Positions 1 to 55,564 of a DNA stretch of 55,564 nucleotides are shown piece after piece (positions within the stretch are counted from its first letter, which is position 1; each line of letters begins with the position of its first letter). The stretch comes from Armatimonadota bacterium (GTDB taxonomy: Bacteria; Armatimonadota; Hebobacteria; CAIYQO01), in assembly GCA_038215455.1 (NCBI GenBank), contig JBBQQW010000001.1, positions 1 through 55,564 on the forward strand, in the 5' to 3' direction. The translations under genes were made by a program, and so were the position numbers. The notes below the pieces were generated by a model, which was not told the origin of the DNA, ran no database searches, and saw nothing but the letters and a program-made list of their open reading frames with translations.

Positions 1-365
1 TGCAGGCTATCATACCAGATGGTGAAGGCCGCCTGGTCTACATTCTCCGGTGTTGCTTGCCGTGTCACCTCGGTGACCCACTGTGCATGTAACTCACGAT
101 CATCCATGAAGCGCTCCTGCAGGTGCATGCGCGTGCGCGGATTGCGCAGATCCCACTCTTCCATCACGTCCACCACATGCCAGTAAACGCGTACATTTAT
201 GGCCGGGGTGGGGTGGTTTGCCGGTGAAATTGTCGTGCGCCAGCGCTCCACCGTTTTGGTGAAGATATATCGATACAACGCCTCATAATCATCGACGAAT
301 ACATCCAGGTGCTTGAAATTTGTGAAGAGGTTACTCCCATTCACGAAGGTCATAAATCTGTTCAT
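1..365 (-). CDS. hypothetical protein, C-terminally truncated by the window edge (possible NYN/LabA-like N-terminus)
   Basis: Absent from the ORF track because it runs off the window. My translation of the reverse strand from ATG 365-363 (GGGAGG just upstream) gives MNRFMTFVNGSNLFTNFKHLDVFVDDYEALYRYIFTKTVERW..., open to position 1. FVNGSNLF weakly resembles the FIDGxNL opening of NYN/LabA domains. Confidence 0.5.
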   Translation of the reverse strand, partial: MNRFMTFVNGSNLFTNFKHLDVFVDDYEALYRYIFTKTVERWRTTISPANHPTPAINVRVYWHVVDVMEEWDLRNPRTRMHLQERFMDDRELHAQWVTEVTRQATPENVDQAAFTIWYDSL

Positions 366-436
366 ATATCCTCCCTTTTTCGTCTTCTTTTCCGGTGCGC
401 TATCCGGCATCATATGATGCCGGATGCCTTGCGTAT

Positions 437-1933
437 CTATTTCGTTCTTATTTCGATAGTCGAATTGACCAGTTCGGTAGGTTCGCCACCATCCGATGCT
501 TTGATCTCGCCTAACTCCACGCGGCCACCGGTGACATTTTTACCCCAGAAGGCCAGAAAGTCGCAGCGCAGCTCTCCCGAGCGGTACTTCTCTTCGTTGC
601 CGGCATAGTTCCCGCCCGTCATGATGCGATTATCGGAGACCAGTAGGCTCCAGTCCTCGGGTACCGGGTACTCCGGCCAGTTGATGGTGAGGTCGCGCAT
701 GACCAGATTGTTGACGTTCTTCGCCACGATAGCAGCACGTGCTCCGCGGGCATCCTCGTGGTCGCCCGGGATAAATCCGGTACTGCTTGGCCCCTTCGCC
801 GGTTGTGGGTCATCGCAGAGCACATAGCGCAGGCGCAGGTTGTCGATTAACACACCACTGATCTCCGCACCCTCACTAGCAACGATGGTGACGCGTCCGT
901 CAGTGACAATATCGACGTCGCGGATGGTGATATCGCGGATGACGCCGATTTTCACGATAGGTTTATCAATACCATAGTCCGGGTGCTCCGGGATCAGCGA
1001 ACCCTTGAATATATTAGCCATAGGAGAATTGATGATCTCGATTGGTCTATTAATTGCCCAGCCAGAGTTGGTGGTTCCCACGATATTGCTGATAGTTACA
1101 TGCTCAATGCTGCACCCATCGACAGCACGCAAATCAATGACTCGGCTGCAGGAGGGTACCACACAATTGGTGACAGTGATCCAGCGGAAATCCTGCCGGG
1201 ATTCATATCCCATCCGCACCGCCACGCAACTGGTTTTCAATATGCAATTGGTAACGGTAATATGCTCGCAACTGCGCGTGTATTCTGATGTTTTCAGGGC
1301 GATGGCGTCATCGCCGGTGCTGATGTCACAGTCGCTGATAGTGACAAAGTGGCAACCGCTCAGGTCGATACCGTCAGTATTTGGCCCAAAGAGGGTGTTG
1401 CGGATGATCACGGCATGGATATTCGCGTGGTCGCAATCATGCAGGTGCAGCGTCCAGCCAGCGCTATCACGCATAGTGACGTTCTCGATACGGGTATACT
1501 TGCAGCGGTGCAGGTGCACCATCGGGCTGACGCGGGGCAACTTCTCATGGTAGAAAGACCACTCGTTAGCTCGATCCTGCTGCCAATACACAAACCCATT
1601 ACCGTTGATTTCTCCCTCGCCGGTAATGACGATGTTCTCTGCATCTTCCGCGAGGATCAGATGGTGCGGGGTGATATCGCAGTGGTGCCCCCAGGTATGG
1701 GTGATATAATCCTCAATGTTAGGGGAGCCAAACAGTTTTGACCCTTGTTTCAGATCCAGTGTCACGTTACTCTTCAACACAATTGTGCCGGAAAGATAGC
1801 TGCCCGGGGGGATAATTACCCGGCCACCCTTTTCAGTTGCCGCGTCAATTGCTGCCTGTATTGCAGCAGTGTCCAGTGTGATGCCATCACCGATCGCACC
1901 GTAGTCACACACATTGAAATCGAACTTCATCAC
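437..1933 (-). CDS. glycoside hydrolase family 28-like right-handed beta-helix protein (polygalacturonase-like)
   Basis: 498-aa ORF. The opening DYGAIGDGITLDTAAIQAAIDAA..GGRVIIPPGSYLSGTIVLKSNVTL is typical of the pectin-lyase fold. NTDGIDL and GDDAIALK catalytic-type motifs follow in successive beta-helix rungs. Confidence 0.8.
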   Translation of the reverse strand: MMKFDFNVCDYGAIGDGITLDTAAIQAAIDAATEKGGRVIIPPGSYLSGTIVLKSNVTLDLKQGSKLFGSPNIEDYITHTWGHHCDITPHHLILAEDAENIVITGEGEINGNGFVYWQQDRANEWSFYHEKLPRVSPMVHLHRCKYTRIENVTMRDSAGWTLHLHDCDHANIHAVIIRNTLFGPNTDGIDLSGCHFVTISDCDISTGDDAIALKTSEYTRSCEHITVTNCILKTSCVAVRMGYESRQDFRWITVTNCVVPSCSRVIDLRAVDGCSIEHVTISNIVGTTNSGWAINRPIEIINSPMANIFKGSLIPEHPDYGIDKPIVKIGVIRDITIRDVDIVTDGRVTIVASEGAEISGVLIDNLRLRYVLCDDPQPAKGPSSTGFIPGDHEDARGARAAIVAKNVNNLVMRDLTINWPEYPVPEDWSLLVSDNRIMTGGNYAGNEEKYRSGELRCDFLAFWGKNVTGGRVELGEIKASDGGEPTELVNSTIEIRTK

Positions 1934-1963
1934 TTACCTCTTGTCTTTTATGGATAACTATTT

Positions 1964-2950
1964 TCAGATTGGAGTATTATGATCGACCTTATGAGCAGTT
2001 TTATCAGCAATATGGAAGACGCCCGTGGTGGTAATAACTGAACTATTGAGTGTAACCGGCACATCCAGCCGGGCACCAGGCCAAACTACCGAATTGTGTA
2101 GTACGCAGCCAGGTGCAATGTGCGCGTGGCTGCCGATAATAGAATGATCTAGCTCTACACCTACTACACAGGCATTCTCAGCAACCAGACTGTTTCCTTG
2201 CCGTTGACCCAAACCTACAACTTTTACACTACCCAGCAGGTAGTCGAGATTAGCCTGCATATACTCGCTGGGATTGCCGATATCCGTCCAATATCCGGTG
2301 GCGGGGAACGCGAAAAATGGTAGTTTTCTGCGGAGTATCTCCGGGAAGACATCAAGGGCGAAATCAAAATGCTTGTCTGCAGGTATTAGATCAAATACCT
2401 GTGGGTCGAAGATATATATGCCGGTGTTGGCGTTATTGCTGATCTCGCTGCCGTGCTTGGGTTTCTCCTGGAAATGTTGAATGCAGCCTTCATCGTCTGC
2501 AGCTACCACGCCGTATTGCGAAGGGTCATCCACCAGATATGTCGCGATGGTAGCAAAGGCACCCCGTTTGCGATGTGCATCGAGCATTGGTGTCAGGTCA
2601 ATATCCAGCATGGCATCACCAGCTATGACGACCACAATATCATCATTAAGTTGAGGTTCGACCTTCTTCATCCCACCAGCGGTTCCTGTCAAATCCTTTT
2701 CATATGCCCAGGTGATATACGGGAAGTCAGCAAAAGCCTCTTGTATCTGTTCTGCCCGATAATGTACGTTAATGCAGATCTCGTTGATGCCTATGTTGTG
2801 TAGACTCTGTATTCCATATGTCATAACTGGCACATTAGCGACCGGTAATAATGGTTTTGGTAGCGCAGCAGTAAGGTGGCCCAGCCTTGTTCCACGTCCC
2901 GCCGCTAATATCATTCCTTTAGGCACTTCATATCTCCTTGTTGCTATCAT
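1964..2950 (-). CDS. sugar-1-phosphate nucleotidyltransferase (NDP-sugar pyrophosphorylase) with C-terminal left-handed beta-helix
   Basis: The GMILAAGRGTRLGHLTAALPKPLLPV signature matches NTP_transferase. The C-terminus has hexapeptide-like repeats. The true start is probably GTG at 2926, which has AAGGAGA 6 nt upstream, rather than the track ATG at 2950. Confidence 0.8.
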   Translation of the reverse strand: MIATRRYEVPKGMILAAGRGTRLGHLTAALPKPLLPVANVPVMTYGIQSLHNIGINEICINVHYRAEQIQEAFADFPYITWAYEKDLTGTAGGMKKVEPQLNDDIVVVIAGDAMLDIDLTPMLDAHRKRGAFATIATYLVDDPSQYGVVAADDEGCIQHFQEKPKHGSEISNNANTGIYIFDPQVFDLIPADKHFDFALDVFPEILRRKLPFFAFPATGYWTDIGNPSEYMQANLDYLLGSVKVVGLGQRQGNSLVAENACVVGVELDHSIIGSHAHIAPGCVLHNSVVWPGARLDVPVTLNSSVITTTGVFHIADKTAHKVDHNTPI

Positions 2951-2999
2951 TCGTAGAATATTCAGCTAATTATAGCAGTCCTGTCGAATCACATCGTAA

Positions 3000-4136
3000 T
3001 TAATGGAATAAATGTGGTACAAAGCGACTGGTATTTTTGGTAATAGTTGTGGTATCTTCGCGGATACCTAATCCACAGGAGTTATCCCCGGCCATCCAGC
3101 ACCCGCAGACCGGGTAATTGCCATTATACTCCGGCAACGAATGGAACTCCTGATATATCACCGGTGATTCCGCATAATCGCCTTCGGTTTCCAGTATAAC
3201 CTGTCCGTTCTGCACAATGCTGATATTTGCCCCTTCCCGGGCTAGTATCGGCTTGCGCACGAAAGTGTTGCCGAAAGGCTCGAACTCGGTACGCAGCAGG
3301 TTGGGGTGGTTCGGATTCAGCTTCCACAGCACCGGCAGTATCGCTTTGTTACTCAGCAGCATCTTCCAGATTGGCTCTACCCATTGCACGGTTTCGTGAC
3401 GGATATTCTCGGCGAACTCCTCATGCACCATCCATTCCCACGGGTAGAGCTTGAACATGCGGTGGATGACATGCTCTTCCAGATCAACGAATTGCAGCTT
3501 GCGGTCATCCCAGCCCACGTGCTGCATGGCGAGGTAGTCGGTATTGAACCCCGCCTGCTGCGCCAGGTCGCGCAGATAGTTTGTGGTGATAAAATCCTCT
3601 TCATAGCCTTCATCGGAGGCGAAGTAGAGGATATCGTTGGGGCCTGGTTGGTAGATTGCACGTAGCTGCTCCCAGCGATTCAGCAGTTGCTCGTGGATGC
3701 TGTTGAACTGGTCCGCTTCCGTGTCAAAGTCCTGCAGCCAGCTCCACTGGATAACCGCCGCTTCCAGCAGTGCTGTGGGAGTGTCGGCATTATACTCTAG
3801 CAATTTTGGCGGCGTAATGCCGTCGTATGCCAGATCAAACCTGCCATACAGATGTGGCTCACGTTTTGCCCAGCTTTGCTTAATCATCGGGATAAAGGCA
3901 TCGGGGATGCAGAAGGGCGCGAAAGCATTCTGCGTTACCACATAATCCACTGCTTGCAGGCAGAGGCGGTGCAGCTCCACCACGGCATCGTCGAGGGTAT
4001 CAATTTCAGCGGCGGAGAACTCATAATGGGCGGACTCATCCCAGTAGGTTTCACCTTCGATAGTATGAAATGTCAGACCGTAGTCCTCGACGCGCTGTTG
4101 CCAGTCGGCACGAGTGTTGTGTGTTATTCTTTGCAT
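3000..4136 (-). CDS. glutathionylspermidine synthase-like ATP-grasp protein (YgiC/YjfC family)
   Basis: MQRITHNTRADWQQRVEDYGLTFHT..GETYWDESAHYEF..EIDTLDDAV.EL..LCL matches the GspS pre-ATP-grasp plus ATP-grasp family. I trimmed the start to ATG 4136. The track extension to 4241 overlaps the upstream lipoprotein gene and is Ala/Gly/Pro junk. Confidence 0.8.
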   Translation of the reverse strand: MQRITHNTRADWQQRVEDYGLTFHTIEGETYWDESAHYEFSAAEIDTLDDAVVELHRLCLQAVDYVVTQNAFAPFCIPDAFIPMIKQSWAKREPHLYGRFDLAYDGITPPKLLEYNADTPTALLEAAVIQWSWLQDFDTEADQFNSIHEQLLNRWEQLRAIYQPGPNDILYFASDEGYEEDFITTNYLRDLAQQAGFNTDYLAMQHVGWDDRKLQFVDLEEHVIHRMFKLYPWEWMVHEEFAENIRHETVQWVEPIWKMLLSNKAILPVLWKLNPNHPNLLRTEFEPFGNTFVRKPILAREGANISIVQNGQVILETEGDYAESPVIYQEFHSLPEYNGNYPVCGCWMAGDNSCGLGIREDTTTITKNTSRFVPHLFH

Positions 4137-4137
4137 A

Positions 4138-4479
4138 TTATGACCCCGAACTTCCGCCGTGTGACCCAAAGCCACCCCGGCCAACCCCGGATGAGCTGCT
4201 GCTGCCGGAACGCCCACTACTGGAGCCGGCGCGCGAGCCACCCCCGAGGAAATTGCTCAGCATACCGGTGTTTCCCCGGCCCGCTGATAGCCCACCGCCG
4301 CCGTGGATACCCCGGTAATAATAACTACTGGCATAGGAGCGATAATATGGCGTGGAATTGGTCGCCGATGCTCCGTAATATTTTTCCTGCGTAGTGCGTT
4401 GCCGGCAACCGGATACGCCCGCCAGGATGACGGCGCTGGTTAAAAGCACCAGGGTTATATTTTTTGATTTTCTCTTCAT
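4138..4479 (-). CDS. small Gly/Ser-rich lipoprotein, DUF1190 (YgiB/YjfM)-like
   Basis: Signal peptide with lipobox LAGVSGC, followed by a low-complexity Gly/Ser/Tyr tail ending in an RGGFG motif as in E. coli YgiB. The stop (4138-4140) lies 1 nt from the start of the GspS-like gene. Confidence 0.6.
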   Translation of the reverse strand: MKRKSKNITLVLLTSAVILAGVSGCRQRTTQEKYYGASATNSTPYYRSYASSYYYRGIHGGGGLSAGRGNTGMLSNFLGGGSRAGSSSGRSGSSSSSGVGRGGFGSHGGSSGS

Positions 4480-4538
4480 AGCTATTACCTCAAGGGCAGA
4501 TGACTAACCGTTTTTTTATTGTTCGCCGATACTGGTAA

Positions 4539-6914
4539 TTATCCTGCAGAATTATATTCGTCTTCGACAAATGGATCAGATAATTCGTCCTCGTCATCCA
4601 TCGATGCTGCGGCCGTAGCTGGGCGCCCCACCACTGACGATGCCGGGGCGAAGATCACCTCGCGTGGTTTACTGCCGTTGGCGGGGCCGATGTACCCCTT
4701 CTCCTCAAATCCTTCCATCAGGCGTGCGGCGCGGGTGTAGCCGATACGGAATTTTCGCTGCAGCATCGAGGTGGAGGCATACCGGGTGGTGCGGATGAAC
4801 TCCAGTGCGCGTTCTGCCAGTACATCTTCCGGCTCATTGTTCATCCCCATGTCGTCGCCGTTTCCGCTCTCACGCAGGGCATCTTCCTCGATTGCGACGA
4901 TCTCATCGGTGAAGTGCGGTTTACCCTGCTCCTTCACGTGGGCGACGATCCGGTTGATCTCCGCCTCCGAGACATACGCCCCCTGGATGCGCGTCGGCTT
5001 GTTGGCATCTACCGGCATATAGAGCATGTCACCCTGGCCCACCAGCCGTTCCGCACCATTCATATCCAGGATGGTGCGTGAGTCGACCTGCGAAGCGACG
5101 GAGAAAGCGATGCGCGAGGGAATATTCGCCTTGATAGTACCGGTGATGACGTTCACCGACGGGCGCTGCGTGGCCACCACCAGATGAATCCCGGTGGCGC
5201 GCGCCAGTTGCGCGATACGGCAGATACTGGATTCAAACTCTGCGGCGGCCTGCATCATAAGGTCGGCCAGCTCGTCTATGATGATGAGGATATAGGGCAG
5301 CTCCTCCATCAGTTCCATTTTTGCCAGGTCGTTGAAGCCGACGATATTGCGTACACCCTTTTCCGCGAACAGTTCATAGCGCTGCTCCATCTCGCGGATA
5401 GCCCAGCGCAGCAGACCTGCCGCATGTTTGGCATCGTACGCTACCGGGGCGATCAGGTGGGGGATCGACTGGAAGAGGCTCAGCTCCACGCGTTTCGGGT
5501 CTACCAGCAGGAATTTCACCTGCTTGGGGGTAGCACGCATCAGTATGCTACAGATGAGTGTGTTGATACAGACTGATTTCCCTGAATTAGTAGCACCGGC
5601 GATGAGCAGATGCGGCATACGCGTCAGATCGGCGCAGCGCGGGTGCCCGGCGATATCGCGGCCCAGCGCGAATGTCAGTGGGGATTTGTTCTTCTGGAAG
5701 GAATCAGAATCCACGATCTCGCGCAGGTCTACCATGATCAATTCTTTGTTCGGCACCTCAATGCCCACCACGCCCTTGCCGGGCACGGGGGCCTCAATAC
5801 GCACATCCAACGCCTCCAGCGAGAGAGCGATGTTATCAGCGAGGTTGGTGATACGGTTGATACGGATGCCCATCGGCGGCACAACTTCAAAGCGGGTGAC
5901 GCGTGGCCCGTGCTCTACCGCCACTACTTTGGCATTAATGCCGAAACTGGCCAGCGTATCTTCCAGTGCCTTGATACGTCCCTCGGTATTCTCTTTCGGG
6001 GCATTCAGCTTTTTCGGCGTTTGTGTCAGCAACTCCAGCGGTGGGAGCTGGTACGGGCGCTGGTTATTAGGGTGTTTGACAGCTTCATCAGCGAATTTCA
6101 GTTGATCTACTTTTTCTGACGGCACGCCTGTGACACGTAGGGCCGGTTCAGGCTCCTCCTCTTCATCAATTACGCCTGGTGGGATCACCGGCACCGTGGG
6201 ATAGACCGGGATCGGCGCTGCCGGGACAAAAGGATCAGCTATCGGTTCTGTTACCCGCAATGGTTTGTTGCGATTCTGGCGTTCTTCTTCCTTCAGCTCT
6301 GCCACACGCTTTTTCTTCTCCACTTCCTCGGGCGTCACTTCCCGGTGAGTGGCGGCTATTATTATCAATACTCCCTGGTAGATGAGCTTGAAGGGGTAGG
6401 CGATGACCTGCCAGAGGGGGATATCTGTCAATAACGTGACGCCAACCAGTGCCACGGCGACCAGTGGAATCCATTCAAGCGGACTGATGAGATAACTGAG
6501 TGCCTGCCCGATGATATAACCCAGAAATCCGCCCGCTAACTCCTGCATCGACGCATTCACACCACCGTCAAGTAGCAGATGCAACAGGCTAATGCTTGAT
6601 ACAAAAAGGATACATAGCCCGATTCCCGCACGGGTGAGACGCATAGGCTTCAGATGTATCAGGCTGAATACCCCGAAGGCGATTAACGCCAGAGCGATAA
6701 TCCACGCGCCATAAACCCCGAAGAGCCAACTGGTAGCAAAATGTAACGCTCTGGTAAGCGGCGGTTCACTCCACCAGTAGGAGAGTAACAAGATGATGCC
6801 GACGGTGATAAACGCCAATCCGAGTATCTCAAAGTGGATCGGCTTGCCATCATTATTAGAGTCATCCTGCGATTTTGTTCCCCGTCCTTTACGGCGGGTC
6901 TCTGAAGTGCTCAT
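4539..6914 (-). CDS. ftsK: DNA translocase FtsK/SpoIIIE
   Basis: N-terminal TM helices and a Pro-rich linker. Motor domain with Walker A LLIAGATNSGKSV and Walker B IIIDELADLMM. Gamma wHTH RYASTSMLQRKFRIGYTRAARLMEGFEEKGYIGP. Start set at ATG 6914 (MSTSETRRKG, GGAGA upstream) rather than the track start at 6959. Confidence 0.95.
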   Translation of the reverse strand: MSTSETRRKGRGTKSQDDSNNDGKPIHFEILGLAFITVGIILLLSYWWSEPPLTRALHFATSWLFGVYGAWIIALALIAFGVFSLIHLKPMRLTRAGIGLCILFVSSISLLHLLLDGGVNASMQELAGGFLGYIIGQALSYLISPLEWIPLVAVALVGVTLLTDIPLWQVIAYPFKLIYQGVLIIIAATHREVTPEEVEKKKRVAELKEEERQNRNKPLRVTEPIADPFVPAAPIPVYPTVPVIPPGVIDEEEEPEPALRVTGVPSEKVDQLKFADEAVKHPNNQRPYQLPPLELLTQTPKKLNAPKENTEGRIKALEDTLASFGINAKVVAVEHGPRVTRFEVVPPMGIRINRITNLADNIALSLEALDVRIEAPVPGKGVVGIEVPNKELIMVDLREIVDSDSFQKNKSPLTFALGRDIAGHPRCADLTRMPHLLIAGATNSGKSVCINTLICSILMRATPKQVKFLLVDPKRVELSLFQSIPHLIAPVAYDAKHAAGLLRWAIREMEQRYELFAEKGVRNIVGFNDLAKMELMEELPYILIIIDELADLMMQAAAEFESSICRIAQLARATGIHLVVATQRPSVNVITGTIKANIPSRIAFSVASQVDSRTILDMNGAERLVGQGDMLYMPVDANKPTRIQGAYVSEAEINRIVAHVKEQGKPHFTDEIVAIEEDALRESGNGDDMGMNNEPEDVLAERALEFIRTTRYASTSMLQRKFRIGYTRAARLMEGFEEKGYIGPANGSKPREVIFAPASSVVGRPATAAASMDDEDELSDPFVEDEYNSAG

Positions 6915-7116
6915 CTGTTCTCCGAAAATTCTGCAAATATGAGTTGCGCCTGAGTTCATTGCTATGTTAGCACGCTCTTATAGGTCATGCAATGGAAAAA
7001 TAACCAGAATATGCTGGATATTATACCACGAGTTACTTGTCAAGAAGAATGGCTTATGTTAAGGTTAAAATTATTGGGTAAGAATTGCACATTTTTTTTC
7101 AATTCAGGAGTACATT

Positions 7117-7557
7117 GTGGAACGAATATTTGTCATAAATGGCCCGAATCTTAACCTCCTTGGAAGCAGGGAGCCGGATATCTACGGCTCGCATACGCTG
7201 GAGGAGATTAATCTCGACGTGATCGCCCTCGGTGAGAAGCTGGGCTGCGAGGTAGAGTGCTACCAGTCGAACAGTGAAGGTGACATCGTCAGCGCCATCC
7301 AGGAGTGCGATGCTGATTTTCTCATCATCAATGCCGGTGCCTATACCCACACCAGTGTGGCGATCCCCGATGCGATTTCCGCGGTGAAAATTCCCGCGAT
7401 CGAAGTGCATCTTAGCAATGTGCATAAGCGCGAGGAGTTCCGGCACCATAGCTTCCTCAGTCGGGTATGCGTTGGGATCATCTGCGGGTTTGGCCCGGCT
7501 AGCTACCAGCTGGCACTGCGCGCTGCAGCGGAGCATCTGCGTATCATGAGAGGGTAA
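7117..7557 (+). CDS. aroQ: type II 3-dehydroquinate dehydratase
   Basis: [21 protein letters not shown]...[15 protein letters not shown]....[16 protein letters not shown] is the canonical AroQ signature. GTG start with AGGAG upstream. Confidence 0.95.
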
Positions 7558-7559
7558 CG

Positions 7560-8663
7560 ATGAACTTTGACCGTCAATTACGGGTGAACAAATTACGCGC
7601 ACTATTGCAGGCGAAGGACATCCCCGCGCTCATCGTGACTAATCGGGAGAATGTTTTCTACCTGTCTGGCTTCAGCGGTAGCGCGGGCGCACTCATCATC
7701 ACCGATAATGAGATGCTGCTGGTGACGGATTGCCGCTATTATCTACAGGTGGCCGATGAAGCGCCCGCATGTGAGCTGGTATGCGTGGAGAAGGAACAGC
7801 CGACCGAGGAACAGGCAATTCGCAACGCCCTGCATAGTATCGGGGTAGCAAGTGCGGCCTTCGAGGCTGCTAATGTAAGCTACCAGCAATATCTCGCGCT
7901 CCAGGGTGATGGCAATGCCAATAAGTTTACTTTGCAGCCAGCGCAGGGGCTAGTAGAGCAGTTACGCCTGATCAAAGATGAAGGCGAGGCGGAGCTTATG
8001 CGCGTGGCGGCCCGGATTACTGACGGTGCCTTCATACATCTACTCTCATACGTGAGCATAGGCGTTACCGAACGCGAATTGGCACTGGAGGCGGAGTGGT
8101 ACATGCGCCGCCACGGTGCCGAGGATGTCGCCTTCGCCTCCATTGTCGCCGCCGGCCCGCGCAGCGCACTGCCCCATGCCACCCCCGGAGATCGTCCGTT
8201 GCAGGTGGGTGACCTGGTAGTGGTAGATATGGGCGCAAGCCACCAGCACTACTGCGCAGATATGACGCGCACATTTGCCGTAGCGGAGTCGCGGCCCCAG
8301 GCAGCACGAATTTATGCCGTATGTGCGCAGGCGCAGCAAGCTGTTGAGAATTTTTTGCACTCTGGCATGACTGGAATCGCCGCAGATAAGATTGCACGTG
8401 ATATAATAGAGAAAGCTGGATACGGAGAATTCTTTGGCCATGGCACCGGGCACGGGGTGGGGCTGGAAGTGCATGAAGCACCCCGGCTGAGCACACGCGG
8501 TGAAAACGCCTTGCCTGCGGGGGCGATGGTGACGGTGGAACCAGGGATATACCTGCCCGGGGTGGGGGGGGTCCGTATCGAAGACCTGGTGATGATAAAG
8601 GAAACCGGGGTAGAGGTGCTGACGCACGCCCCCAAACTCATGGAATTGCCGATTTTTGGATAA
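7560..8663 (+). CDS. M24B family Xaa-Pro aminopeptidase/dipeptidase
   Basis: Creatinase-like N-domain followed by a pita-bread domain with metal ligands in VVVDMGA..YCADMTRT and HGTGHGVGLEVHE...VEPGIY...GGVRIED. Starts 3 nt after the aroQ stop. Confidence 0.85.
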   Translation: MNFDRQLRVNKLRALLQAKDIPALIVTNRENVFYLSGFSGSAGALIITDNEMLLVTDCRYYLQVADEAPACELVCVEKEQPTEEQAIRNALHSIGVASAAFEAANVSYQQYLALQGDGNANKFTLQPAQGLVEQLRLIKDEGEAELMRVAARITDGAFIHLLSYVSIGVTERELALEAEWYMRRHGAEDVAFASIVAAGPRSALPHATPGDRPLQVGDLVVVDMGASHQHYCADMTRTFAVAESRPQAARIYAVCAQAQQAVENFLHSGMTGIAADKIARDIIEKAGYGEFFGHGTGHGVGLEVHEAPRLSTRGENALPAGAMVTVEPGIYLPGVGGVRIEDLVMIKETGVEVLTHAPKLMELPIFG

Positions 8664-8691
8664 TGTTATAATATAGGTATGGGGGCAAGTA

Positions 8692-9099
8692 ATGAGCGCA
8701 AAGATACTGGTAATAGATGACGAGAAAGATATCCGCCAACTAGTAGCGGTAATGTTGGAATCGGCAGGATATGCCGTAACGCAGGCGGCGAATGGACTTA
8801 ATGGCTTGGCGCAGCTACAGGATGCAAAATTTGACCTTATCATTACTGACGTGATGATGCCGGGTATGGATGGCTGGGAAGTGTGCCGGCAAGTTAAGGC
8901 AATGCCTAAAATGCGGAACGCGGCGGTAATTTTCCTGACAGTGCGCAATCAGCCGATGGATAAGATTATGGGCATGGAAGTTACCCAGGCAGATGGGTAT
9001 TTAACCAAGCCTTTTGACCAGCAGGAATTACTGGACGTGGTAACCGAGTCTCTTGCTGCACATAAGTATTGTGCAGATGAACACAGTAGTACCGAATGA
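8692..9099 (+). CDS. stand-alone response-regulator receiver protein (CheY-like)
   Basis: KILVIDDEKDIR...DLIITDVMMPGMDGWEV...YLTKPF gives the acidic pocket, phospho-acceptor Asp and conserved Lys. There is no output domain. Confidence 0.85.
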   Translation: MSAKILVIDDEKDIRQLVAVMLESAGYAVTQAANGLNGLAQLQDAKFDLIITDVMMPGMDGWEVCRQVKAMPKMRNAAVIFLTVRNQPMDKIMGMEVTQADGYLTKPFDQQELLDVVTESLAAHKYCADEHSSTE

Positions 9100-9206
9100 G
9101 TTTGTAACAATAATCATACATAGCGATAGCCATTTACACGGTAACATTATTATCTCATGTTGTTGGGAAAAGAATTATCGTTTATTGTTCCTTTGGGAGG
9201 AGCATT

Positions 9207-9902
9207 GTGCCAGATGTAATTACTGATGTGCCACTGCTCGCGTTGACTGAGGTGTTATTCCCCGGCACGTATCTATCGTTACGCCTGGAGAACCCGGCGC
9301 AGCGTAGCCTTATTCGTGCCTGCAACGATAACGGGCGTCAAGTAGGCGTCGTTATGACTTACGATAAAACTGACTACGGCAAACATGCTATCCCCAGCAC
9401 CACTGGATGCCTGGCGAGTATCGCCATGCTGATCCATGATGGTGATGAAGAAGCACCTACTACAGCAATCCTCTACGGTGAACGCCGTATTCGCGTGCTC
9501 AGCCTGATCCAGCAGTATCCATTTTTAACCGGTAGTGTCGGACTGATTGATGAGACACCCGGCAGTAGCGTGGGGAGGAGGCTGGTGGATGCCAGTGAAC
9601 AATTTGCCGAGTATAAAAAAATTGTCAGTCGTTGTGCTGATATAGATGTGTCAGTTTCCAACCTGCCCGAGGATGCTGTCATTGCATCATATTTACTTGC
9701 CTCCATCCTGCCGGTAGCACTGAATATCAAGCAACGCTGGCTGGAAGCGCAGAATTGTGCACTCAGATTAGCGGAAGAGACGGCATATATGCGCGTTGAG
9801 TGTGAGTTGCAGAATATCTTCCATATTCTGGCACAATCGCAACGCCATCGCTATACCCGGATCAGCCCGCAGTCGTTCGATCATCTGCTCTCGGAAAATT
9901 AA
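9207..9902 (+). CDS. Lon protease N-terminal (LON substrate-binding) domain-only protein
   Basis: PLLALTEVLFPGTYLSLRLENPAQRSLI is the typical opening of the Lon N / PUA-like domain (COG2802-type). There is no AAA+ or protease part. GTG start. Confidence 0.7.
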   Translation: MPDVITDVPLLALTEVLFPGTYLSLRLENPAQRSLIRACNDNGRQVGVVMTYDKTDYGKHAIPSTTGCLASIAMLIHDGDEEAPTTAILYGERRIRVLSLIQQYPFLTGSVGLIDETPGSSVGRRLVDASEQFAEYKKIVSRCADIDVSVSNLPEDAVIASYLLASILPVALNIKQRWLEAQNCALRLAEETAYMRVECELQNIFHILAQSQRHRYTRISPQSFDHLLSEN

Positions 9903-9946
9903 CTGGTGCTTGCGGATAGCAGACTTATTCCTCTATTCCTCATTTA

Positions 9947-9955
9947 TGGTATAAT
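9947..9955 (+). promoter_or_regulatory. candidate extended -10 promoter (TGgTATAAT) for secA
   Basis: TGGTATAAT lies 50 nt upstream of the secA GTG. No good -35 is seen, which is tolerated by extended -10 promoters. Confidence 0.35.
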
Positions 9956-10005
9956 GCCTTTGCGCACGTGCGCCATAAATCGCCATTCAAGAGAAGGATA
10001 ACATC

Positions 10006-13000
10006 GTGGCATTTCTTGCTTCGCTTTTCGATCATACTAAAAGAGACGTCGACCGTTCCTGGAAGACTGTCGCCAGTATCAGTGCCCTTCGTCCTAAGAT
10101 GATAGCACTGTCAGACGACGAACTCCGCGCCAAGACCGATGAGTTCCGGCGTCGTCTGGCCGAGGGGGCCGTACTGGATGACCTGATGGTGGAGGCCTTC
10201 GCGGTAGTGCGCGAAGCCGCCTGGCGTGTCCTCGGACGGCGGCAATACCGCTTCTGGGTGGAGCGCTCCGGGCTGAAAAACGCCGTCGGCACCAGCGCCC
10301 TCGATGAGATCCTCGTCTCCGAAGGTGAAAAGGCTAATACCGAAAATGAATTGAAGAGCAGCGGGAAGAAATTCACCGTCGAGCGCTTCATGGAGCCGTT
10401 CGACGTGCAGCTCATCGGTGGTATCATGCTCCATCGGGGCATGATCGCCGAAATGAAAACCGGTGAAGGTAAAACGCTGGTGGCCGCCGCCCCATTGTAT
10501 CTAAATGCATTGGCCGGCAAAGGTTCCCACCTCGTCACCGTCAACGACTTCCTGGTACGCTACCAGGGCACGGTGATGGGCGAGCTGTACAGCTTCCTCG
10601 GTATGACCACGGCAATCACCCAGTCCAGCAAAGGTGATGGCCAACTCCCATCATACGTCTATGACCCGAGTTATAATCAGCCGGACGGTATCCCCGGGTT
10701 ACCACTGCGCCCGGTATCACGCCATGATTCATATTATGCGGATATCCTCTACACTACCAATAACGAGATCGGCTTTGATTACCTGCGCGATAACATCGCT
10801 ATGGAGATGCGGCAGCTGGCGCAGAAGGAACTGAACTTTGCTATCGTCGACGAGGTCGACAATATCCTCGTCGATGAAGCGTGTACCCCGCTCATCCTCT
10901 CCGGGCCGGGCGAGAAGCCTTCTGAACTGTATGTTACCGTGGACCGCGTCATCCGCGAGCTGAAGAATGAAGTAGACTATATCATCGATGAAAAAGGCAA
11001 GAATGCCTCCCTCACCGAGGATGGTATGGCCAGAGTAGAACGCACGCTGGGGGTGGAGAACATCGCTGATCCAGAGAACCTGGAGCTGTTCCAGCACGTA
11101 ACCTCGGCTGTCCGCGCCCACGGTTGCTACTCGCTGGATAAAGACTATATCGTCAAAGAGGGTGAAGTCATCATCGTCGACGAATTCACCGGACGTCTGA
11201 TGTATGGCCGCCGCTTCTCCGAGGGTCTGCACCAGGCGATTGAAGCCAAAGAAGGGGTGAAGGTGGAGCGCGAAAGCATGACCATCGCCACCATCACTTT
11301 CCAGAACTTCTTCCGCCTCTATGCGAAGCTCTCCGGTATGACAGGTACCGCCAAGACGGAAGAGCAGGAGTTTATCAAAATCTACGGCTTGCCCGTCGCC
11401 GTTATCCCGACAAATCGCCCGGTATCGCGCAAGGATCACCCGGATACCGTCTATAAATCGGAAGAAGCGAAGCTCCGCGGCATTATCGGCGAAATCCTGC
11501 AATGCGAGAGCCGGCATCAGCCGGTGCTGGTGGGTACCCGTTCGGTAGAGTTCTCCGAGCGCGTCAGCGAGCGCCTCAAAGCCGACCTGCTCCAGTCCTT
11601 TGCCCTCGCCTCCATCATGCATCAGCAGATCGTCGGCATGCGCAAACTGGACGAGAAACAACGCATGGAGTTTGCGGCAATTCTCAAATTGCGCATGGTC
11701 GACACCAAAAAAGAACGCGAACACCTGCAGAAGACGCTGGAGAAGCTCTATGGCTACCAGAATCCGAACTCTATCCGGCTGGTGCAGCCGGAAGAGATTC
11801 GCCAGATAGAGATGCGCCTGGAACGTGCCGAGGGCCTGGATAATGAGATTATCGCCCTTGCCGAGAAGGTGAAAGGCACTGCAGATTTGTCGGCCAACGA
11901 CGCCCGGCGTATCGGCGAGATCATTTGCTACCAACGCCTGGAGCTGGTGCAAAATGACCGCATGGGCAAGCTGATGGTAGTCTGCGGCCTCCCCGCGAAG
12001 GCGACTGACCCGGAGAACGTCAAGCGTCTCGCCGAGATCATCGACCTGGATACCGCCCACGATCAGCTGGCGGAGTTGCTGGCACGCGGTGTCCCACATA
12101 ATATCCTCAACGCGAAGTACCATGAGAAAGAAGCGCACATCGTCGCCCAGGCCGGGCGTCCCGGCGCGGTGACCATCGCCACCAATATGGCGGGTCGTGG
12201 TGTCGACATCATGCTGGGTGGCAACCCCAGTGAGATGATCGACGACATTATCGACGAATGGGAGCTGAATAGAGACGAGGTAACAGAGGAAGAAAAAGAC
12301 AAAGCGCTGCGCGAAGCGCGCAAGCGCTGCCTGCGTGACCGCGAGATCGTGGTTGCCCAGGGCGGGCTGGCCATCGTGGGTACCGAGCGCCATGAGAGCC
12401 GCCGTATCGACAATCAGCTCCGTGGTCGTTCTGGGCGTCAGGGTGATCCTGGTTCCTCACGCTTCTTCGTCTCCATGCAGGACGAGTTGATGCGCCTCTT
12501 CGGCCCGGAACGTATCGCCTTCCTCTACAACAACTGGGATGAGAGTGAATCAATCGCCATCGGCCTCATCAGCAAGCAGATCGAGACCGCGCAGAAGAAG
12601 GTAGAAGGCCACAACTTCGAGCAACGCGAGCAGACGCTCAAATATGACGACGTGATGAATAAGCACCGTACCGTCATCTACGAGCAACGCCGGCAGGTAC
12701 TGGAAGGCGAGAACATGCGCGCCACCGCTATCGGTGCCCTGGAAGCCGGTGTGCAGAAGCGCGTGCTGGAATTTGCGCCAGAATCCCTCCCTACCACGGA
12801 ATGGCAAACAGATAAGCTGGGCCATGCGCTGATGGAGCTTTGTCCTGAGCTGCCTCTCTTCTACGCCCCGGTAGAGATGCGCCAGGGGCCTAGTGTCCCC
12901 GCGCTGGAGACGCTGCACCGCGCCCGTATCACTCAGCTATATTATGACGGCTTGAAGAAGCACAAACGCCAGGATGAGCTGATGGAAGAGATCATGGGCC

Positions 13001-13455
13001 ATATCGAAGAAGCCTATGAGGCACATGAGATAGAGCAGGGCGAGGAGAATATGCGCCTGCTGGAGCGGCTGGTGATCCTGCGTGTGGTGGACTCCAAGTG
13101 GATGCGCCACCTGGATGCAATGGACTTCCTCCGCGACGGCATTGGCCTCCGTGGCTATGAACAGACTGATCCGTTGGTGGCCTATAGCAAAGAATCGGCG
13201 GCGATGTGGAGCGAGTTGATGGCGGAAATCCAGGAGGAGATCGGCCACAGTATCCTGCGCCTGCGCTTGATCACTGCGGAAGAGCAAAGCCAGCAACAGG
13301 CGGCACGCGCCAAGCAAGTCTCCGCCAACCGCAGCGATGAGGAAGCCGCTGCACTGAAAGGTGGCGACCGCGTTGCCCATTCAGGTGTCGGCAGGAATGA
13401 CCCGTGTCCGTGTGGTAGTGGCAAGAAATTCAAACAATGCTGCCTGAACAAATAA
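10006..13455 (+). CDS. secA: preprotein translocase ATPase SecA (oversized, 1149 aa)
   Basis: Contains MKTGEGKTL (Walker A), VDEVDNILVDEA (DEAD-like box), TNMAGRGVDI, RIDNQLRGRSGRQGDPG and the C-terminal zinc SEC-C motif CPCGSGKKFKQCC. Extra segments are described in the findings. Confidence 0.97.
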   Translation: MAFLASLFDHTKRDVDRSWKTVASISALRPKMIALSDDELRAKTDEFRRRLAEGAVLDDLMVEAFAVVREAAWRVLGRRQYRFWVERSGLKNAVGTSALDEILVSEGEKANTENELKSSGKKFTVERFMEPFDVQLIGGIMLHRGMIAEMKTGEGKTLVAAAPLYLNALAGKGSHLVTVNDFLVRYQGTVMGELYSFLGMTTAITQSSKGDGQLPSYVYDPSYNQPDGIPGLPLRPVSRHDSYYADILYTTNNEIGFDYLRDNIAMEMRQLAQKELNFAIVDEVDNILVDEACTPLILSGPGEKPSELYVTVDRVIRELKNEVDYIIDEKGKNASLTEDGMARVERTLGVENIADPENLELFQHVTSAVRAHGCYSLDKDYIVKEGEVIIVDEFTGRLMYGRRFSEGLHQAIEAKEGVKVERESMTIATITFQNFFRLYAKLSGMTGTAKTEEQEFIKIYGLPVAVIPTNRPVSRKDHPDTVYKSEEAKLRGIIGEILQCESRHQPVLVGTRSVEFSERVSERLKADLLQSFALASIMHQQIVGMRKLDEKQRMEFAAILKLRMVDTKKEREHLQKTLEKLYGYQNPNSIRLVQPEEIRQIEMRLERAEGLDNEIIALAEKVKGTADLSANDARRIGEIICYQRLELVQNDRMGKLMVVCGLPAKATDPENVKRLAEIIDLDTAHDQLAELLARGVPHNILNAKYHEKEAHIVAQAGRPGAVTIATNMAGRGVDIMLGGNPSEMIDDIIDEWELNRDEVTEEEKDKALREARKRCLRDREIVVAQGGLAIVGTERHESRRIDNQLRGRSGRQGDPGSSRFFVSMQDELMRLFGPERIAFLYNNWDESESIAIGLISKQIETAQKKVEGHNFEQREQTLKYDDVMNKHRTVIYEQRRQVLEGENMRATAIGALEAGVQKRVLEFAPESLPTTEWQTDKLGHALMELCPELPLFYAPVEMRQGPSVPALETLHRARITQLYYDGLKKHKRQDELMEEIMGHIEEAYEAHEIEQGEENMRLLERLVILRVVDSKWMRHLDAMDFLRDGIGLRGYEQTDPLVAYSKESAAMWSELMAEIQEEIGHSILRLRLITAEEQSQQQAARAKQVSANRSDEEAAALKGGDRVAHSGVGRNDPCPCGSGKKFKQCCLNK

Positions 13456-13540
13456 TTGAATTCCTCTGTAGAAGAGGAACGACGCTACTGTATGTAGAAA
13501 AATAACTGTTAGTGTTAGCTAGTAAGGAACTGTTGAAGTT

Positions 13541-14905
13541 ATGATAGAGCGTTATAGTTACCCGGAGATGAAGGCGCTGTGGGAGCCACAGAGCCGCTAC
13601 GATACTTGGCTGGAAGTGGAATTGCAGATCGCCGAAGCCTGGGCCAAGCTGGGGGTAGTACCGGCAGATGCCGCCCTGGCCCTGCGCCAAAATGCCCGCG
13701 TGGAAGCACAGCGCGCTATCGAGCTGGAAGGCGAGACCCCCGGTAAAGAAGCCGAGGGCAAAGAGAAAAAGCGCACCCGCCATGACCTCATCGCTTTCCT
13801 CCATGCCGTCTACGAGCATCTGGGCGAAGAAAAGAAGTGGCTGCACTACGGCGTCACCTCCTATGATATTGAAGATACCGCGCTCTCCATGTTAATGGTA
13901 AAAGCCGCGAAGATCATCCTCGACGACCTTGATGAGCTGGAAGCTGCGATTATCATTCGCGCTAACGAGCACAAGTGGACCTATATGATCGGGCGCAGCC
14001 ACGGCGTCCATGCCGAGCCGATCACCTTCGGCCTCAAGCTCTGCGTCTGGCTGGGCGAGTTGCGCCGTCGTCGCACCATGTTCGTCAACGCCATTGCTAC
14101 CATCAGCGCCTGCAAGATCTCCGGTGCCGTCGGTACCTTTGCCAATGTTGACCCCCGCGTGGAAGAGATCGTGGCGGAGAACCTCGGCCTGACTCCATCA
14201 CCCGCAGCCACCCAGGTGCTGCAGCGCGACCGCCACGCGGAGTTCCTCGCGGCATTGGCAGTGCTGGCGGGCAGTCTGGAGCAGTTCGCCACCGAAATAC
14301 GGAATTTACAAAGGACTGATATACTGGAAGTGGAGGAATCCTTCCAGGCAGGTCAGCGTGGTTCATCGGCGATGCCGCATAAGCGAAACCCCATTGTCTG
14401 CGAGCGCGTTTCCGGTATGGCACGCCTGCTGCGCGGCAATCTGGTCCCGGCAATAGAGAATATGGCGCTCTGGCACGAGCGTGATATCGCCCACTCTTCG
14501 GTCGAGCGCATCATTATCCCGGACTCCTGCATCCTGATAGACTACATGTTGAAGAAGTTCACCGGTGTAGTGAAAGGAATGTATGTCTATGAGAAGCGTA
14601 TGCTAAAGAACCTGGACGCCACCGGCGGCCTCTTCAACAGTGAGGCAGTCATGCTGGCAGCGGTGAAAAACGGCATGGGCAAAGATGAGGCCTATACCGC
14701 GGTGCAGGGCCACGCCATGGATACCTGGGCAAAAATCCAGGAGGACGAGCTTAGCGCGGAAGAGCTGGCCACCTATTATCCCGCGCAGTTGAAGGCGGAT
14801 ACCGAGCTGGGAAAATATCTCACGCCCGAGCAGATTGATACTGCCTTTGCCTGGCGTACCCATCTGAAGCATATCGAAGTCTTTTATCAGCGCCTGAATA
14901 TCTAG
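13541..14905 (+). CDS. purB: adenylosuccinate lyase
   Basis: MIERYSYPEM..LW.......WLEVE...EAWA.LG..P and the fumarate-lyase signature GSSAMPHKRNP. Confidence 0.95.
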   Translation: MIERYSYPEMKALWEPQSRYDTWLEVELQIAEAWAKLGVVPADAALALRQNARVEAQRAIELEGETPGKEAEGKEKKRTRHDLIAFLHAVYEHLGEEKKWLHYGVTSYDIEDTALSMLMVKAAKIILDDLDELEAAIIIRANEHKWTYMIGRSHGVHAEPITFGLKLCVWLGELRRRRTMFVNAIATISACKISGAVGTFANVDPRVEEIVAENLGLTPSPAATQVLQRDRHAEFLAALAVLAGSLEQFATEIRNLQRTDILEVEESFQAGQRGSSAMPHKRNPIVCERVSGMARLLRGNLVPAIENMALWHERDIAHSSVERIIIPDSCILIDYMLKKFTGVVKGMYVYEKRMLKNLDATGGLFNSEAVMLAAVKNGMGKDEAYTAVQGHAMDTWAKIQEDELSAEELATYYPAQLKADTELGKYLTPEQIDTAFAWRTHLKHIEVFYQRLNI

Positions 14906-14972
14906 TGCCTGTTCAGGGGATACAGCTCCCATGTCATGATGACCAGAATGCCGTTTACAAGAGGAATATATT

Positions 14973-15725
14973 ATGTCCTGGCGTTTTCTGTTCGGTGGAA
15001 TGATAGTCATACTGGCGATAGGATTTTTGCTGGAATACGCGCGCGTCATCTCTATGGAGACATTTATCGTCATCCTGGGGTGGGAGTGGCCCGCGTTTGT
15101 TATGCTCATCGGCATCAATCAACTGCTGGTGACGCCGACGAAACCCTGGGGGGCGTTGACATTAATAGGCGTAAGTATTGTGCTCCTGGTCAGAAGCTCG
15201 TTGATGATGCAGAGCAATTCATCCGATCTCGGGAGTATGGCGCATAAGTTGCTCATCGTTCCAGCGATCTTTGCGGTACTATTAGGTATTCGTATGATGC
15301 TTCCTCGGGAAGAGAAACGGGAACGTGCTGGCAGCAATGATTTATCGAGTAATACCGGGAAGGGAACGGCGAAACCGGTACGCTTTGAACATGATATTCA
15401 CGACCGCGTAGTACTCTCCGGCATGTTCTTTAAGAATGAATCGCAGCAGTTTCACGGGGGTAAAATCATCGCAATAGTGGGCGATTATGTTATGGATCTG
15501 CGTGGTGCCATACTCGATAATGCCGGCGCTGACTTGAAGATCATGGTAATATTTGGCACAGTGCGGATAATCGTCCCGGAGCTTATGCTCGTATCAATTG
15601 AGGCGAAATCGATGTTTGCGAGTGTGCATAACAACACTAAGTCGCTTATAATAGATGAAGCGGGGCGCCCGGAGCTGAAGATAACTGCTCTGGCCACCAT
15701 GGGATCCGTAGAGATAACCAATTAG
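14973..15725 (+). CDS. membrane protein with LiaF-like (cell wall-active antibiotic response, DUF2154-like) C-terminal domain
   Basis: Three or four N-terminal TM helices, then a beta-rich C-terminal region (IFGTVRIIVPELMLVSIEAKSMFASV) that resembles LiaF C-termini. This is a recognition-level call only. Confidence 0.45.
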   Translation: MSWRFLFGGMIVILAIGFLLEYARVISMETFIVILGWEWPAFVMLIGINQLLVTPTKPWGALTLIGVSIVLLVRSSLMMQSNSSDLGSMAHKLLIVPAIFAVLLGIRMMLPREEKRERAGSNDLSSNTGKGTAKPVRFEHDIHDRVVLSGMFFKNESQQFHGGKIIAIVGDYVMDLRGAILDNAGADLKIMVIFGTVRIIVPELMLVSIEAKSMFASVHNNTKSLIIDEAGRPELKITALATMGSVEITN

Positions 15726-15734
15726 TAATTCTGA

Positions 15735-15750
15735 CGTGGAATATTCCACG
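15735..15750. promoter_or_regulatory. perfect 16-bp palindrome CGTGGAATATTCCACG upstream of purS (candidate operator or small hairpin)
   Basis: Read directly from the sequence. It sits in the 48-nt gap between the LiaF-like stop (15725) and the purS GTG (15774). Confidence 0.3.
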
Positions 15751-15773
15751 AGACATAAGAAGAGGAGCAAATA

Positions 15774-16037
15774 GTGCTTTATCATGTAAATATCGAGATT
15801 ACACTCAAGCCCACAGTGATGGACGCACAGGGCACCACCATTGAACGTGCGCTGCATAAAATGGGGCATGAGGGCGTCTCAAATGTACGCATCGGCAAGT
15901 TCGTCGCTATGGAAATTGACGCCTGTTGCGAGGATACCGCCCATAACATGGCGGACGAAATGTGCCGCGAGTTGCTGGCTAACCAGGTCATCGAACAGTA
16001 TGATATCCAGGTGACGTCACTAGAGGTAGCGGTATGA
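15774..16037 (+). CDS. purS: phosphoribosylformylglycinamidine synthase subunit PurS
   Basis: The 87-aa protein [42 protein letters not shown] has the PurS fold signature. GTG start with AGAGGAG upstream. The stop overlaps the purQ start (ATGA). Confidence 0.9.
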
Positions 16038-16753
16038 AGTTCGGTGTCGTAGTATTCCCTGGCTCCAACTGTGATGCCGATTGTAACTATGCCGTCGCCA
16101 CGGTCACAGGTTTGGAAGTCCGCAACGTCTGGCATGAAGAAACGGACATCACCGACCTCGACTGCATCATCCTACCGGGTGGCTTCTCCTATGGCGACTA
16201 CCTCCGCTGCGGTGCAGTGGCGCGCTTCTCACCGGTGATGAAATCTGTTGTCGAGCATGCCGCCAAAGGCAAATATATCATCGGCATCTGTAACGGCTTT
16301 CAGGTCCTCACCGAAGCCGGATTGCTCCCCGGTGCCCTGTATCGCAACGACCATCTGCAGTTCATCTGCCAGCCGCAGCACCTGCGGATAGAGTGCACGG
16401 ATTCACCGTTCACGCACTTCTATACCCCCAGGCAAGTGGTGAACTTCCCCATCGCTCATGGCGAAGGCCGCTACTACGCCGATGCGGATACGCTCAAGCA
16501 GCTGGAAGACAACAATCAGGTGATCCTCCGCTACTGCGACGCCACTGGCAACATCACGGAAGCGGCGAACCCGAATGGCTCAGTGAATAACATCGCCGGT
16601 ATCTGCAACGAGCGCGGCAATGTGCTGGGCATGATGCCGCACCCGGAGCGCGTCTGTGATCGCCTGTTGGGCGGTACTGATGGAAAGAAGCTCTTCAAGG
16701 GGCTGGTGGAAAGTCTGCACATCCAGGCGATCAGCATCAGAGGCCTGCACTAG
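16034..16753 (+). CDS. purQ: phosphoribosylformylglycinamidine synthase glutaminase subunit PurQ
   Basis: [14 protein letters not shown]...A......[15 protein letters not shown]...[16 protein letters not shown]...HPER shows the class I amidotransferase Cys-His-Glu triad context. Confidence 0.95.
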
Positions 16754-16765
16754 AAGGGAGTTGCT

Positions 16766-17251
16766 TTGAACGAAGTAGATATAAACTCCAATAGTATCGA
16801 GCAGTTAGCGGTTATCGAAGAGATTATCGCTGACATCTATGCTACCTATTCCCGAACCATCCCCGAATTCAGTGAGTTTTGGAATGGGATATCGGTCGAG
16901 GAGCTGCATCACGCTTCCTGGGTACGCACCCTGCTGCATATGTACCAGGCGGGGAAGATATTCATTGAAGAAGGCAGATTTTCGCTGGATACCATACTTA
17001 CTTTTCAGACCTACCTTCGCGAACTGCGCACGGATGCCCAACTGGGCAAGACCACCGCTATCGGAGCGCTCAGTGTAGCACGCGATCTGGAGGGAACGCT
17101 GGCAGAATCCAGTTTTCACCAGGTATTCGCCACTGATTCCCGCGAGGTGGGCGAACTATTGAATAGATTGCGTCACAGCACCGAGAAGCATGTAGAGCGT
17201 ATCGAGCATGTCTGGCAGGAGTACAAGAAGACCTCCACATTGGAGAATTAG
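16766..17251 (+). CDS. hypothetical helical protein (possibly a ferritin-like four-helix bundle) inserted between purQ and purL
   Basis: 161-aa ORF with a TTG start 5 nt after AAGGGAG. Predicted all-helical, with ExxH-type elements (VEELHHASW; TEKHVERIEH). I do not recognise a family. Confidence 0.55.
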   Translation: MNEVDINSNSIEQLAVIEEIIADIYATYSRTIPEFSEFWNGISVEELHHASWVRTLLHMYQAGKIFIEEGRFSLDTILTFQTYLRELRTDAQLGKTTAIGALSVARDLEGTLAESSFHQVFATDSREVGELLNRLRHSTEKHVERIEHVWQEYKKTSTLEN

Positions 17252-17354
17252 CTAATCCGCGAAGGTGGCCGACCCGTCGGGGATGATGCAAATCATCTGA
17301 ACAGTGATGACCGTGGATCAACCCCACGATGACAATAAGGATCGAGAAAAACTG

Positions 17355-19571
17355 ATGGCAAACGAAACTTCACAACTACAGGTAGCCCTCGAACTGGGCA
17401 TGAATGAGCAGGAATACAACAACGTGCTCGGTATCCTCGGGCGCGAGCCGTCGGGCACCGAGCTGGCCATGTATTCCGTGGAATGGTCCGAGCACTGCGG
17501 CTATCCCCGCAGTCGCACCCTCCTTAAGCTCTTCCCCAAAACGGGCAAATACCCCACGCGCGCCGAAGGCGAGGACGCGGGCGGCATAGAAATAGATGAG
17601 AACTGCTACGTGATCTTCAAAATGGAGAGTCACAACCACCCCTCGCAGGTGGAGCCACGCCAGGGCGCGGCCACCGGCATCGGCGGTATCCTGCGCGACA
17701 TCTTCACCATGGGTGCCCGCCCGGTGGCGTTGCTCGATTCTCTTCGCTTCGGTACCCTGGATAACGATAAGACCAAGTCGCTGCTGCATGGTGTGGTTGA
17801 TGGCATCCAATTTTATGGCAACTGTGTCGGCGTCCCTACCGTGGGCGGCGAGATTTACTTTCATCCCTCCTATCGCGACAACTGCCTGGTAAACGTCATG
17901 GCCGTCGGCGTCGCCGACTCGCGCTACATGGCTACCAGCAAGGCTAAAGGCCCGGGCAACCCCGTGATGGTGGTGGGCAATCGCACCGGCCGTGATGGCA
18001 TCGGCGGCTGTTCTATTCTCGCCAGCCACGAGTTCAGTGAAGACGATCAGAAGCGCCCCACCGTGCAGGTAGGCGATCCCTTTATCGAGAAGTGCCTCAT
18101 TGAAGCCTGCATGGAGCTACTCCAGGGCGATGCTATCGTCGGCATCAAGGACATGGGCGCGGCGGGCATCACCTGTACCACCGCCGAGATGGCCGAGAGC
18201 GGCGGCGTGGGCATGGATATTGACCTTATGCACGTCCCCATGCGCGAAGAAGGCATGGAGCCGTGGGAGATCATGATGTCCGAGTCCCAGGAGCGCATGC
18301 TGGTGGTGGCCAAACAGGGTCGCGAGGCAGAGGTTATTGACCTCTTCACCAAGTGGAATTTGAATGCCGCAGTGGTTGGACATGTCACCGAAGAGAAGAT
18401 CTTGCGCATCCGCTTCCATGGTGAGATCGTTGCCGAAGTGCCAACTGAATCCCTCGCCGCTGGCCCGGTATACTACCTTCCTGCCGAGGCTCCCGACTGG
18501 CTGGCCGCGCTCAACGCTACCGACCTCACCGGCCTGCCCTTGCCCGCAGACTACAACCAATCCTTGCTTAATCTCCTCTCTACGCCGAATATCGCCAGCA
18601 AGCGCTGGGCCTATCAGCAGTACGACCACATGGTGCAGACTAACACCGTCGTGCCGCCAGGCGTGGGCGATGCCGCCGTCATTCGCATCAAAGGTTCTGA
18701 GCGTGGGTTGGGGATGACCAGCGACTGCAACAGCCGCTACTGCTACCTCGACCCCTACATCGGCGCGCAGATTGCCGTCGCCGAGGCTGCCCGTAACCTG
18801 GTCTGCGTCGGCGCTGACCCCGCCGCCGTCACCGACTGCCTCAACTTCGGCAAGCCGGAGAAGCCCGATCGCTTCTGGCAGCTGAAACGGGGCGTTGAGG
18901 GCATTGCCGACGCCTGCCGCGCCTTCCAGGTGCCGGTGGTCAGTGGCAACGTCAGTCTCTACAACGAAGGCCCCGATGCCGCCATCTTCCCCACGCCCAC
19001 CATCGGTATGGTGGGAGTGCTGGAGAAGGTCGAGCAGTATGCGACCATGGCATTCAAGGCCGCTGGCCAACAGATCGCCCTCTTCGGCGTCACCAAAGCG
19101 GAGTTGGGTGGCAGCGAATACCTGGCTATCGAGCATAAAATGGAAGCCGGTATGCCGCCGGTACTCGATCTGCAAGCCGAGTTAGCCGTGCAGAACTGTG
19201 TACTCACCGCCATCAAGCGTGGCCTGCTCTCCAGCGCACATGACTGCAGCGAGGGCGGCATCGCCGTTACCATCGCCGAGTCCGCCATAGCTGGCAAGTT
19301 GGGCGCGGAAGTGAAACTTGACACGGTAGGCCGCGCCGATATGGACCTTTTCGCCGAGTCGCAGTCACGCATCGTCGTTTCCTGCACCGCTGACAAAGTG
19401 GAAGAGCTGCAGCAGCTGGCGGTCGAGTTCGGCGCGCCATTCTCCGTCATCGGCACCGTCGGCGGCGACCGCCTCGCTATCACCGTGGCGGGGACGCAGC
19501 TCATCGACCTGCCGCTGTCCCAGGTGATCACCGCGCATTCCGACCCGATCTACACCGCCATGGCGGACTGA
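17355..19571 (+). CDS. purL: phosphoribosylformylglycinamidine synthase subunit PurL (FGAM synthase II)
   Basis: LGMNEQEYNNVLGILGREP...WSEHCGY...ESHNHPS...GGILRDIFTMGARP. The track start is GTG 17304. I prefer ATG 17355 (MANETSQ), which matches usual PurL N-terminal length. Confidence 0.95.
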   Translation: MANETSQLQVALELGMNEQEYNNVLGILGREPSGTELAMYSVEWSEHCGYPRSRTLLKLFPKTGKYPTRAEGEDAGGIEIDENCYVIFKMESHNHPSQVEPRQGAATGIGGILRDIFTMGARPVALLDSLRFGTLDNDKTKSLLHGVVDGIQFYGNCVGVPTVGGEIYFHPSYRDNCLVNVMAVGVADSRYMATSKAKGPGNPVMVVGNRTGRDGIGGCSILASHEFSEDDQKRPTVQVGDPFIEKCLIEACMELLQGDAIVGIKDMGAAGITCTTAEMAESGGVGMDIDLMHVPMREEGMEPWEIMMSESQERMLVVAKQGREAEVIDLFTKWNLNAAVVGHVTEEKILRIRFHGEIVAEVPTESLAAGPVYYLPAEAPDWLAALNATDLTGLPLPADYNQSLLNLLSTPNIASKRWAYQQYDHMVQTNTVVPPGVGDAAVIRIKGSERGLGMTSDCNSRYCYLDPYIGAQIAVAEAARNLVCVGADPAAVTDCLNFGKPEKPDRFWQLKRGVEGIADACRAFQVPVVSGNVSLYNEGPDAAIFPTPTIGMVGVLEKVEQYATMAFKAAGQQIALFGVTKAELGGSEYLAIEHKMEAGMPPVLDLQAELAVQNCVLTAIKRGLLSSAHDCSEGGIAVTIAESAIAGKLGAEVKLDTVGRADMDLFAESQSRIVVSCTADKVEELQQLAVEFGAPFSVIGTVGGDRLAITVAGTQLIDLPLSQVITAHSDPIYTAMAD

Positions 19572-19621
19572 TGTAATTCCGGGGGCGGGCATCGCGCTCG
19601 CCCCCACGGGGTAAATCTACT

Positions 19622-20593
19622 ATGTCACACCTCCTGCGCCTCGGGCTATATGGGGCCAACGGCCACCAATACCCGCTCCAGCTCCCCGCCAATATCCGCG
19701 CCACTGTCGTCGCGGTCGCCGGGTTGCCCGCGGCAAAAACCGCCGGGCATGCAGTGACACTCTACCCCGATCTGGACGCCCTCCTTGCCGATCCCCGCGT
19801 GGAGCTGGTCTCCCTCTGCTCTCCTTGTCGCAGCACACAGGCGCGGGATGCAATACGGTGCCTGCAGGCGGGCAAGCATGTGCTGGCGGAGAAGCCCGCG
19901 GCATTCACTGAAGAGGAGCTGACGGAGATTCTGGCCACTGCACAGCAAACGAGCAAATCCTTTCGCGAGATGAACGACTCCATGCTCTTCCCGTCAATAC
20001 AGGGGATACGCCAACTGGTAGATGCTGGGGAATTGGGCACCATCGTCCACGTGCAGGCGCAGAAATCCTACCCCTGGCTGGGCACGCGCTCCCAGGACAT
20101 GGACACCGACGGCGGCCTCACGCGCTGGGTCGGCATCCATGCTATCCGCTTTATCATCGGCGCCACCGGGCTGCGTTTCACCCAGATCAGCGGAGTGGCC
20201 ACCAACCTGGGCAACACCGGGGTGGGGGATATTCAGCTCGCCGCTGCCTTCTCCGCGCGCCTGGACAACGGTGCCGTCGCCAGTATCAACCTGAACTACC
20301 TCAACCCCCCCGAGTTCGGCAGCTGGGGCAACGATCAAATCCGCGTCTACGGCACACTCGGTATGGCCGAATCAGTAGACGGCTTCACCCGCAACCGCTT
20401 CATCAAATCTGGCGTCGGGGACAGAGCACTCCCCTGCACCACCCTCTCTACCGACCATCTGGAGCACTACGTCAATTACCTGCTGGATGGCACCCCTATG
20501 CCCACCTCATTTGACGAGGAACTGGCCGCCCTCCGCACCACCTTCGCCGCCCACCAGGCGACCCAGAGCAACCAGCCAGTTGATATTCCCTGA
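19622..20593 (+). CDS. Gfo/Idh/MocA family NAD(P)-dependent oxidoreductase
   Basis: Rossmann-type N-terminus (LGLYGANGHQ) and the family motif HVLAEKPAAFTEEEL. Confidence 0.8.
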   Translation: MSHLLRLGLYGANGHQYPLQLPANIRATVVAVAGLPAAKTAGHAVTLYPDLDALLADPRVELVSLCSPCRSTQARDAIRCLQAGKHVLAEKPAAFTEEELTEILATAQQTSKSFREMNDSMLFPSIQGIRQLVDAGELGTIVHVQAQKSYPWLGTRSQDMDTDGGLTRWVGIHAIRFIIGATGLRFTQISGVATNLGNTGVGDIQLAAAFSARLDNGAVASINLNYLNPPEFGSWGNDQIRVYGTLGMAESVDGFTRNRFIKSGVGDRALPCTTLSTDHLEHYVNYLLDGTPMPTSFDEELAALRTTFAAHQATQSNQPVDIP

Positions 20594-20642
20594 TACCACG
20601 CTAACTTGCTAATTACTCTAAATCCATGTAAATTATCCCCAT

Positions 20643-21923
20643 ATGCATCAATATACCGCTCACATCACCACCACCCGCCTTTCCAATGGCGCGCTGGTGC
20701 TCTCCGAGACTATGCCGGGAGTGGAGTCAGTCTCCGTTGGCGTTTGGACCGACGCCGGCTCCGCCGAGGAAGCGACGCCAGCGGAGCACGGTCTCGCGCA
20801 CTTCCTTGAGCACATGCTTTTCAAAGGCACCACCACTCGCTCCGCCTTTCAACTGGCCGAGATGATCGAGAATGTCGGTGGCGAACTCAACGCCTATACT
20901 GAGCGCGACACCACCAATATCTACGCCCGCACACTGGCCGAGCACCTCCCCCTCGCGCTGGAGCTGATCGCCGACATGGTCTGTCACTCCGTTTTCCCTG
21001 CGGACGAGCTGGAACGTGAGCGCCAGGTCATCGTGGAAGAGATTCTCAAATACGAAGCCGTAGCGGAGGAGTCCATCCAGGACATCTTTATGGAGTCCCT
21101 CTGGCACGGCGGCGCTCTGGGGCATCCTATCCTTGGAGACACCGCCAGTGTGCGCGCGATTACCCGCGAGATGCTGCTGCAATGCCAACGCAAACACTTC
21201 GCCTCTTCCCGTGTCATTATCACCGCTGCCGGCAAAGTACAACACCAGGAGCTGGTCGCACTCGCCGAAAAGTACTTCGCTGACCTCCCCACTACACCGG
21301 TAACACTACCAGAGTACCCTCTCGGAATGCAACACAAGCTTGCCGTGGATGAGGACGATAGTGAGCAGATCAACTTCCTTTGGGGCGGGCGCTCCTACCC
21401 GGTCTGTGACGAACGCAACTTCGCACTGGCGATAGTTGATACCGTACTGGGCGGCAGCACCACCTCGCGCCTCTTTCAGGAGATCCGCGAAAAGCGCGGT
21501 CTCGCCTACGACATAAGCTCCTACACCGGCGGCTTCCGCGACACCGGCTTCCTCGCCGTCAGTGGTGCCTGCAGCCCAGACACCTTCCCCCAGGTGATAC
21601 GGCTGGTGCGCGACGAGCTGGAGTCAATCCGCCAGCACGGCCTGACGTCAGTAGAGTTCATGCGTGCCAAGGAGCAGATCAAGGTGGGCCTGGCGCTCTC
21701 GTTGGAGACCACCGCCGAACATATGCGCCGCATGGCGCAGCATCAGCTTACCTGGGGTTACGTGCGCCCCCTGCAGGAGATCATCACTCGCCTCAGCGAA
21801 GTCACCGAAGCCGAAGTCCGCCTGGTGCTGGACGAGCTGCTCGACCTCTCCTGTTGGACTTTCGCCGCCACCGGCCCCATCTCCGAGACGCAGGTTATGG
21901 CGCTGCTGCAGGAGTGCAAGTGA
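20643..21923 (+). CDS. M16 family zinc peptidase (insulinase-like)
   Basis: Inverted zinc motif HFLEHMLFKGT (HxxEH), a downstream Glu (NAYTERDTT), and two M16 half-domains in 426 aa. Confidence 0.85.
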   Translation: MHQYTAHITTTRLSNGALVLSETMPGVESVSVGVWTDAGSAEEATPAEHGLAHFLEHMLFKGTTTRSAFQLAEMIENVGGELNAYTERDTTNIYARTLAEHLPLALELIADMVCHSVFPADELERERQVIVEEILKYEAVAEESIQDIFMESLWHGGALGHPILGDTASVRAITREMLLQCQRKHFASSRVIITAAGKVQHQELVALAEKYFADLPTTPVTLPEYPLGMQHKLAVDEDDSEQINFLWGGRSYPVCDERNFALAIVDTVLGGSTTSRLFQEIREKRGLAYDISSYTGGFRDTGFLAVSGACSPDTFPQVIRLVRDELESIRQHGLTSVEFMRAKEQIKVGLALSLETTAEHMRRMAQHQLTWGYVRPLQEIITRLSEVTEAEVRLVLDELLDLSCWTFAATGPISETQVMALLQECK

Positions 21924-22777
21924 GCAATTTGCGTGATACCCTCAGCCGCGTGATCACCAGTTTCCGCACGGCGGAGGTTGACACCCCGCGCCTGGACGCC
22001 GCGCTGCTCCTCGCCCATGTGCTCGGCAAAGACCGCGCCTGGCTCTGGGCACACCTGGATGACGCCATGCCAGTAGAGTTGCAGGGGCAGTTCAACGCTC
22101 TCGTCACCCGCCGTGCCCAGCGCGAGCCACTGGCATACCTGCTGGGCGAGTGGGAGTTCTACGCACGCCCTTTTTACGTAAACAAGCACGTCCTCGTCCC
22201 CCGTCCCGAGACAGAACTACTGGTAGAGGAAGCGCTGAAATGGCTGCGCCAGCACCCCACAGACGAGCCGCAATCAGTTATAGATGTCGGCACCGGCAGT
22301 GGTGACATTGCCGTAACGCTGGCCGCCGAAGCGCCATCACTGCAGCTCACGGCAATAGATATCTCACCCGATGCACTGGCGACCGCACAAAGAAATGCGG
22401 AACGGCATAATGTATCGGAGAGAATTACCTTTTTGCAGGGGGATTTGCTCGCCCCGGTGTCGTATAAAGTGTCAGCAATAATCGCCAATCTGCCCTATAT
22501 CTCGGAAGAAGAGTACGCGACGCTGATGCCCGAGGTGCGAGATTATGAGCCGGTGACGGCGTTACGGGCGGCAGATGACGGGCTGGCGCTGGTGCGGCGA
22601 TTAATTGATGATGCCCCTGCGCATCTGCTTCCGGGTGGGCTACTGGGATTAGAATTAGGCGAGGGACAAGCGAAAATAATCACGCAGGAATTATCACGGC
22701 AGCAGTGGAATACTATAGTAACCATCGCGGACTACGCGGGGATCGACCGGCATGTGCTGGCGGAAAGACCGGAGTAA
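21920..22777 (+). CDS. prmC: peptide chain release factor N5-glutamine methyltransferase PrmC/HemK
   Basis: EPLAYLLGEWEFY...F.V...VLVPRPETE; SAM motif VIDVGTGSGDIAV; catalytic tetrapeptide here reads NLPY. Start set at GTG 21920, overlapping the M16 stop (GTGA). The track start at 21854 lies inside the M16 gene. Confidence 0.85.
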   Translation: MSNLRDTLSRVITSFRTAEVDTPRLDAALLLAHVLGKDRAWLWAHLDDAMPVELQGQFNALVTRRAQREPLAYLLGEWEFYARPFYVNKHVLVPRPETELLVEEALKWLRQHPTDEPQSVIDVGTGSGDIAVTLAAEAPSLQLTAIDISPDALATAQRNAERHNVSERITFLQGDLLAPVSYKVSAIIANLPYISEEEYATLMPEVRDYEPVTALRAADDGLALVRRLIDDAPAHLLPGGLLGLELGEGQAKIITQELSRQQWNTIVTIADYAGIDRHVLAERPE

Positions 22778-22784
22778 CCTAATA

Positions 22785-23894
22785 ATGCGTACAATTCTCT
22801 ATGTAAGTGCCTCAGGGGCGATAAGTGGTGCAGAGCGGAGCCTGCTGACAATGCTGGATGCCCTGGACCAGGCGGAGTACACCCCGGTGGTGGCGGCTCC
22901 TGCCGGTGATTTGCTCTCCGAGGTGCGCGAGCGTGGCATCCGTACCCTCTATGTTCCACTGGCACCGTTGATGCGCCCTCGCACATTACGTGCAGGCTTG
23001 GAGATAGTGCACACCGTGCGGGTAGCGCGCAATGCGATGGACGGGCTGCTGGCAGAGATCAAACCCGATATTGTCCACGCCAACACTACCTCGGCAATTG
23101 CCTACACCACGCGTGCGAGGTGCCCGGTAATTTGGCAGGTACGTGATCTCTCGCCGATAGGCCAGTACGGGCGTCTGCTCTACCAGCGTGCCACCCGCGT
23201 GGCCGTCATCTCCTCGGCAGTTCGGGAAGACGTGATGGGCTATGCTTTCGATGATGGCGAGAAAATTCGGCTACTGCCGCCAGCAGTAGATACCAGCAAG
23301 TTTTTCCCCCGTGATGACACCACAGAAATACGCGCCAAATATGGTTTGCCGATAGATGTCCCACTCATTGGCCTGGTGGCACAGTTTGTCCCCTGGAAGC
23401 GCCACGACCTGTTTCTCGACGCCCTGGAGCAAATGCAGGATGAAAAATGGCATGCCGTGCTCTGCGGCGCAGACTTCGGCCATCGGCCGGATTATGTGAA
23501 TCACCTGCAGGCAAGGATTGCAATATCACCCATCGCGAACAGGATCACCTGGCTACCGTGGCAGGTGGATTCTGCACCACTATTGTCAGCATTAGACGTG
23601 TTGGCACTTACGTCGAAGCGTGAACCATTTGGCCGGGCGCTGCTGGAGGCGATGTCCTGTGGTACGGCAGTGGTGGCCGTCGATGAAGGCGGCGTGCGCG
23701 ACTTTATCACCCCAGGAAAGACCGGGATACTCGTTTCCGCTGAAGTAGACGAATTGGTAGGCGCTTTCAAGGATTTGCTGGCCCATGCTAATAAACGTAG
23801 CGAGTTGGGAACTGCTGCACGCGCGTCAGTTACCGCTAATTTTAATCTGGCTAACCAGCGTGTATTGCTTAACGATCTCTATCGTGAACTGTAA
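22785..23894 (+). CDS. glycosyltransferase family 4 (GT-B fold)
   Basis: MRTILYVSASGAISGAERSLL opening and the C-terminal EPFGRALLEAMSCGTAVVAVDEGGVRDFI (E-x7-E type motif). ATG 22785 chosen over the track start at 22752. Confidence 0.8.
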   Translation: MRTILYVSASGAISGAERSLLTMLDALDQAEYTPVVAAPAGDLLSEVRERGIRTLYVPLAPLMRPRTLRAGLEIVHTVRVARNAMDGLLAEIKPDIVHANTTSAIAYTTRARCPVIWQVRDLSPIGQYGRLLYQRATRVAVISSAVREDVMGYAFDDGEKIRLLPPAVDTSKFFPRDDTTEIRAKYGLPIDVPLIGLVAQFVPWKRHDLFLDALEQMQDEKWHAVLCGADFGHRPDYVNHLQARIAISPIANRITWLPWQVDSAPLLSALDVLALTSKREPFGRALLEAMSCGTAVVAVDEGGVRDFITPGKTGILVSAEVDELVGAFKDLLAHANKRSELGTAARASVTANFNLANQRVLLNDLYREL

Positions 23895-23922
23895 ATTTGT
23901 CCGAGAGGAAGCTGAATTGTAT

Positions 23923-25914
23923 ATGAATAAGAATATTGATGAACGCCTGCTCATTGGTGCCAGCTGGTATCCGGAGATGTGGCCGGAAGTGGAATGGTCA
24001 CAAGATATAGCGCGGATGAAAGAACTGGGGTTCAATATTGTCCGCCTTTTCGAATTTGCCTGGCATCGTTTTGAACCGGTGCAAGGTGAGTATAATTTCA
24101 CCTGGGCGGTGCATATCCTTGATCTTTGCCATGCGGCGAACATCGCCGTGATGGTGGGGACGCCCACTGCGGCACCTCCGGCGTGGCTCACCGAGAAATA
24201 TCCTGAGGTGCTGCAGACCCATGCGGACGGTAAACGTGCTACCCATGGTAGGCGCAAGCATTACTCGGTCTATAGCACCGTCTACCGGGAGAAGTGCGCG
24301 GATATCGTACGTGCGATGGTGAAAGCATTCGGTAATCACCCGGCGATACATTCCTGGCAGATAGATAACGAGATGGGTGGGGCGGATTACGGCATTGAGG
24401 CACAGCGCGGCTTCCATACCTGGCTAGCAAGGAAATATGGCACGATAGAGAACCTTAATGGTGCATGGGGGCTGGAGTTCTGGAGTCAGGCGTACTCCGA
24501 TTTTCGCCAAATTCCCATGCCTATAGCGAGTGTAGGTTCCACCGAGATACCGGAGCGGCACCACCCTTCACTTATCATGGCTATATCTCGTTACAACAAT
24601 GACGCCTGGACGGATTTTATCCGCAACCAGTGCCATATCATTCGTGAATCATCAGAGAAACCGATTACCAGCAACATGACTCCCGGCTTCGGGATGAACT
24701 GGTACCAGCATAATGATGCTCTGGACAGGGTGGGGCATAGCCTGTACCGCGACGTCAATCATTACCACTGGAACACCATGTACTTTGATCGGATGCGCGC
24801 GGAGAAACCAGCACCTTATTGGCTGCTGGAGACGGCACCCTCGTGGTCAGCCGGTGGGAAGATCTGGAACATCCATCACGATGCCCGGGGCATCCACGCA
24901 TTCACCTGGCTGGCGACACTACTCGGGGGCAGTATGACGGTATACTGGCAGTGGCGCGAGCACTGGGCCGGGCAGGAGATGCAGCACGGCACACTGGTGA
25001 CGGCTACAGGCAAGTGGCGGCCCAATAAAGATATCATGACAAAGCTGGCAAGTGAGTACGAGGCGCACGGCGAGTGGCTGCTGGCACACCCGCCACTCCC
25101 CGCGCAGGTGGCGTTGCTGCAGAGTAACGAGGCCGCCTGGGCATTCAGCATTGACCCGATTGATGATGATATGCGTTATGACACCCGCTGGCGCGATGAT
25201 TATCACATCCCACTGGTGCAGCACCATATCTGGCGTGATGTCATTAATGAAGAGCATGACTTCAGCCAGTACAAAGTGCTGATCATTCCCCTGATGCCAA
25301 TATTGAAGAAGTCGACGCGTGCCCGCTTGCGCCAATGGGTGGCTGAGGGTGGGCGCTTGCTGTTGGGGCCTTTGACGGGATACCGCACCGAGGAATTCAC
25401 CGCCTTCACCCGGCATGAATTCGGCGGGCTGGAGGAGCTGATCGGCGCGATTAGTGCGTTGCGCTTCCCGGCACACTGGCAGGAAGACATCATCACGGTG
25501 GGATTAACTGACGGTACCAGCACACGTACCCGAGCCTGGTGTGAAGCTTATGAACCAGTAGAAGGTAGCGCAATTGCGTATTACCATGGTGGCTATGGCG
25601 AGGGTTTGCCGGCGATAATGGAGAACAATTACGGCAAAGGAAAAGTCATCACTCTAGGCTGCATGGTAGATGAAACAACCTACATCTCGCTGGTAAAGCG
25701 TTTGTTGGCTGAGGTCAGTATTTCATCAATCGCGGAAGGCTCCAGTGATGTAGTCGTGGTTCCGCGCGAAGAGGGATATGGAATTGTGAACCTGGTGGAA
25801 GAAGAGCGTACGGTGACATTACCCTGCGAAGGTATCAATTTATTTTCCGGGAAGGTTGTCGGCCCTGAAGTGTCCCTGGAGCCGTTGGAAACTATGCTGA
25901 TAAAAATTGCATGA
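23923..25914 (+). CDS. GH42 family beta-galactosidase
   Basis: IGASWYPEMWPEVEWSQDIARMKELGFNIVRLFEFAWHRFEPVQGEYNF is the GH42 opening; WQIDNE carries the catalytic acid/base. The trimerisation and C-terminal domain lengths are consistent. ATG 23923 chosen; the track extension to 23785 overlaps the GT4 gene. Confidence 0.85.
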   Translation: MNKNIDERLLIGASWYPEMWPEVEWSQDIARMKELGFNIVRLFEFAWHRFEPVQGEYNFTWAVHILDLCHAANIAVMVGTPTAAPPAWLTEKYPEVLQTHADGKRATHGRRKHYSVYSTVYREKCADIVRAMVKAFGNHPAIHSWQIDNEMGGADYGIEAQRGFHTWLARKYGTIENLNGAWGLEFWSQAYSDFRQIPMPIASVGSTEIPERHHPSLIMAISRYNNDAWTDFIRNQCHIIRESSEKPITSNMTPGFGMNWYQHNDALDRVGHSLYRDVNHYHWNTMYFDRMRAEKPAPYWLLETAPSWSAGGKIWNIHHDARGIHAFTWLATLLGGSMTVYWQWREHWAGQEMQHGTLVTATGKWRPNKDIMTKLASEYEAHGEWLLAHPPLPAQVALLQSNEAAWAFSIDPIDDDMRYDTRWRDDYHIPLVQHHIWRDVINEEHDFSQYKVLIIPLMPILKKSTRARLRQWVAEGGRLLLGPLTGYRTEEFTAFTRHEFGGLEELIGAISALRFPAHWQEDIITVGLTDGTSTRTRAWCEAYEPVEGSAIAYYHGGYGEGLPAIMENNYGKGKVITLGCMVDETTYISLVKRLLAEVSISSIAEGSSDVVVVPREEGYGIVNLVEEERTVTLPCEGINLFSGKVVGPEVSLEPLETMLIKIA

Positions 25915-25999
25915 TAATCCGTCAAATAGCGAATCGAATCGTCGGATGGCGTGTCATATCATATACGACGCAGGACTATTAACCTAAGGAGAATGAACT

Positions 26000-28360
26000 A
26001 TGAGAGCACTATACTTGCTGCTAATTACACTATTGTTGGCGACGATCGTCATGGCAGTACCACCGACTGATAATGCGGTCGAGAGTAACTACAGTGGTGT
26101 GGAAGGATACCCGCAATGGACAAATGCAGTAAACTGGGCAAATGTCATTGATATGTCCACCTTCGCCAAGGGGAAAACGAATTTCGAGAAATTCGAGAAT
26201 GCGCGCGATGAAGTAGCGGTGAAGGGTGGGGGCGTACTCTACTACCCCGCCGGTATCTATGATTTCTCTGAAGGCCCGTTCTCCGGCCCCAATGGACGTG
26301 GCCTGATGCTGCGCTCCGGCGTGGTGATCCGTGGTGCTGCCCCGGTAGGAAAAGTCGACTCGTACAATGGCACTCTCGACCTGCCCACCAAATTCGTCTT
26401 CGGCTTTGACAAGCATGACGATGTCGCGCTGGATACCGGCACACGGGCGCGCTTCCTGCTCCGTGGTGGCATGAAAGCAGGATCCTTTAACGATGACCTG
26501 GTCGTAAGCATTGCAACAGCCGGGAATAAGATCGGCACCGAAGCAATAGGCTTCATGGCTAATAACCCGGAGTTAAAGCTGACCGGAACTGCTGAAACGA
26601 AAGAGATGCTTGCAGAGAAGAATGCGGATGGCGTTGCAGTACCTGTTACGGTTATTGAAGTAAAACTACAACTGCCCAAAGGCGCGAATAACCTGGAAGC
26701 GAATGTTACCTGTACCATTACTCTTAAAAACACTGCGGATGGGTACGCTGGTGACTATACAGGTAAACTAGATGGGAAAGATATCAAGGGAACAGCTGAG
26801 GGTAAGATCAGCGCCATCAAGGCAGAGACCCCGAAAGACTGGAATATCATCGGCCTGTGCCCGGAAAAAGATGGACGAATTAAGGACGTGAATAACGTCG
26901 GCATCGTCAATGTCAGCCTGGAAGGCGCGACGGTGTACTTCGGCCCAGACGTAAACTGGGGCGCGACCTGGCGCACTGCCGGATCATGGAAAAGCAACTA
27001 CATCAAAGACAGTTGGGCAGATCGAGTCCCCGACGGCACCCACCCGACTGATGCCTTCAATGGCGGCGGTAAGGAGCTGATAGGCTCGGGAACCGGCAGG
27101 CTGGTGGTCGGCTGCTACTTCAAGGATGCTGCGGTGATGAATAACAGCATGACCTGCGGGGTTGCTGGTTTCAGTGCCTCACCAGAACATGCCAAGGGAT
27201 TCGGCGTTGATGGCTTCTATATGGCGAAGTTCCCCGGACGCGTCTCCGTATATGGGAAAAACATACTGGTTGCCGCCAATGTACTCTCTAAATCAGAAGG
27301 TCGTAATTTTGTCTACGCACAGACCACTACCCGCAATGAATCGCGCAAAGGTACCTTCGCATATTTAGGCCTGCGCAAGAGTCGTGTACTCTTTGATTAC
27401 AACAAAACCTGCGGCATTGATATCAATAAAGAGATGCTCGGGCTGACAAAGGCAGAGGCCACCAGTGAAGGCTCTGCCGGATTCTTCGCCGAGAACGTAG
27501 TCGTCCGCGATAACTACGTCTACAATAACGGGCATAAGGGATTCAATATCTCCGGTAAATGGCTGACGATTCAGCATAACCGCAACCAGCGTGATTTCCT
27601 GGATGCCGGTAAGGACAGCTACGGCATCTACGGCTGGCGCTTGACGCTGGATGGCTTCACAGAAGCAAACGGCGGTGGCTCGGGGACTATCTCGGACAAT
27701 CTGTCCCGCGCCTTTGACCTCGGCGGGCAGAACGTCTGGATCGATAAGAACTACTACATCAATACCGGCTCCAACCCCGGCAATGACGGCGAAGGAATCC
27801 TTTGCCAGGCACACGGTGGCACCAATATGCTCTCCTGGGCGATGACGCGCAACGAGCATGAGAAGGGCCGTGGGCAGAATAGCTATATGGGTGGCTGGGA
27901 TGTCGATATCAAAGGCTTGCTTGCGGCCTGGAACAAAGACCCGTCGGGCGCGGTCGGCGAGACGAACGTGAGCAAACGTGCGATCATTGATTGTGCGGTG
28001 GTGGAAAATATCGAACGCGACCCGAAGAGCTGGAAAAAGCCCGAGATGCTGACCGTAACACCATTAGAATCACCCAAGGCACCGGTAGACGTGAAAGTAG
28101 CAGCCATTGAAGGTGCTGGGAATAAAATTAGCTGGACGGATGCCAGCGACAATGAGATCGGTTTCCGCGTGGATCGCACGCTGGATGGGGGAGCGACCTG
28201 GACACCCATCGCCTATCGCCCGCCACATATCGAGGGGACACCAGAGAACCCGCAGGAGTGGATGGACTACATGGCTCCCGCTGGAAAAGCATCTGCCTAC
28301 CGCGTTGTTGCCTGCGATGGCAAAGATAGCGATGCCGGTGCCAGTGCGCTGGTTAAATAA
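26000..28360 (+). CDS. secreted pectate-lyase-3/beta-helix protein with C-terminal FN3-like domain
   Basis: Signal peptide MRALYLLLITLLLATIVMA. FENARDEVAVKGGGVLYYPAGIYDF is a Pectate_lyase_3-type opening. Later beta-helix rungs appear (NVVVRDNYVYNNGHKGFNISG). The C-terminal part PVDVKVAAIEGAGNKISWTDASDNEIGFRVDRTLDGGATWTPIA is FN3-like. Confidence 0.6.
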   Translation: MRALYLLLITLLLATIVMAVPPTDNAVESNYSGVEGYPQWTNAVNWANVIDMSTFAKGKTNFEKFENARDEVAVKGGGVLYYPAGIYDFSEGPFSGPNGRGLMLRSGVVIRGAAPVGKVDSYNGTLDLPTKFVFGFDKHDDVALDTGTRARFLLRGGMKAGSFNDDLVVSIATAGNKIGTEAIGFMANNPELKLTGTAETKEMLAEKNADGVAVPVTVIEVKLQLPKGANNLEANVTCTITLKNTADGYAGDYTGKLDGKDIKGTAEGKISAIKAETPKDWNIIGLCPEKDGRIKDVNNVGIVNVSLEGATVYFGPDVNWGATWRTAGSWKSNYIKDSWADRVPDGTHPTDAFNGGGKELIGSGTGRLVVGCYFKDAAVMNNSMTCGVAGFSASPEHAKGFGVDGFYMAKFPGRVSVYGKNILVAANVLSKSEGRNFVYAQTTTRNESRKGTFAYLGLRKSRVLFDYNKTCGIDINKEMLGLTKAEATSEGSAGFFAENVVVRDNYVYNNGHKGFNISGKWLTIQHNRNQRDFLDAGKDSYGIYGWRLTLDGFTEANGGGSGTISDNLSRAFDLGGQNVWIDKNYYINTGSNPGNDGEGILCQAHGGTNMLSWAMTRNEHEKGRGQNSYMGGWDVDIKGLLAAWNKDPSGAVGETNVSKRAIIDCAVVENIERDPKSWKKPEMLTVTPLESPKAPVDVKVAAIEGAGNKISWTDASDNEIGFRVDRTLDGGATWTPIAYRPPHIEGTPENPQEWMDYMAPAGKASAYRVVACDGKDSDAGASALVK

Positions 28361-28401
28361 TCCGCGTATCTGTTGTTAATTTAGGACAAATAGTGAAAAT
28401 A

Positions 28402-28435
28402 GCGGTCGGAGACAGAAGGTTCTCCGGCCGCTTTG
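28402..28435 (+). terminator. probable intrinsic terminator after the beta-helix gene
   Basis: GCGGTCGGAGA-cagaaggt-TCTCCGGCCGC forms an 11-bp stem with one G-U pair. It is followed by TTTG. Confidence 0.55.
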
Positions 28436-28503
28436 TCGTATACTTATAGTAATTCACTCGGTGATTCGATTTCACCGGGCAATATTTTTGGAGGGGATTC
28501 ACA

Positions 28504-30252
28504 ATGAATAGATTTCTGCTGTTTTGTATGCTGGTGTTGATATCCATCAGCACCATGGTCACCGCCTTTGCGGCAGGCGAGGGTGGCACTATCGGTCGCC
28601 TGGGTGATGCCGGTGCCAACATCCGCCTGGCGCAAGAGTGGATGAAAATCGACGCGGGCCAGGACTCCTACACCGTTGAAGTTACTTACAAGTTCGTCAA
28701 CGAGACGAACGTGGAAACGCTGGTGAAGATGGCCTACCCGGAGAAAATTCGGATTGATGGTGACAAAAAGACGGAAGGCTTCAGCAATTTCGAGATGTCG
28801 ATCGGCGAATTGCCGGTGAAGGCAGTTCGCACTGACGTAAGCAAGGACAAAGCGGAGAAGGGCTATACGTCGAAATGCTGGGTCAAGAACGTGAACTTCC
28901 TCGGTAAGCAGACCCGCATGGTTGCGGTGAAGTATACGAGCAAATATGGCAGCAAGGATGGCCAGAATATGCTCGATTATCATTTCAGCGACAGTGGCTG
29001 GGCTGGTAACGTTGCAAGCAGTGAGCTTCTAGCGACGGTGAGTGCCCCAGGAGCATCAATTGTAAGCCCGGGACTGGAGATGAAACATGTCGAAAACAGG
29101 CTCTATAAAAAATGGACTGATTGGAAACCCAAGTTTGATCTGGCTATGACTGTTGTTCCGACATCGGCAGATGCGTTAATGGTAGTTGATGATGTAAAAA
29201 CGGACAGCTATTTGATCGTGAATGCCGGAAAGTCTGAAACGCATATTGCTCCGGCAGCAATGCAAAAAGCAGGCGTTGTCTATACTTCACTGGATAACTT
29301 CTCTGCACGCGCAATCAAATTCGCACAAAGTGAAAAGAATCCACCAGCAGGAAAAGTAACGATGGATTGGGCGACAAAGACCAATGCTGTTACTTTGAAT
29401 ATCTGGGGAACAACGTATGTATTCACCCCGGATAGTGATGTGGCGAAAGTTGACGCCGTTGATAGCAAAATGGATGGTAAAGCGCTGCTAATACCAGACC
29501 CGCAGAAGAAAGGCGAATCGCTGATGTATGTGCCTTTGTCTGCACTCAATAAACAGCTGGACGGGGCATATGAATATAAGAAAGATGCTAACACGGTAAA
29601 GTATTCGTTTAAAGCACACACGCCGGCAGTGACAGTTCCTGAAGTACCGCTAGTAAAACCGGTTGAAGTACCAGTGGTAACTCCAACAGAAGTACCGCCG
29701 GTAAAACCCATCGAAGTACCGGTAGTTGCCCCCGTAGATGTACCGCCAGTTATTCCAGTCGAGGTTCCCAAACCGCCGAAGGATGATCTCGCCGTTACGA
29801 ATCAGGTAACAATCAACACCGCAAAAGGTGATATCGTAATTGATCTGTACGGCAATGGAGCACCCAATACGGTGGCTAACTTTGTTAAGCTTGTCGACCT
29901 GGGCTTTTATGACGGGCTGACATTTCATCGGGTTGAGACAATGAATGGCTTTCAAATCATCCAGGGTGGCGACCCTAAAGGTGATGGTACGGGTGAGTCT
30001 GCTGATAGGGTGAAGCTGGAGATAAACCCGAAATTGAAACACTGGGAAGGTGCTATAGCAATGGCACGCTCAGCCGAACCAGATAGTGCCTCTTGTCAGT
30101 TCTATATCTGTAACTGCGCGATACCGCAGCTGGACGGCCTATATGCGGTATTCGGTAGAGTGTCGGCAGGTATGGATGTCGCCAAGAAAATCACCGCTGG
30201 TGACAAAATGATCAAAGTATCAATAGTGCCGCCTGTTGCTAAAGACAAATAG
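28504..30252 (+). CDS. secreted multidomain protein: DUF4424-like N-domain + copper-amine-oxidase-N-like stalk domain + Pro-rich linker + cyclophilin-type peptidyl-prolyl isomerase
   Basis: Signal peptide ...MVTAFA|AG. The N-domain is paralogous to the next two genes. The stalk-like segment is VTMDWATKTNAVTL...GESLMYVPLSALNKQLDGAYEYKKDANTVKYSF. The cyclophilin core is FHRVE..GFQIIQGGDPKGDGTGE...GAIAMAR......SCQFYI......LDGLYAVFGRV..GMDV. Confidence 0.7.
   Translation: MNRFLLFCMLVLISISTMVTAFAAGEGGTIGRLGDAGANIRLAQEWMKIDAGQDSYTVEVTYKFVNETNVETLVKMAYPEKIRIDGDKKTEGFSNFEMSIGELPVKAVRTDVSKDKAEKGYTSKCWVKNVNFLGKQTRMVAVKYTSKYGSKDGQNMLDYHFSDSGWAGNVASSELLATVSAPGASIVSPGLEMKHVENRLYKKWTDWKPKFDLAMTVVPTSADALMVVDDVKTDSYLIVNAGKSETHIAPAAMQKAGVVYTSLDNFSARAIKFAQSEKNPPAGKVTMDWATKTNAVTLNIWGTTYVFTPDSDVAKVDAVDSKMDGKALLIPDPQKKGESLMYVPLSALNKQLDGAYEYKKDANTVKYSFKAHTPAVTVPEVPLVKPVEVPVVTPTEVPPVKPIEVPVVAPVDVPPVIPVEVPKPPKDDLAVTNQVTINTAKGDIVIDLYGNGAPNTVANFVKLVDLGFYDGLTFHRVETMNGFQIIQGGDPKGDGTGESADRVKLEINPKLKHWEGAIAMARSAEPDSASCQFYICNCAIPQLDGLYAVFGRVSAGMDVAKKITAGDKMIKVSIVPPVAKDK
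29641..29784 (+). repeat. six tandem 24-nt (8-aa) units encoding an EVPxVxPx Pro-rich linker
   Basis: GA(A/T/G)GT(A/T)CC restarts exactly every 24 nt, at 29641, 29665, 29689, 29713, 29737 and 29761. The units encode EVPLVKPV, EVPVVTPT, EVPPVKPI, EVPVVAPV, DVPPVIPV and EVPKPPKD. Confidence 0.9.
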
Positions 30253-30284
30253 TTGAGAAGGTGCGGGATGTAAAGGAGTTTGCT

Positions 30285-31448
30285 ATGAGGAACCTATCAC
30301 TATTATTCATTGCACTGCTGGCTATAGCAAGTACGGCATGGGCGAATGATACAAGCGTAGTTGGCATCGGTGGTACTGTGAATCGCATGGGCGGTGAGGA
30401 TACCAACATTCGCATGGAGCAGGAGTGGGTGAATATTGACGTTAACGAGAAGAACTACACCGTAACTGCCACTTTTAAGTTCGTTAATGATTCTGACGCC
30501 GCGCAAACCGTCGAGATGGGCTTCCCGGAAAATGGTGGTGGTGATGGAGGAAGTGGAGATACGCCCGGATTCATTTCCTTCACCAGTAAAGTCGATAATG
30601 TCGCAGTATTGGTGGAACGAAAACTCCCGCGCTCGAAAAACTTGGACGGTGAAGGGTATCAAGCTTACTGGGTGAAGAAAGTAACCTTTCAACCTCGGCA
30701 GACTCATTGGGTGCAAGTAGAATATCTATCTAACAAAGGATTGGTATCTGCGTATCCACGTAATTTTATCATTTACAATTTCACTGGTGGCAATTGGAAA
30801 GGACTGGTGTCTTCTTCTGAGTTACTGGTCACTTTCCATAATCCAGGCATGTGGCTGGTGATGAGTCATGGTGTGGATTTTAAACAGAAGGAAAACCGAC
30901 TCTATCGTAAATGGGAGAACTGGCAAGCTGAATACGTGTTTAATGTTGATTTTGCACCGACAAAGCCGGACATACTAAATCGAACTTCCCGAAGTTACAG
31001 CGAAGATAAGCAATATAATTATGTTGTGAAGAATCCTGGAAATAGCGGACACGTCGAACAGAGGCCCGATGGATTATTACTCAATAACGTGGCATTTGTG
31101 GAACTAGACGATCTGGTTAGGGAATTAGGGGAAAAAAAAGATGACCAACCAATAAAGAAGGTAGTACAGGATTGGGATGGGAAAACGAATATTGTGACGC
31201 TGCGTGTTGACGATATTGAACTTACCTTTCAACCCGATAGCGACATCATGAAGAGAAAATCTCCGATAAATGTTAATGAGGTTCTGTCTGTTAAGTATAT
31301 AAAGCTACTGGGCAAAGTATTCCTGCTTGATGATGGATACAAAAAAGGGGAAAAGCTGATGTATGTACCAGTTGCGGATGTGGTGAAAGCACTGAATGGG
31401 AAATTTGAAGAGCATCTGGAAAACCTGACAATCGATTATTCTTTTTAA
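30285..31448 (+). CDS. secreted DUF4424-like + stalk-domain protein (paralogue 2)
   Basis: ATG 30285 (AAAGGAG 7 nt upstream) gives the signal peptide MRNLSLLFIALLAIASTAWA|ND. It shares NDTSVVGIGGTV..M......NIRMEQEWVNIDV....YTVTATFKFVND......VEMGFPE, ENRLYRKWENW and GEKLMYVPVADVVKAL with its neighbours. Confidence 0.65.
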   Translation: MRNLSLLFIALLAIASTAWANDTSVVGIGGTVNRMGGEDTNIRMEQEWVNIDVNEKNYTVTATFKFVNDSDAAQTVEMGFPENGGGDGGSGDTPGFISFTSKVDNVAVLVERKLPRSKNLDGEGYQAYWVKKVTFQPRQTHWVQVEYLSNKGLVSAYPRNFIIYNFTGGNWKGLVSSSELLVTFHNPGMWLVMSHGVDFKQKENRLYRKWENWQAEYVFNVDFAPTKPDILNRTSRSYSEDKQYNYVVKNPGNSGHVEQRPDGLLLNNVAFVELDDLVRELGEKKDDQPIKKVVQDWDGKTNIVTLRVDDIELTFQPDSDIMKRKSPINVNEVLSVKYIKLLGKVFLLDDGYKKGEKLMYVPVADVVKALNGKFEEHLENLTIDYSF

Positions 31449-31479
31449 TGTTGGCGATGAATGAATAAACGGAGGGAAG

Positions 31480-32718
31480 ATGATGAGATATATAGTGGTT
31501 ATCGCTGCTGCCGTGCTTTTTGCTCTATCAGCTACAGCGGAATTTGAAGTCGTAAAAATCGTCAATGGTACAGTAGATTATGCGAAGAGCGATGCTGTGA
31601 GATGCAATCATATCTGGATTGATGTCAACATAAAACCGACTGGGTATGAATGCGTGGAGACTATTGAGTTAGAGAATATTTCCGATGATTCCGCAACAAT
31701 CAAAGTGGGGAATAATCTTGGATATATTTCCAGCGATTACCTATATGTTGAGAGTGCATATTTAGTAGATAATGCAAAAGTTAAGGCCATTCCCATGCCT
31801 TACGGGGAATTACCTTATGTTCAAAATATGGACATCATAGATCTGAAGTTTACTCCCAAGGGGATAAAGTACCTGAAATCTGAATACACCATAAAAAACA
31901 ATACGATTCCCGGATATCCGATACATGATCTATATTTTTCAATGAATACTCGCGGATGGCAGAATGATTACGTGAATCTCGGGGGAATGCCTGACTATAT
32001 GAAACCTGCATCAGTGCCGATGCTACCGGCCTGTGAGGCTCTGGTGACAATAAATCTCCCTGGGACTACAATGATACAAACGACAATATTGGAAATGAAA
32101 CATGTTGAAAACCGACTCTATTATAAGTGGCCACAGTCAGACAAAAACTTGAATTTTTACCTGGATATTACCTATCAACCAGTAATCGCCGGGGAATTGC
32201 GGACAACTCTGATAAACATGAGAGAAGAAAAGCAAAGAATTTCCAACCCCAGTAATTTTCCAGTAGTGCGTGTACATAACATTGAAATAATCGAGAACCC
32301 CGGCAAAACGGTCCCGTCCTATGCGCCGGAGACTCTTCTCCGTGATGACGTAGTCTATACGAAGATTGAAGATCTGGCGGACAATATGCTGGCGTTGAAT
32401 CGCAAAGAGAAGGTAGCGTTGAAAATTAATGAGGCTATGACAAGTGCGGTATTGATGGCCGGTAATGATGTCTTTATCTTCAGTACGGGCAGCAAGGTTT
32501 CAAACAAAGATGGCGTTGAAATCACGCAGGCAGGTGCGCCGTTCTTACTTGACGATCCGTTCAATGTGGGCGAAAAAGTACTTTACGTCCCACTTTCTTC
32601 ATTGGTAGATTTTTATAAAGGGAAGCTGACGCTGACAAAAGAACGGGCGGAGGTGAGTTATTCATTACCGGACTGGGAACCCAAAGAAAAAGTGAAACTG
32701 AATGAGAAGATGCACTAG
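31480..32718 (+). CDS. secreted DUF4424-like + stalk-domain protein (paralogue 3, most divergent)
   Basis: Signal peptide MMRYIVVIAAAVLFALSATA|EF. It keeps MKHVENRLYYKW (P1: MKHVENRLYKKW) and the C-terminal GEKVLYVPLSSLVDFYKG...AEVSYSL stalk-type motif. Confidence 0.6.
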   Translation: MMRYIVVIAAAVLFALSATAEFEVVKIVNGTVDYAKSDAVRCNHIWIDVNIKPTGYECVETIELENISDDSATIKVGNNLGYISSDYLYVESAYLVDNAKVKAIPMPYGELPYVQNMDIIDLKFTPKGIKYLKSEYTIKNNTIPGYPIHDLYFSMNTRGWQNDYVNLGGMPDYMKPASVPMLPACEALVTINLPGTTMIQTTILEMKHVENRLYYKWPQSDKNLNFYLDITYQPVIAGELRTTLINMREEKQRISNPSNFPVVRVHNIEIIENPGKTVPSYAPETLLRDDVVYTKIEDLADNMLALNRKEKVALKINEAMTSAVLMAGNDVFIFSTGSKVSNKDGVEITQAGAPFLLDDPFNVGEKVLYVPLSSLVDFYKGKLTLTKERAEVSYSLPDWEPKEKVKLNEKMH

Positions 32719-32724
32719 AAATAT

Positions 32725-32750
32725 CTCCCTCGGTGTTGCCACCGAGGGAG
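32725..32750. terminator. 11-bp hairpin between convergent genes (possible bidirectional terminator)
   Basis: CTCCCTCGGTG-ttgc-CACCGAGGGAG lies between the stop of paralogue 3 (32718) and the stop of the acyl-CoA synthetase (32759). There is no strong U-tract on either side. Confidence 0.5.
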
Positions 32751-32758
32751 GGGTTCAT

Positions 32759-34420
32759 TTACTGTATCTCGTTATCGTTCTCGCGGATTTCCACCCGGCG
32801 GATTTTGCCGCTGATGGTTTTGGGTAGCTCGGTGACGAACTCGATGATGCGCGGGTATTTGTAGGGGGCGGTGACACGCTTCACGTGCTCCTGCAGTTCA
32901 TGCACCATCTCCGGGCCTGCTGTGTGTCCCTTGGTGAGGACGACGGTAGCCTTGATCACCTGCCCACGTACTGGGTCAGGTGCGCCGGTGATAGCACACT
33001 CCATCACCGCAGGATGCTCCAGCAGTGCACTCTCCACCTCAAAGGGGCCGACGCGGTAACCGCTGGTCTTGATGAGGTCATCAGCCCGCCCCACGAACCA
33101 GTAGTAGCCATCCTCATCGCGCCACGCCATGTCACCCGTGTAGTAGATGTCGTCATGCCAGACGCTGTTGGTAAGTTCATCGTCACGCATGTAGCCACAG
33201 AACATGCCCGGTGGCTTGCTCTCGGCAGTGTGGATGACAATCTGTCCTTCTTCACCGACCTCACAACTCTCGCCTTTGCTATTCAGCAGATCGATATCAT
33301 AGAGCGGCGACGGCTTGCCCATACTTCCCGGCTTTGGCTCTAACCATGGGTAGGTGGCCAATGATACTACCGTCTCAGTCTGCCCGAAACCCTCCATAAT
33401 GCGGATACCGGTGGCTTTAAGGAAAGCGTTGTAGATCTCGGGATTCATCGGTTCGCCCGCCACCACGCAGTATTTCAGACTGCTAAGGTCGTACTTGGTC
33501 AGGTCTTCCTTGATGAGGAAGCGGAAGATCGTCGGCGGGGCGCAGAAGGTCGTCAGTTTATACTTCGCCACCTTTTCCATCAGTTTCGGCGGATCAAATC
33601 TGTCGAAATCAAAGACGAATACCGCTGACTTGCACAGCCACTGCCCGTATATTTTGCCCCATACAGCCTTCGCCCATCCTGTCTCCGCCACGGTCAGGTG
33701 CAGGCCCCCCGGGATGACATTCTGCCAGTAGCCAGCGGTGATGATATGGCCCAGCGGGTAGGTGTAGTCATGCTGTACCATCTTCGGCAACCCGGTGGTA
33801 CCACTGGTGAAGTAGAGCAGCATGATGTCGTCATTAGCGGTGCCGGCATCTCCGGTGGGGCGGGGGAATTCAGCGCTGTAGTTATCAAGTTTATCATCCA
33901 GCGTCAGCCAGCCCGTGCGCTCATTATGCAGCACGATCTTGCGCTGCAGGGTGGGGCAGTCCGGCTCCGCATGTTCCACTGCATCCAGTACGCGCGGGTC
34001 ATCCACGGAGATGATCATTTTGATGTCGGCGGCATTGCAGCGGTAGGTGATATCCTTCTTTGTGAGCAGATGCGTTGCCGGGATGGCGACAGCGCCCAGC
34101 TTATGCAGCGCGAGGAAGGTGATCCAGAATTCATAGCGACGCTTGAGAATGAGCATCACCGCATCACCCTTGCCGATTCCTAACTCGCGCAGGTAATTGG
34201 CCGCGCAGTTGCTGGCGCGGGATAATTCGGCGAAAGTAAAGGTCTTCTCTTCCTCCGCCTCATTGCACCAGACTAGCGCGGTGCGCTCCGGGTCTTCCGC
34301 GGCAATTGCATCAACAACATCGAAGGCGAAATTGAAATTTGGCGGGACATTGATGCGAAAATTCTCTTTAAAGTCCTCATAACTGGCGAAAGTCGTACGA
34401 TTAACGTATTTCTCAAACAT
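32759..34420 (-). CDS. AMP-forming acyl-CoA synthetase (medium-chain/ACSM-like)
   Basis: AMP-binding signature LLYFTSGTTGLPKMV, YGQTE-type GFGQTET, the hinge motif TGD..W.DEDGY.WF.GR.DD.IK.SGYR, and the C-terminal PKT.SGKI.R. Confidence 0.9.
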   Translation of the reverse strand: MFEKYVNRTTFASYEDFKENFRINVPPNFNFAFDVVDAIAAEDPERTALVWCNEAEEEKTFTFAELSRASNCAANYLRELGIGKGDAVMLILKRRYEFWITFLALHKLGAVAIPATHLLTKKDITYRCNAADIKMIISVDDPRVLDAVEHAEPDCPTLQRKIVLHNERTGWLTLDDKLDNYSAEFPRPTGDAGTANDDIMLLYFTSGTTGLPKMVQHDYTYPLGHIITAGYWQNVIPGGLHLTVAETGWAKAVWGKIYGQWLCKSAVFVFDFDRFDPPKLMEKVAKYKLTTFCAPPTIFRFLIKEDLTKYDLSSLKYCVVAGEPMNPEIYNAFLKATGIRIMEGFGQTETVVSLATYPWLEPKPGSMGKPSPLYDIDLLNSKGESCEVGEEGQIVIHTAESKPPGMFCGYMRDDELTNSVWHDDIYYTGDMAWRDEDGYYWFVGRADDLIKTSGYRVGPFEVESALLEHPAVMECAITGAPDPVRGQVIKATVVLTKGHTAGPEMVHELQEHVKRVTAPYKYPRIIEFVTELPKTISGKIRRVEIRENDNEIQ

Positions 34421-34461
34421 TGTTATTCCTCGAAACCGCGTAATAGTAACGCGGAATAGTC

Positions 34462-35034
34462 CTACAAGATGATGGCCAGAAACTGGGCAGATTGATTGTT
34501 AAGTGCTTTCATCCCATGATCAACGCCACTGTCAAAGTAGAGTGAATCGCCCTCATTAAGTACAATTTCATGTCCATCAATGAATATTTTCAGCGTTCCC
34601 GAGATGACGTAGTTGAACTCCTGCCCAGGGTGGCTGTTGAGCGCGAAGGGGGTATTCTCCGCCTCCGGCGGCACGGTGACGAGGAATGGCTCTGCCTTCT
34701 TATGGGCAAAGTTGGATGCCAGGCTCTGATACTGGTATTCTTTGCGGCGTTGTACCGATACTCCCTTACCCTTGCGTGCCAGGGCATAGGTATGCAGGCG
34801 CGGGTTCTCTCCCGTGAGAATTGCCGAGAGTTCCACATTGAAGCGGTTGGCGATCTGGTAGAGCACAGAGACGGAGATATCCGTCGCCCCCGCTTCATAG
34901 CGGGCATACGTCGCTGCACTGATCCCCAGCTCGCCGGCCAGCGTCTCCTGGGTAATGCCCTCAATCTCGCGTATTTCGCGGATGCGCAACGCAATCTGTT
35001 TCAATTGATCTTCCATAGCAAGCCCCCTGTCCAA
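34462..35034 (-). CDS. XRE-family HTH transcriptional regulator with C-terminal cupin domain
   Basis: IALRIREIREIEGITQETLAGELGISAATYARYEAG is HTH_3-like. The cupin is HPGQEFNYVISGTLKIFIDGHEIVLNEGDSLYFDS...H. ATG 35016 (MEDQLKQ) is an equally plausible start. Confidence 0.8.
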   Translation of the reverse strand: MDRGLAMEDQLKQIALRIREIREIEGITQETLAGELGISAATYARYEAGATDISVSVLYQIANRFNVELSAILTGENPRLHTYALARKGKGVSVQRRKEYQYQSLASNFAHKKAEPFLVTVPPEAENTPFALNSHPGQEFNYVISGTLKIFIDGHEIVLNEGDSLYFDSGVDHGMKALNNQSAQFLAIIL

Positions 35035-35079
35035 GTATAATTCTTTGAATAAGCGGATGATTCCTGCTTGTCGCCATTA

Positions 35080-38000
35080 TTACGCCAGACGAAGGAGCAT
35101 GCGCAGCAACACCATCGGTGGGATATATGCCAGCAGGTATATCCACAGCCACCCGGGATCATAGTCCGGCTTGCCAAAGCGTGCAAACGGTGTCCAGAAC
35201 ATCTGCTTTGTCTTTGCTTTGTCGTAGACTATTTTTACTGATTTCACTGGAGAAGATGCTCCTCCAGTGATCTCGGTAAGTGCAGGTGGATATTTATCAC
35301 CGAGAACAGCGCTGATTTTTATCGGTGTTTTCTCCTTGGTTGTCAGTGTAAGATCAAATTTACCAGCGGTGGCGGTATCCATGTCTGCAGGTCGGATGCG
35401 CCAGGATATTGTCTGTGGTGTAACCCCCGCCTTCAGGTAACCCTGCAAGTCGGCCAGCATCTCTGCGCGTGCCTTTTTGGCAGCTGCCTGCACGTCCCAG
35501 GGCAGGTTGCCCATCTCGGATGGTGCCGCCCAGCGTGCCTGCAATTTCTCCAGCGTCTCTTTTATCTGCGGGATCGACTGCTCGCGTGGGGTGGTCTCAT
35601 CCAGCCGCACTGTGCCAGGAATGTCGAGAGACACCGGCTCATGCCATGTAGCATCTACTGTGGCAAGCACCATGAAGGACGTCCCGGGTGCAGGACTCCA
35701 TGCAGCCGGGTCAAGACGTTCTGGCAACCAGGAGAAGGTCATCACCATCGGGCCGAGCACCAGCGCCAGCGGGACGAATGCCGCCATGGATATCTGCCCC
35801 TGTACCGGGCGCGCCAGCTGCAGCAGTATCTTGTTCCGCGGGGAGCCGGTCGGGAAGGTCGCGGCCTCTTTGGTGAGGAGCGCAGCCCGGCGTTTCGCCT
35901 CCCAGATGCGCTTGTTATTCGTCAGCACGCTCTGCCCCACCATGGTGATGATGGCAAAGGCACAGGCAATGATGGCAACGGTTATCGGCTTGCCGAATAT
36001 GTTAACCAGCGGCCAGAGCAGAGAATCCAGTATTGCATAGCTGGGATGCTTCAAATATTGTGGCGGGAGTAGGAATACCCCGGCCAGGTAGATGGCCCAG
36101 AAAGCGATGCAGAGATTCATCAGCATCCCGGCGCGGCGGTCGGCATCACCGGGTACCGGCGGTACCAGCTCGCGTGCCACATGGGTGTCATTCTCGTCAA
36201 CGGCGGCAACATCGCAGATTTCCTGCGCGCCGCGGTAGAGTTTGCCGTGTCGGCCGTCTACCGTGATCGTCTCGCCTTCCTGCAGCAGTTCCGTCGCTCC
36301 GGCCAGCACAACTGCCGGGATGCCCATTTCGCGTGCAACCACCGCACCGTGCGAGAGCGTGCCCCCACGCTCCAGCACCAGGCCGGCGGCGTTGACGAAT
36401 AACGGAGTCCAGGAGGGATCGGTGGACGGGCAGACGAGGATGTAGCCGTTCTCCATCGCGCCCGCTTTCTCCGGCGAGAGAATAATACGCGCTGGCCCGG
36501 AAGCCGTTCCGCTGGAGATAGGGAACACCGTGATGCAATCGCCCGAAGCATGGATTATGGGTTCGCCGATACGCTCCAGTTCCGCTTCATCAATGAAGTT
36601 CGGGAGTTGGATGCGGTCTTCCGCGGCGCGCAGCATCTTGCGTTTATCTATAACCGGAAGTGGCGGATATCCAGTGAGTACTGCATGAGTGAACTCTTCA
36701 CGCGTGAGTAAGAAGACATCATCGCCGATGCCCAGGCGTCGCCCGGCTTCCAATGCCACATCGCGCAGCAGGTCGTACCCGAGCATCAGATAGTCTTTGC
36801 CGTCCTCACGGAAGTTGATATAGCGCCCAGCACGTTGCAGAATATCTTCCAGCCGGTCGGCATCCTTCGGGCTAAGCTTGCTTTGCAGTTCGTCGATACG
36901 TTTCACAGCTCGTGCGTGACGTTCCTCGCTGATAAGCTGCGGTGACCTGCCACCCGCCATGCCCTGTGCCATTTTGCGCGCTTCTTCCGGGCGTTCACGC
37001 CAGCGTGGTGAGGAGAGATCGAACTCTGCTGGGCCACGGTAGCCGTGATCTTTGATCCATTTTTCCAGCGTGCGCGTCCCGGTTGCCACTTCGTACAGTT
37101 CTGCCCCGGAGCGCAATGTGGAGTCCATTTTTGAAGAGACGACAATCTCATTAGAAAGTTCATACGGATCATCATCCCAGAAGTGTTCATTGAGAAAGCT
37201 GTGCAATTCTGCCAGAATCATGCCATCAATAAGACTGGGAAGCATAGAACTGGGGCCAAAGTCGTCCAGCACCTGCGTCTCGCGCTCCTGCAGTGCTGTG
37301 AGCAGTTCTTCATCGGATAAGATGGTGAGATCGCGATGCTTCTCTGCTTTGCACCAGGCAGCAAATGCCGGGATTATTTCGTTGGACAACCGTTTGTCGA
37401 AGTCCTCTGACATCTCCGCCAGCATACGATTGGCTGCTGCCAGCTTCCCGTTTACATTCATGCCCCCCATCATTCCGCCGATGGGGACGGTGGGAGGGGC
37501 TTGCCCGGCTTCGGGATTATTGCGGATCTCCTCTGGATCATAGGCGAAGGGGAAATCCTGGAAAAACATCTCCGGTGCGACCTTCAAGTCCATGTAGGGG
37601 CGGCCGGCGATGAGCGTGAGAAAACCTTCCGCGCAGGCGATAGGAGCAGGTACAAAACCTGCCTGCCGGTACATATTCCCGTAGCCACCTTCACCGGACA
37701 TGAAACGGCGGATAAAGCTCCAGGTGAGCGGGGTGGGGTGGGGCAGGGTTTCGGCGATGTTATGCGTCACCCACGGGCCACGTTCGTTCTCCAGTGCCGC
37801 TTTCAATTCTGTGCGTGTATTATGCAGGCACTCCTCATAGGCAGCCGCGTCACCCAGTGTGGTGATATTACGCGTCTGCAGGATGAAAAGCTCATCGTTG
37901 TGGAAGGCCCATTCGATATCCTGCGGGACGCGGAAATGCGTCGCCGCATGCCTGCCCAGTTCCCAGAGCTTCAGCACTTGCGCAGCATTAAGAGAACGCT

Positions 38001-38685
38001 TGTTGCGCATGTTGGCCGGGGTGGCACATTCCTTATGCGAGCCAGGCGCTATCCAGGTCGCTTTGTCGGAGATCTTCGCCTCAAGTACGCGGCCATCAAT
38101 GCCGGAGATACGCAACACGTCTGGTTGCACGTTGCCCGAGACAACCGATTCGCCCAGCCCCCAGCTCGCTTCGATGAGCATCTCATCGAGTGCGCCGGTG
38201 CGTGCATTGGCCGTGAAGAGCACGCCCGCTACATCGGCGGGGACGAGTATCTGTACTACTACCGCCATTGCCACCACATCAATATCAATGCCATGCTCAT
38301 GCAGGTAGCTACGCGTGCGTGGGCTGTCCAGGCTGCTCCAGCATTTCTGCACCGCATTCAGCACATCATCGACACCATTGATGTCCAGGAAGGTCTCATA
38401 TTGCCCCGCCATACTGGCATCGGCCATATCTTCCGCAGTGGCGCTGGAACGCACCGCCACCGTTGGCGAGCCGATCTGCTGGTAGCAGGTGCGGATTGCA
38501 TCGGCCAATTCGGCGGGCATGCCACCTTTGGCATGAGCGTAACGATAGGCATCGGTAGTGATGACAAAGCCACCGGGCGCGGGGAATCCTGCGCGCAACA
38601 GACGCCCGAGGTTGATTGCTTTTCCGCCGACGCGTGCAGCATCGCGCGCATCAGCGAGGTTTTGGATAAAATCGTTAGTATTCAT
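35080..38685 (-). CDS. PEP-utilising phosphotransferase (PpsA / rifampin-phosphotransferase-like: ATP-grasp + central helical region + His swivel domain) fused to a C-terminal polytopic membrane module
   Basis: The PPDK_N-type ATP-grasp covers residues 1 to about 280 (GGKAINLGRLLRAGFPAPGGFVITT, VAVRSSATAEDM, PQDIEWA). The mobile domain covers about 715-820, with ERGGTLSHGAVVAREMGIPAVV (His779, codon 36351-36349). There is no PEP/pyruvate TIM barrel. Residues about 852-1201 contain four hydrophobic helices (MLMNLCIAFWAIYLAGVFLL; ITVAIIACAFAIITMVGQSVL; ISMAAFVPLALVLGPMVMTFSWL; WLWIYLLAYIPPMVLLRMLL) and a loop of about 190 aa between helices 3 and 4. Confidence 0.75.
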   Translation of the reverse strand: MNTNDFIQNLADARDAARVGGKAINLGRLLRAGFPAPGGFVITTDAYRYAHAKGGMPAELADAIRTCYQQIGSPTVAVRSSATAEDMADASMAGQYETFLDINGVDDVLNAVQKCWSSLDSPRTRSYLHEHGIDIDVVAMAVVVQILVPADVAGVLFTANARTGALDEMLIEASWGLGESVVSGNVQPDVLRISGIDGRVLEAKISDKATWIAPGSHKECATPANMRNKRSLNAAQVLKLWELGRHAATHFRVPQDIEWAFHNDELFILQTRNITTLGDAAAYEECLHNTRTELKAALENERGPWVTHNIAETLPHPTPLTWSFIRRFMSGEGGYGNMYRQAGFVPAPIACAEGFLTLIAGRPYMDLKVAPEMFFQDFPFAYDPEEIRNNPEAGQAPPTVPIGGMMGGMNVNGKLAAANRMLAEMSEDFDKRLSNEIIPAFAAWCKAEKHRDLTILSDEELLTALQERETQVLDDFGPSSMLPSLIDGMILAELHSFLNEHFWDDDPYELSNEIVVSSKMDSTLRSGAELYEVATGTRTLEKWIKDHGYRGPAEFDLSSPRWRERPEEARKMAQGMAGGRSPQLISEERHARAVKRIDELQSKLSPKDADRLEDILQRAGRYINFREDGKDYLMLGYDLLRDVALEAGRRLGIGDDVFLLTREEFTHAVLTGYPPLPVIDKRKMLRAAEDRIQLPNFIDEAELERIGEPIIHASGDCITVFPISSGTASGPARIILSPEKAGAMENGYILVCPSTDPSWTPLFVNAAGLVLERGGTLSHGAVVAREMGIPAVVLAGATELLQEGETITVDGRHGKLYRGAQEICDVAAVDENDTHVARELVPPVPGDADRRAGMLMNLCIAFWAIYLAGVFLLPPQYLKHPSYAILDSLLWPLVNIFGKPITVAIIACAFAIITMVGQSVLTNNKRIWEAKRRAALLTKEAATFPTGSPRNKILLQLARPVQGQISMAAFVPLALVLGPMVMTFSWLPERLDPAAWSPAPGTSFMVLATVDATWHEPVSLDIPGTVRLDETTPREQSIPQIKETLEKLQARWAAPSEMGNLPWDVQAAAKKARAEMLADLQGYLKAGVTPQTISWRIRPADMDTATAGKFDLTLTTKEKTPIKISAVLGDKYPPALTEITGGASSPVKSVKIVYDKAKTKQMFWTPFARFGKPDYDPGWLWIYLLAYIPPMVLLRMLLRLA

Positions 38686-40370
38686 TCAGCTGACGTCCCA
38701 ACCAGGCAGATCAGGCCCCCCGTCTCACTTCCCACGAATACTCTACCGCCCGCCACTGTGGGCGAGGAGAAGGACATACCTTGTCCAGGAGCATCTTCTG
38801 AATTCAATGCAATAGTCTCCAGTTTCTTACCCTCGCCATCCAGTACCACCAGGTAGCCTCCGGAAGAAACTGCGTAGATGGTCTTACCGGTAAACGCCGC
38901 TGCGGCCATCACTGGTTCGCTCTCATGGGCGGTAGTTGATTTGATAATGCTGCCATCAGCGATATTCATCAATGTTATCTTACCGGTGCGTCCGGTGCAT
39001 ACGGCTACATTACCCACCACCGCCACCGCACCAAGTACCGCATCGGGGAAGTCTTTAGACCAGACGACTTTGCCGTCTGCGCGATTGATAGCTAAAACCT
39101 TGCCGGCAGGATTCTTCTTATCGGCGTAGACAAAGTCACCGTTGCCAACACCGGTTATTATTATGTCACCGACGACGGTGATTGCTCCGGTAGCCGGATA
39201 TGTGGTATCCGCGGACCAGAGGATATTACCAGCGCCTTCACCTTCCAGCTTAATCGCCACCACTTTATTTCCATTGAAACCACTGCCGATGTAGACAATA
39301 CCATCGACGATGGCGGGAGAGCTTTCCGGGTCGTTAACCGGATGTCGCCACAGTACGGTACCATCGCTAATTTGCACGGCGATAACTTCACCGGGGGCGG
39401 AAATAGGTTTATGGTCTGGACCTTCAATAGCCCCGCACCCCACAACCGCGATGTCTCCCCAGATAGCCGGGGAGCTTTCAATATGCAGTGTGGAGGGTGC
39501 CTGCCAGCGTATTGCCCCCGTGACTGCATCCATACAAACTAATGAGCAATTCATATCAGGATGTAATCCCAGGCCAATGAGTAGATTCGCCCCGTCAGCT
39601 GTAACTGCCGGAGAAGAGAATATCCCCGGGAAAGCTTTCCCATCATTACCTGCACTTGTTTTCCATATCAATGTACCACTTTCTGCATCCAGGCAGATGA
39701 CGGAGCCGTAGTAGGCACCGCCTTTTAACACAGAGACGGAACTATATAGCTTATTGCCGACGAGCAATGGTGATGATAATGACGTGCTGTTATCTTCGGA
39801 ATAACTCCAGAATTTCGCTAACCCACGCGGGCCGGGGCTACCATCCCATGCTGTACGAGCAACACCCATGCCTAAGATGTATGGGCTGGCTGCGCCTGTA
39901 GCAGCACCATTTCCATCGGTTATGACATTGCCAGTCGTTGGATCAATAATTGTGCCATTGAAACTGGTAAGTCCGCCGGGATTCAATAATGAGGTGGTTG
40001 CACTGCCAGTGCCGGGCATACCGGCTATTGGGCCTTTGCCCCCCGTTTTGTCGCGACGCAGGATATCCAGGGCGACGGCGGCCCAATCAGTTTTACTGGT
40101 GGGTTCCCCCGCCACTGTGGTTCCGGTAGTTGCGGCGACTGCCTGGTGTGGCCCGAATGCCCAACTTCCGCCAAACCATAATCCTGCCCCGATGGCAATA
40201 ACCAGGAATGGCATCCAAGGTTTGCGTTTGAAAGCTGCCACTAATTCCTTGGGCTTCATGATAATCGCTGCTACGCTAGCGAAGCCTGCAATTATGGCCG
40301 GGAAGAGGGCAGCACCGGCGTTGACAAAGATCGGCACCACGGCCGGAGAAGTCTCTGGGATAGGCAGCAT
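38682..40370 (-). CDS. membrane-anchored PQQ-like (BamB-type) beta-propeller repeat protein
   Basis: Two N-terminal TM helices (AGAALFPAIIAGFASVAAII; WMPFLVIAIGAGLWFGGSWAF). These are followed by repeated blades of the type G.VY.GS..G.l.A.d..tG...W (VICLDAESGTLIWK, GKVLAINRADGKVVWS, GKITLMNIADGSIIKS, GRVFVGSETGGLICL). The stop overlaps the next gene's ATG (ATGA, 38682-38685). Confidence 0.75.
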   Translation of the reverse strand: MLPIPETSPAVVPIFVNAGAALFPAIIAGFASVAAIIMKPKELVAAFKRKPWMPFLVIAIGAGLWFGGSWAFGPHQAVAATTGTTVAGEPTSKTDWAAVALDILRRDKTGGKGPIAGMPGTGSATTSLLNPGGLTSFNGTIIDPTTGNVITDGNGAATGAASPYILGMGVARTAWDGSPGPRGLAKFWSYSEDNSTSLSSPLLVGNKLYSSVSVLKGGAYYGSVICLDAESGTLIWKTSAGNDGKAFPGIFSSPAVTADGANLLIGLGLHPDMNCSLVCMDAVTGAIRWQAPSTLHIESSPAIWGDIAVVGCGAIEGPDHKPISAPGEVIAVQISDGTVLWRHPVNDPESSPAIVDGIVYIGSGFNGNKVVAIKLEGEGAGNILWSADTTYPATGAITVVGDIIITGVGNGDFVYADKKNPAGKVLAINRADGKVVWSKDFPDAVLGAVAVVGNVAVCTGRTGKITLMNIADGSIIKSTTAHESEPVMAAAAFTGKTIYAVSSGGYLVVLDGEGKKLETIALNSEDAPGQGMSFSSPTVAGGRVFVGSETGGLICLVGTSAE

Positions 40371-40552
40371 GTAAAATCCTCGCTATTTGTGTTAGAATTG
40401 TGTTTAATTATCGGGAATACCGGCGTTATCGTCAAGTTTTTCCGATCTCAAATTATTTGACAAAAAATCTTACCGTTTGTTCCACTTTCTGAAGAGAACA
40501 GATGTATATTTTTGGTGTCAAACTACCTAGTTTAGTGAATATGGAGATTATG

Positions 40553-42379
40553 ATGAAGATCAAACAGATTGTCATGCTTGTGTGTTGCAGCATTTCCGCT
40601 CAGATGTTGCTGGCCGTGGTTCCTCTGAACCCGATCGGGGCGGGGATATACCCCGAGGTCATTCTGCAGGCGCAGGTCACTGCGACGCCGGCAGGTGGCC
40701 AGCTGGCATTGGCAGAGATTGCCACCCTCCAGGGCGATGCACCACTGATTCTCAAAACGGTTACGGTTTCAGCTGCTGCAGCTCCCAAACTAGCGGCGGA
40801 ATGTGCAGCAGGCCCGCAGATGGCGCTCATCTTCTGGGGTGAGACCGGGCAAGCGGATAAGAATATCGCCGGTGTACTGCACGTCGGAGCATCGTGGCTG
40901 ACATTTTCCAAAAATGATGATGGCGTGACTCTCGACGACCAGCAACTGGATATCAACCTTACCTGGGGTGGTATCACCGATTCGCTGCAGGCCACTGTCG
41001 ACTACATCGCAACGCACCCAGCGGCGGATGTACATACCCGCTGGGGTGGTGAACTGAAAATCGGCGAATTCGCTGGTGTCGTATCTTCGGCGCAGGCAGT
41101 TGACCTGTTGGGTGACGGACGGCCGTGTCTATACCTGGCCTCACTTGCAGGAGACCGGGCTTTCCGCATAAAGGATGATGGTACTGCTGAAGAGCTTACT
41201 GCTCAATTGGGGATAACGGCGAAATCGAAGCTGGTGACCTTTGGCACCTTCGATAATTCGGGTAAAATGGGAATAGCCAGCTGGTCAGCAGGTAAGTTGT
41301 ATATCTACGCACAAGCAGATGGCAAATTCGCAACAGCGCCGCTGGAAGTTGCGCAGGATGATTGCATTGGTATCAGCTCGATACCCAGTGGTATAGCGGG
41401 ACAAGCTGCCATACTGGTGTCACGTTCCGAGGCAAAAGCGCCAGTGATTGTCTCTCCGGGTAAAGACGCTGTTATACTGGCCACAGCAAATAGTTGGGTA
41501 AAAAGCGAAGCAACCCGCTGTGCAGTTGCCGATTTCAATGGTGACGGAATCATTGATATCGCACAACCGTTCAGTAAAGGTGTGTTATTCTACCAGGGGA
41601 ATAAAGATGGCACATTCCAGGCTGGCGCGAATAAGAGCGTTGTGTCGTTACCGAAAGACATGTTGGCATTGAATGTTGCTGATATCGATGCCGATGGCCA
41701 GTTGGACTTCATCGTAACCGCGCGTACCGGGACGATCATTCTGCGCAACGCCGGCAACGGTAACTTCTCCCCGGTACTACGCGCCCTCGGTGGTATGCGC
41801 GACGCTACACGCTCCTCGCTGGAATGTTCACCGATTGATTACGACAACGACGGGCGCATTGACCTGTTCATACGCTACCAGGGATTGATGCCGCAGGCGC
41901 TGATTAACTGCGGTTTTTCAAAATTCATCCAGTCAGGTAATCTGAGTCTCGCAGGTGTTGAGACCAAAGATGCCGACGGGAAAGTATTGGCCCCAGCCTG
42001 GCAAATGGCCTGTGCTGATGATATGAAAGATGAGCAGGGTGCCCTGGCGGTGGGCGACTTTAACGGTGATAACGTAGAAGATATTGTGCTGGTAGGCCAG
42101 CCGGGGAATAAGATCTGGTTGCTGACGGCAGATAACGCTGCGGGTAAATTGGCGCTCAATGTTACGCTACCGGCAACATCTGCAGGGCAGCAAGTGGTAG
42201 TAGCGTATACTGGCAAACGTTGCCTGGGTGCCAGATTGATAGAGCCAGGCAAGCCGGCATTTTTCGGCATAGCCAATAAGGGGCCGATTACACTGCAATG
42301 GACTACCACGGATGGAATAGCACACAGCAAAAAAGTAGTAGTTTTGAAGTCAACTCGTGTAGAATTAGCTGCTGAATAG
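40553..42379 (+). CDS. secreted FG-GAP/VCBS repeat (integrin-alpha-like propeller) protein
   Basis: Signal peptide MKIKQIVMLVCCSISAQMLLA. Ca-binding FG-GAP loops: ADFNGDGIIDI, DIDADGQLDFIV, DYDNDGRIDLFI, GDFNGDNVEDIVLVG. The track start is 40502. I prefer ATG 40553, 6 nt after GGAG. Confidence 0.75.
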   Translation: MKIKQIVMLVCCSISAQMLLAVVPLNPIGAGIYPEVILQAQVTATPAGGQLALAEIATLQGDAPLILKTVTVSAAAAPKLAAECAAGPQMALIFWGETGQADKNIAGVLHVGASWLTFSKNDDGVTLDDQQLDINLTWGGITDSLQATVDYIATHPAADVHTRWGGELKIGEFAGVVSSAQAVDLLGDGRPCLYLASLAGDRAFRIKDDGTAEELTAQLGITAKSKLVTFGTFDNSGKMGIASWSAGKLYIYAQADGKFATAPLEVAQDDCIGISSIPSGIAGQAAILVSRSEAKAPVIVSPGKDAVILATANSWVKSEATRCAVADFNGDGIIDIAQPFSKGVLFYQGNKDGTFQAGANKSVVSLPKDMLALNVADIDADGQLDFIVTARTGTIILRNAGNGNFSPVLRALGGMRDATRSSLECSPIDYDNDGRIDLFIRYQGLMPQALINCGFSKFIQSGNLSLAGVETKDADGKVLAPAWQMACADDMKDEQGALAVGDFNGDNVEDIVLVGQPGNKIWLLTADNAAGKLALNVTLPATSAGQQVVVAYTGKRCLGARLIEPGKPAFFGIANKGPITLQWTTTDGIAHSKKVVVLKSTRVELAAE

Positions 42380-42400
42380 TAGAAATAGATGGAGAAAATG

Positions 42401-44692
42401 ATGCGTTTGTCACTCTTAGTGATAGTAATTACCGTATTCGTGTGCGGCATGATATCGACCGCTGCCGACTGGCCGATGACGCGGGGTGGCCTGGCGCGCA
42501 CCGGCGTGGCGCAGGGGACAGCTGAACCGCAACGGCCGATATTGAATTGGCGCTGGCGTGATGGCGAGGAGTCGTTTTTCTCCTCTCCCGCGATTGCAAA
42601 TGGCAAAGTATATGTGACTTCTGGGACAATCGGTGCCCTGGCGGAGAGCGGGGCGATATATTGCTTTGATGCGGCCAGCGGCAAGATGCTCTGGAAGTGC
42701 TCCCCTCCCGGCTACCGCGCCACCTTCTCCTCGCCGGTGATCTCCGGGAAATATCTGGTGGTGGGGGAAGGCCTGCACGTATGCCGTGATGCCCGGCTGG
42801 TCTGCCTGGACATCAGTGGTGAGCAGCCGAAAATCCTCTGGACATACCGCGCCAACAGCCACATCGAATGTACGCCAGTGATCGATAATGGTCGCGTCTA
42901 TGTAGGTGCAGGCGATGATGGTTACTACTGCCTGAATCTGGAGCCAGACGCTGCCGGGCAACCGGTGGTGAATTGGCATGCCCCCGGTGCAAATTATAAG
43001 GATGCTGAAACCTCGCTGGCAGTGGCAGGAGGTAAGGTATATGCCGGCTTAGGCATCGGTGGCCGCGAACTCTGCGTTTTGGATGCTATTACCGGCGTCG
43101 AGCAGCAGCGGGTTAAGATGCCATATCCAGTGTTCAGCCCGGCGACTATTGTGGATGGTAAATTGTATCTCGGCATGGGCAATGGCGACTATATCAACGC
43201 CAACCCCGGTGGCGAAGTGCGTTGTATCGACATTGCCACCATGGCTACTGATTGGACCTATCCGTTGACACAGACGGTACTGGGCGCAGTGGTGAGTGTG
43301 GGCGACAAATTGTACTTCGGATCCCGTGATGGCTGGCTCTATTGCGTGGATAAGGCAGGAAAATTACTGGGGAAATACGATACCCATGGGCCAATCGTCA
43401 CCTCACCGGCGGTGAGCGAACATTTCGTCTATGTGATGAGTGACACCGGCTTCCTCACCGCGATCAATCGAGCGGATTTGACCTTCAGCTGGGAGTTCAT
43501 GGTCGGCAGCAAGCCGCTCTTCATCAGCTCGCCTTCCGTGGGCAATGGGCAGGTATTCATCGGCTCGCAGCAGGATGGCCTGCTGGCTATTGGCGCGGCG
43601 GATAAGCCAGCAATAGCCACCTGGAATGGCTACCTGGGCCAGGCAGGACGTACGGGGAATCTGGATGATTCGCCCCTCGCGGATGCCGGTGCTTTCCAGT
43701 GGAACTACCCGGCAGAGATGATGGGGGAGAATGCGGCGAAACTGGTAGTAGCCCCTGCCGCCGTCGCCGGGAAGAATATCATTATTCCCATGACCGGGAA
43801 ACAATCCGGCGTAGTATGCCTGCCCGCAGATGCATCGGCGCAAGAGACGCCAAAGATTCGCTGGGCATATACCACCGCTAACCCGGTATCGCTCTCACCG
43901 GTGATAATAGGTGAGAATGTTTTTGTCGTCGACGGCATACCCGGCATGGCAGCACGCACGCTGACTTGCCTGAATGTTGCGGATGGGAAGAAGCGTTGGA
44001 CCGTGCCGGTTGCTGACGGTACCGGCGTCTTCTCCGCTACCGAGAATGAGATAATCATACAGGATATTGCCGGAAAGGTCAGTTGCATTGAGCTGGATGG
44101 CAAAGCGCGCTGGGCGATTAATGCCGGTGGGGTAATTGATGGCTTCTGCATAGCGGGAGACACAGTCTATTTCGCGACCGCGAATGAATTGGTAGCGGTG
44201 AATCGCCTGACAGGCAAAGATGCATTCAGCGTACCGGTAAATGCATTGGCAGCTCCTGTTGTAGCTAATGGTGTCATCTACCTGGCCACCAGCAAAGGAA
44301 TTGAAGCACGCGATGCCAAAACCGGTGAATTAACACCCAATGGGCTGTTACCCGGCGGTGCCGCTACTGGTGCATTCGCCGTCACGCGCAATGAGATCGT
44401 CTACGTCAATGGCGCAGGTGAGCTGGTTATTATCGAGCGCACCAGCGGTAAGATCATCAACAGTATCGCGAAAGCACTGCCGATTCCCCCATTAGTGAGC
44501 CGCAACATGGTGCTATATCTGACGAAAGACAGCATCATGCGCCTGGATTTGGCACGCCCCACAGTAAAGCCGACGCAATGGCTGGACACCAGCTGGCTGG
44601 GAGAAGCCACAACCCCGATGGTACTATCCCGTGGCAACGTCTACCTGGGCATGGCAGGGTGGGGGCTGGTACGGGCTGGGCGCGGGCAGTAG
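42401..44692 (+). CDS. secreted tandem PQQ-like beta-propeller repeat protein
   Basis: Signal peptide MRLSLLVIVITVFVCGMISTAA, then DWPMTRGGLARTG, the usual opening of PQQ-like/BamB-type propellers. Roughly 14-16 blade-like repeats follow (GKVYVTS, GRVYVGAGDDGYYCL, GKLYLGMGNG, DKLYFGSRDGWLYCVD...). The track start is 42389; ATG 42401 lies 6 nt after GGAG. Confidence 0.75.
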   Translation: MRLSLLVIVITVFVCGMISTAADWPMTRGGLARTGVAQGTAEPQRPILNWRWRDGEESFFSSPAIANGKVYVTSGTIGALAESGAIYCFDAASGKMLWKCSPPGYRATFSSPVISGKYLVVGEGLHVCRDARLVCLDISGEQPKILWTYRANSHIECTPVIDNGRVYVGAGDDGYYCLNLEPDAAGQPVVNWHAPGANYKDAETSLAVAGGKVYAGLGIGGRELCVLDAITGVEQQRVKMPYPVFSPATIVDGKLYLGMGNGDYINANPGGEVRCIDIATMATDWTYPLTQTVLGAVVSVGDKLYFGSRDGWLYCVDKAGKLLGKYDTHGPIVTSPAVSEHFVYVMSDTGFLTAINRADLTFSWEFMVGSKPLFISSPSVGNGQVFIGSQQDGLLAIGAADKPAIATWNGYLGQAGRTGNLDDSPLADAGAFQWNYPAEMMGENAAKLVVAPAAVAGKNIIIPMTGKQSGVVCLPADASAQETPKIRWAYTTANPVSLSPVIIGENVFVVDGIPGMAARTLTCLNVADGKKRWTVPVADGTGVFSATENEIIIQDIAGKVSCIELDGKARWAINAGGVIDGFCIAGDTVYFATANELVAVNRLTGKDAFSVPVNALAAPVVANGVIYLATSKGIEARDAKTGELTPNGLLPGGAATGAFAVTRNEIVYVNGAGELVIIERTSGKIINSIAKALPIPPLVSRNMVLYLTKDSIMRLDLARPTVKPTQWLDTSWLGEATTPMVLSRGNVYLGMAGWGLVRAGRGQ

Positions 44693-44721
44693 TTCGCGGG
44701 TGAATAGGAAGCAATGAACGC

Positions 44722-44757
44722 AAAAAGACCCTCGCGATTATGCGAGGGTCTTTTTTT
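44722..44757. terminator. bidirectional intrinsic terminator
   Basis: AAAAA-GACCCTCGC-gattat-GCGAGGGTC-TTTTTTT. It serves the PQQ gene on the + strand and tRNA-Pro on the - strand. Confidence 0.8.
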
Positions 44758-44762
44758 AAATA

Positions 44763-44840
<78 letters not shown>

Positions 44841-44851
44841 ACTACCTGTTT

Positions 44852-44881
44852 AATATAGCATACCGGTGTATGAGTAGTCAA
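44852..44881 (-). promoter_or_regulatory. sigma70-type promoter for tRNA-Pro
   Basis: On the reverse strand: TTGACT, an 18-nt spacer, TATATT, then 11 nt to the tRNA 5' end. Confidence 0.6.
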
Positions 44882-44919
44882 CGGAAATATTAATAGTTAT
44901 CTCCTACAGGCATTGAGTT

Positions 44920-45396
44920 TCAGATGAACAAATTGACGTTGGCGTCGTCGGCAGCACCCAGGTAGGTGGCTACCCCTCCGAGTTCTATGCCATCTATGAG
45001 TTCCTCCTGGTGGATGCCCATCACGTCCATGCTCATGGTGCAGGCGATGAAAGTTACGCCGAACTGCTGGGCTTCGGCTATCATCTCTGCCAGCGTGGGT
45101 ACGTTCTTCGTCTTCATCACGTATTGCATCATGGCGGTGCCCAGCCCGCCCATATTCAATTGCGAGAGCTTGGCCTTCTGTGGGCCGCGTGGCATCATCC
45201 AGCCGAACATCGCTTCAAGGATATTCTTCTTCACAGAAACTGGCTCCGGTTTGCGCAGCAGGTTCAGCCCCCAGAAGGTGAAGAAGAGCGTTACCTCGTT
45301 GCCCATGGCGGCGGCACCGCGTGCAATGATCATCGCCGCCATAGCCTTATCCAGGTCACCGCTGAAGACGATGATCGTTTTCTTATCTTCCGACAT
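44920..45396 (-). CDS. DsrE/DsrF-like sulfur-relay family protein
   Basis: KKTIIVFSGDLDKAMAAMIIA.GAAAMG.EVTLFFTFWGL and the conserved Cys context FIACTMSMDVMG, typical of the COG2210-type DsrE-like proteins found beside CoA-disulfide reductases. Confidence 0.8.
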   Translation of the reverse strand: MSEDKKTIIVFSGDLDKAMAAMIIARGAAAMGNEVTLFFTFWGLNLLRKPEPVSVKKNILEAMFGWMMPRGPQKAKLSQLNMGGLGTAMMQYVMKTKNVPTLAEMIAEAQQFGVTFIACTMSMDVMGIHQEELIDGIELGGVATYLGAADDANVNLFI

Positions 45397-45398
45397 GG

Positions 45399-45626
45399 TT
45401 ACTCACCTTTCCGCACGACGGCAGTGATGACGCCGTCTTTTTCCTCGATACTGACGACGGTATTCTTCGTTTTGCGGCACCAGGCATCGATATCCTTGCG
45501 GAACCCCATGTCGGTGACGGTGATGGTCACTACGTCGCCAGCTTGTGCCGTCTTCATCTGGGTGAAGAGCTGCATGATCGGGCCGGGGCACTGCATGCCA
45601 CGGCAATTGAGGGTATATTCAGCCAT
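45399..45626 (-). CDS. TusA/SirA-like sulfurtransferase
   Basis: 75 aa with the canonical L.C.GM.CPGPIM motif (NCRGMQCPGPIMQL). Confidence 0.85.
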   Translation of the reverse strand: MAEYTLNCRGMQCPGPIMQLFTQMKTAQAGDVVTITVTDMGFRKDIDAWCRKTKNTVVSIEEKDGVITAVVRKGE

Positions 45627-45638
45627 TGTTGTATCCTC

Positions 45639-47285
45639 CTATTCGGTCTCGTAGGGCCAGGCGGTCATACCGCCATCCAGTATTGCCACATCGGTGAAGC
45701 CGGCACGGCATAGTTCCAGTGCAGCAGCGTAGGCACGACGCCCCACTTTGCATACCACCACCGTGGGGTGAGTTGGGTCTAATTCGCCGATCCGCGGGTG
45801 TAATTCTTCTATTGGGATATTGATAGCACCGGGAATTGCGCTGATGATGAATTCCGGCTCGGTGCGTACATCCAGGAGTTGCAACGTCGGGTCGTTCAGC
45901 TTCAGGTCAACCGGCGAAACACCGCGCACCTTGCCCGCCAGTTTGTTCAGCATGACATTAGCGGCGACGATGCTGGAGTTGAGCGCAGAAGCGAAGGGCG
46001 GCGTGTAGGCCAAATCCATGCCAGAGAGCTGCTCGATAGTCATCCCCAGGGCAATGCCGACGGAAAGTGTGTCGATCGGCTTGTCTACCACGCCAGAACC
46101 TGCAACCTGTGCGCCTAGTAGTTTATGTGTGGCACGGTCGGCGATCAGTTTGGTGATGATCATCCTGTTACCAGGGAAATAATGCGCACGGTCAGGTGTA
46201 GGAACCAGCACGGTCTCCACATCATAGCCAGCATCCCTGGCTTCTTGCGTACTCAGGCCGGTGCGGCCTGCATGGTAATCGAAGAGGCGCACGATAGTGG
46301 TTCCCAGTACTCCGGAAAACTTTTCCGTATCTTCAAACAGATTTGCCACTACCAGCCGCCCTGTTTTGTTAGCAGTTGAGCCAAGTGGCGAGAAAGTATC
46401 TGCGCCCGTCTGACGGTTACGTACCGAGGCGCAATCGCCGACGGCGAAGATGTCGGGCAGGTTAGTGTGCAGGTATTCATCTACCAGGATCATTCCGCGC
46501 GGGTCGGCGTCAATACCGGCGGCGATAGCCACGGAGGTGTTCGGCTTGATACCGGCGGCGAAGATGACCATGTCCGCCGGGAGGCGTTGCGCAGTGGTGA
46601 CTGCTTCGGTAGCCTCACCTGCTGTATTACCGACGATCTCGGTGAGAGCCTCACCGGTGTATACCGAGACATCATGCTCGCGTAATTGTTTGGCTACCAG
46701 CGCGGCGATCTCCGGGTCGAAGCCGGGCAGGATGGCGTCCTTCAACTCGACAACTGCCACCTGTACTCCGCGGCGGGAGAGGTTCTCCGCCATCTCCAAC
46801 CCGATGAAGCCACCGCCCACCACTACGGCATTTTTGATTTTGCCGGTGTCGAGCATGGCACGGATTTTCAGCGCGTCATTCAGCCCGCGCACTGTGCTGA
46901 TGCGCTTCAGATTCGCTCCCGGGATATTGGGGATGAGCGGCAGCGCACCAGTGGCAATGATGAGTTTATCGTAAGGGAAGACGATGTCGGTGCCGTTATT
47001 CAGGTCGCGCACGGTGACGGTGTGCGCGGTAGCGTCAATGCCAGTCGCCTGATGGCGGGTGAGCACATCGATGCGGTTCTCATGTTTGAATTCATCGGGA
47101 GTACGTACTATAAGCTCGCGTGCCTCCGTGATTTCACCGCCGACGAAGTAGGGCAGGCCACAACCAGCGTAGGCGACATAGTCATCCTGCGTCACGATAG
47201 TCACCGTGGCATCCGGGTATTCGCGCCGTGCCCTGGCCGCTGCTTTCGTCCCTGCGGCGACTCCACCGATTATTAAAAGCTTCAT
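45639..47285 (-). CDS. CoA-disulfide reductase-type FAD/NAD(P)H pyridine nucleotide-disulfide oxidoreductase with C-terminal rhodanese domain
   Basis: KLLIIGGVAAGTKAAARARR (FAD GxGxxG), single redox Cys in YAGCGLPYFVGG, second Rossmann VVVGGGFIGLEMAE, and a C-terminal rhodanese with active-site loop CKVGRRA. Confidence 0.85.
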   Translation of the reverse strand: MKLLIIGGVAAGTKAAARARREYPDATVTIVTQDDYVAYAGCGLPYFVGGEITEARELIVRTPDEFKHENRIDVLTRHQATGIDATAHTVTVRDLNNGTDIVFPYDKLIIATGALPLIPNIPGANLKRISTVRGLNDALKIRAMLDTGKIKNAVVVGGGFIGLEMAENLSRRGVQVAVVELKDAILPGFDPEIAALVAKQLREHDVSVYTGEALTEIVGNTAGEATEAVTTAQRLPADMVIFAAGIKPNTSVAIAAGIDADPRGMILVDEYLHTNLPDIFAVGDCASVRNRQTGADTFSPLGSTANKTGRLVVANLFEDTEKFSGVLGTTIVRLFDYHAGRTGLSTQEARDAGYDVETVLVPTPDRAHYFPGNRMIITKLIADRATHKLLGAQVAGSGVVDKPIDTLSVGIALGMTIEQLSGMDLAYTPPFASALNSSIVAANVMLNKLAGKVRGVSPVDLKLNDPTLQLLDVRTEPEFIISAIPGAINIPIEELHPRIGELDPTHPTVVVCKVGRRAYAAALELCRAGFTDVAILDGGMTAWPYETE

Positions 47286-47304
47286 AATGTGCTCCTTTGT
47301 TCAA

Positions 47305-47333
47305 TTCTATCCATACTACCAGTCGTTGTCAAC
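47305..47333 (-). promoter_or_regulatory. sigma70-type promoter of the CoADR-TusA-DsrE operon
   Basis: On the reverse strand: TTGACA, a 17-nt spacer, TAGAAT, then about 20 nt containing AAGGAG before the ATG at 47285. Confidence 0.6.
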
Positions 47334-47437
47334 TATATAACCATACAGTTATACATACATTGGTGGTAAATTATTCCCCGGTTGCAGGGAGATGTCAGCA
47401 GCGGGTAGAACTATAATACTGAAGTTCGGAGGTATAC

Positions 47438-48217
47438 GTGCGAATCCTTTTTTTTGGCGATATAGTTGGGCGTCCTGGTAGGACGGCTATGACAAATGTG
47501 TTGCCACGCTGGAAATCCAAGTACAGGCCCGATATAATCATCGCCAATGGAGAGAACGCTGCTGCCGGGAAGGGCATCGTGCCGACTGCTGCGGACGAAT
47601 TATTCGGTGCCGGTGTGGATGTACTGACACTGGGCAATCACACCTTCAACAAGAAGGAAGCACTCGCATTGCTGGAGGCAGAGACGCGAATAATCCGCCC
47701 TGCCAACTATCCACATGGTACACCGGGCTACGGATATGGAATATACCGGGTAGGGGGAGTGCGATTGGCGGTGGTGAATCTGCTGGGACGTACCTTCATG
47801 GAGCCGCTGGATGATCCGTTTCAGAAGGCAAACGAACTGGTAGCATTGCTAAAAGAGCAAACGAATTGTATATTAGTAGATATCCATGCGGAAGCTACCA
47901 GCGAGAAGGCGGCGCTGGGATGGATGCTGGATGGCCAGGTATCAGCCGTAGTGGGTACACATACGCATGTGATGACTGCAGACGAACGGATTTTGCCGCA
48001 AGGAACGGCTTTTATTACTGATGTAGGAATGGTAGGCCCACGGGATTCTATTCTGGGGGTGAGAACAGACATTGTATTGCAGAAGTTCCTCACCCATATG
48101 CCAGCGAAATTTGATTTGGCCGGTGGCGCGGTGATAATTAACGCGGTAATGCTTGAGATAGATGACACTAGCGGTAAAGCTGGTATAATATCAAGGTTGG
48201 TCGAGGTTATCGACTGA
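47438..48217 (+). CDS. ymdB: YmdB-type (TIGR00282) metallophosphoesterase
   Basis: MRILFFGDIVGRPGR...IIANGENAA.GKGI...GVDV.TLGNH.F...DIHAEATSEK...GTHTHV.TADERILP.GTA.ITD.GM.GP. GTG start 5 nt after GGAGG. A TATAAT hexamer lies at 47412-47417. Confidence 0.9.
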   Translation: MRILFFGDIVGRPGRTAMTNVLPRWKSKYRPDIIIANGENAAAGKGIVPTAADELFGAGVDVLTLGNHTFNKKEALALLEAETRIIRPANYPHGTPGYGYGIYRVGGVRLAVVNLLGRTFMEPLDDPFQKANELVALLKEQTNCILVDIHAEATSEKAALGWMLDGQVSAVVGTHTHVMTADERILPQGTAFITDVGMVGPRDSILGVRTDIVLQKFLTHMPAKFDLAGGAVIINAVMLEIDDTSGKAGIISRLVEVID

Positions 48218-48449
48218 AATTGATGACTTAACCAGAGTTTAATCTTGATGTAGGGTATAATGGATGTAGATACGGTTTATCAGCAGCTGCTTTCGGGCAA
48301 GTATAAATGTATGATAAGCAGTACATTTACATTAAAGGTGTAGCATTTAGCAGTAATTAGTATTGAGTGATTACCAACAATACGGTAAAATAGAAGAAGC
48401 CTATTTGGTCATCGTTATATTTTCGCAGTAATTTACAGAGGAGTGCACC

Positions 48450-48710
48450 ATGGATGTATTGAGAGTATCGGCAAAGTCAAACCCGAATTCGGTAGCTGGC
48501 GCGCTGGCCGGCGTCATTCGCGAGAAGGGCGCAGCAGAATTGCAGACTATCGGGGCAGGGGCATTGAATCAAGCAGTGAAGGCGCTGGCGATTGCACGCG
48601 GTTTTATGGCTCCATCAGGCGTTGACTTGATTTGTCGCCCGGCTTTTACCGACCTTCAGGTGGACGGAGCAGATCGTACCGCGATTCGGCTGATGATTGA
48701 GCCTAAATAG
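48450..48710 (+). CDS. spoVS: stage V sporulation protein S family protein
   Basis: The 86-aa protein MDVLRVSAKSNPNSVAGALAGVIREKG.AELQ.IGAGA.NQAVKA.AIARGF.AP.G.DL...P.F is near-canonical SpoVS. Confidence 0.9.
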   Translation: MDVLRVSAKSNPNSVAGALAGVIREKGAAELQTIGAGALNQAVKALAIARGFMAPSGVDLICRPAFTDLQVDGADRTAIRLMIEPK

Positions 48711-48739
48711 TTTTTGCAGCAATCAAGTTTTACGTGGCA

Positions 48740-48748
48740 TGGTACAAT
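48740..48748 (+). promoter_or_regulatory. candidate extended -10 promoter (TGgTACAAT)
   Basis: TGGTACAAT lies 28 nt upstream of ATG 48776. This argues against the track GTG start at 48734. Confidence 0.4.
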
Positions 48749-48775
48749 GCCGGAGAAACGGAAGTCAGGCAGTAT

Positions 48776-49285
48776 ATGACCTGTTCAACTAGTGAAATTA
48801 TAAGTAATCGTTTCGAAGCGATTAACGAAATATTGAAACGGCATCAACACCAGGTGTCCTACGGGAACCTTCGTGCTGAGTTAACTCATTGGGATACTGA
48901 TGGTGGTACCGACAACCTGGCCATCGTCTATGAGGTGCCCGGTGGGTCTACTAATCAGATCAACATCACCTACCATCATCAGGTACAGAAGTACTGCTAT
49001 ATTGGGAACGATACCATCAATGAGTGCACCACTTCCTCAATTGATGAAGTTATCGAGATGGTACATCGGCTGGTGGAAGATATCCCGGCAATAAGACATC
49101 GTCGTCTATTGGAGGATATTGATCGCTGGGCAAAACAAGGTATGCAGCAACGTGACCTTTTCCAGCAGATTACAAAATTGCTCCAGATTGAAGATCTGCG
49201 TGGTGGCACTATCACCATGCCAGAGATGAAGGCGGGCATTGCCTATATTCTGCAGCATTATCGCTCAGCTGCAGTGCAATACTAA
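48776..49285 (+). CDS. hypothetical protein (no family recognised)
   Basis: AT-rich ORF of 169 aa from ATG 48776 (MTCSTSEIISNRFEAINEILKRHQ...), predicted soluble and helical. It is followed by a strong terminator. Confidence 0.5.
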   Translation: MTCSTSEIISNRFEAINEILKRHQHQVSYGNLRAELTHWDTDGGTDNLAIVYEVPGGSTNQINITYHHQVQKYCYIGNDTINECTTSSIDEVIEMVHRLVEDIPAIRHRRLLEDIDRWAKQGMQQRDLFQQITKLLQIEDLRGGTITMPEMKAGIAYILQHYRSAAVQY

Positions 49286-49314
49286 TACTTGTGGTGTGGG
49301 CAACCTATACTAAG

Positions 49315-49348
49315 AAAAAGGCGTCTTCCGTAGGGAAGACGCCTTTTT
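49315..49348. terminator. bidirectional intrinsic terminator
   Basis: AAAAA-GGCGTCTTCC-gtag-GGAAGACGCC-TTTTT lies between the hypothetical gene (+) and rplT (-). Confidence 0.85.
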
Positions 49349-49368
49349 CGTTCACATTAGAGCTTCGA

Positions 49369-49728
49369 TTAGCCTGCCAGAATTGCGCTAGCCTTCTCAC
49401 ACAGGGTGGCGAAGGATTGCGGGTCGTTGATGGCGACTTCGGAGAGCATCTTGCGATTTACTAACATGCCCATTTTGCCGAGGGCAAAGATGAACTTGTT
49501 GTAGGTCAGGCCGTGCATACGGCATCCGGCGTTGATACGGGCGATCCACAGGCGTCGAAAATCGCGTTTGCGAAGTTTACGACCGCGGAAAGCGTCATCA
49601 AGAGCTTTCATCACAGCTTCTTTAGCTGTTTTAATCAGGCGGTGACGTCCGCCCCAGTATCCGGATGCATCTTTGAGGATGCGTTTATGGCGTTTGTGGG
49701 TGGTCATACCACGTTTTACGCGAGGCAT
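49369..49728 (-). CDS. rplT: 50S ribosomal protein L20
   Basis: MPRVKRG...HKRHKRILK.A.GY.G.R....K.AKEAV.KAL.....R..RKRDFR.LWI.RINA. Confidence 0.97.
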   Translation of the reverse strand: MPRVKRGMTTHKRHKRILKDASGYWGGRHRLIKTAKEAVMKALDDAFRGRKLRKRDFRRLWIARINAGCRMHGLTYNKFIFALGKMGMLVNRKMLSEVAINDPQSFATLCEKASAILAG

Positions 49729-49816
49729 ATTTTTCTATCCTTTCTCGAATCCCACCGGAGTTAGCTCCGGGGTTACGGAGGCCCATACCATAGGGTAGGG
49801 CACTTGTTCAGTGAGA

Positions 49817-50023
49817 CTATTGACCGTAAGGTAACATAGTCTTCACGCCAGCCGCCAGGTCGGGGCTGAGAATCTTTGCCATTTGCAAATTGCGTTTGCG
49901 TGCTGAGCTTTTGCGGGTGAGTAAGTGGCTATTGAAGTTCGATCTGAACTTGATTTTGCCGGTCCCGGTATACTCCATACGTTTGGCTGCAGATTTGCGG
50001 GTGCGCATCTTATTCTTGGGCAC
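49817..50023 (-). CDS. rpmI: 50S ribosomal protein L35
   Basis: MPKNKMRTRKSAAKRMEYTGTGKIKFRSNFNSHLLTRKSSARKRNL. GTG start after AAAGGAG. Confidence 0.9.
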   Translation of the reverse strand: MPKNKMRTRKSAAKRMEYTGTGKIKFRSNFNSHLLTRKSSARKRNLQMAKILSPDLAAGVKTMLPYGQ

Positions 50024-50114
50024 GGTACTGACACTCCTTTCCAGGCCTATTGCCTACATTTATCATATAAACACCCACCAACACATGAGTGCAGGCAGGT
50101 GAAGATAGCGAAAA

Positions 50115-50744
50115 TTAATTCTCTTCGACCGCGGTAGCTCCGGCGACTTCCAAGGCGGCTGCCATAGCAGTCGGCTCGGGGGCTGCCGCAGGTGCCTTCG
50201 GCTTAGCTTCTTTCGGCGGTTTAGCGGGTAGAACAGCTTGTTTCGGTGCAATCACCAGACTCATCTGCCGTCCTTCCATCCCGATGTTCTTCTCTACATT
50301 GGCAACGTCAGTAGTCCCGTCGATGAACTTCTGCAGCAGATTCCGGCCAAATTCCGGATGAGAGAATTCTCGGCTGCGGAAGATTACGAAAATACGGACT
50401 TTATCGCCGTCAGCGATGAACTTGCGCGTGCTCTTCAGTTTTGTTTCAAAGTCGTGATCATCGATATTTGGGCGTAGACGAATAAGCGCCAACTCTTGCT
50501 GTTTCACGCGCTTATGGGCTTCCTTGTCACGCTTTGCCTGCTCATATTTGAACTTTCCGTAGTCCATTATGCGGCATACCGGTGGGTTAGCATTGGGAGA
50601 TACCTCAATCAGGTCTAACCCGGCATCCTTTGCCCGCTGTAACGCATCACGCGTCAAGACAATGCCGGCTTGATGTCCGTCTTCGTCAATAAGACGAACA
50701 TCGCGTACACGAATTCGGTCGTTCACACGAAGTTGTTTGTTAAT
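50115..50744 (-). CDS. infC: translation initiation factor IF-3, with a non-canonical ATT start
   Basis: INKQLRVNDRIRVRDVRLIDEDGHQAGI... followed by the C-domain. The track starts at an internal GTG (50726) that has no SD. An in-frame ATT at 50744-50742 lies 7 nt after GGAGGTG. Confidence 0.9.
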   Translation of the reverse strand: MNKQLRVNDRIRVRDVRLIDEDGHQAGIVLTRDALQRAKDAGLDLIEVSPNANPPVCRIMDYGKFKYEQAKRDKEAHKRVKQQELALIRLRPNIDDHDFETKLKSTRKFIADGDKVRIFVIFRSREFSHPEFGRNLLQKFIDGTTDVANVEKNIGMEGRQMSLVIAPKQAVLPAKPPKEAKPKAPAAAPEPTAMAAALEVAGATAVEEN

Positions 50745-50758
50745 GTCTATGCACCTCC
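50742..50758 (-). promoter_or_regulatory. infC translation-initiation region: GGAGGTG SD plus ATT start codon (IF3 autoregulation element)
   Basis: The reverse strand reads GGAGGTG CATAGAC ATT AAC AAA CAA CTT CGT GTG AAC GAC. Confidence 0.7.
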
Positions 50759-50863
50759 GCCAGGATAATTATGGAAAAAGCCAGAAAATACTTCCGACAA
50801 TTTGACGAAGTTTAGCATAACTGAAGTCAAGTGTCAATGAAGATAATCTGTTTGTCGTAGAAA

Positions 50864-50904
50864 AGTATCAGTCATTCCAGATCAAAGATGGAATGACTGA
50901 TACT
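50864..50904 (-). terminator. intrinsic terminator after the DUF378 gene
   Basis: Perfect 16-bp inverted repeat AGTATCAGTCATTCCA-(9 nt)-TGGAATGACTGATACT. On the minus strand it is followed by TTTT. Confidence 0.7.
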
Positions 50905-50954
50905 TGAGCGATAAGAGCCATCATTCATGAGCAGCAATTGCTAGCGATGCTACA

Positions 50955-51164
50955 TCACATGCTATCGTTTTTGGCTATCAGCGGGAAGAGGCTGATGCAA
51001 TATAACCCGGCTACTCCTACCAGTGAATAGACGATTCTACTGATCATCGAAGCGTTGCCACCGAAAAGAAAAGCAACGAGATCGAAACTGAAGGCACCCC
51101 ACAGTCCCCAGTTTACTGCACCCACAATCACCAGTACCAAGGCGATAACGTTAATGAATTTCAT
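50955..51164 (-). CDS. DUF378 family small membrane protein
   Basis: 69 aa with two TM helices and the characteristic IVGA.NWGL.G.F.FDLVA.LFG motif. Confidence 0.8.
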   Translation of the reverse strand: MKFINVIALVLVIVGAVNWGLWGAFSFDLVAFLFGGNASMISRIVYSLVGVAGLYCISLFPLIAKNDSM

Positions 51165-51304
51165 GACATACTCCTTTCTGCTGGTTGTGCATTAAAGTAT
51201 TCATTCATGCACACCGCATTTATAATTTAGCACAGTATTGATCAATAGATGTATGAAAAACAGTACAATTTGTCCTACAGGAGGATATATTTTGCACGAA
51301 TATG

Positions 51305-52150
51305 CTAACTTCTGCCATGATGAATGTATGAATGATCACTTTCCTCACGAAATGTACGTGGGCAGGTACCCTTCATCCGGTGGAAAAAACGGGAGAAGGC
51401 ATAGACATCCGGGAAGTTCAGTTGTCGGGCGATCTCACTGATGCTGATATCGGTGAAATTCAGCAGACGTTCTGCTGTGGCAACACGCTGCAGGTCAATA
51501 CAGGCTTTCAGGGATAGTCCACATTCTTGCTGCATACAAAAGGAAGCATGCCCAGGTGAGTAGCCGAGTTCACGTGCAACATCAGCGACTGTGAGCGCCT
51601 TTCCCGAGTTGATGGCCAGAAAGTTCTCTACCTTATCGGCAAACGATGCTTTATGTGCCTGGTGGCCATCTGCATTAACAACCTGCGTAAGTAATGCAGC
51701 GAGCAGGTATTCGATGGTGGTTGAATCAATTACCGAGAATACCGGGACCTGTGCCAATGTGCTGATCGACTCGATCAATTTTTGCTGTATTCCGGTGGGA
51801 GTAATAATGATAGATTGAGAAGGGTGCGGCACACCAGTGCATTCGAATTTAATCGATAACCACGCAGTTCCGGGGTCGGAATAGCGGAACTCATGGGCAA
51901 CATGTGCGGGAATCAGCGCGAATTGACCGGCAGATATATACTGCACGCCGGTGTTGCTATAAAGCGCAACATCATCCATGGTGATGATATCAATGTGCCA
52001 GAAGGATGGATGCATATGCCGTAAGGTGTTGTATGGTTTTTGCAAGCAAAACCGATGGTGAAACAGATAGTGACACTGCACCTGCTGCTCCATTTGTTTA
52101 CTATTTACCATTTTCGGTGAAAATGCCATCTTATTCTTTAATTCAGCCAT
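51305..52150 (-). CDS. AraC family transcriptional regulator (cupin sensor + HTH)
   Basis: N-terminal cupin-like part and C-terminal double HTH (LTVADVARELGYSPGHASFCMQQECGLSLKACIDLQRVATAERLL.FTDISISEIA.QLNF.DVYAFSRFF). Confidence 0.85.
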   Translation of the reverse strand: MAELKNKMAFSPKMVNSKQMEQQVQCHYLFHHRFCLQKPYNTLRHMHPSFWHIDIITMDDVALYSNTGVQYISAGQFALIPAHVAHEFRYSDPGTAWLSIKFECTGVPHPSQSIIITPTGIQQKLIESISTLAQVPVFSVIDSTTIEYLLAALLTQVVNADGHQAHKASFADKVENFLAINSGKALTVADVARELGYSPGHASFCMQQECGLSLKACIDLQRVATAERLLNFTDISISEIARQLNFPDVYAFSRFFHRMKGTCPRTFREESDHSYIHHGRS

Positions 52151-52225
52151 TTATCCCACCTGCCATCATCAATTATGCTAGCACCAGCAAGAAAATGCAA
52201 TAGCTACATATGAAAGGTGATACTA

Positions 52226-53212
52226 ATGGCAATAAATATTGGTGTATTGATTCCTGCACCGCAGCGTGATCTTCTGTTTACGTCAGAGGATCAAGCCCGC
52301 CTGGCAGCGTTGGGGGTGGTTCGTTGGAATGAATCTGCTGCACAGCTCTCCATAGATGAGGCGTGCGAATTCCTTGCAGATTGTGAAATCGGGGTTGGTT
52401 CATGGGGAACGGCTTCTCCCAATGCACAACTGATGAATGCCTGTCCCAATTTGCGCCTGTGGGAGCACGTTGCTGGGACGGTGAAGCGTATGTTCGGGCC
52501 ACACCTGGATGGGCGCGACATCACCATTGCCACCTGTGCTCCGGCTATCGCCGAGAATGTCGCGGAGATGACCATCGGTGAGTTGATCATCGGTCTGAAG
52601 CGCGTGCTGGAGAATGCTGCCGGTAATCGTTGCAATGGTGCTGGCAAGCCAACGAATAGTCGTACTCTGGGCAACTCCACCATCGGGGTAATCGGTGCCT
52701 CCAGTGTTGGTCGACATGTTATCCGCCTGCTGCAGCCTTTCGGTGCCACGGTGCTGCTATATGATCCATTTGTCAGCGAGAGCGAAGCAGCTAAACTGGG
52801 AGTTAAACTGATGTCAGATCTCACCGAACTCTGCGCGCTGAGTAATGCGGTGACATTGCATACGCCATCACTCCCGGCGACAAATAAGCTGGTCGGGGCG
52901 AAAGAACTCCAGGCGATGCGGGATGATGTGGTATTCATCAACACCTCGCGCGGAGACTGTGTTGATGAGCAAGCGCTCATAAGTGAGTTAGAAAAGGGGC
53001 GTCTATTTGCTTTCCTAGATGTTACAAACCCGGAACCCGCGGCACAGGATAGCCCATTACGTTCGCTGCCCAATGTAGTATACACACTGCATATCGCCGG
53101 CGGGCCAGACGTAAAACTCGGGCGACAGGCGGTAGACGATATCGCTGCTTTCATGCGTGGCGAAGAACCGCTGATGGCAGTACGCCCGGAGATGCTCTCA
53201 CGGTTGGCATAA
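52226..53212 (+). CDS. D-isomer-specific 2-hydroxyacid dehydrogenase family protein
   Basis: NAD-binding motif IGVIGASSVGRHVIRLLQPFGATVLLYDP; catalytic region LHTP....T..L.G..EL..M.....FINTSRG..VDE.AL...L..G...A.LDV. ATG 52226 lies 5 nt after AAAGGTGA. Confidence 0.85.
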   Translation: MAINIGVLIPAPQRDLLFTSEDQARLAALGVVRWNESAAQLSIDEACEFLADCEIGVGSWGTASPNAQLMNACPNLRLWEHVAGTVKRMFGPHLDGRDITIATCAPAIAENVAEMTIGELIIGLKRVLENAAGNRCNGAGKPTNSRTLGNSTIGVIGASSVGRHVIRLLQPFGATVLLYDPFVSESEAAKLGVKLMSDLTELCALSNAVTLHTPSLPATNKLVGAKELQAMRDDVVFINTSRGDCVDEQALISELEKGRLFAFLDVTNPEPAAQDSPLRSLPNVVYTLHIAGGPDVKLGRQAVDDIAAFMRGEEPLMAVRPEMLSRLA

Positions 53213-53223
53213 ATGAGGACTAG

Positions 53224-54072
53224 ATGCATATAACTTTAAGTATATTCCCGAAATTCTTTCAACATTTATCACTTGCAGAATTGCCGGCAATGATACATGA
53301 TGTCGGATTGGACACCTGCAATCTGGTGATTCGCGATGGTTTCTGGGTGTCGGAGAGTAACCTGGCGGTTGACCTTCCTGTCTACGTCCGCACTATGGCG
53401 GACGCGGGATTTCAGGTGACTTTCGCCACCACCGGCTATAGCGCTGAAGCGCTCATCGCTGACCCTAGTCCGTTGGGGATACTGGCAGAGAATGGGATCA
53501 AGGAATTTCGTATCGGCTACTTCCGGGAGAAGAATGGCGATCCGCATGCTTCGATGGACAAAGCACATGCCCAGATCGGGGCATTGGTGCCGCACTGTGA
53601 GCGCTATAATATCCGTGCTGTGTATCAGGTGCACCACGGCACGCTTATTACTAATTCCTGGGCAGCCTGGCAATTAATTAATGGCATTTCACCGCAATGG
53701 GTCGGCATAGAGCTTGATCCCGGCAACCAGACCTTTGAAGGTATGGAGAACTGGGGGCGTGCGACCCGGGTACTGGGGGATTATCTTGTAGCGCTGGGGA
53801 TCAAGGATTCCATGATGGTACAGGATCAAGCTCGCGCTCATGAACCCGGCAAGGGATGGAGCCGTCAGTGGGTTCCTCTCGATCTTGGTGAGATCAACTG
53901 GTATGACGTGGTGCGGGCCTTGCGGGATAGTCATTTCACTGGCACCGGGGTCTATATGCCTTTTTACGATGAAAATGATGCGATTGCCATGCAGAAAAAT
54001 CTCAAACGTGAGGTCGCATATCTGCGCCGGGTAATAAGCGAAGTGCAGAACGAGGATATAAAAAATGCCTAA
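53224..54072 (+). CDS. sugar phosphate isomerase/epimerase (xylose isomerase-like TIM barrel)
   Basis: Length and metal-site-type pattern (YQVHHGT...IELDPGN...) are consistent with the AP_endonuc_2 / xylose-isomerase-like fold. This is a recognition-level call. Confidence 0.65.
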   Translation: MHITLSIFPKFFQHLSLAELPAMIHDVGLDTCNLVIRDGFWVSESNLAVDLPVYVRTMADAGFQVTFATTGYSAEALIADPSPLGILAENGIKEFRIGYFREKNGDPHASMDKAHAQIGALVPHCERYNIRAVYQVHHGTLITNSWAAWQLINGISPQWVGIELDPGNQTFEGMENWGRATRVLGDYLVALGIKDSMMVQDQARAHEPGKGWSRQWVPLDLGEINWYDVVRALRDSHFTGTGVYMPFYDENDAIAMQKNLKREVAYLRRVISEVQNEDIKNA

Positions 54073-54406
54073 CTATGATATCGTCCAGATGGATGAAATT
54101 TCCGGGGTGCAGTGCCCCTGCGGCACATCACGCCGCGCTTTTGTCTCACCAGATAACCCGGTAGCGACGATGCATATGGTGGATATCACCATTGATGCCC
54201 GTACCCACTATCACAAGAAGCTCACGGAGATCTACCTGATATTGGAGGGTGAGGGACATATGGAACTGGACGGAGAGTTAATCCCCGTCAAACCGCTCAC
54301 CGCCATATTCATCAAGCCCGGTTGCCGGCATCGGGCCGTCGGCAACCTGCGCATCGTCAATATCCCAATACCAGCATTTGATCCGGATGATGAGTGGTTC
54401 GACTGA
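54065..54406 (+). CDS. cupin domain protein
   Basis: HYHKKLTEIYLILEGEGHMELDGELIPVKPLTAIFIKPGCRHRAVG gives the two cupin motifs. It overlaps the upstream gene by 8 nt. Confidence 0.7.
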   Translation: MPNYDIVQMDEISGVQCPCGTSRRAFVSPDNPVATMHMVDITIDARTHYHKKLTEIYLILEGEGHMELDGELIPVKPLTAIFIKPGCRHRAVGNLRIVNIPIPAFDPDDEWFD

Positions 54407-54497
54407 CAGGAAACAAGACCATCACATATTTTACATTAAGTGTGGGGTATATTAGCGATAAGCATAAATTTACCGCTAAGAGGTCATCCCCGGATTG

Positions 54498-54531
54498 AGA
54501 AGGCGACATCGTGTCGCCTTCTTCGCTTTTT
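54498..54531 (+). terminator. probable intrinsic terminator after the AraC-linked sugar module
   Basis: AGAAGGCGACA-tcg-TGTCGCCTTCT followed by TCGCTTTTT. Confidence 0.6.
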
Positions 54532-54563
54532 GTGACTTGAAGCCCACTTCATTACTGATTCCA

Positions 54564-54615
54564 TTGACGGAATGATTCACAGGCTATATACTTGCAATAT
54601 GCAAACGTTGCAAGT
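54564..54615 (+). promoter_or_regulatory. sigma70-type promoter (TTGACG-17-TATACT) overlapped by an inverted repeat ACTTGCAA-N10-TTGCAAGT (candidate MarR operator)
   Basis: -35 at 54564-54569 and -10 at 54587-54592. The inverted-repeat arms are at 54590-54597 and 54608-54615. Confidence 0.5.
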
Positions 54616-55075
54616 TACAAATAATGATGATACGTCAGTAAACGCTGCTGTGGTTGATACAGTAATGAAAGCGATGTTCGTGTTTCGTTCAGAATGGCGC
54701 AAGCAGAAACCAGCTGATATTACAGTGACGCAGTTTCGCGCTTTGGGGTTTATTTTCATGAATCCAGGCGTTTCGCTCTCTGAATTGAAGGATGCGCTTG
54801 ATCTGACTGCATCCTCCGCTTCGCGTATTCTCGATGTGCTGGTGCGGCGCAATCTGGTTTTGCATCAGGTGTGTGATGAAGACCGCCGTCGCGCGCGCCT
54901 GGATGTCACCGAAGATGGTGGGGCGGTATTACGCTATGCCAATGCACGCGTTACAGATTTTATTGGGAATGCATTAGTTAGTCGCACGGCAGAGGAAAAG
55001 GTGCAGATTCATCATGCGATGATTTTACTGAAGGATTCGTTGATGTCGGTTAGAGAATTCACCTTCAATAAGTGA
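54599..55075 (+). CDS. MarR family transcriptional regulator
   Basis: Winged-HTH core ITVTQFRALGFIFMNPGVSLSELKDALDLTASSASRILDVLVRRNLVLHQVCDEDRRRARLDVTEDG. The track start at 54572 falls inside the predicted promoter. I use ATG 54599, though later Met codons are also possible. Confidence 0.8.
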   Translation: MQTLQVTNNDDTSVNAAVVDTVMKAMFVFRSEWRKQKPADITVTQFRALGFIFMNPGVSLSELKDALDLTASSASRILDVLVRRNLVLHQVCDEDRRRARLDVTEDGGAVLRYANARVTDFIGNALVSRTAEEKVQIHHAMILLKDSLMSVREFTFNK

Positions 55076-55096
55076 TACCGCTGGAGAAAGTAAATA

Positions 55097-55564
55097 ATGG
55101 CGGATAGAAACGATAAAACAGATATTAAGAGCGAATTAGTTGACTTCGCTAGTGCGGACGTCAAAACAGCGCTGGAAGTAGAGGAAATGGATAATATAAT
55201 TGATGAAGTGCCTGATGATCAGGGTGAAGTGGCAGAGGTGGCCAAAAAGAGTCCAATAGTTGGAATCATCCTGCTGCTAGTGTTGCTGGGTCTGGTGTTT
55301 GCGGGTTACCATTATTGGCAATATACCTCATCGCACATAACTACCGACGATGCCTATTTGACGGCAGATATCAACTCGATTGCCCCACAGGTGAGTGGCA
55401 CCGTACTGGAAGTGTTTGTGGCTGACAACCAGATCGTGAAAAAAGGCGATCTGCTGGTGCAACTTGATGATGCCAGTTACCGCGCCACATTGGATCAGGC
55501 GAAAGCTAATTTAGATATCGCGGTTGCGCAGGCGGAAGGTGCCGGGATTAGTATTGATCTTACA
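55097..55564 (+). CDS. HlyD/EmrA-type membrane fusion (periplasmic adaptor) protein, C-terminally truncated by the window edge
   Basis: Absent from the track because there is no stop in the window. My translation from ATG 55097 gives MADRNDKTD..., a TM helix PIVGIILLLVLLGLVFAGYHYW, then ITTDDAYLTADINSIAPQVSGTVLEVFVADNQIVKKGDLLVQLDD, the canonical EmrA/HlyD lipoyl-hairpin opening. Confidence 0.75.
   Translation, partial: MADRNDKTDIKSELVDFASADVKTALEVEEMDNIIDEVPDDQGEVAEVAKKSPIVGIILLLVLLGLVFAGYHYWQYTSSHITTDDAYLTADINSIAPQVSGTVLEVFVADNQIVKKGDLLVQLDDASYRATLDQAKANLDIAVAQAEGAGISIDLT

Follow-up and report, generated by a model that had tools for sequence, protein, structure and literature searches.

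The products of three consecutive genes (P1, P2 and P3) in the window, that is, the whole 55,564-nt stretch of DNA analysed, are tentatively read here as Sec-exported, non-enzymatic two-domain envelope proteins with a binding or scaffold role, which would assemble through their stalk domains and of which P1 would tether a prolyl isomerase. We regard this reading as possible rather than probable. The genes form a compact array on one strand (+), and their features are collected in Table 1. The ORF coordinates of the initial annotation were borne out by the ORF listing, as were the intergenic gaps of 32 nt (P1-P2) and 31 nt (P2-P3). A GGAGG-type Shine-Dalgarno site lies upstream of each of the three starts. 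In the case of P2, the ORF listing gives an in-frame GTG at 30261, but AGGAG was found 7 nt before the ATG at 30285.

Table 1 Features of the P1-P3 array and its borders (positions in the window; aa, residues of the respective protein)
Feature	Position (nt)	Strand	Residues (aa)	Remarks
GC-rich hairpin, then T-run	28457..28479	+		in the 143-nt gap 5' of P1
P1 ribosome-binding site	28490-28496	+		GGAGGGG
P1 CDS	28504..30252	+		582 aa; signal peptide, DUF4424-like domain, stalk domain, Pro-rich linker, cyclophilin
P1 Sec-type signal peptide	28504..28572	+	1-23	predicted cleavage between AFA and AG (rule-based)
P1 DUF4424-like beta-sandwich (predicted)	28573..29169	+	approx. 24-222	includes MAYPE motif
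P1 stalk (Cu_amine_oxidN1-like) domain (predicted)	29206..29619	+	approx. 235-372	PF07833 20.5 bits, residues 285-366
P1 Pro/Val-rich linker	29620..29781	+	approx. 373-426
P1 cyclophilin-type PPIase domain	29782..30228	+	approx. 427-575
P2 CDS	30285..31448	+		387 aa, ATG start 30285
P2 signal peptide			1-20	predicted cleavage between AWA and ND (rule-based)
P2 DUF4424-like domain (predicted)			approx. 21-233
P2 stalk domain (predicted)			approx. 243-387
P3 CDS	31480..32718	+		412 aa
P3 signal peptide			1-20	predicted cleavage between ATA and EF (rule-based)
P3 divergent N-domain (predicted)			approx. 21-235	without MGFPE and FTGGNW motifs
P3 stalk domain (predicted)			approx. 268-396
12-bp GC-rich hairpin	32724..32751			separates the P3 gene from the convergent acyl-CoA synthetase gene; resembles a bidirectional terminator closing the array

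On sequence grounds, P1, P2 and P3 are clearly paralogous, with a similarity far beyond chance. When the proteins were compared pairwise using BLASTP, P1 and P2 shared 35 % identity across the whole body (E-value 8e-62), P1 and P3 25 % (9e-21), and P2 and P3 22 % (5e-22), P3 being the most divergent of the three; the original proposal of three paralogues was therefore upheld. Signal peptides, which had also been proposed, were predicted on all three proteins by a rule-based check. Each has a basic n-region, a hydrophobic core (10-residue Kyte-Doolittle mean 3.2-3.4) and an AXA-type site, and no later TM-like segment was found in P1, P2 or P3 by the same check. The internal motif ENRLY.KW was likewise confirmed in the array proteins; in P1 it lies in the MKHVENRLYKKW strand at 29080-29115, within the DUF4424-like domain. 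It had been claimed that the motif is conserved between P1 and P3 even at the nucleotide level. The match is real (30 of 36 nt identical) but trivial, because 11 of the 12 residues are identical and three of these codons differ synonymously, so that protein conservation alone would give about this value and no extra nucleotide constraint is indicated.

For the N-terminal domain, the suggested relationship was to DUF4424 (PF14415), an uncharacterised family whose type structure is lpg2210 of Legionella pneumophila (PDB 4g2a; Coggill et al. 2013, PMC3848476). Taken by themselves, the window proteins gave no significant match. PF14415 was matched by P2 only (11.1 bits, E-value 0.22, against a gathering cut-off of 27 bits), and no match to it was found in P1 and P3 in Pfam. 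As these scores are low, domain calls for the window proteins rest on family-level and structural evidence. PF14415 was matched at E<=0.01 by 17 of the 24 family members, and two relatives scored above the cut-off (L012, 38.2 bits; P0055, 27.7 bits). When the AF2 model of P2 (pLDDT 81) was searched using Foldseek, 4g2a was the top PDB match (E-value 5e-11, 246 columns, target-normalised TM 0.50), and the family profile matched the 4g2a sequence with an E-value of 7.2e-6 and the common motifs F.F.N, M.FP, V...R and Y..tG..W. At the family level the N-domain is a divergent DUF4424 beta-sandwich, in agreement with the suggestion; the HMM searches assigned the N-domains to no characterised family, since DUF4424 is itself uncharacterised (PMC3848476).

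P1-P3 resemble the 4g2a protein in having a signal peptide, a large beta-sandwich and a small C-terminal domain after the sandwich, and almost all DUF4424 members are described as having an N-terminal signal peptide (PMC3848476). They differ in that the window proteins fall below the Pfam cut-off, that the C-terminal partner in the array is a stalk domain and not YARHG or nothing, and that the genes have expanded as a fast-evolving tandem with one member fused to a cyclophilin. The described DUF4424 architectures are the domain alone, with a C-terminal YARHG, or with CARDB (PMC3848476). In L009 and L013, N-domain relatives at a greater distance, YARHG takes the place of the stalk domain, and this replacement suggests that the C-terminal position holds a module for envelope association that can be swapped.

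The P2 model also matched the M1 aminopeptidase structures ERAP1, ERAP2, IRAP and APN (Foldseek E-value about 1e-5), and a giant-virus inter-alpha-trypsin-inhibitor-family protein was matched in BFVD (E-value 4e-4). DUF4424 has been reported to resemble LTA4H and tricorn-interacting factor F3 in their N-terminal regions, the N-terminal domain of LTA4H having a possible part in substrate recognition (PMC3848476), and the Hybrid2 domain of ITIH HC1 is reported to be most similar to 4G2A (bioRxiv 10.1101/695700). These likenesses of the beta-sandwich to the N-terminal domain of M1 aminopeptidases and LTA4H and to ITIH Hybrid2 are at the fold level only (6-12 % identity). Unlike M1 aminopeptidases and the ITIH heavy chain, the array proteins have neither a zincin catalytic domain nor a vWA domain.

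The fold likeness to M1 aminopeptidases, LTA4H and factor F3 would fit the hypothesis of the DUF4424 describers (PMC3848476), by which P1-P3, as accessory subunits, would help a secreted peptidase of several components to recognise its substrates. An M16 peptidase gene does lie 6.5 kb upstream of the array, an arrangement conserved in the relative L019, but its product has no signal peptide by the rule-based check. Across the wider family no neighbour gene recurs, peptidase genes included; in this the array family is like canonical DUF4424, for which the authors report no conserved gene neighbourhood (PMC3848476). The hypothesis is a proposal for DUF4424 proteins at large, and we consider it highly improbable for the array.

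The C-terminal domain had been compared to copper-amine-oxidase-N stalk domains, and this claim gained support in the same manner. The PF07833 (Cu_amine_oxidN1) scores of P1 (Table 1) and P2 (15.9 bits) are both below the gathering cut-off of 24.2 bits, and no match was found in P3 in Pfam. Among the family members, 18 of 24 matched PF07833 at E<=0.01, and the cut-off was exceeded by the P1 orthologue P0047 (27.9 bits) as well as by P0023 (31.9 bits) and P0007 (27.8 bits). A model of the C-domain (pLDDT 86.8) aligned with E. coli amine oxidase (1oac, 1qaf and 6grr) over about 100 columns with an rmsd of 2.6-2.7 A and a probability of 1.0; the modest E-value of about 0.1 reflects the small size of the domain, and the match table does not give the aligned part of the 720-residue chains. 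From profile and model together, the C-domain is at the family level a copper-amine-oxidase-N stalk domain.

In Paenibacillus PaSOD the PF07833 domain has been shown experimentally to be a homodimerisation module (PaSOD-1, 8IMD; PMC10432803). The array proteins share the domain family and export with PaSOD-1 and E. coli amine oxidase (1OAC). Unlike these two systems, the copies in the window fall short of the cut-off and sit C-terminal to a DUF4424-like domain. By analogy with this single Firmicute protein, we infer that the paralogues may oligomerise through their stalks.

Only P1 continues beyond the stalk domain, into a Pro-rich linker and a cyclophilin, as the initial annotation had it. 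PF00160 matched residues 435-567 of P1 with 137.2 bits (E-value 7.6e-40; gathering cut-off 21.7 bits). The linker contains a 24-nt tandem repeat (29640-29726, 3.6 copies) and is 32 aa shorter in the L019 orthologue. The nearest PDB chain to the cyclophilin was 2mvz (E-value 1e-29), and in an alignment with 2mvz, 3jb9_d and 9l5r_S the FHRV Arg, GF Phe, QGG Gln, QF Phe and LDG Leu were all present, with a Tyr at the position of the His in 2mvz and the yeast and human enzymes. We take the catalytic and substrate-site residues to be R55, F60, Q63, F113, L122 and H126 in human CypA numbering; E. coli PpiB likewise has a Tyr at the His position. Next to the Arg and the Phe there is an insertion of 3 residues that is specific to the clade (ETMNGFQII). 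Judged by these residues, the P1 cyclophilin looks catalytically competent.

Cyclophilins of the same clade (50-65 % identical) were found on other proteins, from which P1 differs in its N-terminal body. These include stalk+PD40+cyclophilin proteins (P0235, P0250 and P0254), fusions with DsbA (e.g. P0245, Thermoflexales), FKBP and parvulin, and the triple cyclophilins P0174 and P0175. The sequences of P0235 and P0250 show an N-terminal hydrophobic signal-like segment, a stalk domain and a Pro/Ala-rich linker before the cyclophilin. The order DUF4424-stalk-cyclophilin was found at full length only in P1 and P0047, in addition to a cut copy in L021, and most family members are ~390 aa in length and lack the PPIase.

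These fusions bear on an explanation in which the array encodes a periplasmic chaperone-foldase of the SurA/FkpA/PpiD kind, the concave sheet of the sandwich binding unfolded clients, P1 isomerising prolines and P2 and P3 acting as holdases. DsbA, FKBP and parvulin are all foldases, the N-domain is similar in fold to M1 aminopeptidase structures and, by the account of PMC3848476, to the N-terminal domain of LTA4H, and the L019 orthologue of P1 stands alone in a tightly packed housekeeping row (M16, PrmC, GT4, P1). It is established knowledge that periplasmic foldases pair a binding domain with a PPIase, and P1, which would be exported with a non-catalytic binding body and a tethered prolyl isomerase, parallels them. 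Its isomerase, however, is a cyclophilin and not a parvulin or FKBP, and its body is unrelated to theirs in sequence and fold; no Pfam or NCBIfam match at E<=1 was found to the chaperone domains of SurA, FkpA and PpiD (parvulin/FKBP plus SurA-N/FkpA-N). The PPIase is missing from most members, copy number ranges from one to four among close relatives, and general chaperones are normally conserved whereas these genes evolve fast (see below for the rates). We consider a chaperone-foldase unlikely, and the resemblance of P1 to SurA, FkpA and PpiD would be a functional analogy only.

The array is a lineage-specific expansion with a copy number of one to four. L019 has P1 alone and L021 has the cyclophilin end of P1, where the contig is cut, followed by A-P2-P3, both with synteny as in the window; the L021 array apparently consists of four genes. 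In L001, A-P2-P3 was found at another locus, between polA and an MFS transporter. Paralogue A (P0003; L021 555-1922) is extended by an Ala/Pro-rich spacer and a TM helix with a KRRK or RRRK tail, and this membrane-anchored paralogue is absent from the window. The four orthologue groups had 100 % bootstrap support each and together formed one clade (72 % support). The triad architecture described at first is thus one state of a variable array, with three genes here, and not a fixed unit.

P1 is the syntenic, ancestral resident of the locus, and the cyclophilin-plus-linker module also occurs on the stalk+PD40 proteins P0235, P0250 and P0254. Both observations would suit a body that is a mere envelope tether for an exported housekeeping cyclophilin, with P2 and P3 as duplicated tethers of separate or redundant role. 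P2 and P3, however, are intact, constrained (omega 0.12-0.25) and conserved in order in three genomes, and the DUF4424-stalk body is widespread without the cyclophilin, the family profile finding 2,684 representatives at E<=1e-3 and 194 at E<=1e-30. As the body is stand-alone and widespread, it should have its own function, and we regard a mere tether as distinctly unlikely.

Directly 5' of P1, on the same strand, are genes for a GH42 beta-galactosidase and for a 786-aa protein, and P1-P3 might be glycan- or nutrient-binding proteins working with these neighbours, which would be secreted and degrade glycosides. At its N terminus the 786-aa protein carries a hydrophobic segment that resembles a signal peptide, and it gave a weak match to a beta-helix; 4g2a was labelled 'putative nutrient binding protein' by its depositors, and a subdomain of the related ITIH HC1 Hybrid2 domain is called by its authors homologous to Ig-like carbohydrate-binding domains (bioRxiv 10.1101/695700). 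This adjacency is not conserved, however, as neither gene adjoins the P1 orthologue in L019 and it is also not kept beside A-P2-P3 in L001. The hairpin and T-run between the 786-aa gene and P1 may be the terminator of the former, or a 5'-UTR structure, and no CBM family was matched in Pfam. Glycan binding of this kind seems very unlikely to us.

Evolutionary rates were compared between the window and L021. The flanking acyl-CoA synthetase shares 97 % amino acid identity (dN 0.016), P2 63 % (dN 0.285) and P3 58 % (dN 0.326), while the P1 cyclophilin domain has a dN of 0.194. Relative to the neighbours, dN is 3-9 times as high in P1 and about 18-20 times in P2 and P3. Omega was below 1 for all genes compared, with dS partly saturated and confounded by unequal codon bias in array and flanks (GC3 0.43-0.52 against 0.6-0.8 in three genomes). 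It follows from these values that the array genes are constrained and functional. Omega above 1 was reached in no alignment window (maximum 0.63), so that the fast change could be relaxed constraint after duplication and not diversifying selection.

The high rate of change, together with the differing copy numbers, suggests binding surfaces directed at a partner that varies and is probably external. A single-copy family member in Abditibacteriales evolves at only about twice the rate of typical neighbours, so the argument for surface exposure holds for the expanded array only. In our preferred reading as envelope binding or scaffold proteins, the DUF4424-like sandwich would be the ligand- or partner-binding module. 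The stalk domain, which holds the position of the putative peptidoglycan-proximal YARHG of canonical DUF4424, would bind the paralogues to themselves and to one another, or attach them within the envelope. The P1 cyclophilin, on its ~55-residue Pro-rich spacer, would tether prolyl-isomerase activity to the envelope assembly, and in close relatives paralogue A would fix the set in the cytoplasmic membrane via its C-terminal helix. Here we infer both the envelope location of P1-P3 and the nature of the bound partner. It is also conceivable, if quite improbable, that the array encodes a so far unrecognised kind of envelope or surface assembly, in which hetero-oligomeric DUF4424-like sandwiches, joined by their stalks and membrane-anchored by paralogue A where it occurs, present rapidly diversifying binding faces that serve in adhesion or act as decoys or receptors in encounters with phage or predators, with the tethered cyclophilin folding or remodelling proline-rich partners. 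If this is so, DUF4424 proteins would gain a first function, and exported cyclophilin-scaffold complexes would form a new class.

A crystal structure of DUF4424 has been available since 2012, with no function assigned, and the locus ties a sizeable unannotated sister group to it. The rare cyclophilin fusion and the array, as a putative hypervariable envelope locus, offer experimental handles; practical value is limited, the host being uncultured and unclassified and the genes without an attached phenotype. Relatives from named genomes are mostly from Armatimonadota and Abditibacteriota, on which the array family is centred, whereas DUF4424 is centred on Proteobacteria and Fusobacteria.

Three adjacent paralogous genes, designated P1, P2 and P3, lie in a window of ordinary chromosomal gene content (FtsK, SecA, PurB, PurQ, PurL, PrmC, IF3 and L20), with no rRNA present. 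A GGAGG-type ribosome-binding site precedes each start codon. In the case of P2, an in-frame GTG at 30261 was listed as an alternative start further upstream, but AGGAG is found 7 nt before the ATG at 30285. Since the intergenic spacers are 32 nt (P1/P2) and 31 nt (P2/P3) and hairpins bound both ends of the array, the three genes look like a single transcription unit.

Features of the array, of related loci and of other genes in the window
Feature	Sequence	Coordinates	Strand	Length (aa)	Remark
SecA gene	window	10006-13455	+	1149	
GH42 beta-galactosidase gene and 786-aa gene	window	23785-28360	+		between GT4 and P1
Hairpin and T-run	window	28457-28479			in the 143-nt gap between the 786-aa gene and P1
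P1	window	28504-30252	+	582	
24-nt tandem repeat	window	29640-29726			3.6 copies, 68 % matches; codes for a portion of the Pro/Val-rich linker of P1
P2	window	30285-31448	+	387	from ATG
P3	window	31480-32718	+	412	
12-bp GC-rich hairpin	window	32724-32751			between P3 and the convergent acyl-CoA synthetase gene
Gene for 1201-aa protein	window	35080-38685	-	1201	
PQQ/BamB-like beta-propeller gene	window	38682-40370	-		upstream of the 1201-aa protein gene, 4-nt overlap
SpoVS-like ORF	window	48450-48710	+	86	
Paralogue A	L021	555-1922		455	between the P1-like cyclophilin end and P2
Paralogue A	L001	8632-9966		444	
Paralogue genes, GC 0.42-0.47	window	30285-32718			GC lower than flanks
Paralogue genes, GC 0.42-0.47	L001	8632-12490			GC lower than flanks
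Paralogue genes, GC 0.42-0.47	L021	555-4383			GC lower than flanks

The initial annotation had described three mutually similar proteins with signal peptides, and both points were upheld. P1 and P2 share 35 % identity over the whole 370-residue body (E-value 8e-62), P1 and P3 share 25 % (E-value 9e-21), and P2 and P3 share 22 % (E-value 5e-22). In a rule-based check, each N-terminus showed a basic residue followed by a strongly hydrophobic core and an AXA-type site, with predicted cleavage at AFA|AG, AWA|ND and ATA|EF in P1, P2 and P3, respectively; the same check showed no later transmembrane-like segment. The conservation at the nucleotide level that had been claimed for the ENRLY motif was rejected as a separate signal, because identity at 30 of 36 nucleotides follows from identity at 11 of 12 residues.

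The window proteins fall below the Pfam cut-offs for both proposed domains, yet agree with them in fold. Cu_amine_oxidN1 (PF07833, the stalk domain) scored 20.5 bits in P1 and 15.9 bits in P2, both under the cut-off of 24.2, DUF4424 (PF14415) matched P2 only (11.1 bits; E-value 0.22), and P3 matched neither family. When P2 was used as the query, 23 relatives besides P2 were retrieved, 21 of which were aligned with the three window proteins. PF14415 matched 17 and PF07833 matched 18 of these 24 sequences at E≤0.01. The DUF4424 cut-off is exceeded by P0055 (27.7 bits) and by the relative at locus L012 (38.2 bits), and the stalk-domain cut-off by P0023 (31.9 bits) and P0047 (27.9 bits). As judged by sequence comparison, P1-P3 are joined to both families through intermediate sequences.

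Comparison with solved structures pointed to the same families. The family profile matched the sequence of the DUF4424 type structure, 4g2a (lpg2210), with an E-value of 7.2e-6. The AF2 model of P2 (pLDDT 81, pTM 0.76) also had 4g2a as its best PDB match (E-value 5e-11), and M1 aminopeptidase structures came next (E-value about 1e-5). The modelled C-terminal domain of P2 (pLDDT 87) superimposed on chains of the E. coli copper amine oxidase over ~100 columns (2.6 A, probability 1.0). Distant relatives of the N-domain from Sericytochromatia and Vulcanimicrobiota MAGs carry a C-terminal YARHG, which is the canonical lpg2210 architecture. Thus, on the basis of the family-level and structural matches and the YARHG-bearing relatives, we concluded that the body is a divergent DUF4424 sandwich in which a stalk domain takes the position of YARHG. 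The DUF4424-like and amine-oxidase-N-like assignments made earlier hold for the family and for the fold, and not by the Pfam scores of the window copies taken alone; with the paralogy, the structural description of the array was confirmed.

The nearest known entity to these bodies is DUF4424/lpg2210, whose function is uncharacterised. The DUF4424-stalk architecture is new, as it lies outside those described for DUF4424 in 2013, and so are the expansion into a fast-evolving array, a membrane-anchored paralogue (paralogue A) and a cyclophilin fusion. For an orphan family, the finding offers a well-defined starting point for experiments; it is not field-changing, and the host is uncultured.

At E≤1e-3 the family profile retrieved 2,684 representatives (clusters at 50 % identity); the number fell to 1,174 at 1e-10 and to 194 at 1e-30. 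Members are mostly ~390 aa long with the two-domain layout of P2, a subset of 230-250 aa consists of the N-domain only, and SnoaL-like, TPR or cyclophilin domains are occasionally added at the C-terminus. Among GTDB species representatives, relatives were found mainly in Armatimonadota and Abditibacteriota, with a few in Sericytochromatia and other Cyanobacteriota, Vulcanimicrobiota, Bacteroidota and Ignavibacteria MAGs. The set scanned does not include the genome of the window itself, for which the family's distribution would tentatively suggest an Armatimonadota-like host. A metagenome scan with the P3 profile recovered no additional contig. In the viral structure library, matches were confined to phage proteins with stalk domains and ITIH-like proteins of giant viruses, and were uninformative on function.

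The cyclophilin proposed for P1 was found at residues 435-567 (Pro_isomerase, E-value 7.6e-40), with 2mvz as the closest solved chain (E-value 1e-29). In alignments to solved chains it keeps the Arg of FHRV, the Phe of GF, the Gln of QGG, the Phe of QF and the Leu of LDG, and has Tyr where the aligned enzymes have His; E. coli PpiB likewise has Tyr at that position. On this evidence, the domain looks catalytically competent. NCBIfam yielded only PpiA/PpiB-like matches for it. It is considered unlikely that the body serves just to tether a housekeeping cyclophilin. A Pro/Val-rich linker of ~55 residues precedes the domain. Its length appears polymorphic, since the linker of the P1 orthologue at locus L019 (P0047) is 32 residues shorter. 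Among the matches listed, the DUF4424-stalk-cyclophilin fusion is full-length only in P1 and P0047, in addition to the cut copy of L021. Cyclophilins of the same clade occur outside the window in other fusions (P0235, P0247, P0250, P0254, P0245 and P0174). In some of these the cyclophilin follows a stalk domain and PD40 propeller; in others its partners are DsbA-like thioredoxin domains (Thermoflexales, Anaerolineae) or FKBP or parvulin domains, and triple tandem cyclophilins occur as well. The clade appears to be an exported cyclophilin module that has been widely shuffled.

The copy number of the array varies among related loci. L019 (GCA_038248345.1) contains PurL, GFO, M16, PrmC, GT4 and the P1 orthologue P0047 (535 aa, 55 % identity to P1, same architecture), followed by a convergent acyl-CoA synthetase and an HTH-cupin gene; P2, P3, GH42 and the 786-aa gene are all absent. 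The window is syntenic with L019 but has GH42 and the 786-aa gene as an insertion ahead of P1-P2-P3. L021 begins with a P1-like cyclophilin end, cut by the contig end and 73 % identical to P1, followed by A-P2-P3 and the convergent synthetase as in the window (97 % identity). In L001, A-P2-P3 is flanked by polA and an MFS transporter gene, so that the A-P2-P3 order is conserved in both loci. Paralogue A, which is absent from the window, extends beyond the shared body with an Ala/Pro-rich spacer, a transmembrane helix and a basic KRRK or RRRK tail. In the neighbour-joining tree, the orthologue groups P1, A, P2 and P3 each had 100 % bootstrap support, A and P2 were sisters (95 %), and all four groups formed one clade (72 %). 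From this tree topology, the duplications are judged to predate the split of these genomes and to be lineage-specific. Elsewhere the family is single-copy, except for one tandem pair in L008.

When the window was compared with L021, the flanking synthetase (97 % amino acid identity) had dN 0.016 and dS 0.56, whereas P2 (63 %) had dN 0.285 and dS 1.1, P3 (58 %) had dN 0.326 with saturated dS, and the P1 cyclophilin domain (73 %) had dN 0.194. Against L019, dN was 0.31 for P1 and 0.035-0.12 for the neighbours PurL, synthetase, GT4 and M16. Omega was 0.09-0.30 overall and 0.63 in the highest 60-codon window. All values are below 1, thus the array genes are under constraint, which is far weaker or more variable than in the neighbours. 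Positive selection was rejected as no 60-codon window had omega above 1, and the claim is limited to fast evolution. The higher dS of P2 and P3 than of the flanking gene was not taken as a sign of older alleles because it is confounded by saturation and a codon-bias difference. A single-copy Abditibacteriales member changes only ~2x as fast as typical neighbours, so the acceleration belongs to the expanded array.

Compared with the L021 and L001 orthologues, P2 has a conserved N-domain (dN 0.05-0.28) and a rapidly diverging stalk region (0.3-0.65). P3 shows the opposite pattern: its N-domain diverges quickly (dN 0.4-0.8; 32-52 % identity), and its stalk domain is conserved (0.06-0.18; 73-83 %). 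The divergence of the two proteins is complementary by domain. Array GC3 is 0.43-0.52 versus 0.6-0.8 in the flanks (window, L001 and L021); over the low-GC paralogue stretches tabulated above, it is 0.43-0.50 versus 0.6-0.83. The low GC and GC3 recur across three genomes and two chromosomal locations, despite the old duplications; candidate causes are repeated exchange, low expression and a relaxation of codon selection.

We tentatively favour a reading in which P1 would tether prolyl-isomerase activity to an envelope assembly with rapidly changing exposed faces. The sandwich may be the binding module: those who described DUF4424 suggested that substrate recognition might involve its concave surface, the counterpart of the one in the LTA4H N-domain (PMC3848476). 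The stalk domain may mediate association, as a stalk-type domain is a proven homodimerisation module in PaSOD (PMC10432803). A dedicated SurA-like foldase is doubtful given the poor conservation of the array and the rarity of the PPIase fusion.

All-against-all ORF clustering of 19 loci revealed no recurrent neighbour family, save synteny among closely related Abditibacteriales contigs, so guilt by association gives no functional clue. The PADLOC defence search had no match for paralogue A, the 786-aa neighbour or any of P1-P3. The 786-aa protein matches a beta-helix weakly, carries a hydrophobic, signal-like segment at its N-terminus and looks FN3-like by eye in its C-terminal region. It adjoins GH42 beside the array, and glycan binding together with these two genes was considered. 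However, this adjacency is not conserved: both genes are missing from L001 and from the otherwise syntenic L019, where their absence makes the pair look like an insertion, and such a role is very unlikely. A function as peptidase accessory subunit is most improbable; the nearby M16 protein, being without a signal peptide, was ruled out as a partner.

Other genes of the window were also recorded. The 1201-aa protein, which has an ATP-grasp region (PPDK_N) and a mobile domain of the PEP-utilizers type, extends a further ~380 aa at its C-terminus. This extension looks membrane-like and hydrophobic, and the architecture is unusual among PEP-utilising enzymes. The 86-aa ORF, SpoVS-like by eye, is in a lower-GC stretch adjoining the L20 and IF3 genes. 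SecA is unusually long and carries additional sequence between its DEAD-like and P-loop domains.

Follow-up and report, generated by a model that had tools for sequence, protein, structure and literature searches.

A rifampin-phosphotransferase-type dikinase joined to a DUF106-like membrane module in bacteria of the PVC group

In the window, a stretch of 55,564 nucleotides of bacterial DNA, one reading frame seems to join a soluble type of phosphotransferase to a membrane protein. Is this union genuine, and what could such a protein do? The gene lies at:

35080..38685, minus strand: dikinase with DUF106-like membrane module, whole gene (1201 aa, ATG start)

A conserved fusion family

A frameshift or assembly error could have joined an ~840-aa soluble enzyme to a separate membrane protein, and the original prediction had itself raised this concern. 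A search for the same fused architecture, also proposed there, returned more than 120 proteins of ~1200 aa that can be aligned to the query end to end (46-54% identity, 100% coverage), and the module profile matched 336 clusters. Enzyme and module are encoded by a single uninterrupted ORF in nearly all of ~70 metagenome loci. This ORF spans query residues ~1-1200 in essentially every sufficiently long locus, across many independent metagenomes and MAGs; broken copies were limited to L133, where the enzyme is split into three ORFs, and L141. The stretch linking the two parts, with its PPxPG motif, is likewise conserved. Given the full-length homologues, the module clusters and the single ORF at nearly every locus, the fusion is genuine and not an assembly artefact; with one ORF in dozens of independent assemblies, the feared frameshift or stop did not appear, and an artificial joining is so improbable that it can practically be dismissed.

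In the module profile search, the membrane module was always C-terminal to this dikinase, with no other context found. The 1201-aa protein is an inner-membrane enzyme kept across phyla of the PVC group (Planctomycetota, Verrucomicrobiota, Lentisphaerota and relatives). The proposal that it represents an undescribed class holds in part: literature searches found no characterised family with a dikinase-membrane module architecture and no paper on the fusion family, whereas the protein is no singleton but one of a large family, some members of which already bear a DUF106 label from JGI. The full JGI pipeline name is 'phosphohistidine swiveling domain-containing protein/uncharacterized membrane protein (DUF106 family)'; other members are named 'rifampicin phosphotransferase' by pipelines. 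An Rph-like phosphotransferase and an insertase-related module of archaeal/eukaryotic type thus share one bacterial chain, in a fusion that is conserved but uncharacterised.

The cytoplasmic dikinase

The enzyme part comprises the following features:

37840..38685, minus strand: ATP-grasp nucleotide-binding domain, residues 1-282 (PF01326, PPDK_N)
36454..37839, minus strand: central Rph-type acceptor-binding domain, residues 283-744 (phmmer; precomputed Pfam label PF27448, 'Rph_4th')
36796..36810, minus strand: R626-E627-D-G-K630, equivalent of the second-phosphotransfer site, by alignment to Rph-Lm R666-E667-x-x-K670
36244..36453, minus strand: phosphohistidine swivel domain, residues 745-814 (PF00391, PEP-utilizers, E 1.6e-24)
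36349..36351, minus strand: catalytic His779 codon, CAC, by motif position and invariant column

The original prediction read this part closely. Its PPDK_N-type ATP-grasp over residues 1 to about 280 corresponds to a Pfam match of PF01326 at residues 54-282 (E 7.4e-77), its PEP-utiliser domain, expected around 715-820, to PF00391 at 745-814, and His779 was placed exactly, at nt 36351-36349. The PEP/pyruvate TIM barrel (PF02896), said to be missing, was not found by Pfam in the 1201-aa protein. The proposed Rph/YvkC-type architecture agrees with the domain order and with the closest solved structures, those of Listeria rifampin phosphotransferase (5fbs/5hv1, E 1e-70).

As in Rph-Lm (5FBS/5FBT/5FBU), an ATP-grasp domain, a central acceptor domain and a C-terminal swivel His follow one another, and the catalytic His, the ATP-site Lys22 and the equivalents of R666/E667/K670 are all kept. 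Among 45 family members, K22 and R79 are invariant and T98 is near-invariant; the ATP-site residues of Rph-Lm are K22, R117 and T136 (PMC4844700). The same 45 members show invariant G774, G775, L777, S778, H779, G780 and A781 in the swivel domain, whose phospho-His motif GGTLSHGAVVAREMGIP begins at residue 774, and invariant R626/E627/K630 in the central domain. In Rph-Lm, the mutations R666A and E667A abolish the second transfer alone (PMC4844700). Because K22, R626/E627/K630 and His779 are all invariant, the enzyme looks active and is predicted to carry out both phosphotransfers. From the Rph-like order and residues, the expected chemistry is ATP + acceptor + H2O -> AMP + Pi + phospho-acceptor, and the cytoplasmic part belongs to the rifampin-phosphotransferase type of 'acceptor, water dikinase'. 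PEP synthase and pyruvate phosphate dikinase (TIGR01418, TIGR01828) have the same ATP-grasp (PPDK_N) and swivel (PEP-utiliser) domains; they differ from the fusion protein in having the TIM barrel and in the place of the His domain, which here is C-terminal to the acceptor domain, and the protein scores below both cut-offs.

Could the protein be a genuine rifamycin-inactivating phosphotransferase, a resistance enzyme that is incidentally membrane-anchored? The Rph-Lm structures are its best PDB relatives and some pipeline names say as much, but against the NCBIfam Rph equivalog NF041857 it reaches 328 bits, far under the cut-off of 999. When residues 284-745 were compared with the PDB by phmmer, 5fbs was matched at E 8e-8 with query 248-459 alone aligned: homology to Rph-Lm 563-789 covers the C-terminal half of the central domain, and the N-terminal half gave no detectable match to the rifampin cleft (Rph 327-560). 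Rph also lacks the ~360-aa membrane/periplasmic module and the fixed operon partner, the fusion family is confined to PVC-group bacteria, and rph genes offer no parallel to a conserved operon with periplasmic proteins. A role in rifamycin inactivation is thus very improbable.

The membrane module and its extracytoplasmic domain

The C-terminal part is built as follows:

36124..36243, minus strand: linker, residues 815-854, with the conserved juxtamembrane motif PPxPG..[ED]R at its end (family alignment)
36055..36123, minus strand: TM0, an extra helix, residues 855-877 (hydropathy; AlphaFold2 helix 7-32 of the module; charge bias)
35725..36054, minus strand: DUF106/Ylp1-like segment, residues 878-987 (MJ0480 profile match, hhalign, reverse HMM)
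35155..35724, minus strand: extracytoplasmic β-sandwich with inserted helical hairpin, residues 988-1177 (AlphaFold2)
35080..35154, minus strand: last helix, residues 1178-1201 plus stop codon, corresponding to DUF106 TM3/H5 (weak colinear MJ0480 match)

Kyte-Doolittle hydropathy (19-residue window, threshold 1.3) gave C-terminal peaks at 855-877, 900-922, 965-987 and 1180-1200. Further peaks at 130-162 and 342-362, within the ATP-grasp and central domains, were rejected as membrane helices, being core strands of the enzyme domains. The extra part therefore holds four hydrophobic helices and an acidic extracytoplasmic domain of ~190 aa, and the predicted four-helix module with an external domain is borne out by hydropathy, charge bias and AlphaFold2; the transmembrane helices whose absence would have told against it are all predicted. 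It extends over about 360 residues, and its boundary is corrected: the soluble part ends near 815-850 and a linker precedes the first helix (31-60 aa, median 41, family-wide), in which P842 is near-invariant and P843 invariant. Net charge, taken over 38 orthologues, is +7.3 for the TM1-TM2 coil and -3.3 for the ~190-aa domain, fitting the positive-inside rule; by this bias the enzyme lies in the cytoplasm together with the coil, and the large domain is external. TM0, which is outside the MJ0480-aligned region, is predicted to lead the chain out of the cytoplasm and across the membrane, letting the DUF106 core begin N-out.

The resemblance to DUF106 had been offered as weak, and three independent sequence tests now agree with it. 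Searched against the PDB, the module profile matched archaeal MJ0480/Ylp1 (5c8j, MJ0480 residues 9-118, E 7.8e-8); EMC3, GET1, TMCO1 and bacterial YidC were not found in that search. By hhalign, the module matched archaeal PF01956 proteins at 90.3% probability (E 1.5e-6), and an HMM derived from PF01956, used in the reverse direction with 557 control ORFs, had the fusion family alone as its top 45, aligned over residues 883-939. The last helix aligns weakly, in colinear order, with MJ0480 residues 170-197 (GWLGWYIL...LRKIL). The local Pfam PF01956 model, suggested earlier as a check on the membrane part, had no match to the 1201-aa protein. On these profile comparisons, the module consists of TM0 and a predicted three-helix DUF106 core that is homologous to Ylp1/MJ0480, of the Oxa1 superfamily.

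The likeness to Ylp1/MJ0480 (PF01956, 5C8J) is colinear, running through an outer N-terminal amphipathic helix, TM1, a basic cytoplasmic coil and TM2 (all within residues 878-987) to TM3, with a GW..Y-type last helix in both proteins. At the cytosolic end of TM1, LLTDNRRL.EAKRR in the fusion protein corresponds to LLVDQKRVAELKK in MJ0480. Hydropathy, AlphaFold2 and charge predict for the module the N-out/C-in layout with a cytosolic coil that is a trait of the Oxa1 superfamily, Ylp1 included (PMC5868721). Conservation is strong in the TM1/TM2/TM3 core (invariant Q918 in TM1, the coil LTDNRRLxEAKRRA, the TM2 motif LLGPMVMxFxW, and invariant W1179, Y1183 and Y1187 in the last helix) and not in the added TM0, which argues against a passive anchor. 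Unlike Ylp1, the fusion protein has TM0 in front, a ~190-aa β-sandwich between TM2 and TM3, and a covalently joined enzyme. It is also bacterial, whereas DUF106 has been described as archaeal and eukaryotic (PMC5868721; PMC8675477); EMC3, TMCO1 and GET1 are the eukaryotic relatives of Ylp1 in the Oxa1 superfamily.

In the proposed structural check of the C-terminal part, AlphaFold2 modelled the helices and the β-sandwich (whole module, pLDDT 74.8), and the whole-module model had no fold match in the PDB, insertase structures included. The β-sandwich modelled alone reached pLDDT 90.6 and pTM 0.82; Pfam gave no match to it, and no fold in the PDB, lipid-binding ones included, resembled it significantly (best E 0.01, TM-score <= 0.34). 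This periplasmic domain, inserted between the second and third core helices, is novel.

Operon partner and possible function

The neighbouring genes are:

38682..40370, minus strand: partner gene, 562 aa, two N-terminal TM helices and a PQQ_2/BamB-like β-propeller (Pfam)
40257..40340, minus strand: propeller protein TM1, residues 11-38, VVPIFVNAGAALFPA... (orthologue conservation)
40502..42379, plus strand: secreted FG-GAP/VCBS-repeat protein, divergently transcribed (PF13517, E 6.7e-23)
42389..44692, plus strand: second secreted PQQ_2 β-propeller protein, 767 aa (PF13360, E 7.5e-43)

Conservation of the propeller neighbour, which the original prediction had marked for checking, is nearly complete: in 43 of 44 loci the gene (PQQ_2 at E 8.9e-31) comes directly upstream of the fusion gene and is read from the same strand. 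In the window its stop overlaps the enzyme start in ATGA, and the fusion gene is translationally coupled to this periplasmic propeller gene. Among 34 orthologues, mean column identity is 0.73 in TM1, 0.69 in the propeller and 0.34 in TM2. Gene order and TM conservation suggest that the two proteins probably form one membrane complex, and a partner TM protein is characteristic of archaeal and eukaryotic DUF106 proteins (PMC8675477). The FG-GAP/VCBS and 767-aa proteins have signal-peptide-like N-termini; an FG-GAP family member is near the operon in 22 loci, and the tie of the 767-aa protein to the system is positional. Recurrent neighbours are repeat proteins (FG-GAP, TPR, HEAT) and proteins of unknown function.

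As possible functions, the original prediction had named phosphorylation of a membrane or envelope substrate, signalling and a transport-coupled role. The module could also be a YidC-type insertase for particular clients, such as the partner's N-out TM hairpin or further envelope proteins, with the dikinase regulating or energising it or phosphorylating a client polypeptide in passage. DUF106/Ylp1, EMC3, GET1 and TMCO1 all serve in the biogenesis of membrane proteins (PMC5868721), the basic coil recalls the ribosome- or targeting-factor-binding coils of the Oxa1 superfamily, a short N-out tail with a conserved TM1 is the classic topology of a YidC-type substrate, and the neighbours are repeat proteins that are secreted or belong to the envelope, among them a TPR protein with BamD/YfiO-like matches. 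However, superfamily insertases work without a covalently attached ATP-consuming enzyme, and the conserved R-E-x-x-K site indicates that, as in Rph, the central domain binds the substrate. We know of no precedent for a dikinase-driven insertase, and a canonical YidC is expected in these bacteria. Both an insertase device and either of these roles for its dikinase seem rather improbable.

Slightly better placed, if still unlikely, is a kinase gated from the envelope, in which the module is mainly a scaffold and the β-sandwich and propeller respond to a signal from the envelope or from outside by switching the dikinase; the acceptor, on this equally unlikely supposition, is a small molecule that is soluble or partitions into the membrane (for instance an antibiotic, a xenobiotic or an aromatic compound). 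Small molecules are what the functionally known Rph-family kinases act on, and the divergent N-terminal half of the central domain points to an acceptor other than rifampin. Two-component regulator pairs adjoin the fusion gene in 4 loci and an HTH-cupin regulator does so in the window, but the association with regulators is not conserved. The very high conservation of the core helices of DUF106 type and the exclusive pairing of module and enzyme over several phyla exceed what an anchor needs, and ~50% identity across phyla with one fixed partner makes a housekeeping envelope function likelier than a variable detoxification gene.

Our preferred reading, held tentatively and at less than even weight, is a membrane-tethered dikinase whose YidC-like groove presents an amphipathic membrane acceptor, in complex with the propeller protein. 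His779 would receive the β-phosphate of ATP from the ATP-grasp domain, and the swivel domain, held by its ~40-residue linker and TM0 running into the DUF106-type module, would carry it to the second site of R626/E627/K630. The acceptor may be a membrane-resident molecule with a free hydroxyl (a lipid, polyprenyl-linked compound or envelope precursor), which would reach the cytoplasmic site via the lipid-exposed hydrophilic groove; the product might afterwards be released or scrambled towards the periplasmic leaflet, where the β-sandwich, propeller and secreted FG-GAP neighbours could act on it. For the relatives named in NCBIfam and for dikinases in the literature, acceptors are hydroxyl- or carbonyl-bearing small or hydrophobic molecules, or glucans (Rph, PigC/RedH, GWD, Hpe and MarK kinases), and insertase folds have been reported to scramble lipids quite generally (PMC11047089). 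Against an amphipathic acceptor, the known biochemical role of DUF106 is protein insertion and not small-molecule handling, no recurrent lipid or polyprenol biosynthesis gene was found in the neighbourhoods examined, and neither model has a PDB fold match; the missed PF01956 model also counts against this explanation.

The proposed logic would resemble that of MprF, a lysyl-phosphatidylglycerol synthase fused to a flippase. The analogy is functional, a cytoplasmic modifying enzyme with a membrane domain handling the modified amphiphile; the chemistry differs, and the two share no sequence or fold relationship. A second analogy is the ER membrane complex, which combines a DUF106-type subunit (EMC3) with an extracytoplasmic PQQ-type β-propeller subunit (EMC1); the other EMC subunits are absent here, and the EMC1 model had no match to the window's propeller protein. 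One propeller orthologue has a sub-threshold PF25293 match (25.4 bits, cut-off 34) beneath a much stronger PQQ_2 match.

Domains and active sites of the enzyme part

The protein under study is encoded by a single reading frame in the window:

35080-38685, minus strand: dikinase-module protein, an enzyme part followed by a C-terminal membrane module of ~360 aa

The frame is unbroken and codes 1201 residues. In a Pfam scan, PPDK_N (PF01326) covers residues 54-282 (E 7.4e-77), the PEP-utiliser mobile domain (PF00391) covers residues 745-814 (E 1.6e-24), and the PEP/pyruvate TIM barrel PF02896 has no match at E ≤ 1, which is the domain content that the original prediction had anticipated from the sequence. 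Its placement of the phosphohistidine was exact: residue 774 is the first of the motif GGTLSHGAVVAREMGIP, and the His779 codon, CAC, is read at nt 36349-36351.

The nearest solved structures are those of the Listeria rifampin phosphotransferase (Rph-Lm; PDB 5fbs/5hv1), and the top NCBIfam models are 'PRK06241 PEP synthase' subfamilies, rifampin phosphotransferase (Rph), PigC, and RedH, with every score far under the model's own cut-off. As in Rph, the ATP-grasp, acceptor domain, and C-terminal swivel His follow one another in that order, and the catalytic His779 is accompanied by R626/E627/K630, matching the second-transfer site R666/E667/K670 of Rph-Lm. In the Listeria enzyme, R666 and E667 are required for the second transfer, from His~P to rifampin; K670 is part of the same network, and K22, R117, and T136 are ATP-site residues (PMC4844700). 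None of K22, R626, E627, K630, and His779 varies in the family alignment of 45 sequences, and the enzyme part looks catalytically complete, a dikinase with two sites and a phosphohistidine carrier on a tether.

Despite these likenesses, a true rifampin phosphotransferase is very improbable. The Rph model NF041857 gives 328.3 bits against an equivalog cut-off of 999, and NF000283 gives 222.9 bits against 1700. The C-terminal half of the central region aligns with Rph-Lm 563-789 in phmmer, whereas its N-terminal half yielded no phmmer alignment to the rifampin-binding cleft (Rph-Lm ~327-560, e.g., Q336, Y351, L478, and F479), so that, unlike in Rph, the cleft has no detectable counterpart. The PEP synthase models are not reached either (TIGR01418, 304.6 bits, cut-off 739.75; NF005057, 319.9 bits, cut-off 598), and PEP synthase and PPDK differ from the dikinase-module protein in having the TIM barrel. 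Since the catalytic residues are invariant and the rifampin cleft is unmatched, the chemistry has probably been retained for an acceptor other than rifampin. Judged by scores, cleft, and barrel, the protein would work as an Rph-type dikinase yet fails to qualify as Rph or as PEP synthase, and the labels 'PEP synthase', 'pyruvate, water dikinase', and 'rifampicin phosphotransferase' are misleading on several hundred database entries.

Conservation and spread of the fusion

A full-length search returned more than 120 proteins, nearly all of them 1190-1300 aa long; identity is 46-54%, and coverage is 98-100% for almost all. Each of these full-length relatives bears PF01326, PF27448 ('Rph_4th'), and PF00391. 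An exhaustive search with a profile of only the module gave 336 representative clusters, 132 of them at E ≤ 1e-30. The module is the C-terminus of a ~1100-1420-aa protein in every full-length match of that search, longer variants keep the architecture unchanged, and no other fusion partner for the module was seen. A word-indexed search with the module alone gave just 7 matches, understating the spread shown by the full-length and profile searches.

The original prediction had pointed to an indel as a possible source of an artificial fusion between a soluble enzyme and a separate membrane protein. Across 69 metagenome loci and four others, however, enzyme and module form one ORF wherever the sequence suffices, with two exceptions (L133 and L141). 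Because the fusion is conserved as a single ORF across so many loci and relatives, an assembly error is ruled out and an artefactual join has a negligible probability; the fused architecture is real. At L133 the fusion gene is split into three ORFs, and at L141 (5195-6931) only residues ~811-1201 are left, behind a propeller-gene remnant; these broken genes may be pseudogenes or assembly errors. Four database entries of 343-371 aa (P0199, P0139, P0156, and P0202) contain the module only, with a Met start just before its first helix, TM0, and may represent modules that stand alone, starts called internally on truncated contigs, or split genes.

By the names of their sources, the relatives come from Phycisphaerae/Tepidisphaerales, Pirellulales, Thermoguttaceae, Verrucomicrobiota, and Lentisphaerales, and on this reading of taxonomy the family belongs to the PVC group. 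A contig motif scan keyed on the generic motifs AVRSSATAE and E[RC]GGxLSHGA returned mostly soluble PpsA/Rph-like enzymes, and its sole orthologue was a Lentisphaerales locus (L004).

The membrane module and its relation to DUF106

Four hydrophobic segments follow the swivel domain in hydropathy analysis (855-877, 900-922, 965-987, and 1180-1200). In 38 orthologues, the net charge is +7.3 for the loop that joins the second segment to the third and -3.3 for the ~190-residue stretch from the third to the fourth; from this bias, the enzyme and the basic coil are predicted to lie inside and the ~190-aa domain outside. The AlphaFold2 model of the module, with helices and a β-sandwich, agrees with this topology, and the three lines of analysis concur with the four-helix module and extracytoplasmic domain first proposed. 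Modeled in isolation, the extracytoplasmic domain is a β-sandwich with a helical hairpin (pLDDT 90.6). Foldseek found no significant PDB neighbor for this domain (best E 0.01, TM-score ≤ 0.34), nor any for the whole-module model, for which no insertase structure was retrieved. The matches listed for module and domain were generic Ig-like β-sandwiches of GH2 enzymes, pilins, and axonemal proteins, none significant; with predicted models as queries, the fold search offers neither a functional clue nor structural confirmation of an insertase fold.

Profile comparison strengthens what had been put forward as a weak resemblance to DUF106 (PF01956). Searched against all PDB sequences, an HMM of the module found MJ0480 (Ylp1; PDB 5c8j), an archaeal YidC-like DUF106 protein, at E 3.4e-4 when built from 8 sequences and at E 7.8e-8 when built from 38. 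MJ0480 is the single biologically meaningful PDB target; the one other match below E 0.01, a designed coiled coil at E 2.8e-4, gauges compositional noise. The aligned part comprises MJ0480 residues 9-118 (outer helix, TM1, coiled coil, and TM2), and the module's last helix pairs weakly but colinearly with TM3 (170-197). Comparison by hhalign with an alignment of four archaeal PF01956 proteins gave 90.3% probability and E 1.5e-6 over 100 columns, the target profile being shallow because these four were all that a search with MJ0480 residues 9-118 returned. When an HMM of the same four proteins was run over the 557 ORFs of all loci, the top 45 all belonged to the dikinase-module family, and the window protein matched at E 3.1e-5 (residues 883-939). 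The JGI pipeline had independently labeled some orthologues 'DUF106 family'. Unlike DUF106 proper, the module is beyond the reach of the Pfam model: Pfam models including PF01956 gave no match on it at E ≤ 10, and four JGI-labeled orthologues had no Pfam match on the module at E ≤ 1.

At the level of profiles, the module is homologous to DUF106/Ylp1, and its predicted topology is the same, as hydropathy, the secondary structure of the AlphaFold2 model, and charge bias all indicate. In the predicted layout, TM0 is an adaptor that takes the chain to the outside; a DUF106 core follows (N-out helix, TM1, basic coil, TM2, and TM3), with the ~190-aa domain inserted between TM2 and TM3. TM0, the periplasmic insertion, and the fused enzyme set it apart from DUF106/Ylp1. 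Few parts of the protein are as well conserved as the DUF106 helices, whereas TM0 is conserved only weakly; Q918, W1179, Y1183, and Y1187 are invariant, and LLGPMVM.F.W is nearly so. Conserved polar or aromatic residues (Q918 of TM1; Y1183 and Y1187 of the last helix) occupy positions expected of a lipid-exposed hydrophilic groove, in a module that drew no insertase match from Foldseek. A dedicated insertase, with the dikinase controlling its clients or cycle, is a reading that we consider unlikely.

Bacteria use YidC where archaea and eukaryotes have DUF106/Ylp1-type insertases. Descriptions of the DUF106 family place it in archaea and eukaryotes (PMC5868721; PMC8675477), and no account of a bacterial DUF106-dikinase protein was found in the literature searched, the coverage of which is incomplete, so that absence is no proof. 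The module widens the reach of DUF106 to bacteria, as a relative shared by Planctomycetota, Verrucomicrobiota, and Lentisphaerota, and in full-length proteins it is always tied to a two-site ATP-dependent phosphotransferase with all catalytic residues. The entry and diversification of an archaeal-type Oxa1 module in PVC bacteria become a testable question.

The propeller partner, the neighborhood, and candidate acceptors

The gene upstream of the enzyme encodes a second membrane-anchored protein:

38682-40370, minus strand: propeller partner, a 562-aa PQQ_2/BamB-like β-propeller protein
40257-40340, minus strand: first TM helix of the propeller partner, residues 11-38

The propeller stop codon and the enzyme start overlap in the window (ATGA). 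The original prediction had left open whether this neighbor is conserved; of the 44 loci that include the enzyme N-terminus and 600 nt or more of upstream sequence, 43 have a propeller orthologue on the same strand that ends -13 to +62 nt from the enzyme start. Genetic linkage of the enzyme to a membrane-anchored periplasmic propeller is obligatory, and PVC envelope biology gains a conserved two-gene module of propeller and dikinase-DUF106 proteins.

Two hydrophobic helices at the propeller partner's N-terminus, with a Lys/Arg-rich loop between them, place the propeller outside. The first helix (VVPIFVNAGAALLPA...) has a mean column identity of 73%, compared with 69% for the propeller and 34% for the second helix, and Asn and Pro lie within it (VVPIFVNAGAALFPA). 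Such conservation speaks for a specific contact within the membrane and suggests a specific intramembrane role for the helix, perhaps in docking to the DUF106-like module. In archaea and eukaryotes, DUF106 proteins as a rule have a TM protein as partner, which contacts their last helix on its distal face (PMC8675477), a habit that by analogy makes a complex of enzyme and propeller partner plausible.

A parallel with the EMC1 propeller was rejected as homology and is left as analogy. The window's propeller matched PQQ_2 and BamB-type models only and no EMC1 family model, and the propeller part of one orthologue, database entry P0108, had a sub-threshold match to PF25293, the EMC1 N-terminal propeller model. 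P0108 (1786 aa, from an ENA contig of 100 kb), in which propeller and enzyme are apparently joined, was also rejected as a Rosetta-stone fusion: the junction reads as an out-of-frame propeller C-terminus, and a periplasmic propeller directly on a cytoplasmic ATP-grasp is topologically impossible. The fusion is probably a frameshift artefact, made easy by an overlapping ATGA junction like that of the window, and the entry still attests propeller-enzyme adjacency.

Other genes recur around the pair less regularly:

Table. Recurrent neighbors of the dikinase-module gene
22 loci: secreted FG-GAP/VCBS proteins
15 loci: secreted ~470-aa family (c3) without Pfam match
10 loci: TM and Gly/Pro-rich protein paired with a HEAT-repeat protein
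8 loci: ~1260-aa TPR protein with BamD/YfiO-like matches

In the window, the genes of an FG-GAP protein and of a second propeller are divergently transcribed, and the downstream HTH-cupin regulator and AMP-binding enzyme are non-conserved neighbors. Pfam gave no match for the ~470-aa family or for a further neighbor cluster (c5), and NCBIfam none for the former, which is exemplified at L124 (10175-11587) and L002 (13716-15188) and occurs in up to four tandem copies (L117). In the Gly/Pro-rich protein (~316 aa), a TM helix at the N-terminus accompanies a long low-complexity region, and its HEAT-repeat mate has ~640 aa (e.g., L093:11238-12185 plus the next gene; L090:3870-5792). The TPR protein (L112:1906-5700, minus strand, and 7 other loci; PF13525, E 5.7e-19) lies beside the propeller gene, usually with an FG-GAP protein. 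Arginine-rich ORFs upstream of the enzyme at five loci (cluster c7) were discarded as an antisense artefact, tblastn having found the propeller gene there.

With the swivel domain no more than ~40 residues from the membrane and an intact acceptor site, an acceptor drawn from the membrane is the most economical. It would be an amphipathic molecule bearing a hydroxyl, the head group of which would get to the cytoplasmic site via the hydrophilic groove typical of the YidC-like fold. Lipid scrambling is general to insertase folds (PMC11047089), so the phosphorylated product could reach the outer leaflet, where the β-sandwich, propeller, and FG-GAP proteins would act on it. Phosphorylation of a membrane-derived acceptor through the groove, with the product handled outside, is our best explanation, held tentatively. 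A kinase gated from the envelope and directed at a small molecule, the module serving as its scaffold, is a doubtful reading, if a less doubtful one than the dedicated insertase. Less probable than either is a PVC machine of the DUF106/EMC3-like Oxa1 superfamily, joined to dikinase and PQQ propeller, that couples ATP phosphoryl transfer to lipid or polypeptide movement through the groove. Such a new kind of coupled machine has a modest chance; if true, membrane translocation would have a hitherto unknown mode, coupled to energy or phosphorylation, and the insertase superfamily its first enzyme-fused member, with a bearing on the debate over archaeal- and eukaryote-like traits in the PVC superphylum. 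The role of a phosphohistidine relay at an insertase- or scramblase-type groove is made testable.

Elsewhere in the window, SecA (10006-13455, plus strand; 1149 aa) has a DEAD-like match over residues 8-456 to a 290-position model, pointing to a large insertion in its motor domain. A 786-aa ORF without Pfam match at E ≤ 1e-5 (26000-28360, plus strand) is flanked by a GH42 β-galactosidase and a protein with a cyclophilin domain. Two tandem secreted proteins of 395 and 412 aa (30261-32718, plus strand), distant paralogues (22% identity, E 5e-22) without Pfam match, occupy the lowest-GC stretch (0.43 vs. ~0.54). The window's only RNA gene, a tRNA-Pro (GGG) at 44764-44840 on the minus strand, directly follows the second propeller gene.

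Follow-up and report, generated by a model that had tools for sequence, protein, structure and literature searches.

A conserved gene pair encoding a membrane-anchored beta-propeller and a dikinase fused to a DUF106-like membrane module

Two adjacent genes on a contig of an Armatimonadota bacterium (JBBQQW010000001.1) raise the question of why an ATP-using phosphotransferase should be joined to a membrane module and paired with a beta-propeller, and on what such an assembly would act. We addressed this question within the window, that is, the entire stretch of 55,564 nucleotides analysed here, and by comparison with related loci from other genomes.

The gene pair and its conservation

Both open reading frames were confirmed on the minus strand, gene 1 (the propeller) at 38682–40370 (562 aa) and gene 2 (the fusion) at 35080–38685 (1201 aa). 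They meet at the junction GCT GAA TGA / ATG AAT, where the stop codon of gene 1 overlaps the ATG of gene 2 within the four nucleotides ATGA (38682–38685, minus strand), as read by the first-pass annotation. While a 4-nt gene overlap is by itself common, an overlapping in-frame start is available in 15 of the 18 scorable related loci, spanning four phyla, which places it beyond chance and favours the co-translation that had been proposed, with translational coupling as a conserved feature of the pair. Upstream of gene 1, a promoter-like site (TTGACG-17-GATAAT; 40407–40435, minus strand) agrees with the consensus at 10 of 12 positions, as a pattern match only, and lies in the 131-nt divergent intergenic region common to the propeller gene and an FG-GAP gene.

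In 20 of the 21 related loci whose upstream DNA is long enough, the gene immediately upstream of the fusion is an ortholog of the propeller (35–48% identity); in the exception, locus L025, no propeller is found next to the fusion. The complete fusion (N+M+H+C) is encoded in every one of the 21 related loci with sufficient DNA, and the full-length representatives listed are about 1100–1420 aa long (most 1160–1245 aa), with the membrane module at the C-terminus. Synteny thus identifies propeller and fusion as a real, conserved gene pair, as expected from the earlier annotation. The loci that carry it belong to Planctomycetota, Verrucomicrobiota, Kiritimatiellota and Lentisphaerota, such that the system is, by these sequence matches, found mainly in the PVC group. 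No description of a dikinase/membrane-insertase-like fusion paired with a propeller was found in the literature searched.

A dikinase fused to a DUF106-like membrane module

The cytoplasmic part of gene 2 matches the Pfam families PPDK_N (7.4e-77) and PEP-utilizers (swivel domain, 1.6e-24), and its closest solved relative is the rifampin phosphotransferase of Listeria, RPH-Lm (PDB 5FBS, E 1.6e-71; also 5HV1). The domain order is identical, with an ATP-grasp domain, an acceptor domain and a C-terminal swivel His domain, as in the related PigC/RedH-type dikinases of the PEP-synthase/PPDK superfamily. The ATP-grasp (PPDK_N) domain (aa 1–300; 37786–38685, minus strand) contains Lys22, Arg79 and Thr98, the equivalents of Lys22, Arg117 and Thr136 of RPH-Lm. 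The acceptor-binding middle domain (aa 301–720; 36526–37785, minus strand), which has no Pfam match when scanned alone, carries an FREDGK motif and the residues Arg626, Glu627 and Lys630, corresponding to Arg666, Glu667 and Lys670 of RPH-Lm. The second half of this middle domain can be aligned with the RIF-binding domain of 5FBS, whereas the first half does not align with RPH and bears no relation to the rifampin pocket. The swivelling phospho-histidine domain (PEP-utilizers; aa 721–830; 36196–36525, minus strand) contains the catalytic His779 within GGTLSHGAVVARE.

All mutationally defined catalytic residues of RPH-Lm are kept in gene 2. Of the seven key residues, the equivalents of Lys22, Arg117, Arg666, Glu667, Lys670 and His825 are invariant in 39 of 39 family members, and the Thr136 equivalent is Thr or Ser. 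Judged by these residues, the cytoplasmic part is an intact rifampin-phosphotransferase-type dikinase, which bears out the ATP- and His-swivel-dependent enzyme of the first-pass annotation, and the expected chemistry is that of RPH-Lm (ATP + acceptor-OH + H2O to AMP + Pi + acceptor-phosphate). Gene 2 scores much lower than the equivalog cut-offs for RPH, PigC and PEP-synthase; with the RPH equivalog model it reaches 328 bits (cut-off 999), giving no evidence that ties the locus to rifamycin resistance. We note that one family member has been automatically annotated as a rifampicin phosphotransferase.

Unlike RPH-Lm, gene 2 continues for about 350 residues into a module of four transmembrane (TM) helices with a periplasmic domain, a loop of 190 aa (aa 987–1176) between the last two helices. 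Because this module follows the swivel domain, the latter is tethered at both ends, which again differs from RPH-Lm. The extra helix TM0 (aa 853–877; 36055–36129, minus strand), indicated by hydropathy and helical in the AF2 model, is predicted to lead the chain out of the cytoplasm and across the membrane, which would preserve the N-out orientation of the DUF106 core. The first part of this core (aa 878–986; 35728–36054, minus strand), assigned by profile and hhalign, comprises in order an amphipathic outer helix, TM1, a basic cytoplasmic coiled-coil hairpin and TM2. Between TM2 and TM3 is inserted the 190-aa region (35158–35727, minus strand), modelled by AF2 as a beta-sandwich with a helical hairpin (pLDDT 83.5), for which a fold search against the PDB returned no significant match (best E 0.045). 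The last TM helix (aa 1177–1201; 35083–35157, minus strand; GWLxxYLLAYxP) is covered by a second, weak profile stretch that aligns it with the last TM helix of Methanocaldococcus MJ0480 (LGWLGWYIL), and Trp1179, Tyr1183 and Tyr1187 are conserved within it.

The family profile has MJ0480 (M. jannaschii, PDB 5C8J) as its sole significant match in the PDB (E=1.1e-4, and E=2e-7 with a broader family profile; next match 0.43). Alignment of the module with Methanococcales (archaeal) DUF106 using hhalign gave 88.8% (E=2.5e-6), the homology resting on about 105–110 aligned columns. PF01956 is the only recurrent weak Pfam match, being weakly matched by 3 of 19 members, whereas the gene 2 protein of this window reached no score with it; two family members are named DUF106 in the JGI annotation. 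When the C-terminal model was searched with Foldseek, no Oxa1-family structure was matched significantly. On this profile evidence, the membrane part of about 350 aa has a DUF106/EMC3/Ylp1-type (Oxa1-superfamily, YidC-like) core. A generic anchor was considered for this module and rejected on the same profile similarity. The membrane core is under constraint, its conservation (0.56–0.59) equalling that of the catalytic domains (0.54–0.65), and the polar residues Gln918, Arg964, Tyr1183 and Tyr1187 are invariant.

As in DUF106/Ylp1, EMC3 and TMCO1, which represent the Oxa1 (YidC) superfamily in archaea and eukaryotes, the core has an outer amphipathic helix, TM1, a basic cytoplasmic coiled-coil hairpin, a conserved Pro in TM2, a GWLxxY motif in the last TM helix and, by prediction, the N-out/C-in topology. 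The 190-aa loop is placed outside because the hairpin at aa 921–966 (9 Lys/Arg, 2 Asp/Glu) and the ATP-using enzyme must be inside. In contrast to DUF106/Ylp1, a short TM2–TM3 loop is replaced by the 190-aa beta-sandwich, the core falls below the Pfam threshold, and any insertase role would be putative. The DUF106/Ylp1 family has been described as archaeal and eukaryotic (PMC5868721), whereas the module of gene 2 is bacterial and fused to an 850-aa enzyme via the added TM0.

The propeller and the neighbouring genes

Gene 1 encodes a BamB-like (PQQ_2, 8.9e-31) beta-propeller that is held in the membrane by two N-terminal helices. TM1 (aa 10–37; 40260–40343, minus strand; VVPIFVNAGAALxPA..AG) and TM2 (aa 53–72; 40155–40214, minus strand) are supported by hydropathy and charge, in line with the earlier reading, and the loop between them (aa 38–52, KPKEL...KRKP) is predicted to be cytoplasmic because of its five Lys/Arg residues. 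This topology would place the propeller domain (aa ~181–562; 38685–39830, minus strand) and the 190-aa loop of the fusion on the same, periplasmic side, as had been anticipated. TM1 is the most conserved segment of the protein (column identity 0.71, compared with 0.65 for the propeller and 0.43 for TM2), with Pro13, Gly19 and Pro24 invariant, which suggests that it is more than a passive anchor. Its motif is confined to gene 1 orthologs among the related loci examined, and a word-based search for further carriers yielded nothing useful.

The PDB profile matches of the propeller include BamB, tetrathionate hydrolase and PQQ enzymes. The description as PQQ-like holds at the level of the fold, but the protein lies far below the PQQ dehydrogenase and BamB cut-offs (67 bits with the BamB model, cut-off 285). 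BamB (YfgL), the scaffold of the outer-membrane BAM machinery, is the best natural solved match and has the same type of eight-bladed periplasmic PQQ_2 propeller, although designed propellers score higher. Unlike the lipid-anchored BamB, gene 1 is held in the inner membrane by a conserved two-helix hairpin, and conserved polar motifs follow its IGxG strands (GLHxD, HIESSP, GAIE, DPESSP and GNGD), of which GLHxD, HIESSP and DPESSP are family-specific features not shared with BamB.

In the ER membrane protein complex (EMC), EMC3 is associated with the lumenal beta-propeller subunit EMC1. The likeness to our locus is one of analogy only, in that each combines a DUF106-type core with a membrane-anchored beta-propeller and with beta-sandwich domains facing away from the cytoplasm. 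No EMC1 family was matched by the propeller in Pfam at E<=0.01 and no EMC1 chain was present among the 60 best of its 72 PDB sequence matches, nor was sequence similarity found between its TM hairpin and EMC6. Moreover, the anchor of gene 1 is N-terminal rather than C-terminal, and the EMC lacks a kinase.

A third recurrent partner is a secreted FG-GAP/VCBS propeller (625 aa; 40502–42379, plus strand; FG-GAP_3 6.7e-23) with an N-terminal signal-like helix, transcribed divergently from the pair in this window and directly beside it in about 19 loci, this window included. Thus, of the two-component machine suggested initially, the conserved pair stands, but the system has at least three parts in most loci. 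Nine nucleotides after the FG-GAP gene follows a second PQQ_2 propeller (767 aa; 42389–44692, plus strand), a gene 1 paralog with 25–31% identity to the gene 1 orthologs, which was not seen beside the pair in other loci and is perhaps an accessory specific to this locus. The occasional neighbours (a Metallophos protein, a TPR protein and a secreted protein of ~500 aa, each in about five loci) point to no clear pathway, and lipid or glycan biosynthesis genes are not conserved beside the module in the related loci.

On the other side, gene 2 is followed on the minus strand by an XRE-cupin regulator (34462–35034; HTH_3, Cupin_2), whose start is more likely ATG 35016 (AGGGGG 8 nt upstream) than TTG 35034, and by an MbcS-like acyl-CoA synthetase (32759–34420; NCBIfam, Pfam). 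The gaps are 45 and 41 nt, as claimed, and the first terminator-like hairpin on this strand downstream of 40370 is a strong bidirectional one with an 11–12 bp stem at 32724–32751.

A proposed envelope complex and its alternatives

We consider that the locus may represent the core of a conserved envelope complex, composed of an ATP-driven dikinase, a DUF106-type core and periplasmic propellers and acting on a probably membrane-associated acceptor, and give this reading a probability of roughly 0.4. An unlikely alternative is a transmembrane sensor-enzyme, in which an external ligand would be recognised by the periplasmic propellers and beta-sandwich, the DUF106-like helices would do no more than anchor the protein and relay the signal, and the dikinase would respond by phosphorylating a soluble cytoplasmic metabolite. 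Ligand binding is typical of propellers, the domain that houses the acceptor site is soluble and has homology to the RIF-binding domain, and regulators are encoded downstream in some loci (XRE-cupin here, a response regulator and a histidine kinase in L002), but these regulators are not conserved, no signalling role is known for the DUF106 fold, the swivel domain is not free but tied to the membrane module, and the core, polar residues included, is conserved like the catalytic domains, beyond the needs of an anchor. The tethering of the swivel domain on both sides, directly before TM0, would rather suit a dedicated, regulated or energised insertase, as would the homology of the core to Ylp1/EMC3 insertases. 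The core would then retain its ancestral function, the insertion of TM segments with short translocated tails, including the N-out first helix of the propeller, whose short N-tail and very conserved TM1 have the classical topology of a YidC-type substrate; the dikinase would regulate or drive this insertion, either by phosphorylating client or core or by the mechanical action of the swivel domain, which moves by >40 Å. We regard this as improbable, given that dependence on ATP or a kinase is not known for any member of the Oxa1 family, that RPH-type enzymes act on small-molecule hydroxyls rather than proteins, and that the single client-like motif found is in the propeller itself.

Two further readings carry very little weight. 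A single functional system made up of propeller, fusion, XRE-cupin and acyl-CoA synthetase, and thus including an adenylating enzyme, fits the shared strand, the gaps of 41–63 nt and the lack of a terminator-like hairpin before 32724–32751, and to this extent the extension to 32759 proposed at first agrees with the sequence. It is nevertheless most improbable, as homologs of both downstream genes are absent from all 34 related loci, where the downstream genes are unrelated or FG-GAP genes, and the 3' end of gene 2 contains a promoter-like site (35187–35158). By gene content, both genes lie outside the conserved module, although they may be co-transcribed with the pair in this genome. An ordinary rifamycin-resistance phosphotransferase, anchored in the membrane by happenstance, is scarcely credible: RPH-Lm is the closest solved structure and one member bears the corresponding automatic name, but the equivalog score is a third of its cut-off, the first half of the acceptor domain cannot be aligned with RPH, and drug inactivation leaves no role for the conserved partners in membrane and periplasm.

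In the envelope complex that we favour, gene 1 would be made in fixed proportion to gene 2 through the stop/start coupling, and contact between the two proteins is suggested by synteny and conservation. The dikinase would be tethered by TM0 to the three-helix core, whose outer loop would have grown into the periplasmic beta-sandwich, while the BamB-like propeller would be held in the periplasm by its two-helix hairpin and the secreted FG-GAP propeller would be the third partner. Inside the membrane, the strictly conserved Asn- and Pro-containing TM1 of the propeller most likely makes the contact with the DUF106 core; small TM partners also pair with archaeal and eukaryotic Oxa1-superfamily members (PMC8675477). 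We suggest that His779 is pyrophosphorylated by ATP, that the gamma-phosphate is then lost as Pi, and that the swivel domain brings the beta-phosphate to the Arg626/Glu627/Lys630 site, where a hydroxyl of the acceptor would be phosphorylated. This acceptor is probably membrane-associated (lipid-linked or amphipathic). The site itself lies in a soluble domain, so that a soluble metabolite is equally possible. Lipid scrambling is also carried out by Oxa1-superfamily insertases (PMC11047089), and the hydrophilic groove of the DUF106 core may allow the acceptor or its product to enter the membrane, or to cross it, in the direction of the platform formed by the periplasmic propellers.

The gene pair and its neighbourhood

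The pair consists of two minus-strand ORFs, of which gene 1 (38682-40370) encodes a 562-aa propeller protein with a Pfam match to PQQ_2 (8.9e-31) and gene 2 (35080-38685) encodes a 1201-aa fusion protein matching the ATP-grasp family PPDK_N (PF01326; 7.4e-77) and the PEP-utilizers swivel domain (PF00391; 1.6e-24). Both ORFs and their 4-nt ATGA overlap at 38682-38685 (GCT GAA TGA / ATG AAT) are present as the first-pass annotation had described them. Downstream of gene 2, an HTH_3/Cupin_2 (XRE-cupin) regulator and an MbcS-like acyl-CoA synthetase follow on the same strand after gaps of 45 and 41 nt, and the reported absence of a terminator-like hairpin on this strand holds as far as a strong bidirectional hairpin at 32724-32751. 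For the XRE-cupin gene, the ATG at 35016, preceded 8 nt upstream by AGGGGG, is the more likely start over the TTG at 35034 listed by the ORF finder.

The window is ordinary chromosome, including genes for SecA, PurL, a GH42 enzyme and cyclophilin. We note that the SecA_DEAD match of the SecA gene (10006-13455, plus strand) runs over aa 8-456 yet aligns to just 285 positions of the profile, pointing to a large insertion within the SecA motor domain. Two adjacent plus-strand genes (30261-31448 and 31480-32718) encode secreted-looking products without a Pfam match, whose C-terminal ends, unaligned, appear similar by eye; they lie in a marked G+C dip over 30001-32000 (0.43, compared with 0.50-0.58 nearby). 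A 451-aa plus-strand ORF (37501-38856) runs antisense across the junction of the pair, covering the last part of the propeller gene and the first part of the fusion gene. Like several shorter antisense ORFs in the window, it most likely arises from the codon bias of the genuine genes and does not code for protein.

A word-indexed database searched with the C-terminal 354 aa of the fusion returned 18 relatives only, two of which carry the JGI name "DUF106 family", and a profile search run exhaustively over 1.84 billion representatives returned 375 proteins, of which 216 score E<=1e-10. The full-length representatives listed measure ~1100-1420 aa, mostly 1160-1245 aa, and carry the module at their C-terminal end. 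Scanning one genome per species with a 10-sequence alignment yielded 30 loci, whose carriers belong to the Planctomycetota (Tepidisphaerales, Phycisphaerae, Planctomycetaceae, Brocadiaceae), the Verrucomicrobiota (Akkermansiaceae, Chthoniobacterales), the Kiritimatiellales/Pontiellaceae (one isolate, B12227, locus L017) and the Lentisphaeria, together with two oddly labelled bins (Anaerolineales and Bacillota). Stand-alone 350-500-aa or split forms of the membrane module proved, where checked, to be contig ends or frameshifted long-read assemblies. In one family member, P0030 (1422 aa), a ~30-aa insert, EFPFVECGSEATA...ALPHSTN, occurs several times in frame within the ATP-grasp and acceptor domains, as if a repeated element had landed in coding sequence.

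When the window proteins were compared by BLAST with all stop-to-stop ORFs of 34 related loci, the complete fusion of ATP-grasp, middle, His and membrane domains was found in every locus with enough DNA. A propeller ortholog lies directly upstream of the fusion in 20 of the 21 loci with enough upstream DNA, and these orthologs are 35-48% identical to gene 1, compared with 25-31% to the second PQQ_2 protein of the window. The sole exception among the 21 has a SpoIID-domain gene in the place of the propeller (L025:1655-2929). An in-frame start overlapping the propeller stop is available in 15/18 scorable loci (ATGA/GTGA in 13, an 8-nt overlap in one and TGATG in one), the other three having gaps of 46-237 nt.

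All-against-all clustering of the flanking ORFs, together with Pfam, reveals an FG-GAP/VCBS propeller protein as a third recurrent partner, variable in position. The gene is immediately upstream on the same strand in L006, L013, L017, L019, L020 and L023, immediately downstream on the same strand in L004, L005, L007, L010, L014, L015, L018, L024 and L031, downstream and convergent in L009, L028 and L029, and one gene away in three further loci. In the window it is upstream and divergent (40502-42379), with a common intergenic region of 131 nt in which a search for operator-like inverted repeats gave nothing beyond one 9-nt A/T-rich pair. Because size and sequence differ widely among the FG-GAP proteins, the association is one of domain class. 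From sequence, we regard it as established that translation of the fusion is coupled to that of a putatively periplasmic, hairpin-anchored propeller, with an FG-GAP propeller as recurrent neighbour.

The FG-GAP gene of the window is followed after 9 nt by another PQQ_2 propeller (42389-44692, plus strand; 767 aa with several propeller segments), a paralog of gene 1 that lacks the conserved TM1 motif; no such extra propeller is found beside the pair in the other loci. Three occasional neighbours, each in ~5 loci, lack homologs in the window. Next to the module in L011, L012, L021, L022 and L030 (for example, L030:8858-11173) lies a protein of ~700-770 aa carrying a calcineurin-like phosphoesterase (Metallophos) domain at its C-terminus, and a phosphoesterase beside a phosphotransferase could hint at a cycle of phosphorylation and dephosphorylation. 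A TPR protein of 1100-1200 aa lies divergently upstream of the propeller in L001, L008 (1-3372, minus strand), L024, L026 and L031. A secreted protein of ~470-600 aa with a VWAKPG...W motif (L006:190-1806, L017:2-1498, L027:4454-6247, L034:825-2228 and L021:3-710) has a C-terminal CHB_HEX_C_1/Fn3_assoc domain in two loci and otherwise no Pfam match.

Dikinase and membrane module of the fusion

The nearest solved structure to the cytoplasmic part is the rifampin phosphotransferase of Listeria (RPH-Lm; 5FBS/5HV1, E 1.6e-71), with which it has a common domain order, the His domain being C-terminal to the acceptor domain. The key residues described for RPH are K22, R117 and T136 of the ATP site, the phosphate carrier H825 and R666/E667/K670 of the acceptor site (PMC4844700). 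Across 39 members, the window protein being aligned with 38 full-length representatives, the equivalents in the fusion are K22, R79, T98, R626, E627, K630 and H779, all of them invariant except T98, which is Thr or Ser. The ATP-grasp domain retains its ATP-site residues, a FREDGK motif supplies R626, E627 and K630, the three residues being invariant in 39/39 members, and the invariant H779 resides in GGTLSHGAVVARE within the swivel domain (aa 745-814). With these key residues conserved, both dikinase half-reactions are expected to be functional. The first half of the acceptor domain (aa ~300-528) does not align with the RIF-binding domain, and a Pfam scan of the middle domain alone gave no match.

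Hydropathy and charge counts place TM0 of the fusion at aa 853-877, followed by a short amphipathic segment, TM1 at aa 898-920, a hairpin with 9 K/R and 2 D/E at aa 921-966, TM2 at aa 967-986 and, after a 190-aa loop (aa 987-1176), TM3 at aa 1177-1197. An enzyme that uses ATP has to sit in the cytoplasm, and the positively charged hairpin obeys the positive-inside rule; on this basis, the 190-aa loop is predicted to lie in the periplasm. The three-TM core with its basic cytoplasmic coiled-coil hairpin and N-out/C-in orientation, as judged from hydropathy, charge and AF2 helices, has the layout of the DUF106/EMC3/TMCO1/Ylp1 branch of the Oxa1 superfamily.

Pfam returned no family for the last ~350 aa of the window fusion, also with the cut-off relaxed to E<=10. 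In a PDB search with a 19-sequence family profile, the archaeal "YidC-like" DUF106 protein MJ0480/Ylp1 (5c8j) was the sole significant match (E=1.1e-4), and with a broader 30-sequence profile this match strengthens to E=2e-7, the next being at 0.43. The match spans the outer amphipathic helix, TM1, the coiled-coil hairpin and TM2, and a second, weak stretch pairs GWLxxYLLAY with LGWLGWYIL in the last TM. Comparison by hhalign with 15 Methanococcales DUF106/EMC3_TMCO1 proteins gave 88.8% probability (E 2.5e-6, 105 columns). Apart from PEP-utilizers, PF01956 is the only Pfam family matched by several members (3/19, weakly; best E 0.0027), below its gathering threshold and without a match in the window protein itself.

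An AF2 model of the C-terminal 354 aa (pLDDT 80) contains the expected helices; its helical core, which the insertion interrupts, is small, and Foldseek found no significant match for the model in the PDB. The model of the 190-aa insertion is confident (pLDDT 83.5) and shows a beta-sandwich plus a helical hairpin. The fold class is clear in this model, and Foldseek returned only weak Ig-like/beta-sandwich matches (best E 0.045) and no homolog. Compared with MJ0480, the module has an added TM0 that would let a cytoplasmic enzyme precede the N-out core, and a much enlarged TM2-TM3 loop. The membrane core is conserved to the same degree as the catalytic domains (column identity 0.56-0.59 versus 0.54-0.65), and the polar residues Q918, D923, R926, R964, W986, R990, W1179, Y1183 and Y1187 are kept in the core. 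From sequence, we regard it as established that an intact RPH-type dikinase is linked covalently to the C-terminal module, a predicted DUF106-type core.

The propeller protein

The N-terminus of the propeller protein comprises a 9-residue tail, TM1 (aa 10-37), a basic loop with 5 K/R (aa 38-52) and TM2 (aa 53-72), a layout that would place the propeller domain in the periplasm. The earlier proposal that the propeller and the 190-aa loop share one compartment is consistent with these hydropathy and charge counts. PQQ_2-type repeats are present (PF13360, 107.8 bits compared with a cut-off of 27.6), and the best natural PDB matches are BamB proteins, then tetrathionate hydrolase and PQQ enzymes, although designed propellers score higher. 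The protein scores far under the cut-offs of the models for BamB (TIGR03300, 67 versus 285 bits) and PQQ alcohol dehydrogenase (TIGR03075, 58 versus 480 bits), and its two-TM hairpin contrasts with the lipobox of the BamB lipoprotein anchor.

The most conserved segment of the propeller protein is TM1, VVPIFVNAGAALLPA..AG followed by KPxEL, where column identity (0.71) exceeds that of the propeller (0.65) and of TM2 (0.43). By regex scan, the TM1 motif is confined to these orthologs among the related loci, and a search of a large database for other proteins with the N-terminal hairpin returned one 92-aa fragment. A polar Asn and three Pro/Gly positions, all fixed in a TM helix, suggest a specific intramembrane contact. 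In addition, polar motifs ringed after the IGxG strands (GLHxD, HIESSP, GAIE, DPESSP and GNGD) could mark a binding site for a ligand or metal on one propeller face.

An EMC-like reading, with EMC3, an EMC1 propeller and an EMC6 partner, fails as homology, and we keep it as an analogy. For the propeller, no EMC1 family was found in Pfam at E<=0.01 and no EMC1 chain among the best 60 of 72 PDB matches; for its TM hairpin, EMC6 gave no Pfam match even at E<=10.

Proposed working and significance

We favour, at a probability of about 0.4, a reading in which the proteins would act as a single complex that passes His779-borne phosphate to a membrane-associated acceptor. ATP would load His779, the swivel domain would then deliver the phosphate to this acceptor at the R626/E627/K630 site, and an Oxa1-type groove would give acceptor or product access to the membrane, or passage across it, toward the propellers. 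Such a complex is plausible because insertases of the Oxa1 superfamily also scramble lipids (PMC11047089) and because a small TM partner accompanies the superfamily's members in archaea and eukaryotes (PMC8675477).

A ligand-regulated sensor-enzyme would be a rather unlikely alternative account of the same proteins, and that the fusion serves as a dedicated or energised insertase we consider unlikely. It is quite improbable that, in the Planctomycetota-Verrucomicrobiota-Kiritimatiellota-Lentisphaerota (PVC) lineage, an archaeal/eukaryotic-type YidC (DUF106/EMC3-like) machine is energised directly by ATP, such that a >40 Å swing of the phospho-His domain, or the phosphoryl group that it delivers, drives insertion, translocation or flipping of a client via the Oxa1-type groove, with a propeller platform receiving the client across the membrane. 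The four-gene unit of the first-pass annotation, which extended the system to the XRE-cupin and acyl-CoA synthetase genes, could draw on the short gaps and the distant hairpin, but none of the related loci contains a homolog of either gene, making it very improbable. Least credible is a rifampin-resistance enzyme: databases automatically label some members "rifampicin phosphotransferase", yet the fusion scores 328 bits against a cut-off of 999 for the rifamycin-inactivating phosphotransferase equivalog (NF041857) and its pocket is divergent, on which grounds we reject this reading.

In the favoured single complex, the biochemical predictions are simple, namely labelling of His779, release of AMP and Pi, and transfer of label to the acceptor, and candidate hosts for genetics include the Pontiellaceae isolate. 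The DUF106 family has been described as archaeal and eukaryotic (PMC5868721). Our literature searches returned no paper on a PVC DUF106 and nothing relevant on PVC enzymes of the RPH/PEP-synthase type. The finding is a new architectural variant assembled from known families, a predicted DUF106-type core in bacteria that is permanently fused to an intact ATP-dependent dikinase.

To our knowledge, members of the Oxa1 superfamily (YidC, Oxa1, EMC3, GET1, TMCO1 and Ylp1) are regarded as passive, energy-independent insertases; an ATP-energised machine, if true, would be the first energy-coupled member and a bacterial analogue of the EMC3-EMC1 arrangement. The PEP-synthase/RPH family, whose natural substrates are, as far as we know, largely unknown, would gain an integral-membrane member, of which we found none described, and the architecture points to a non-antibiotic, envelope-related acceptor. 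PVC bacteria are known for unusual cell envelopes. Since the module is conserved across four PVC phyla with two putatively periplasmic propellers, it probably serves a lineage-wide envelope function.
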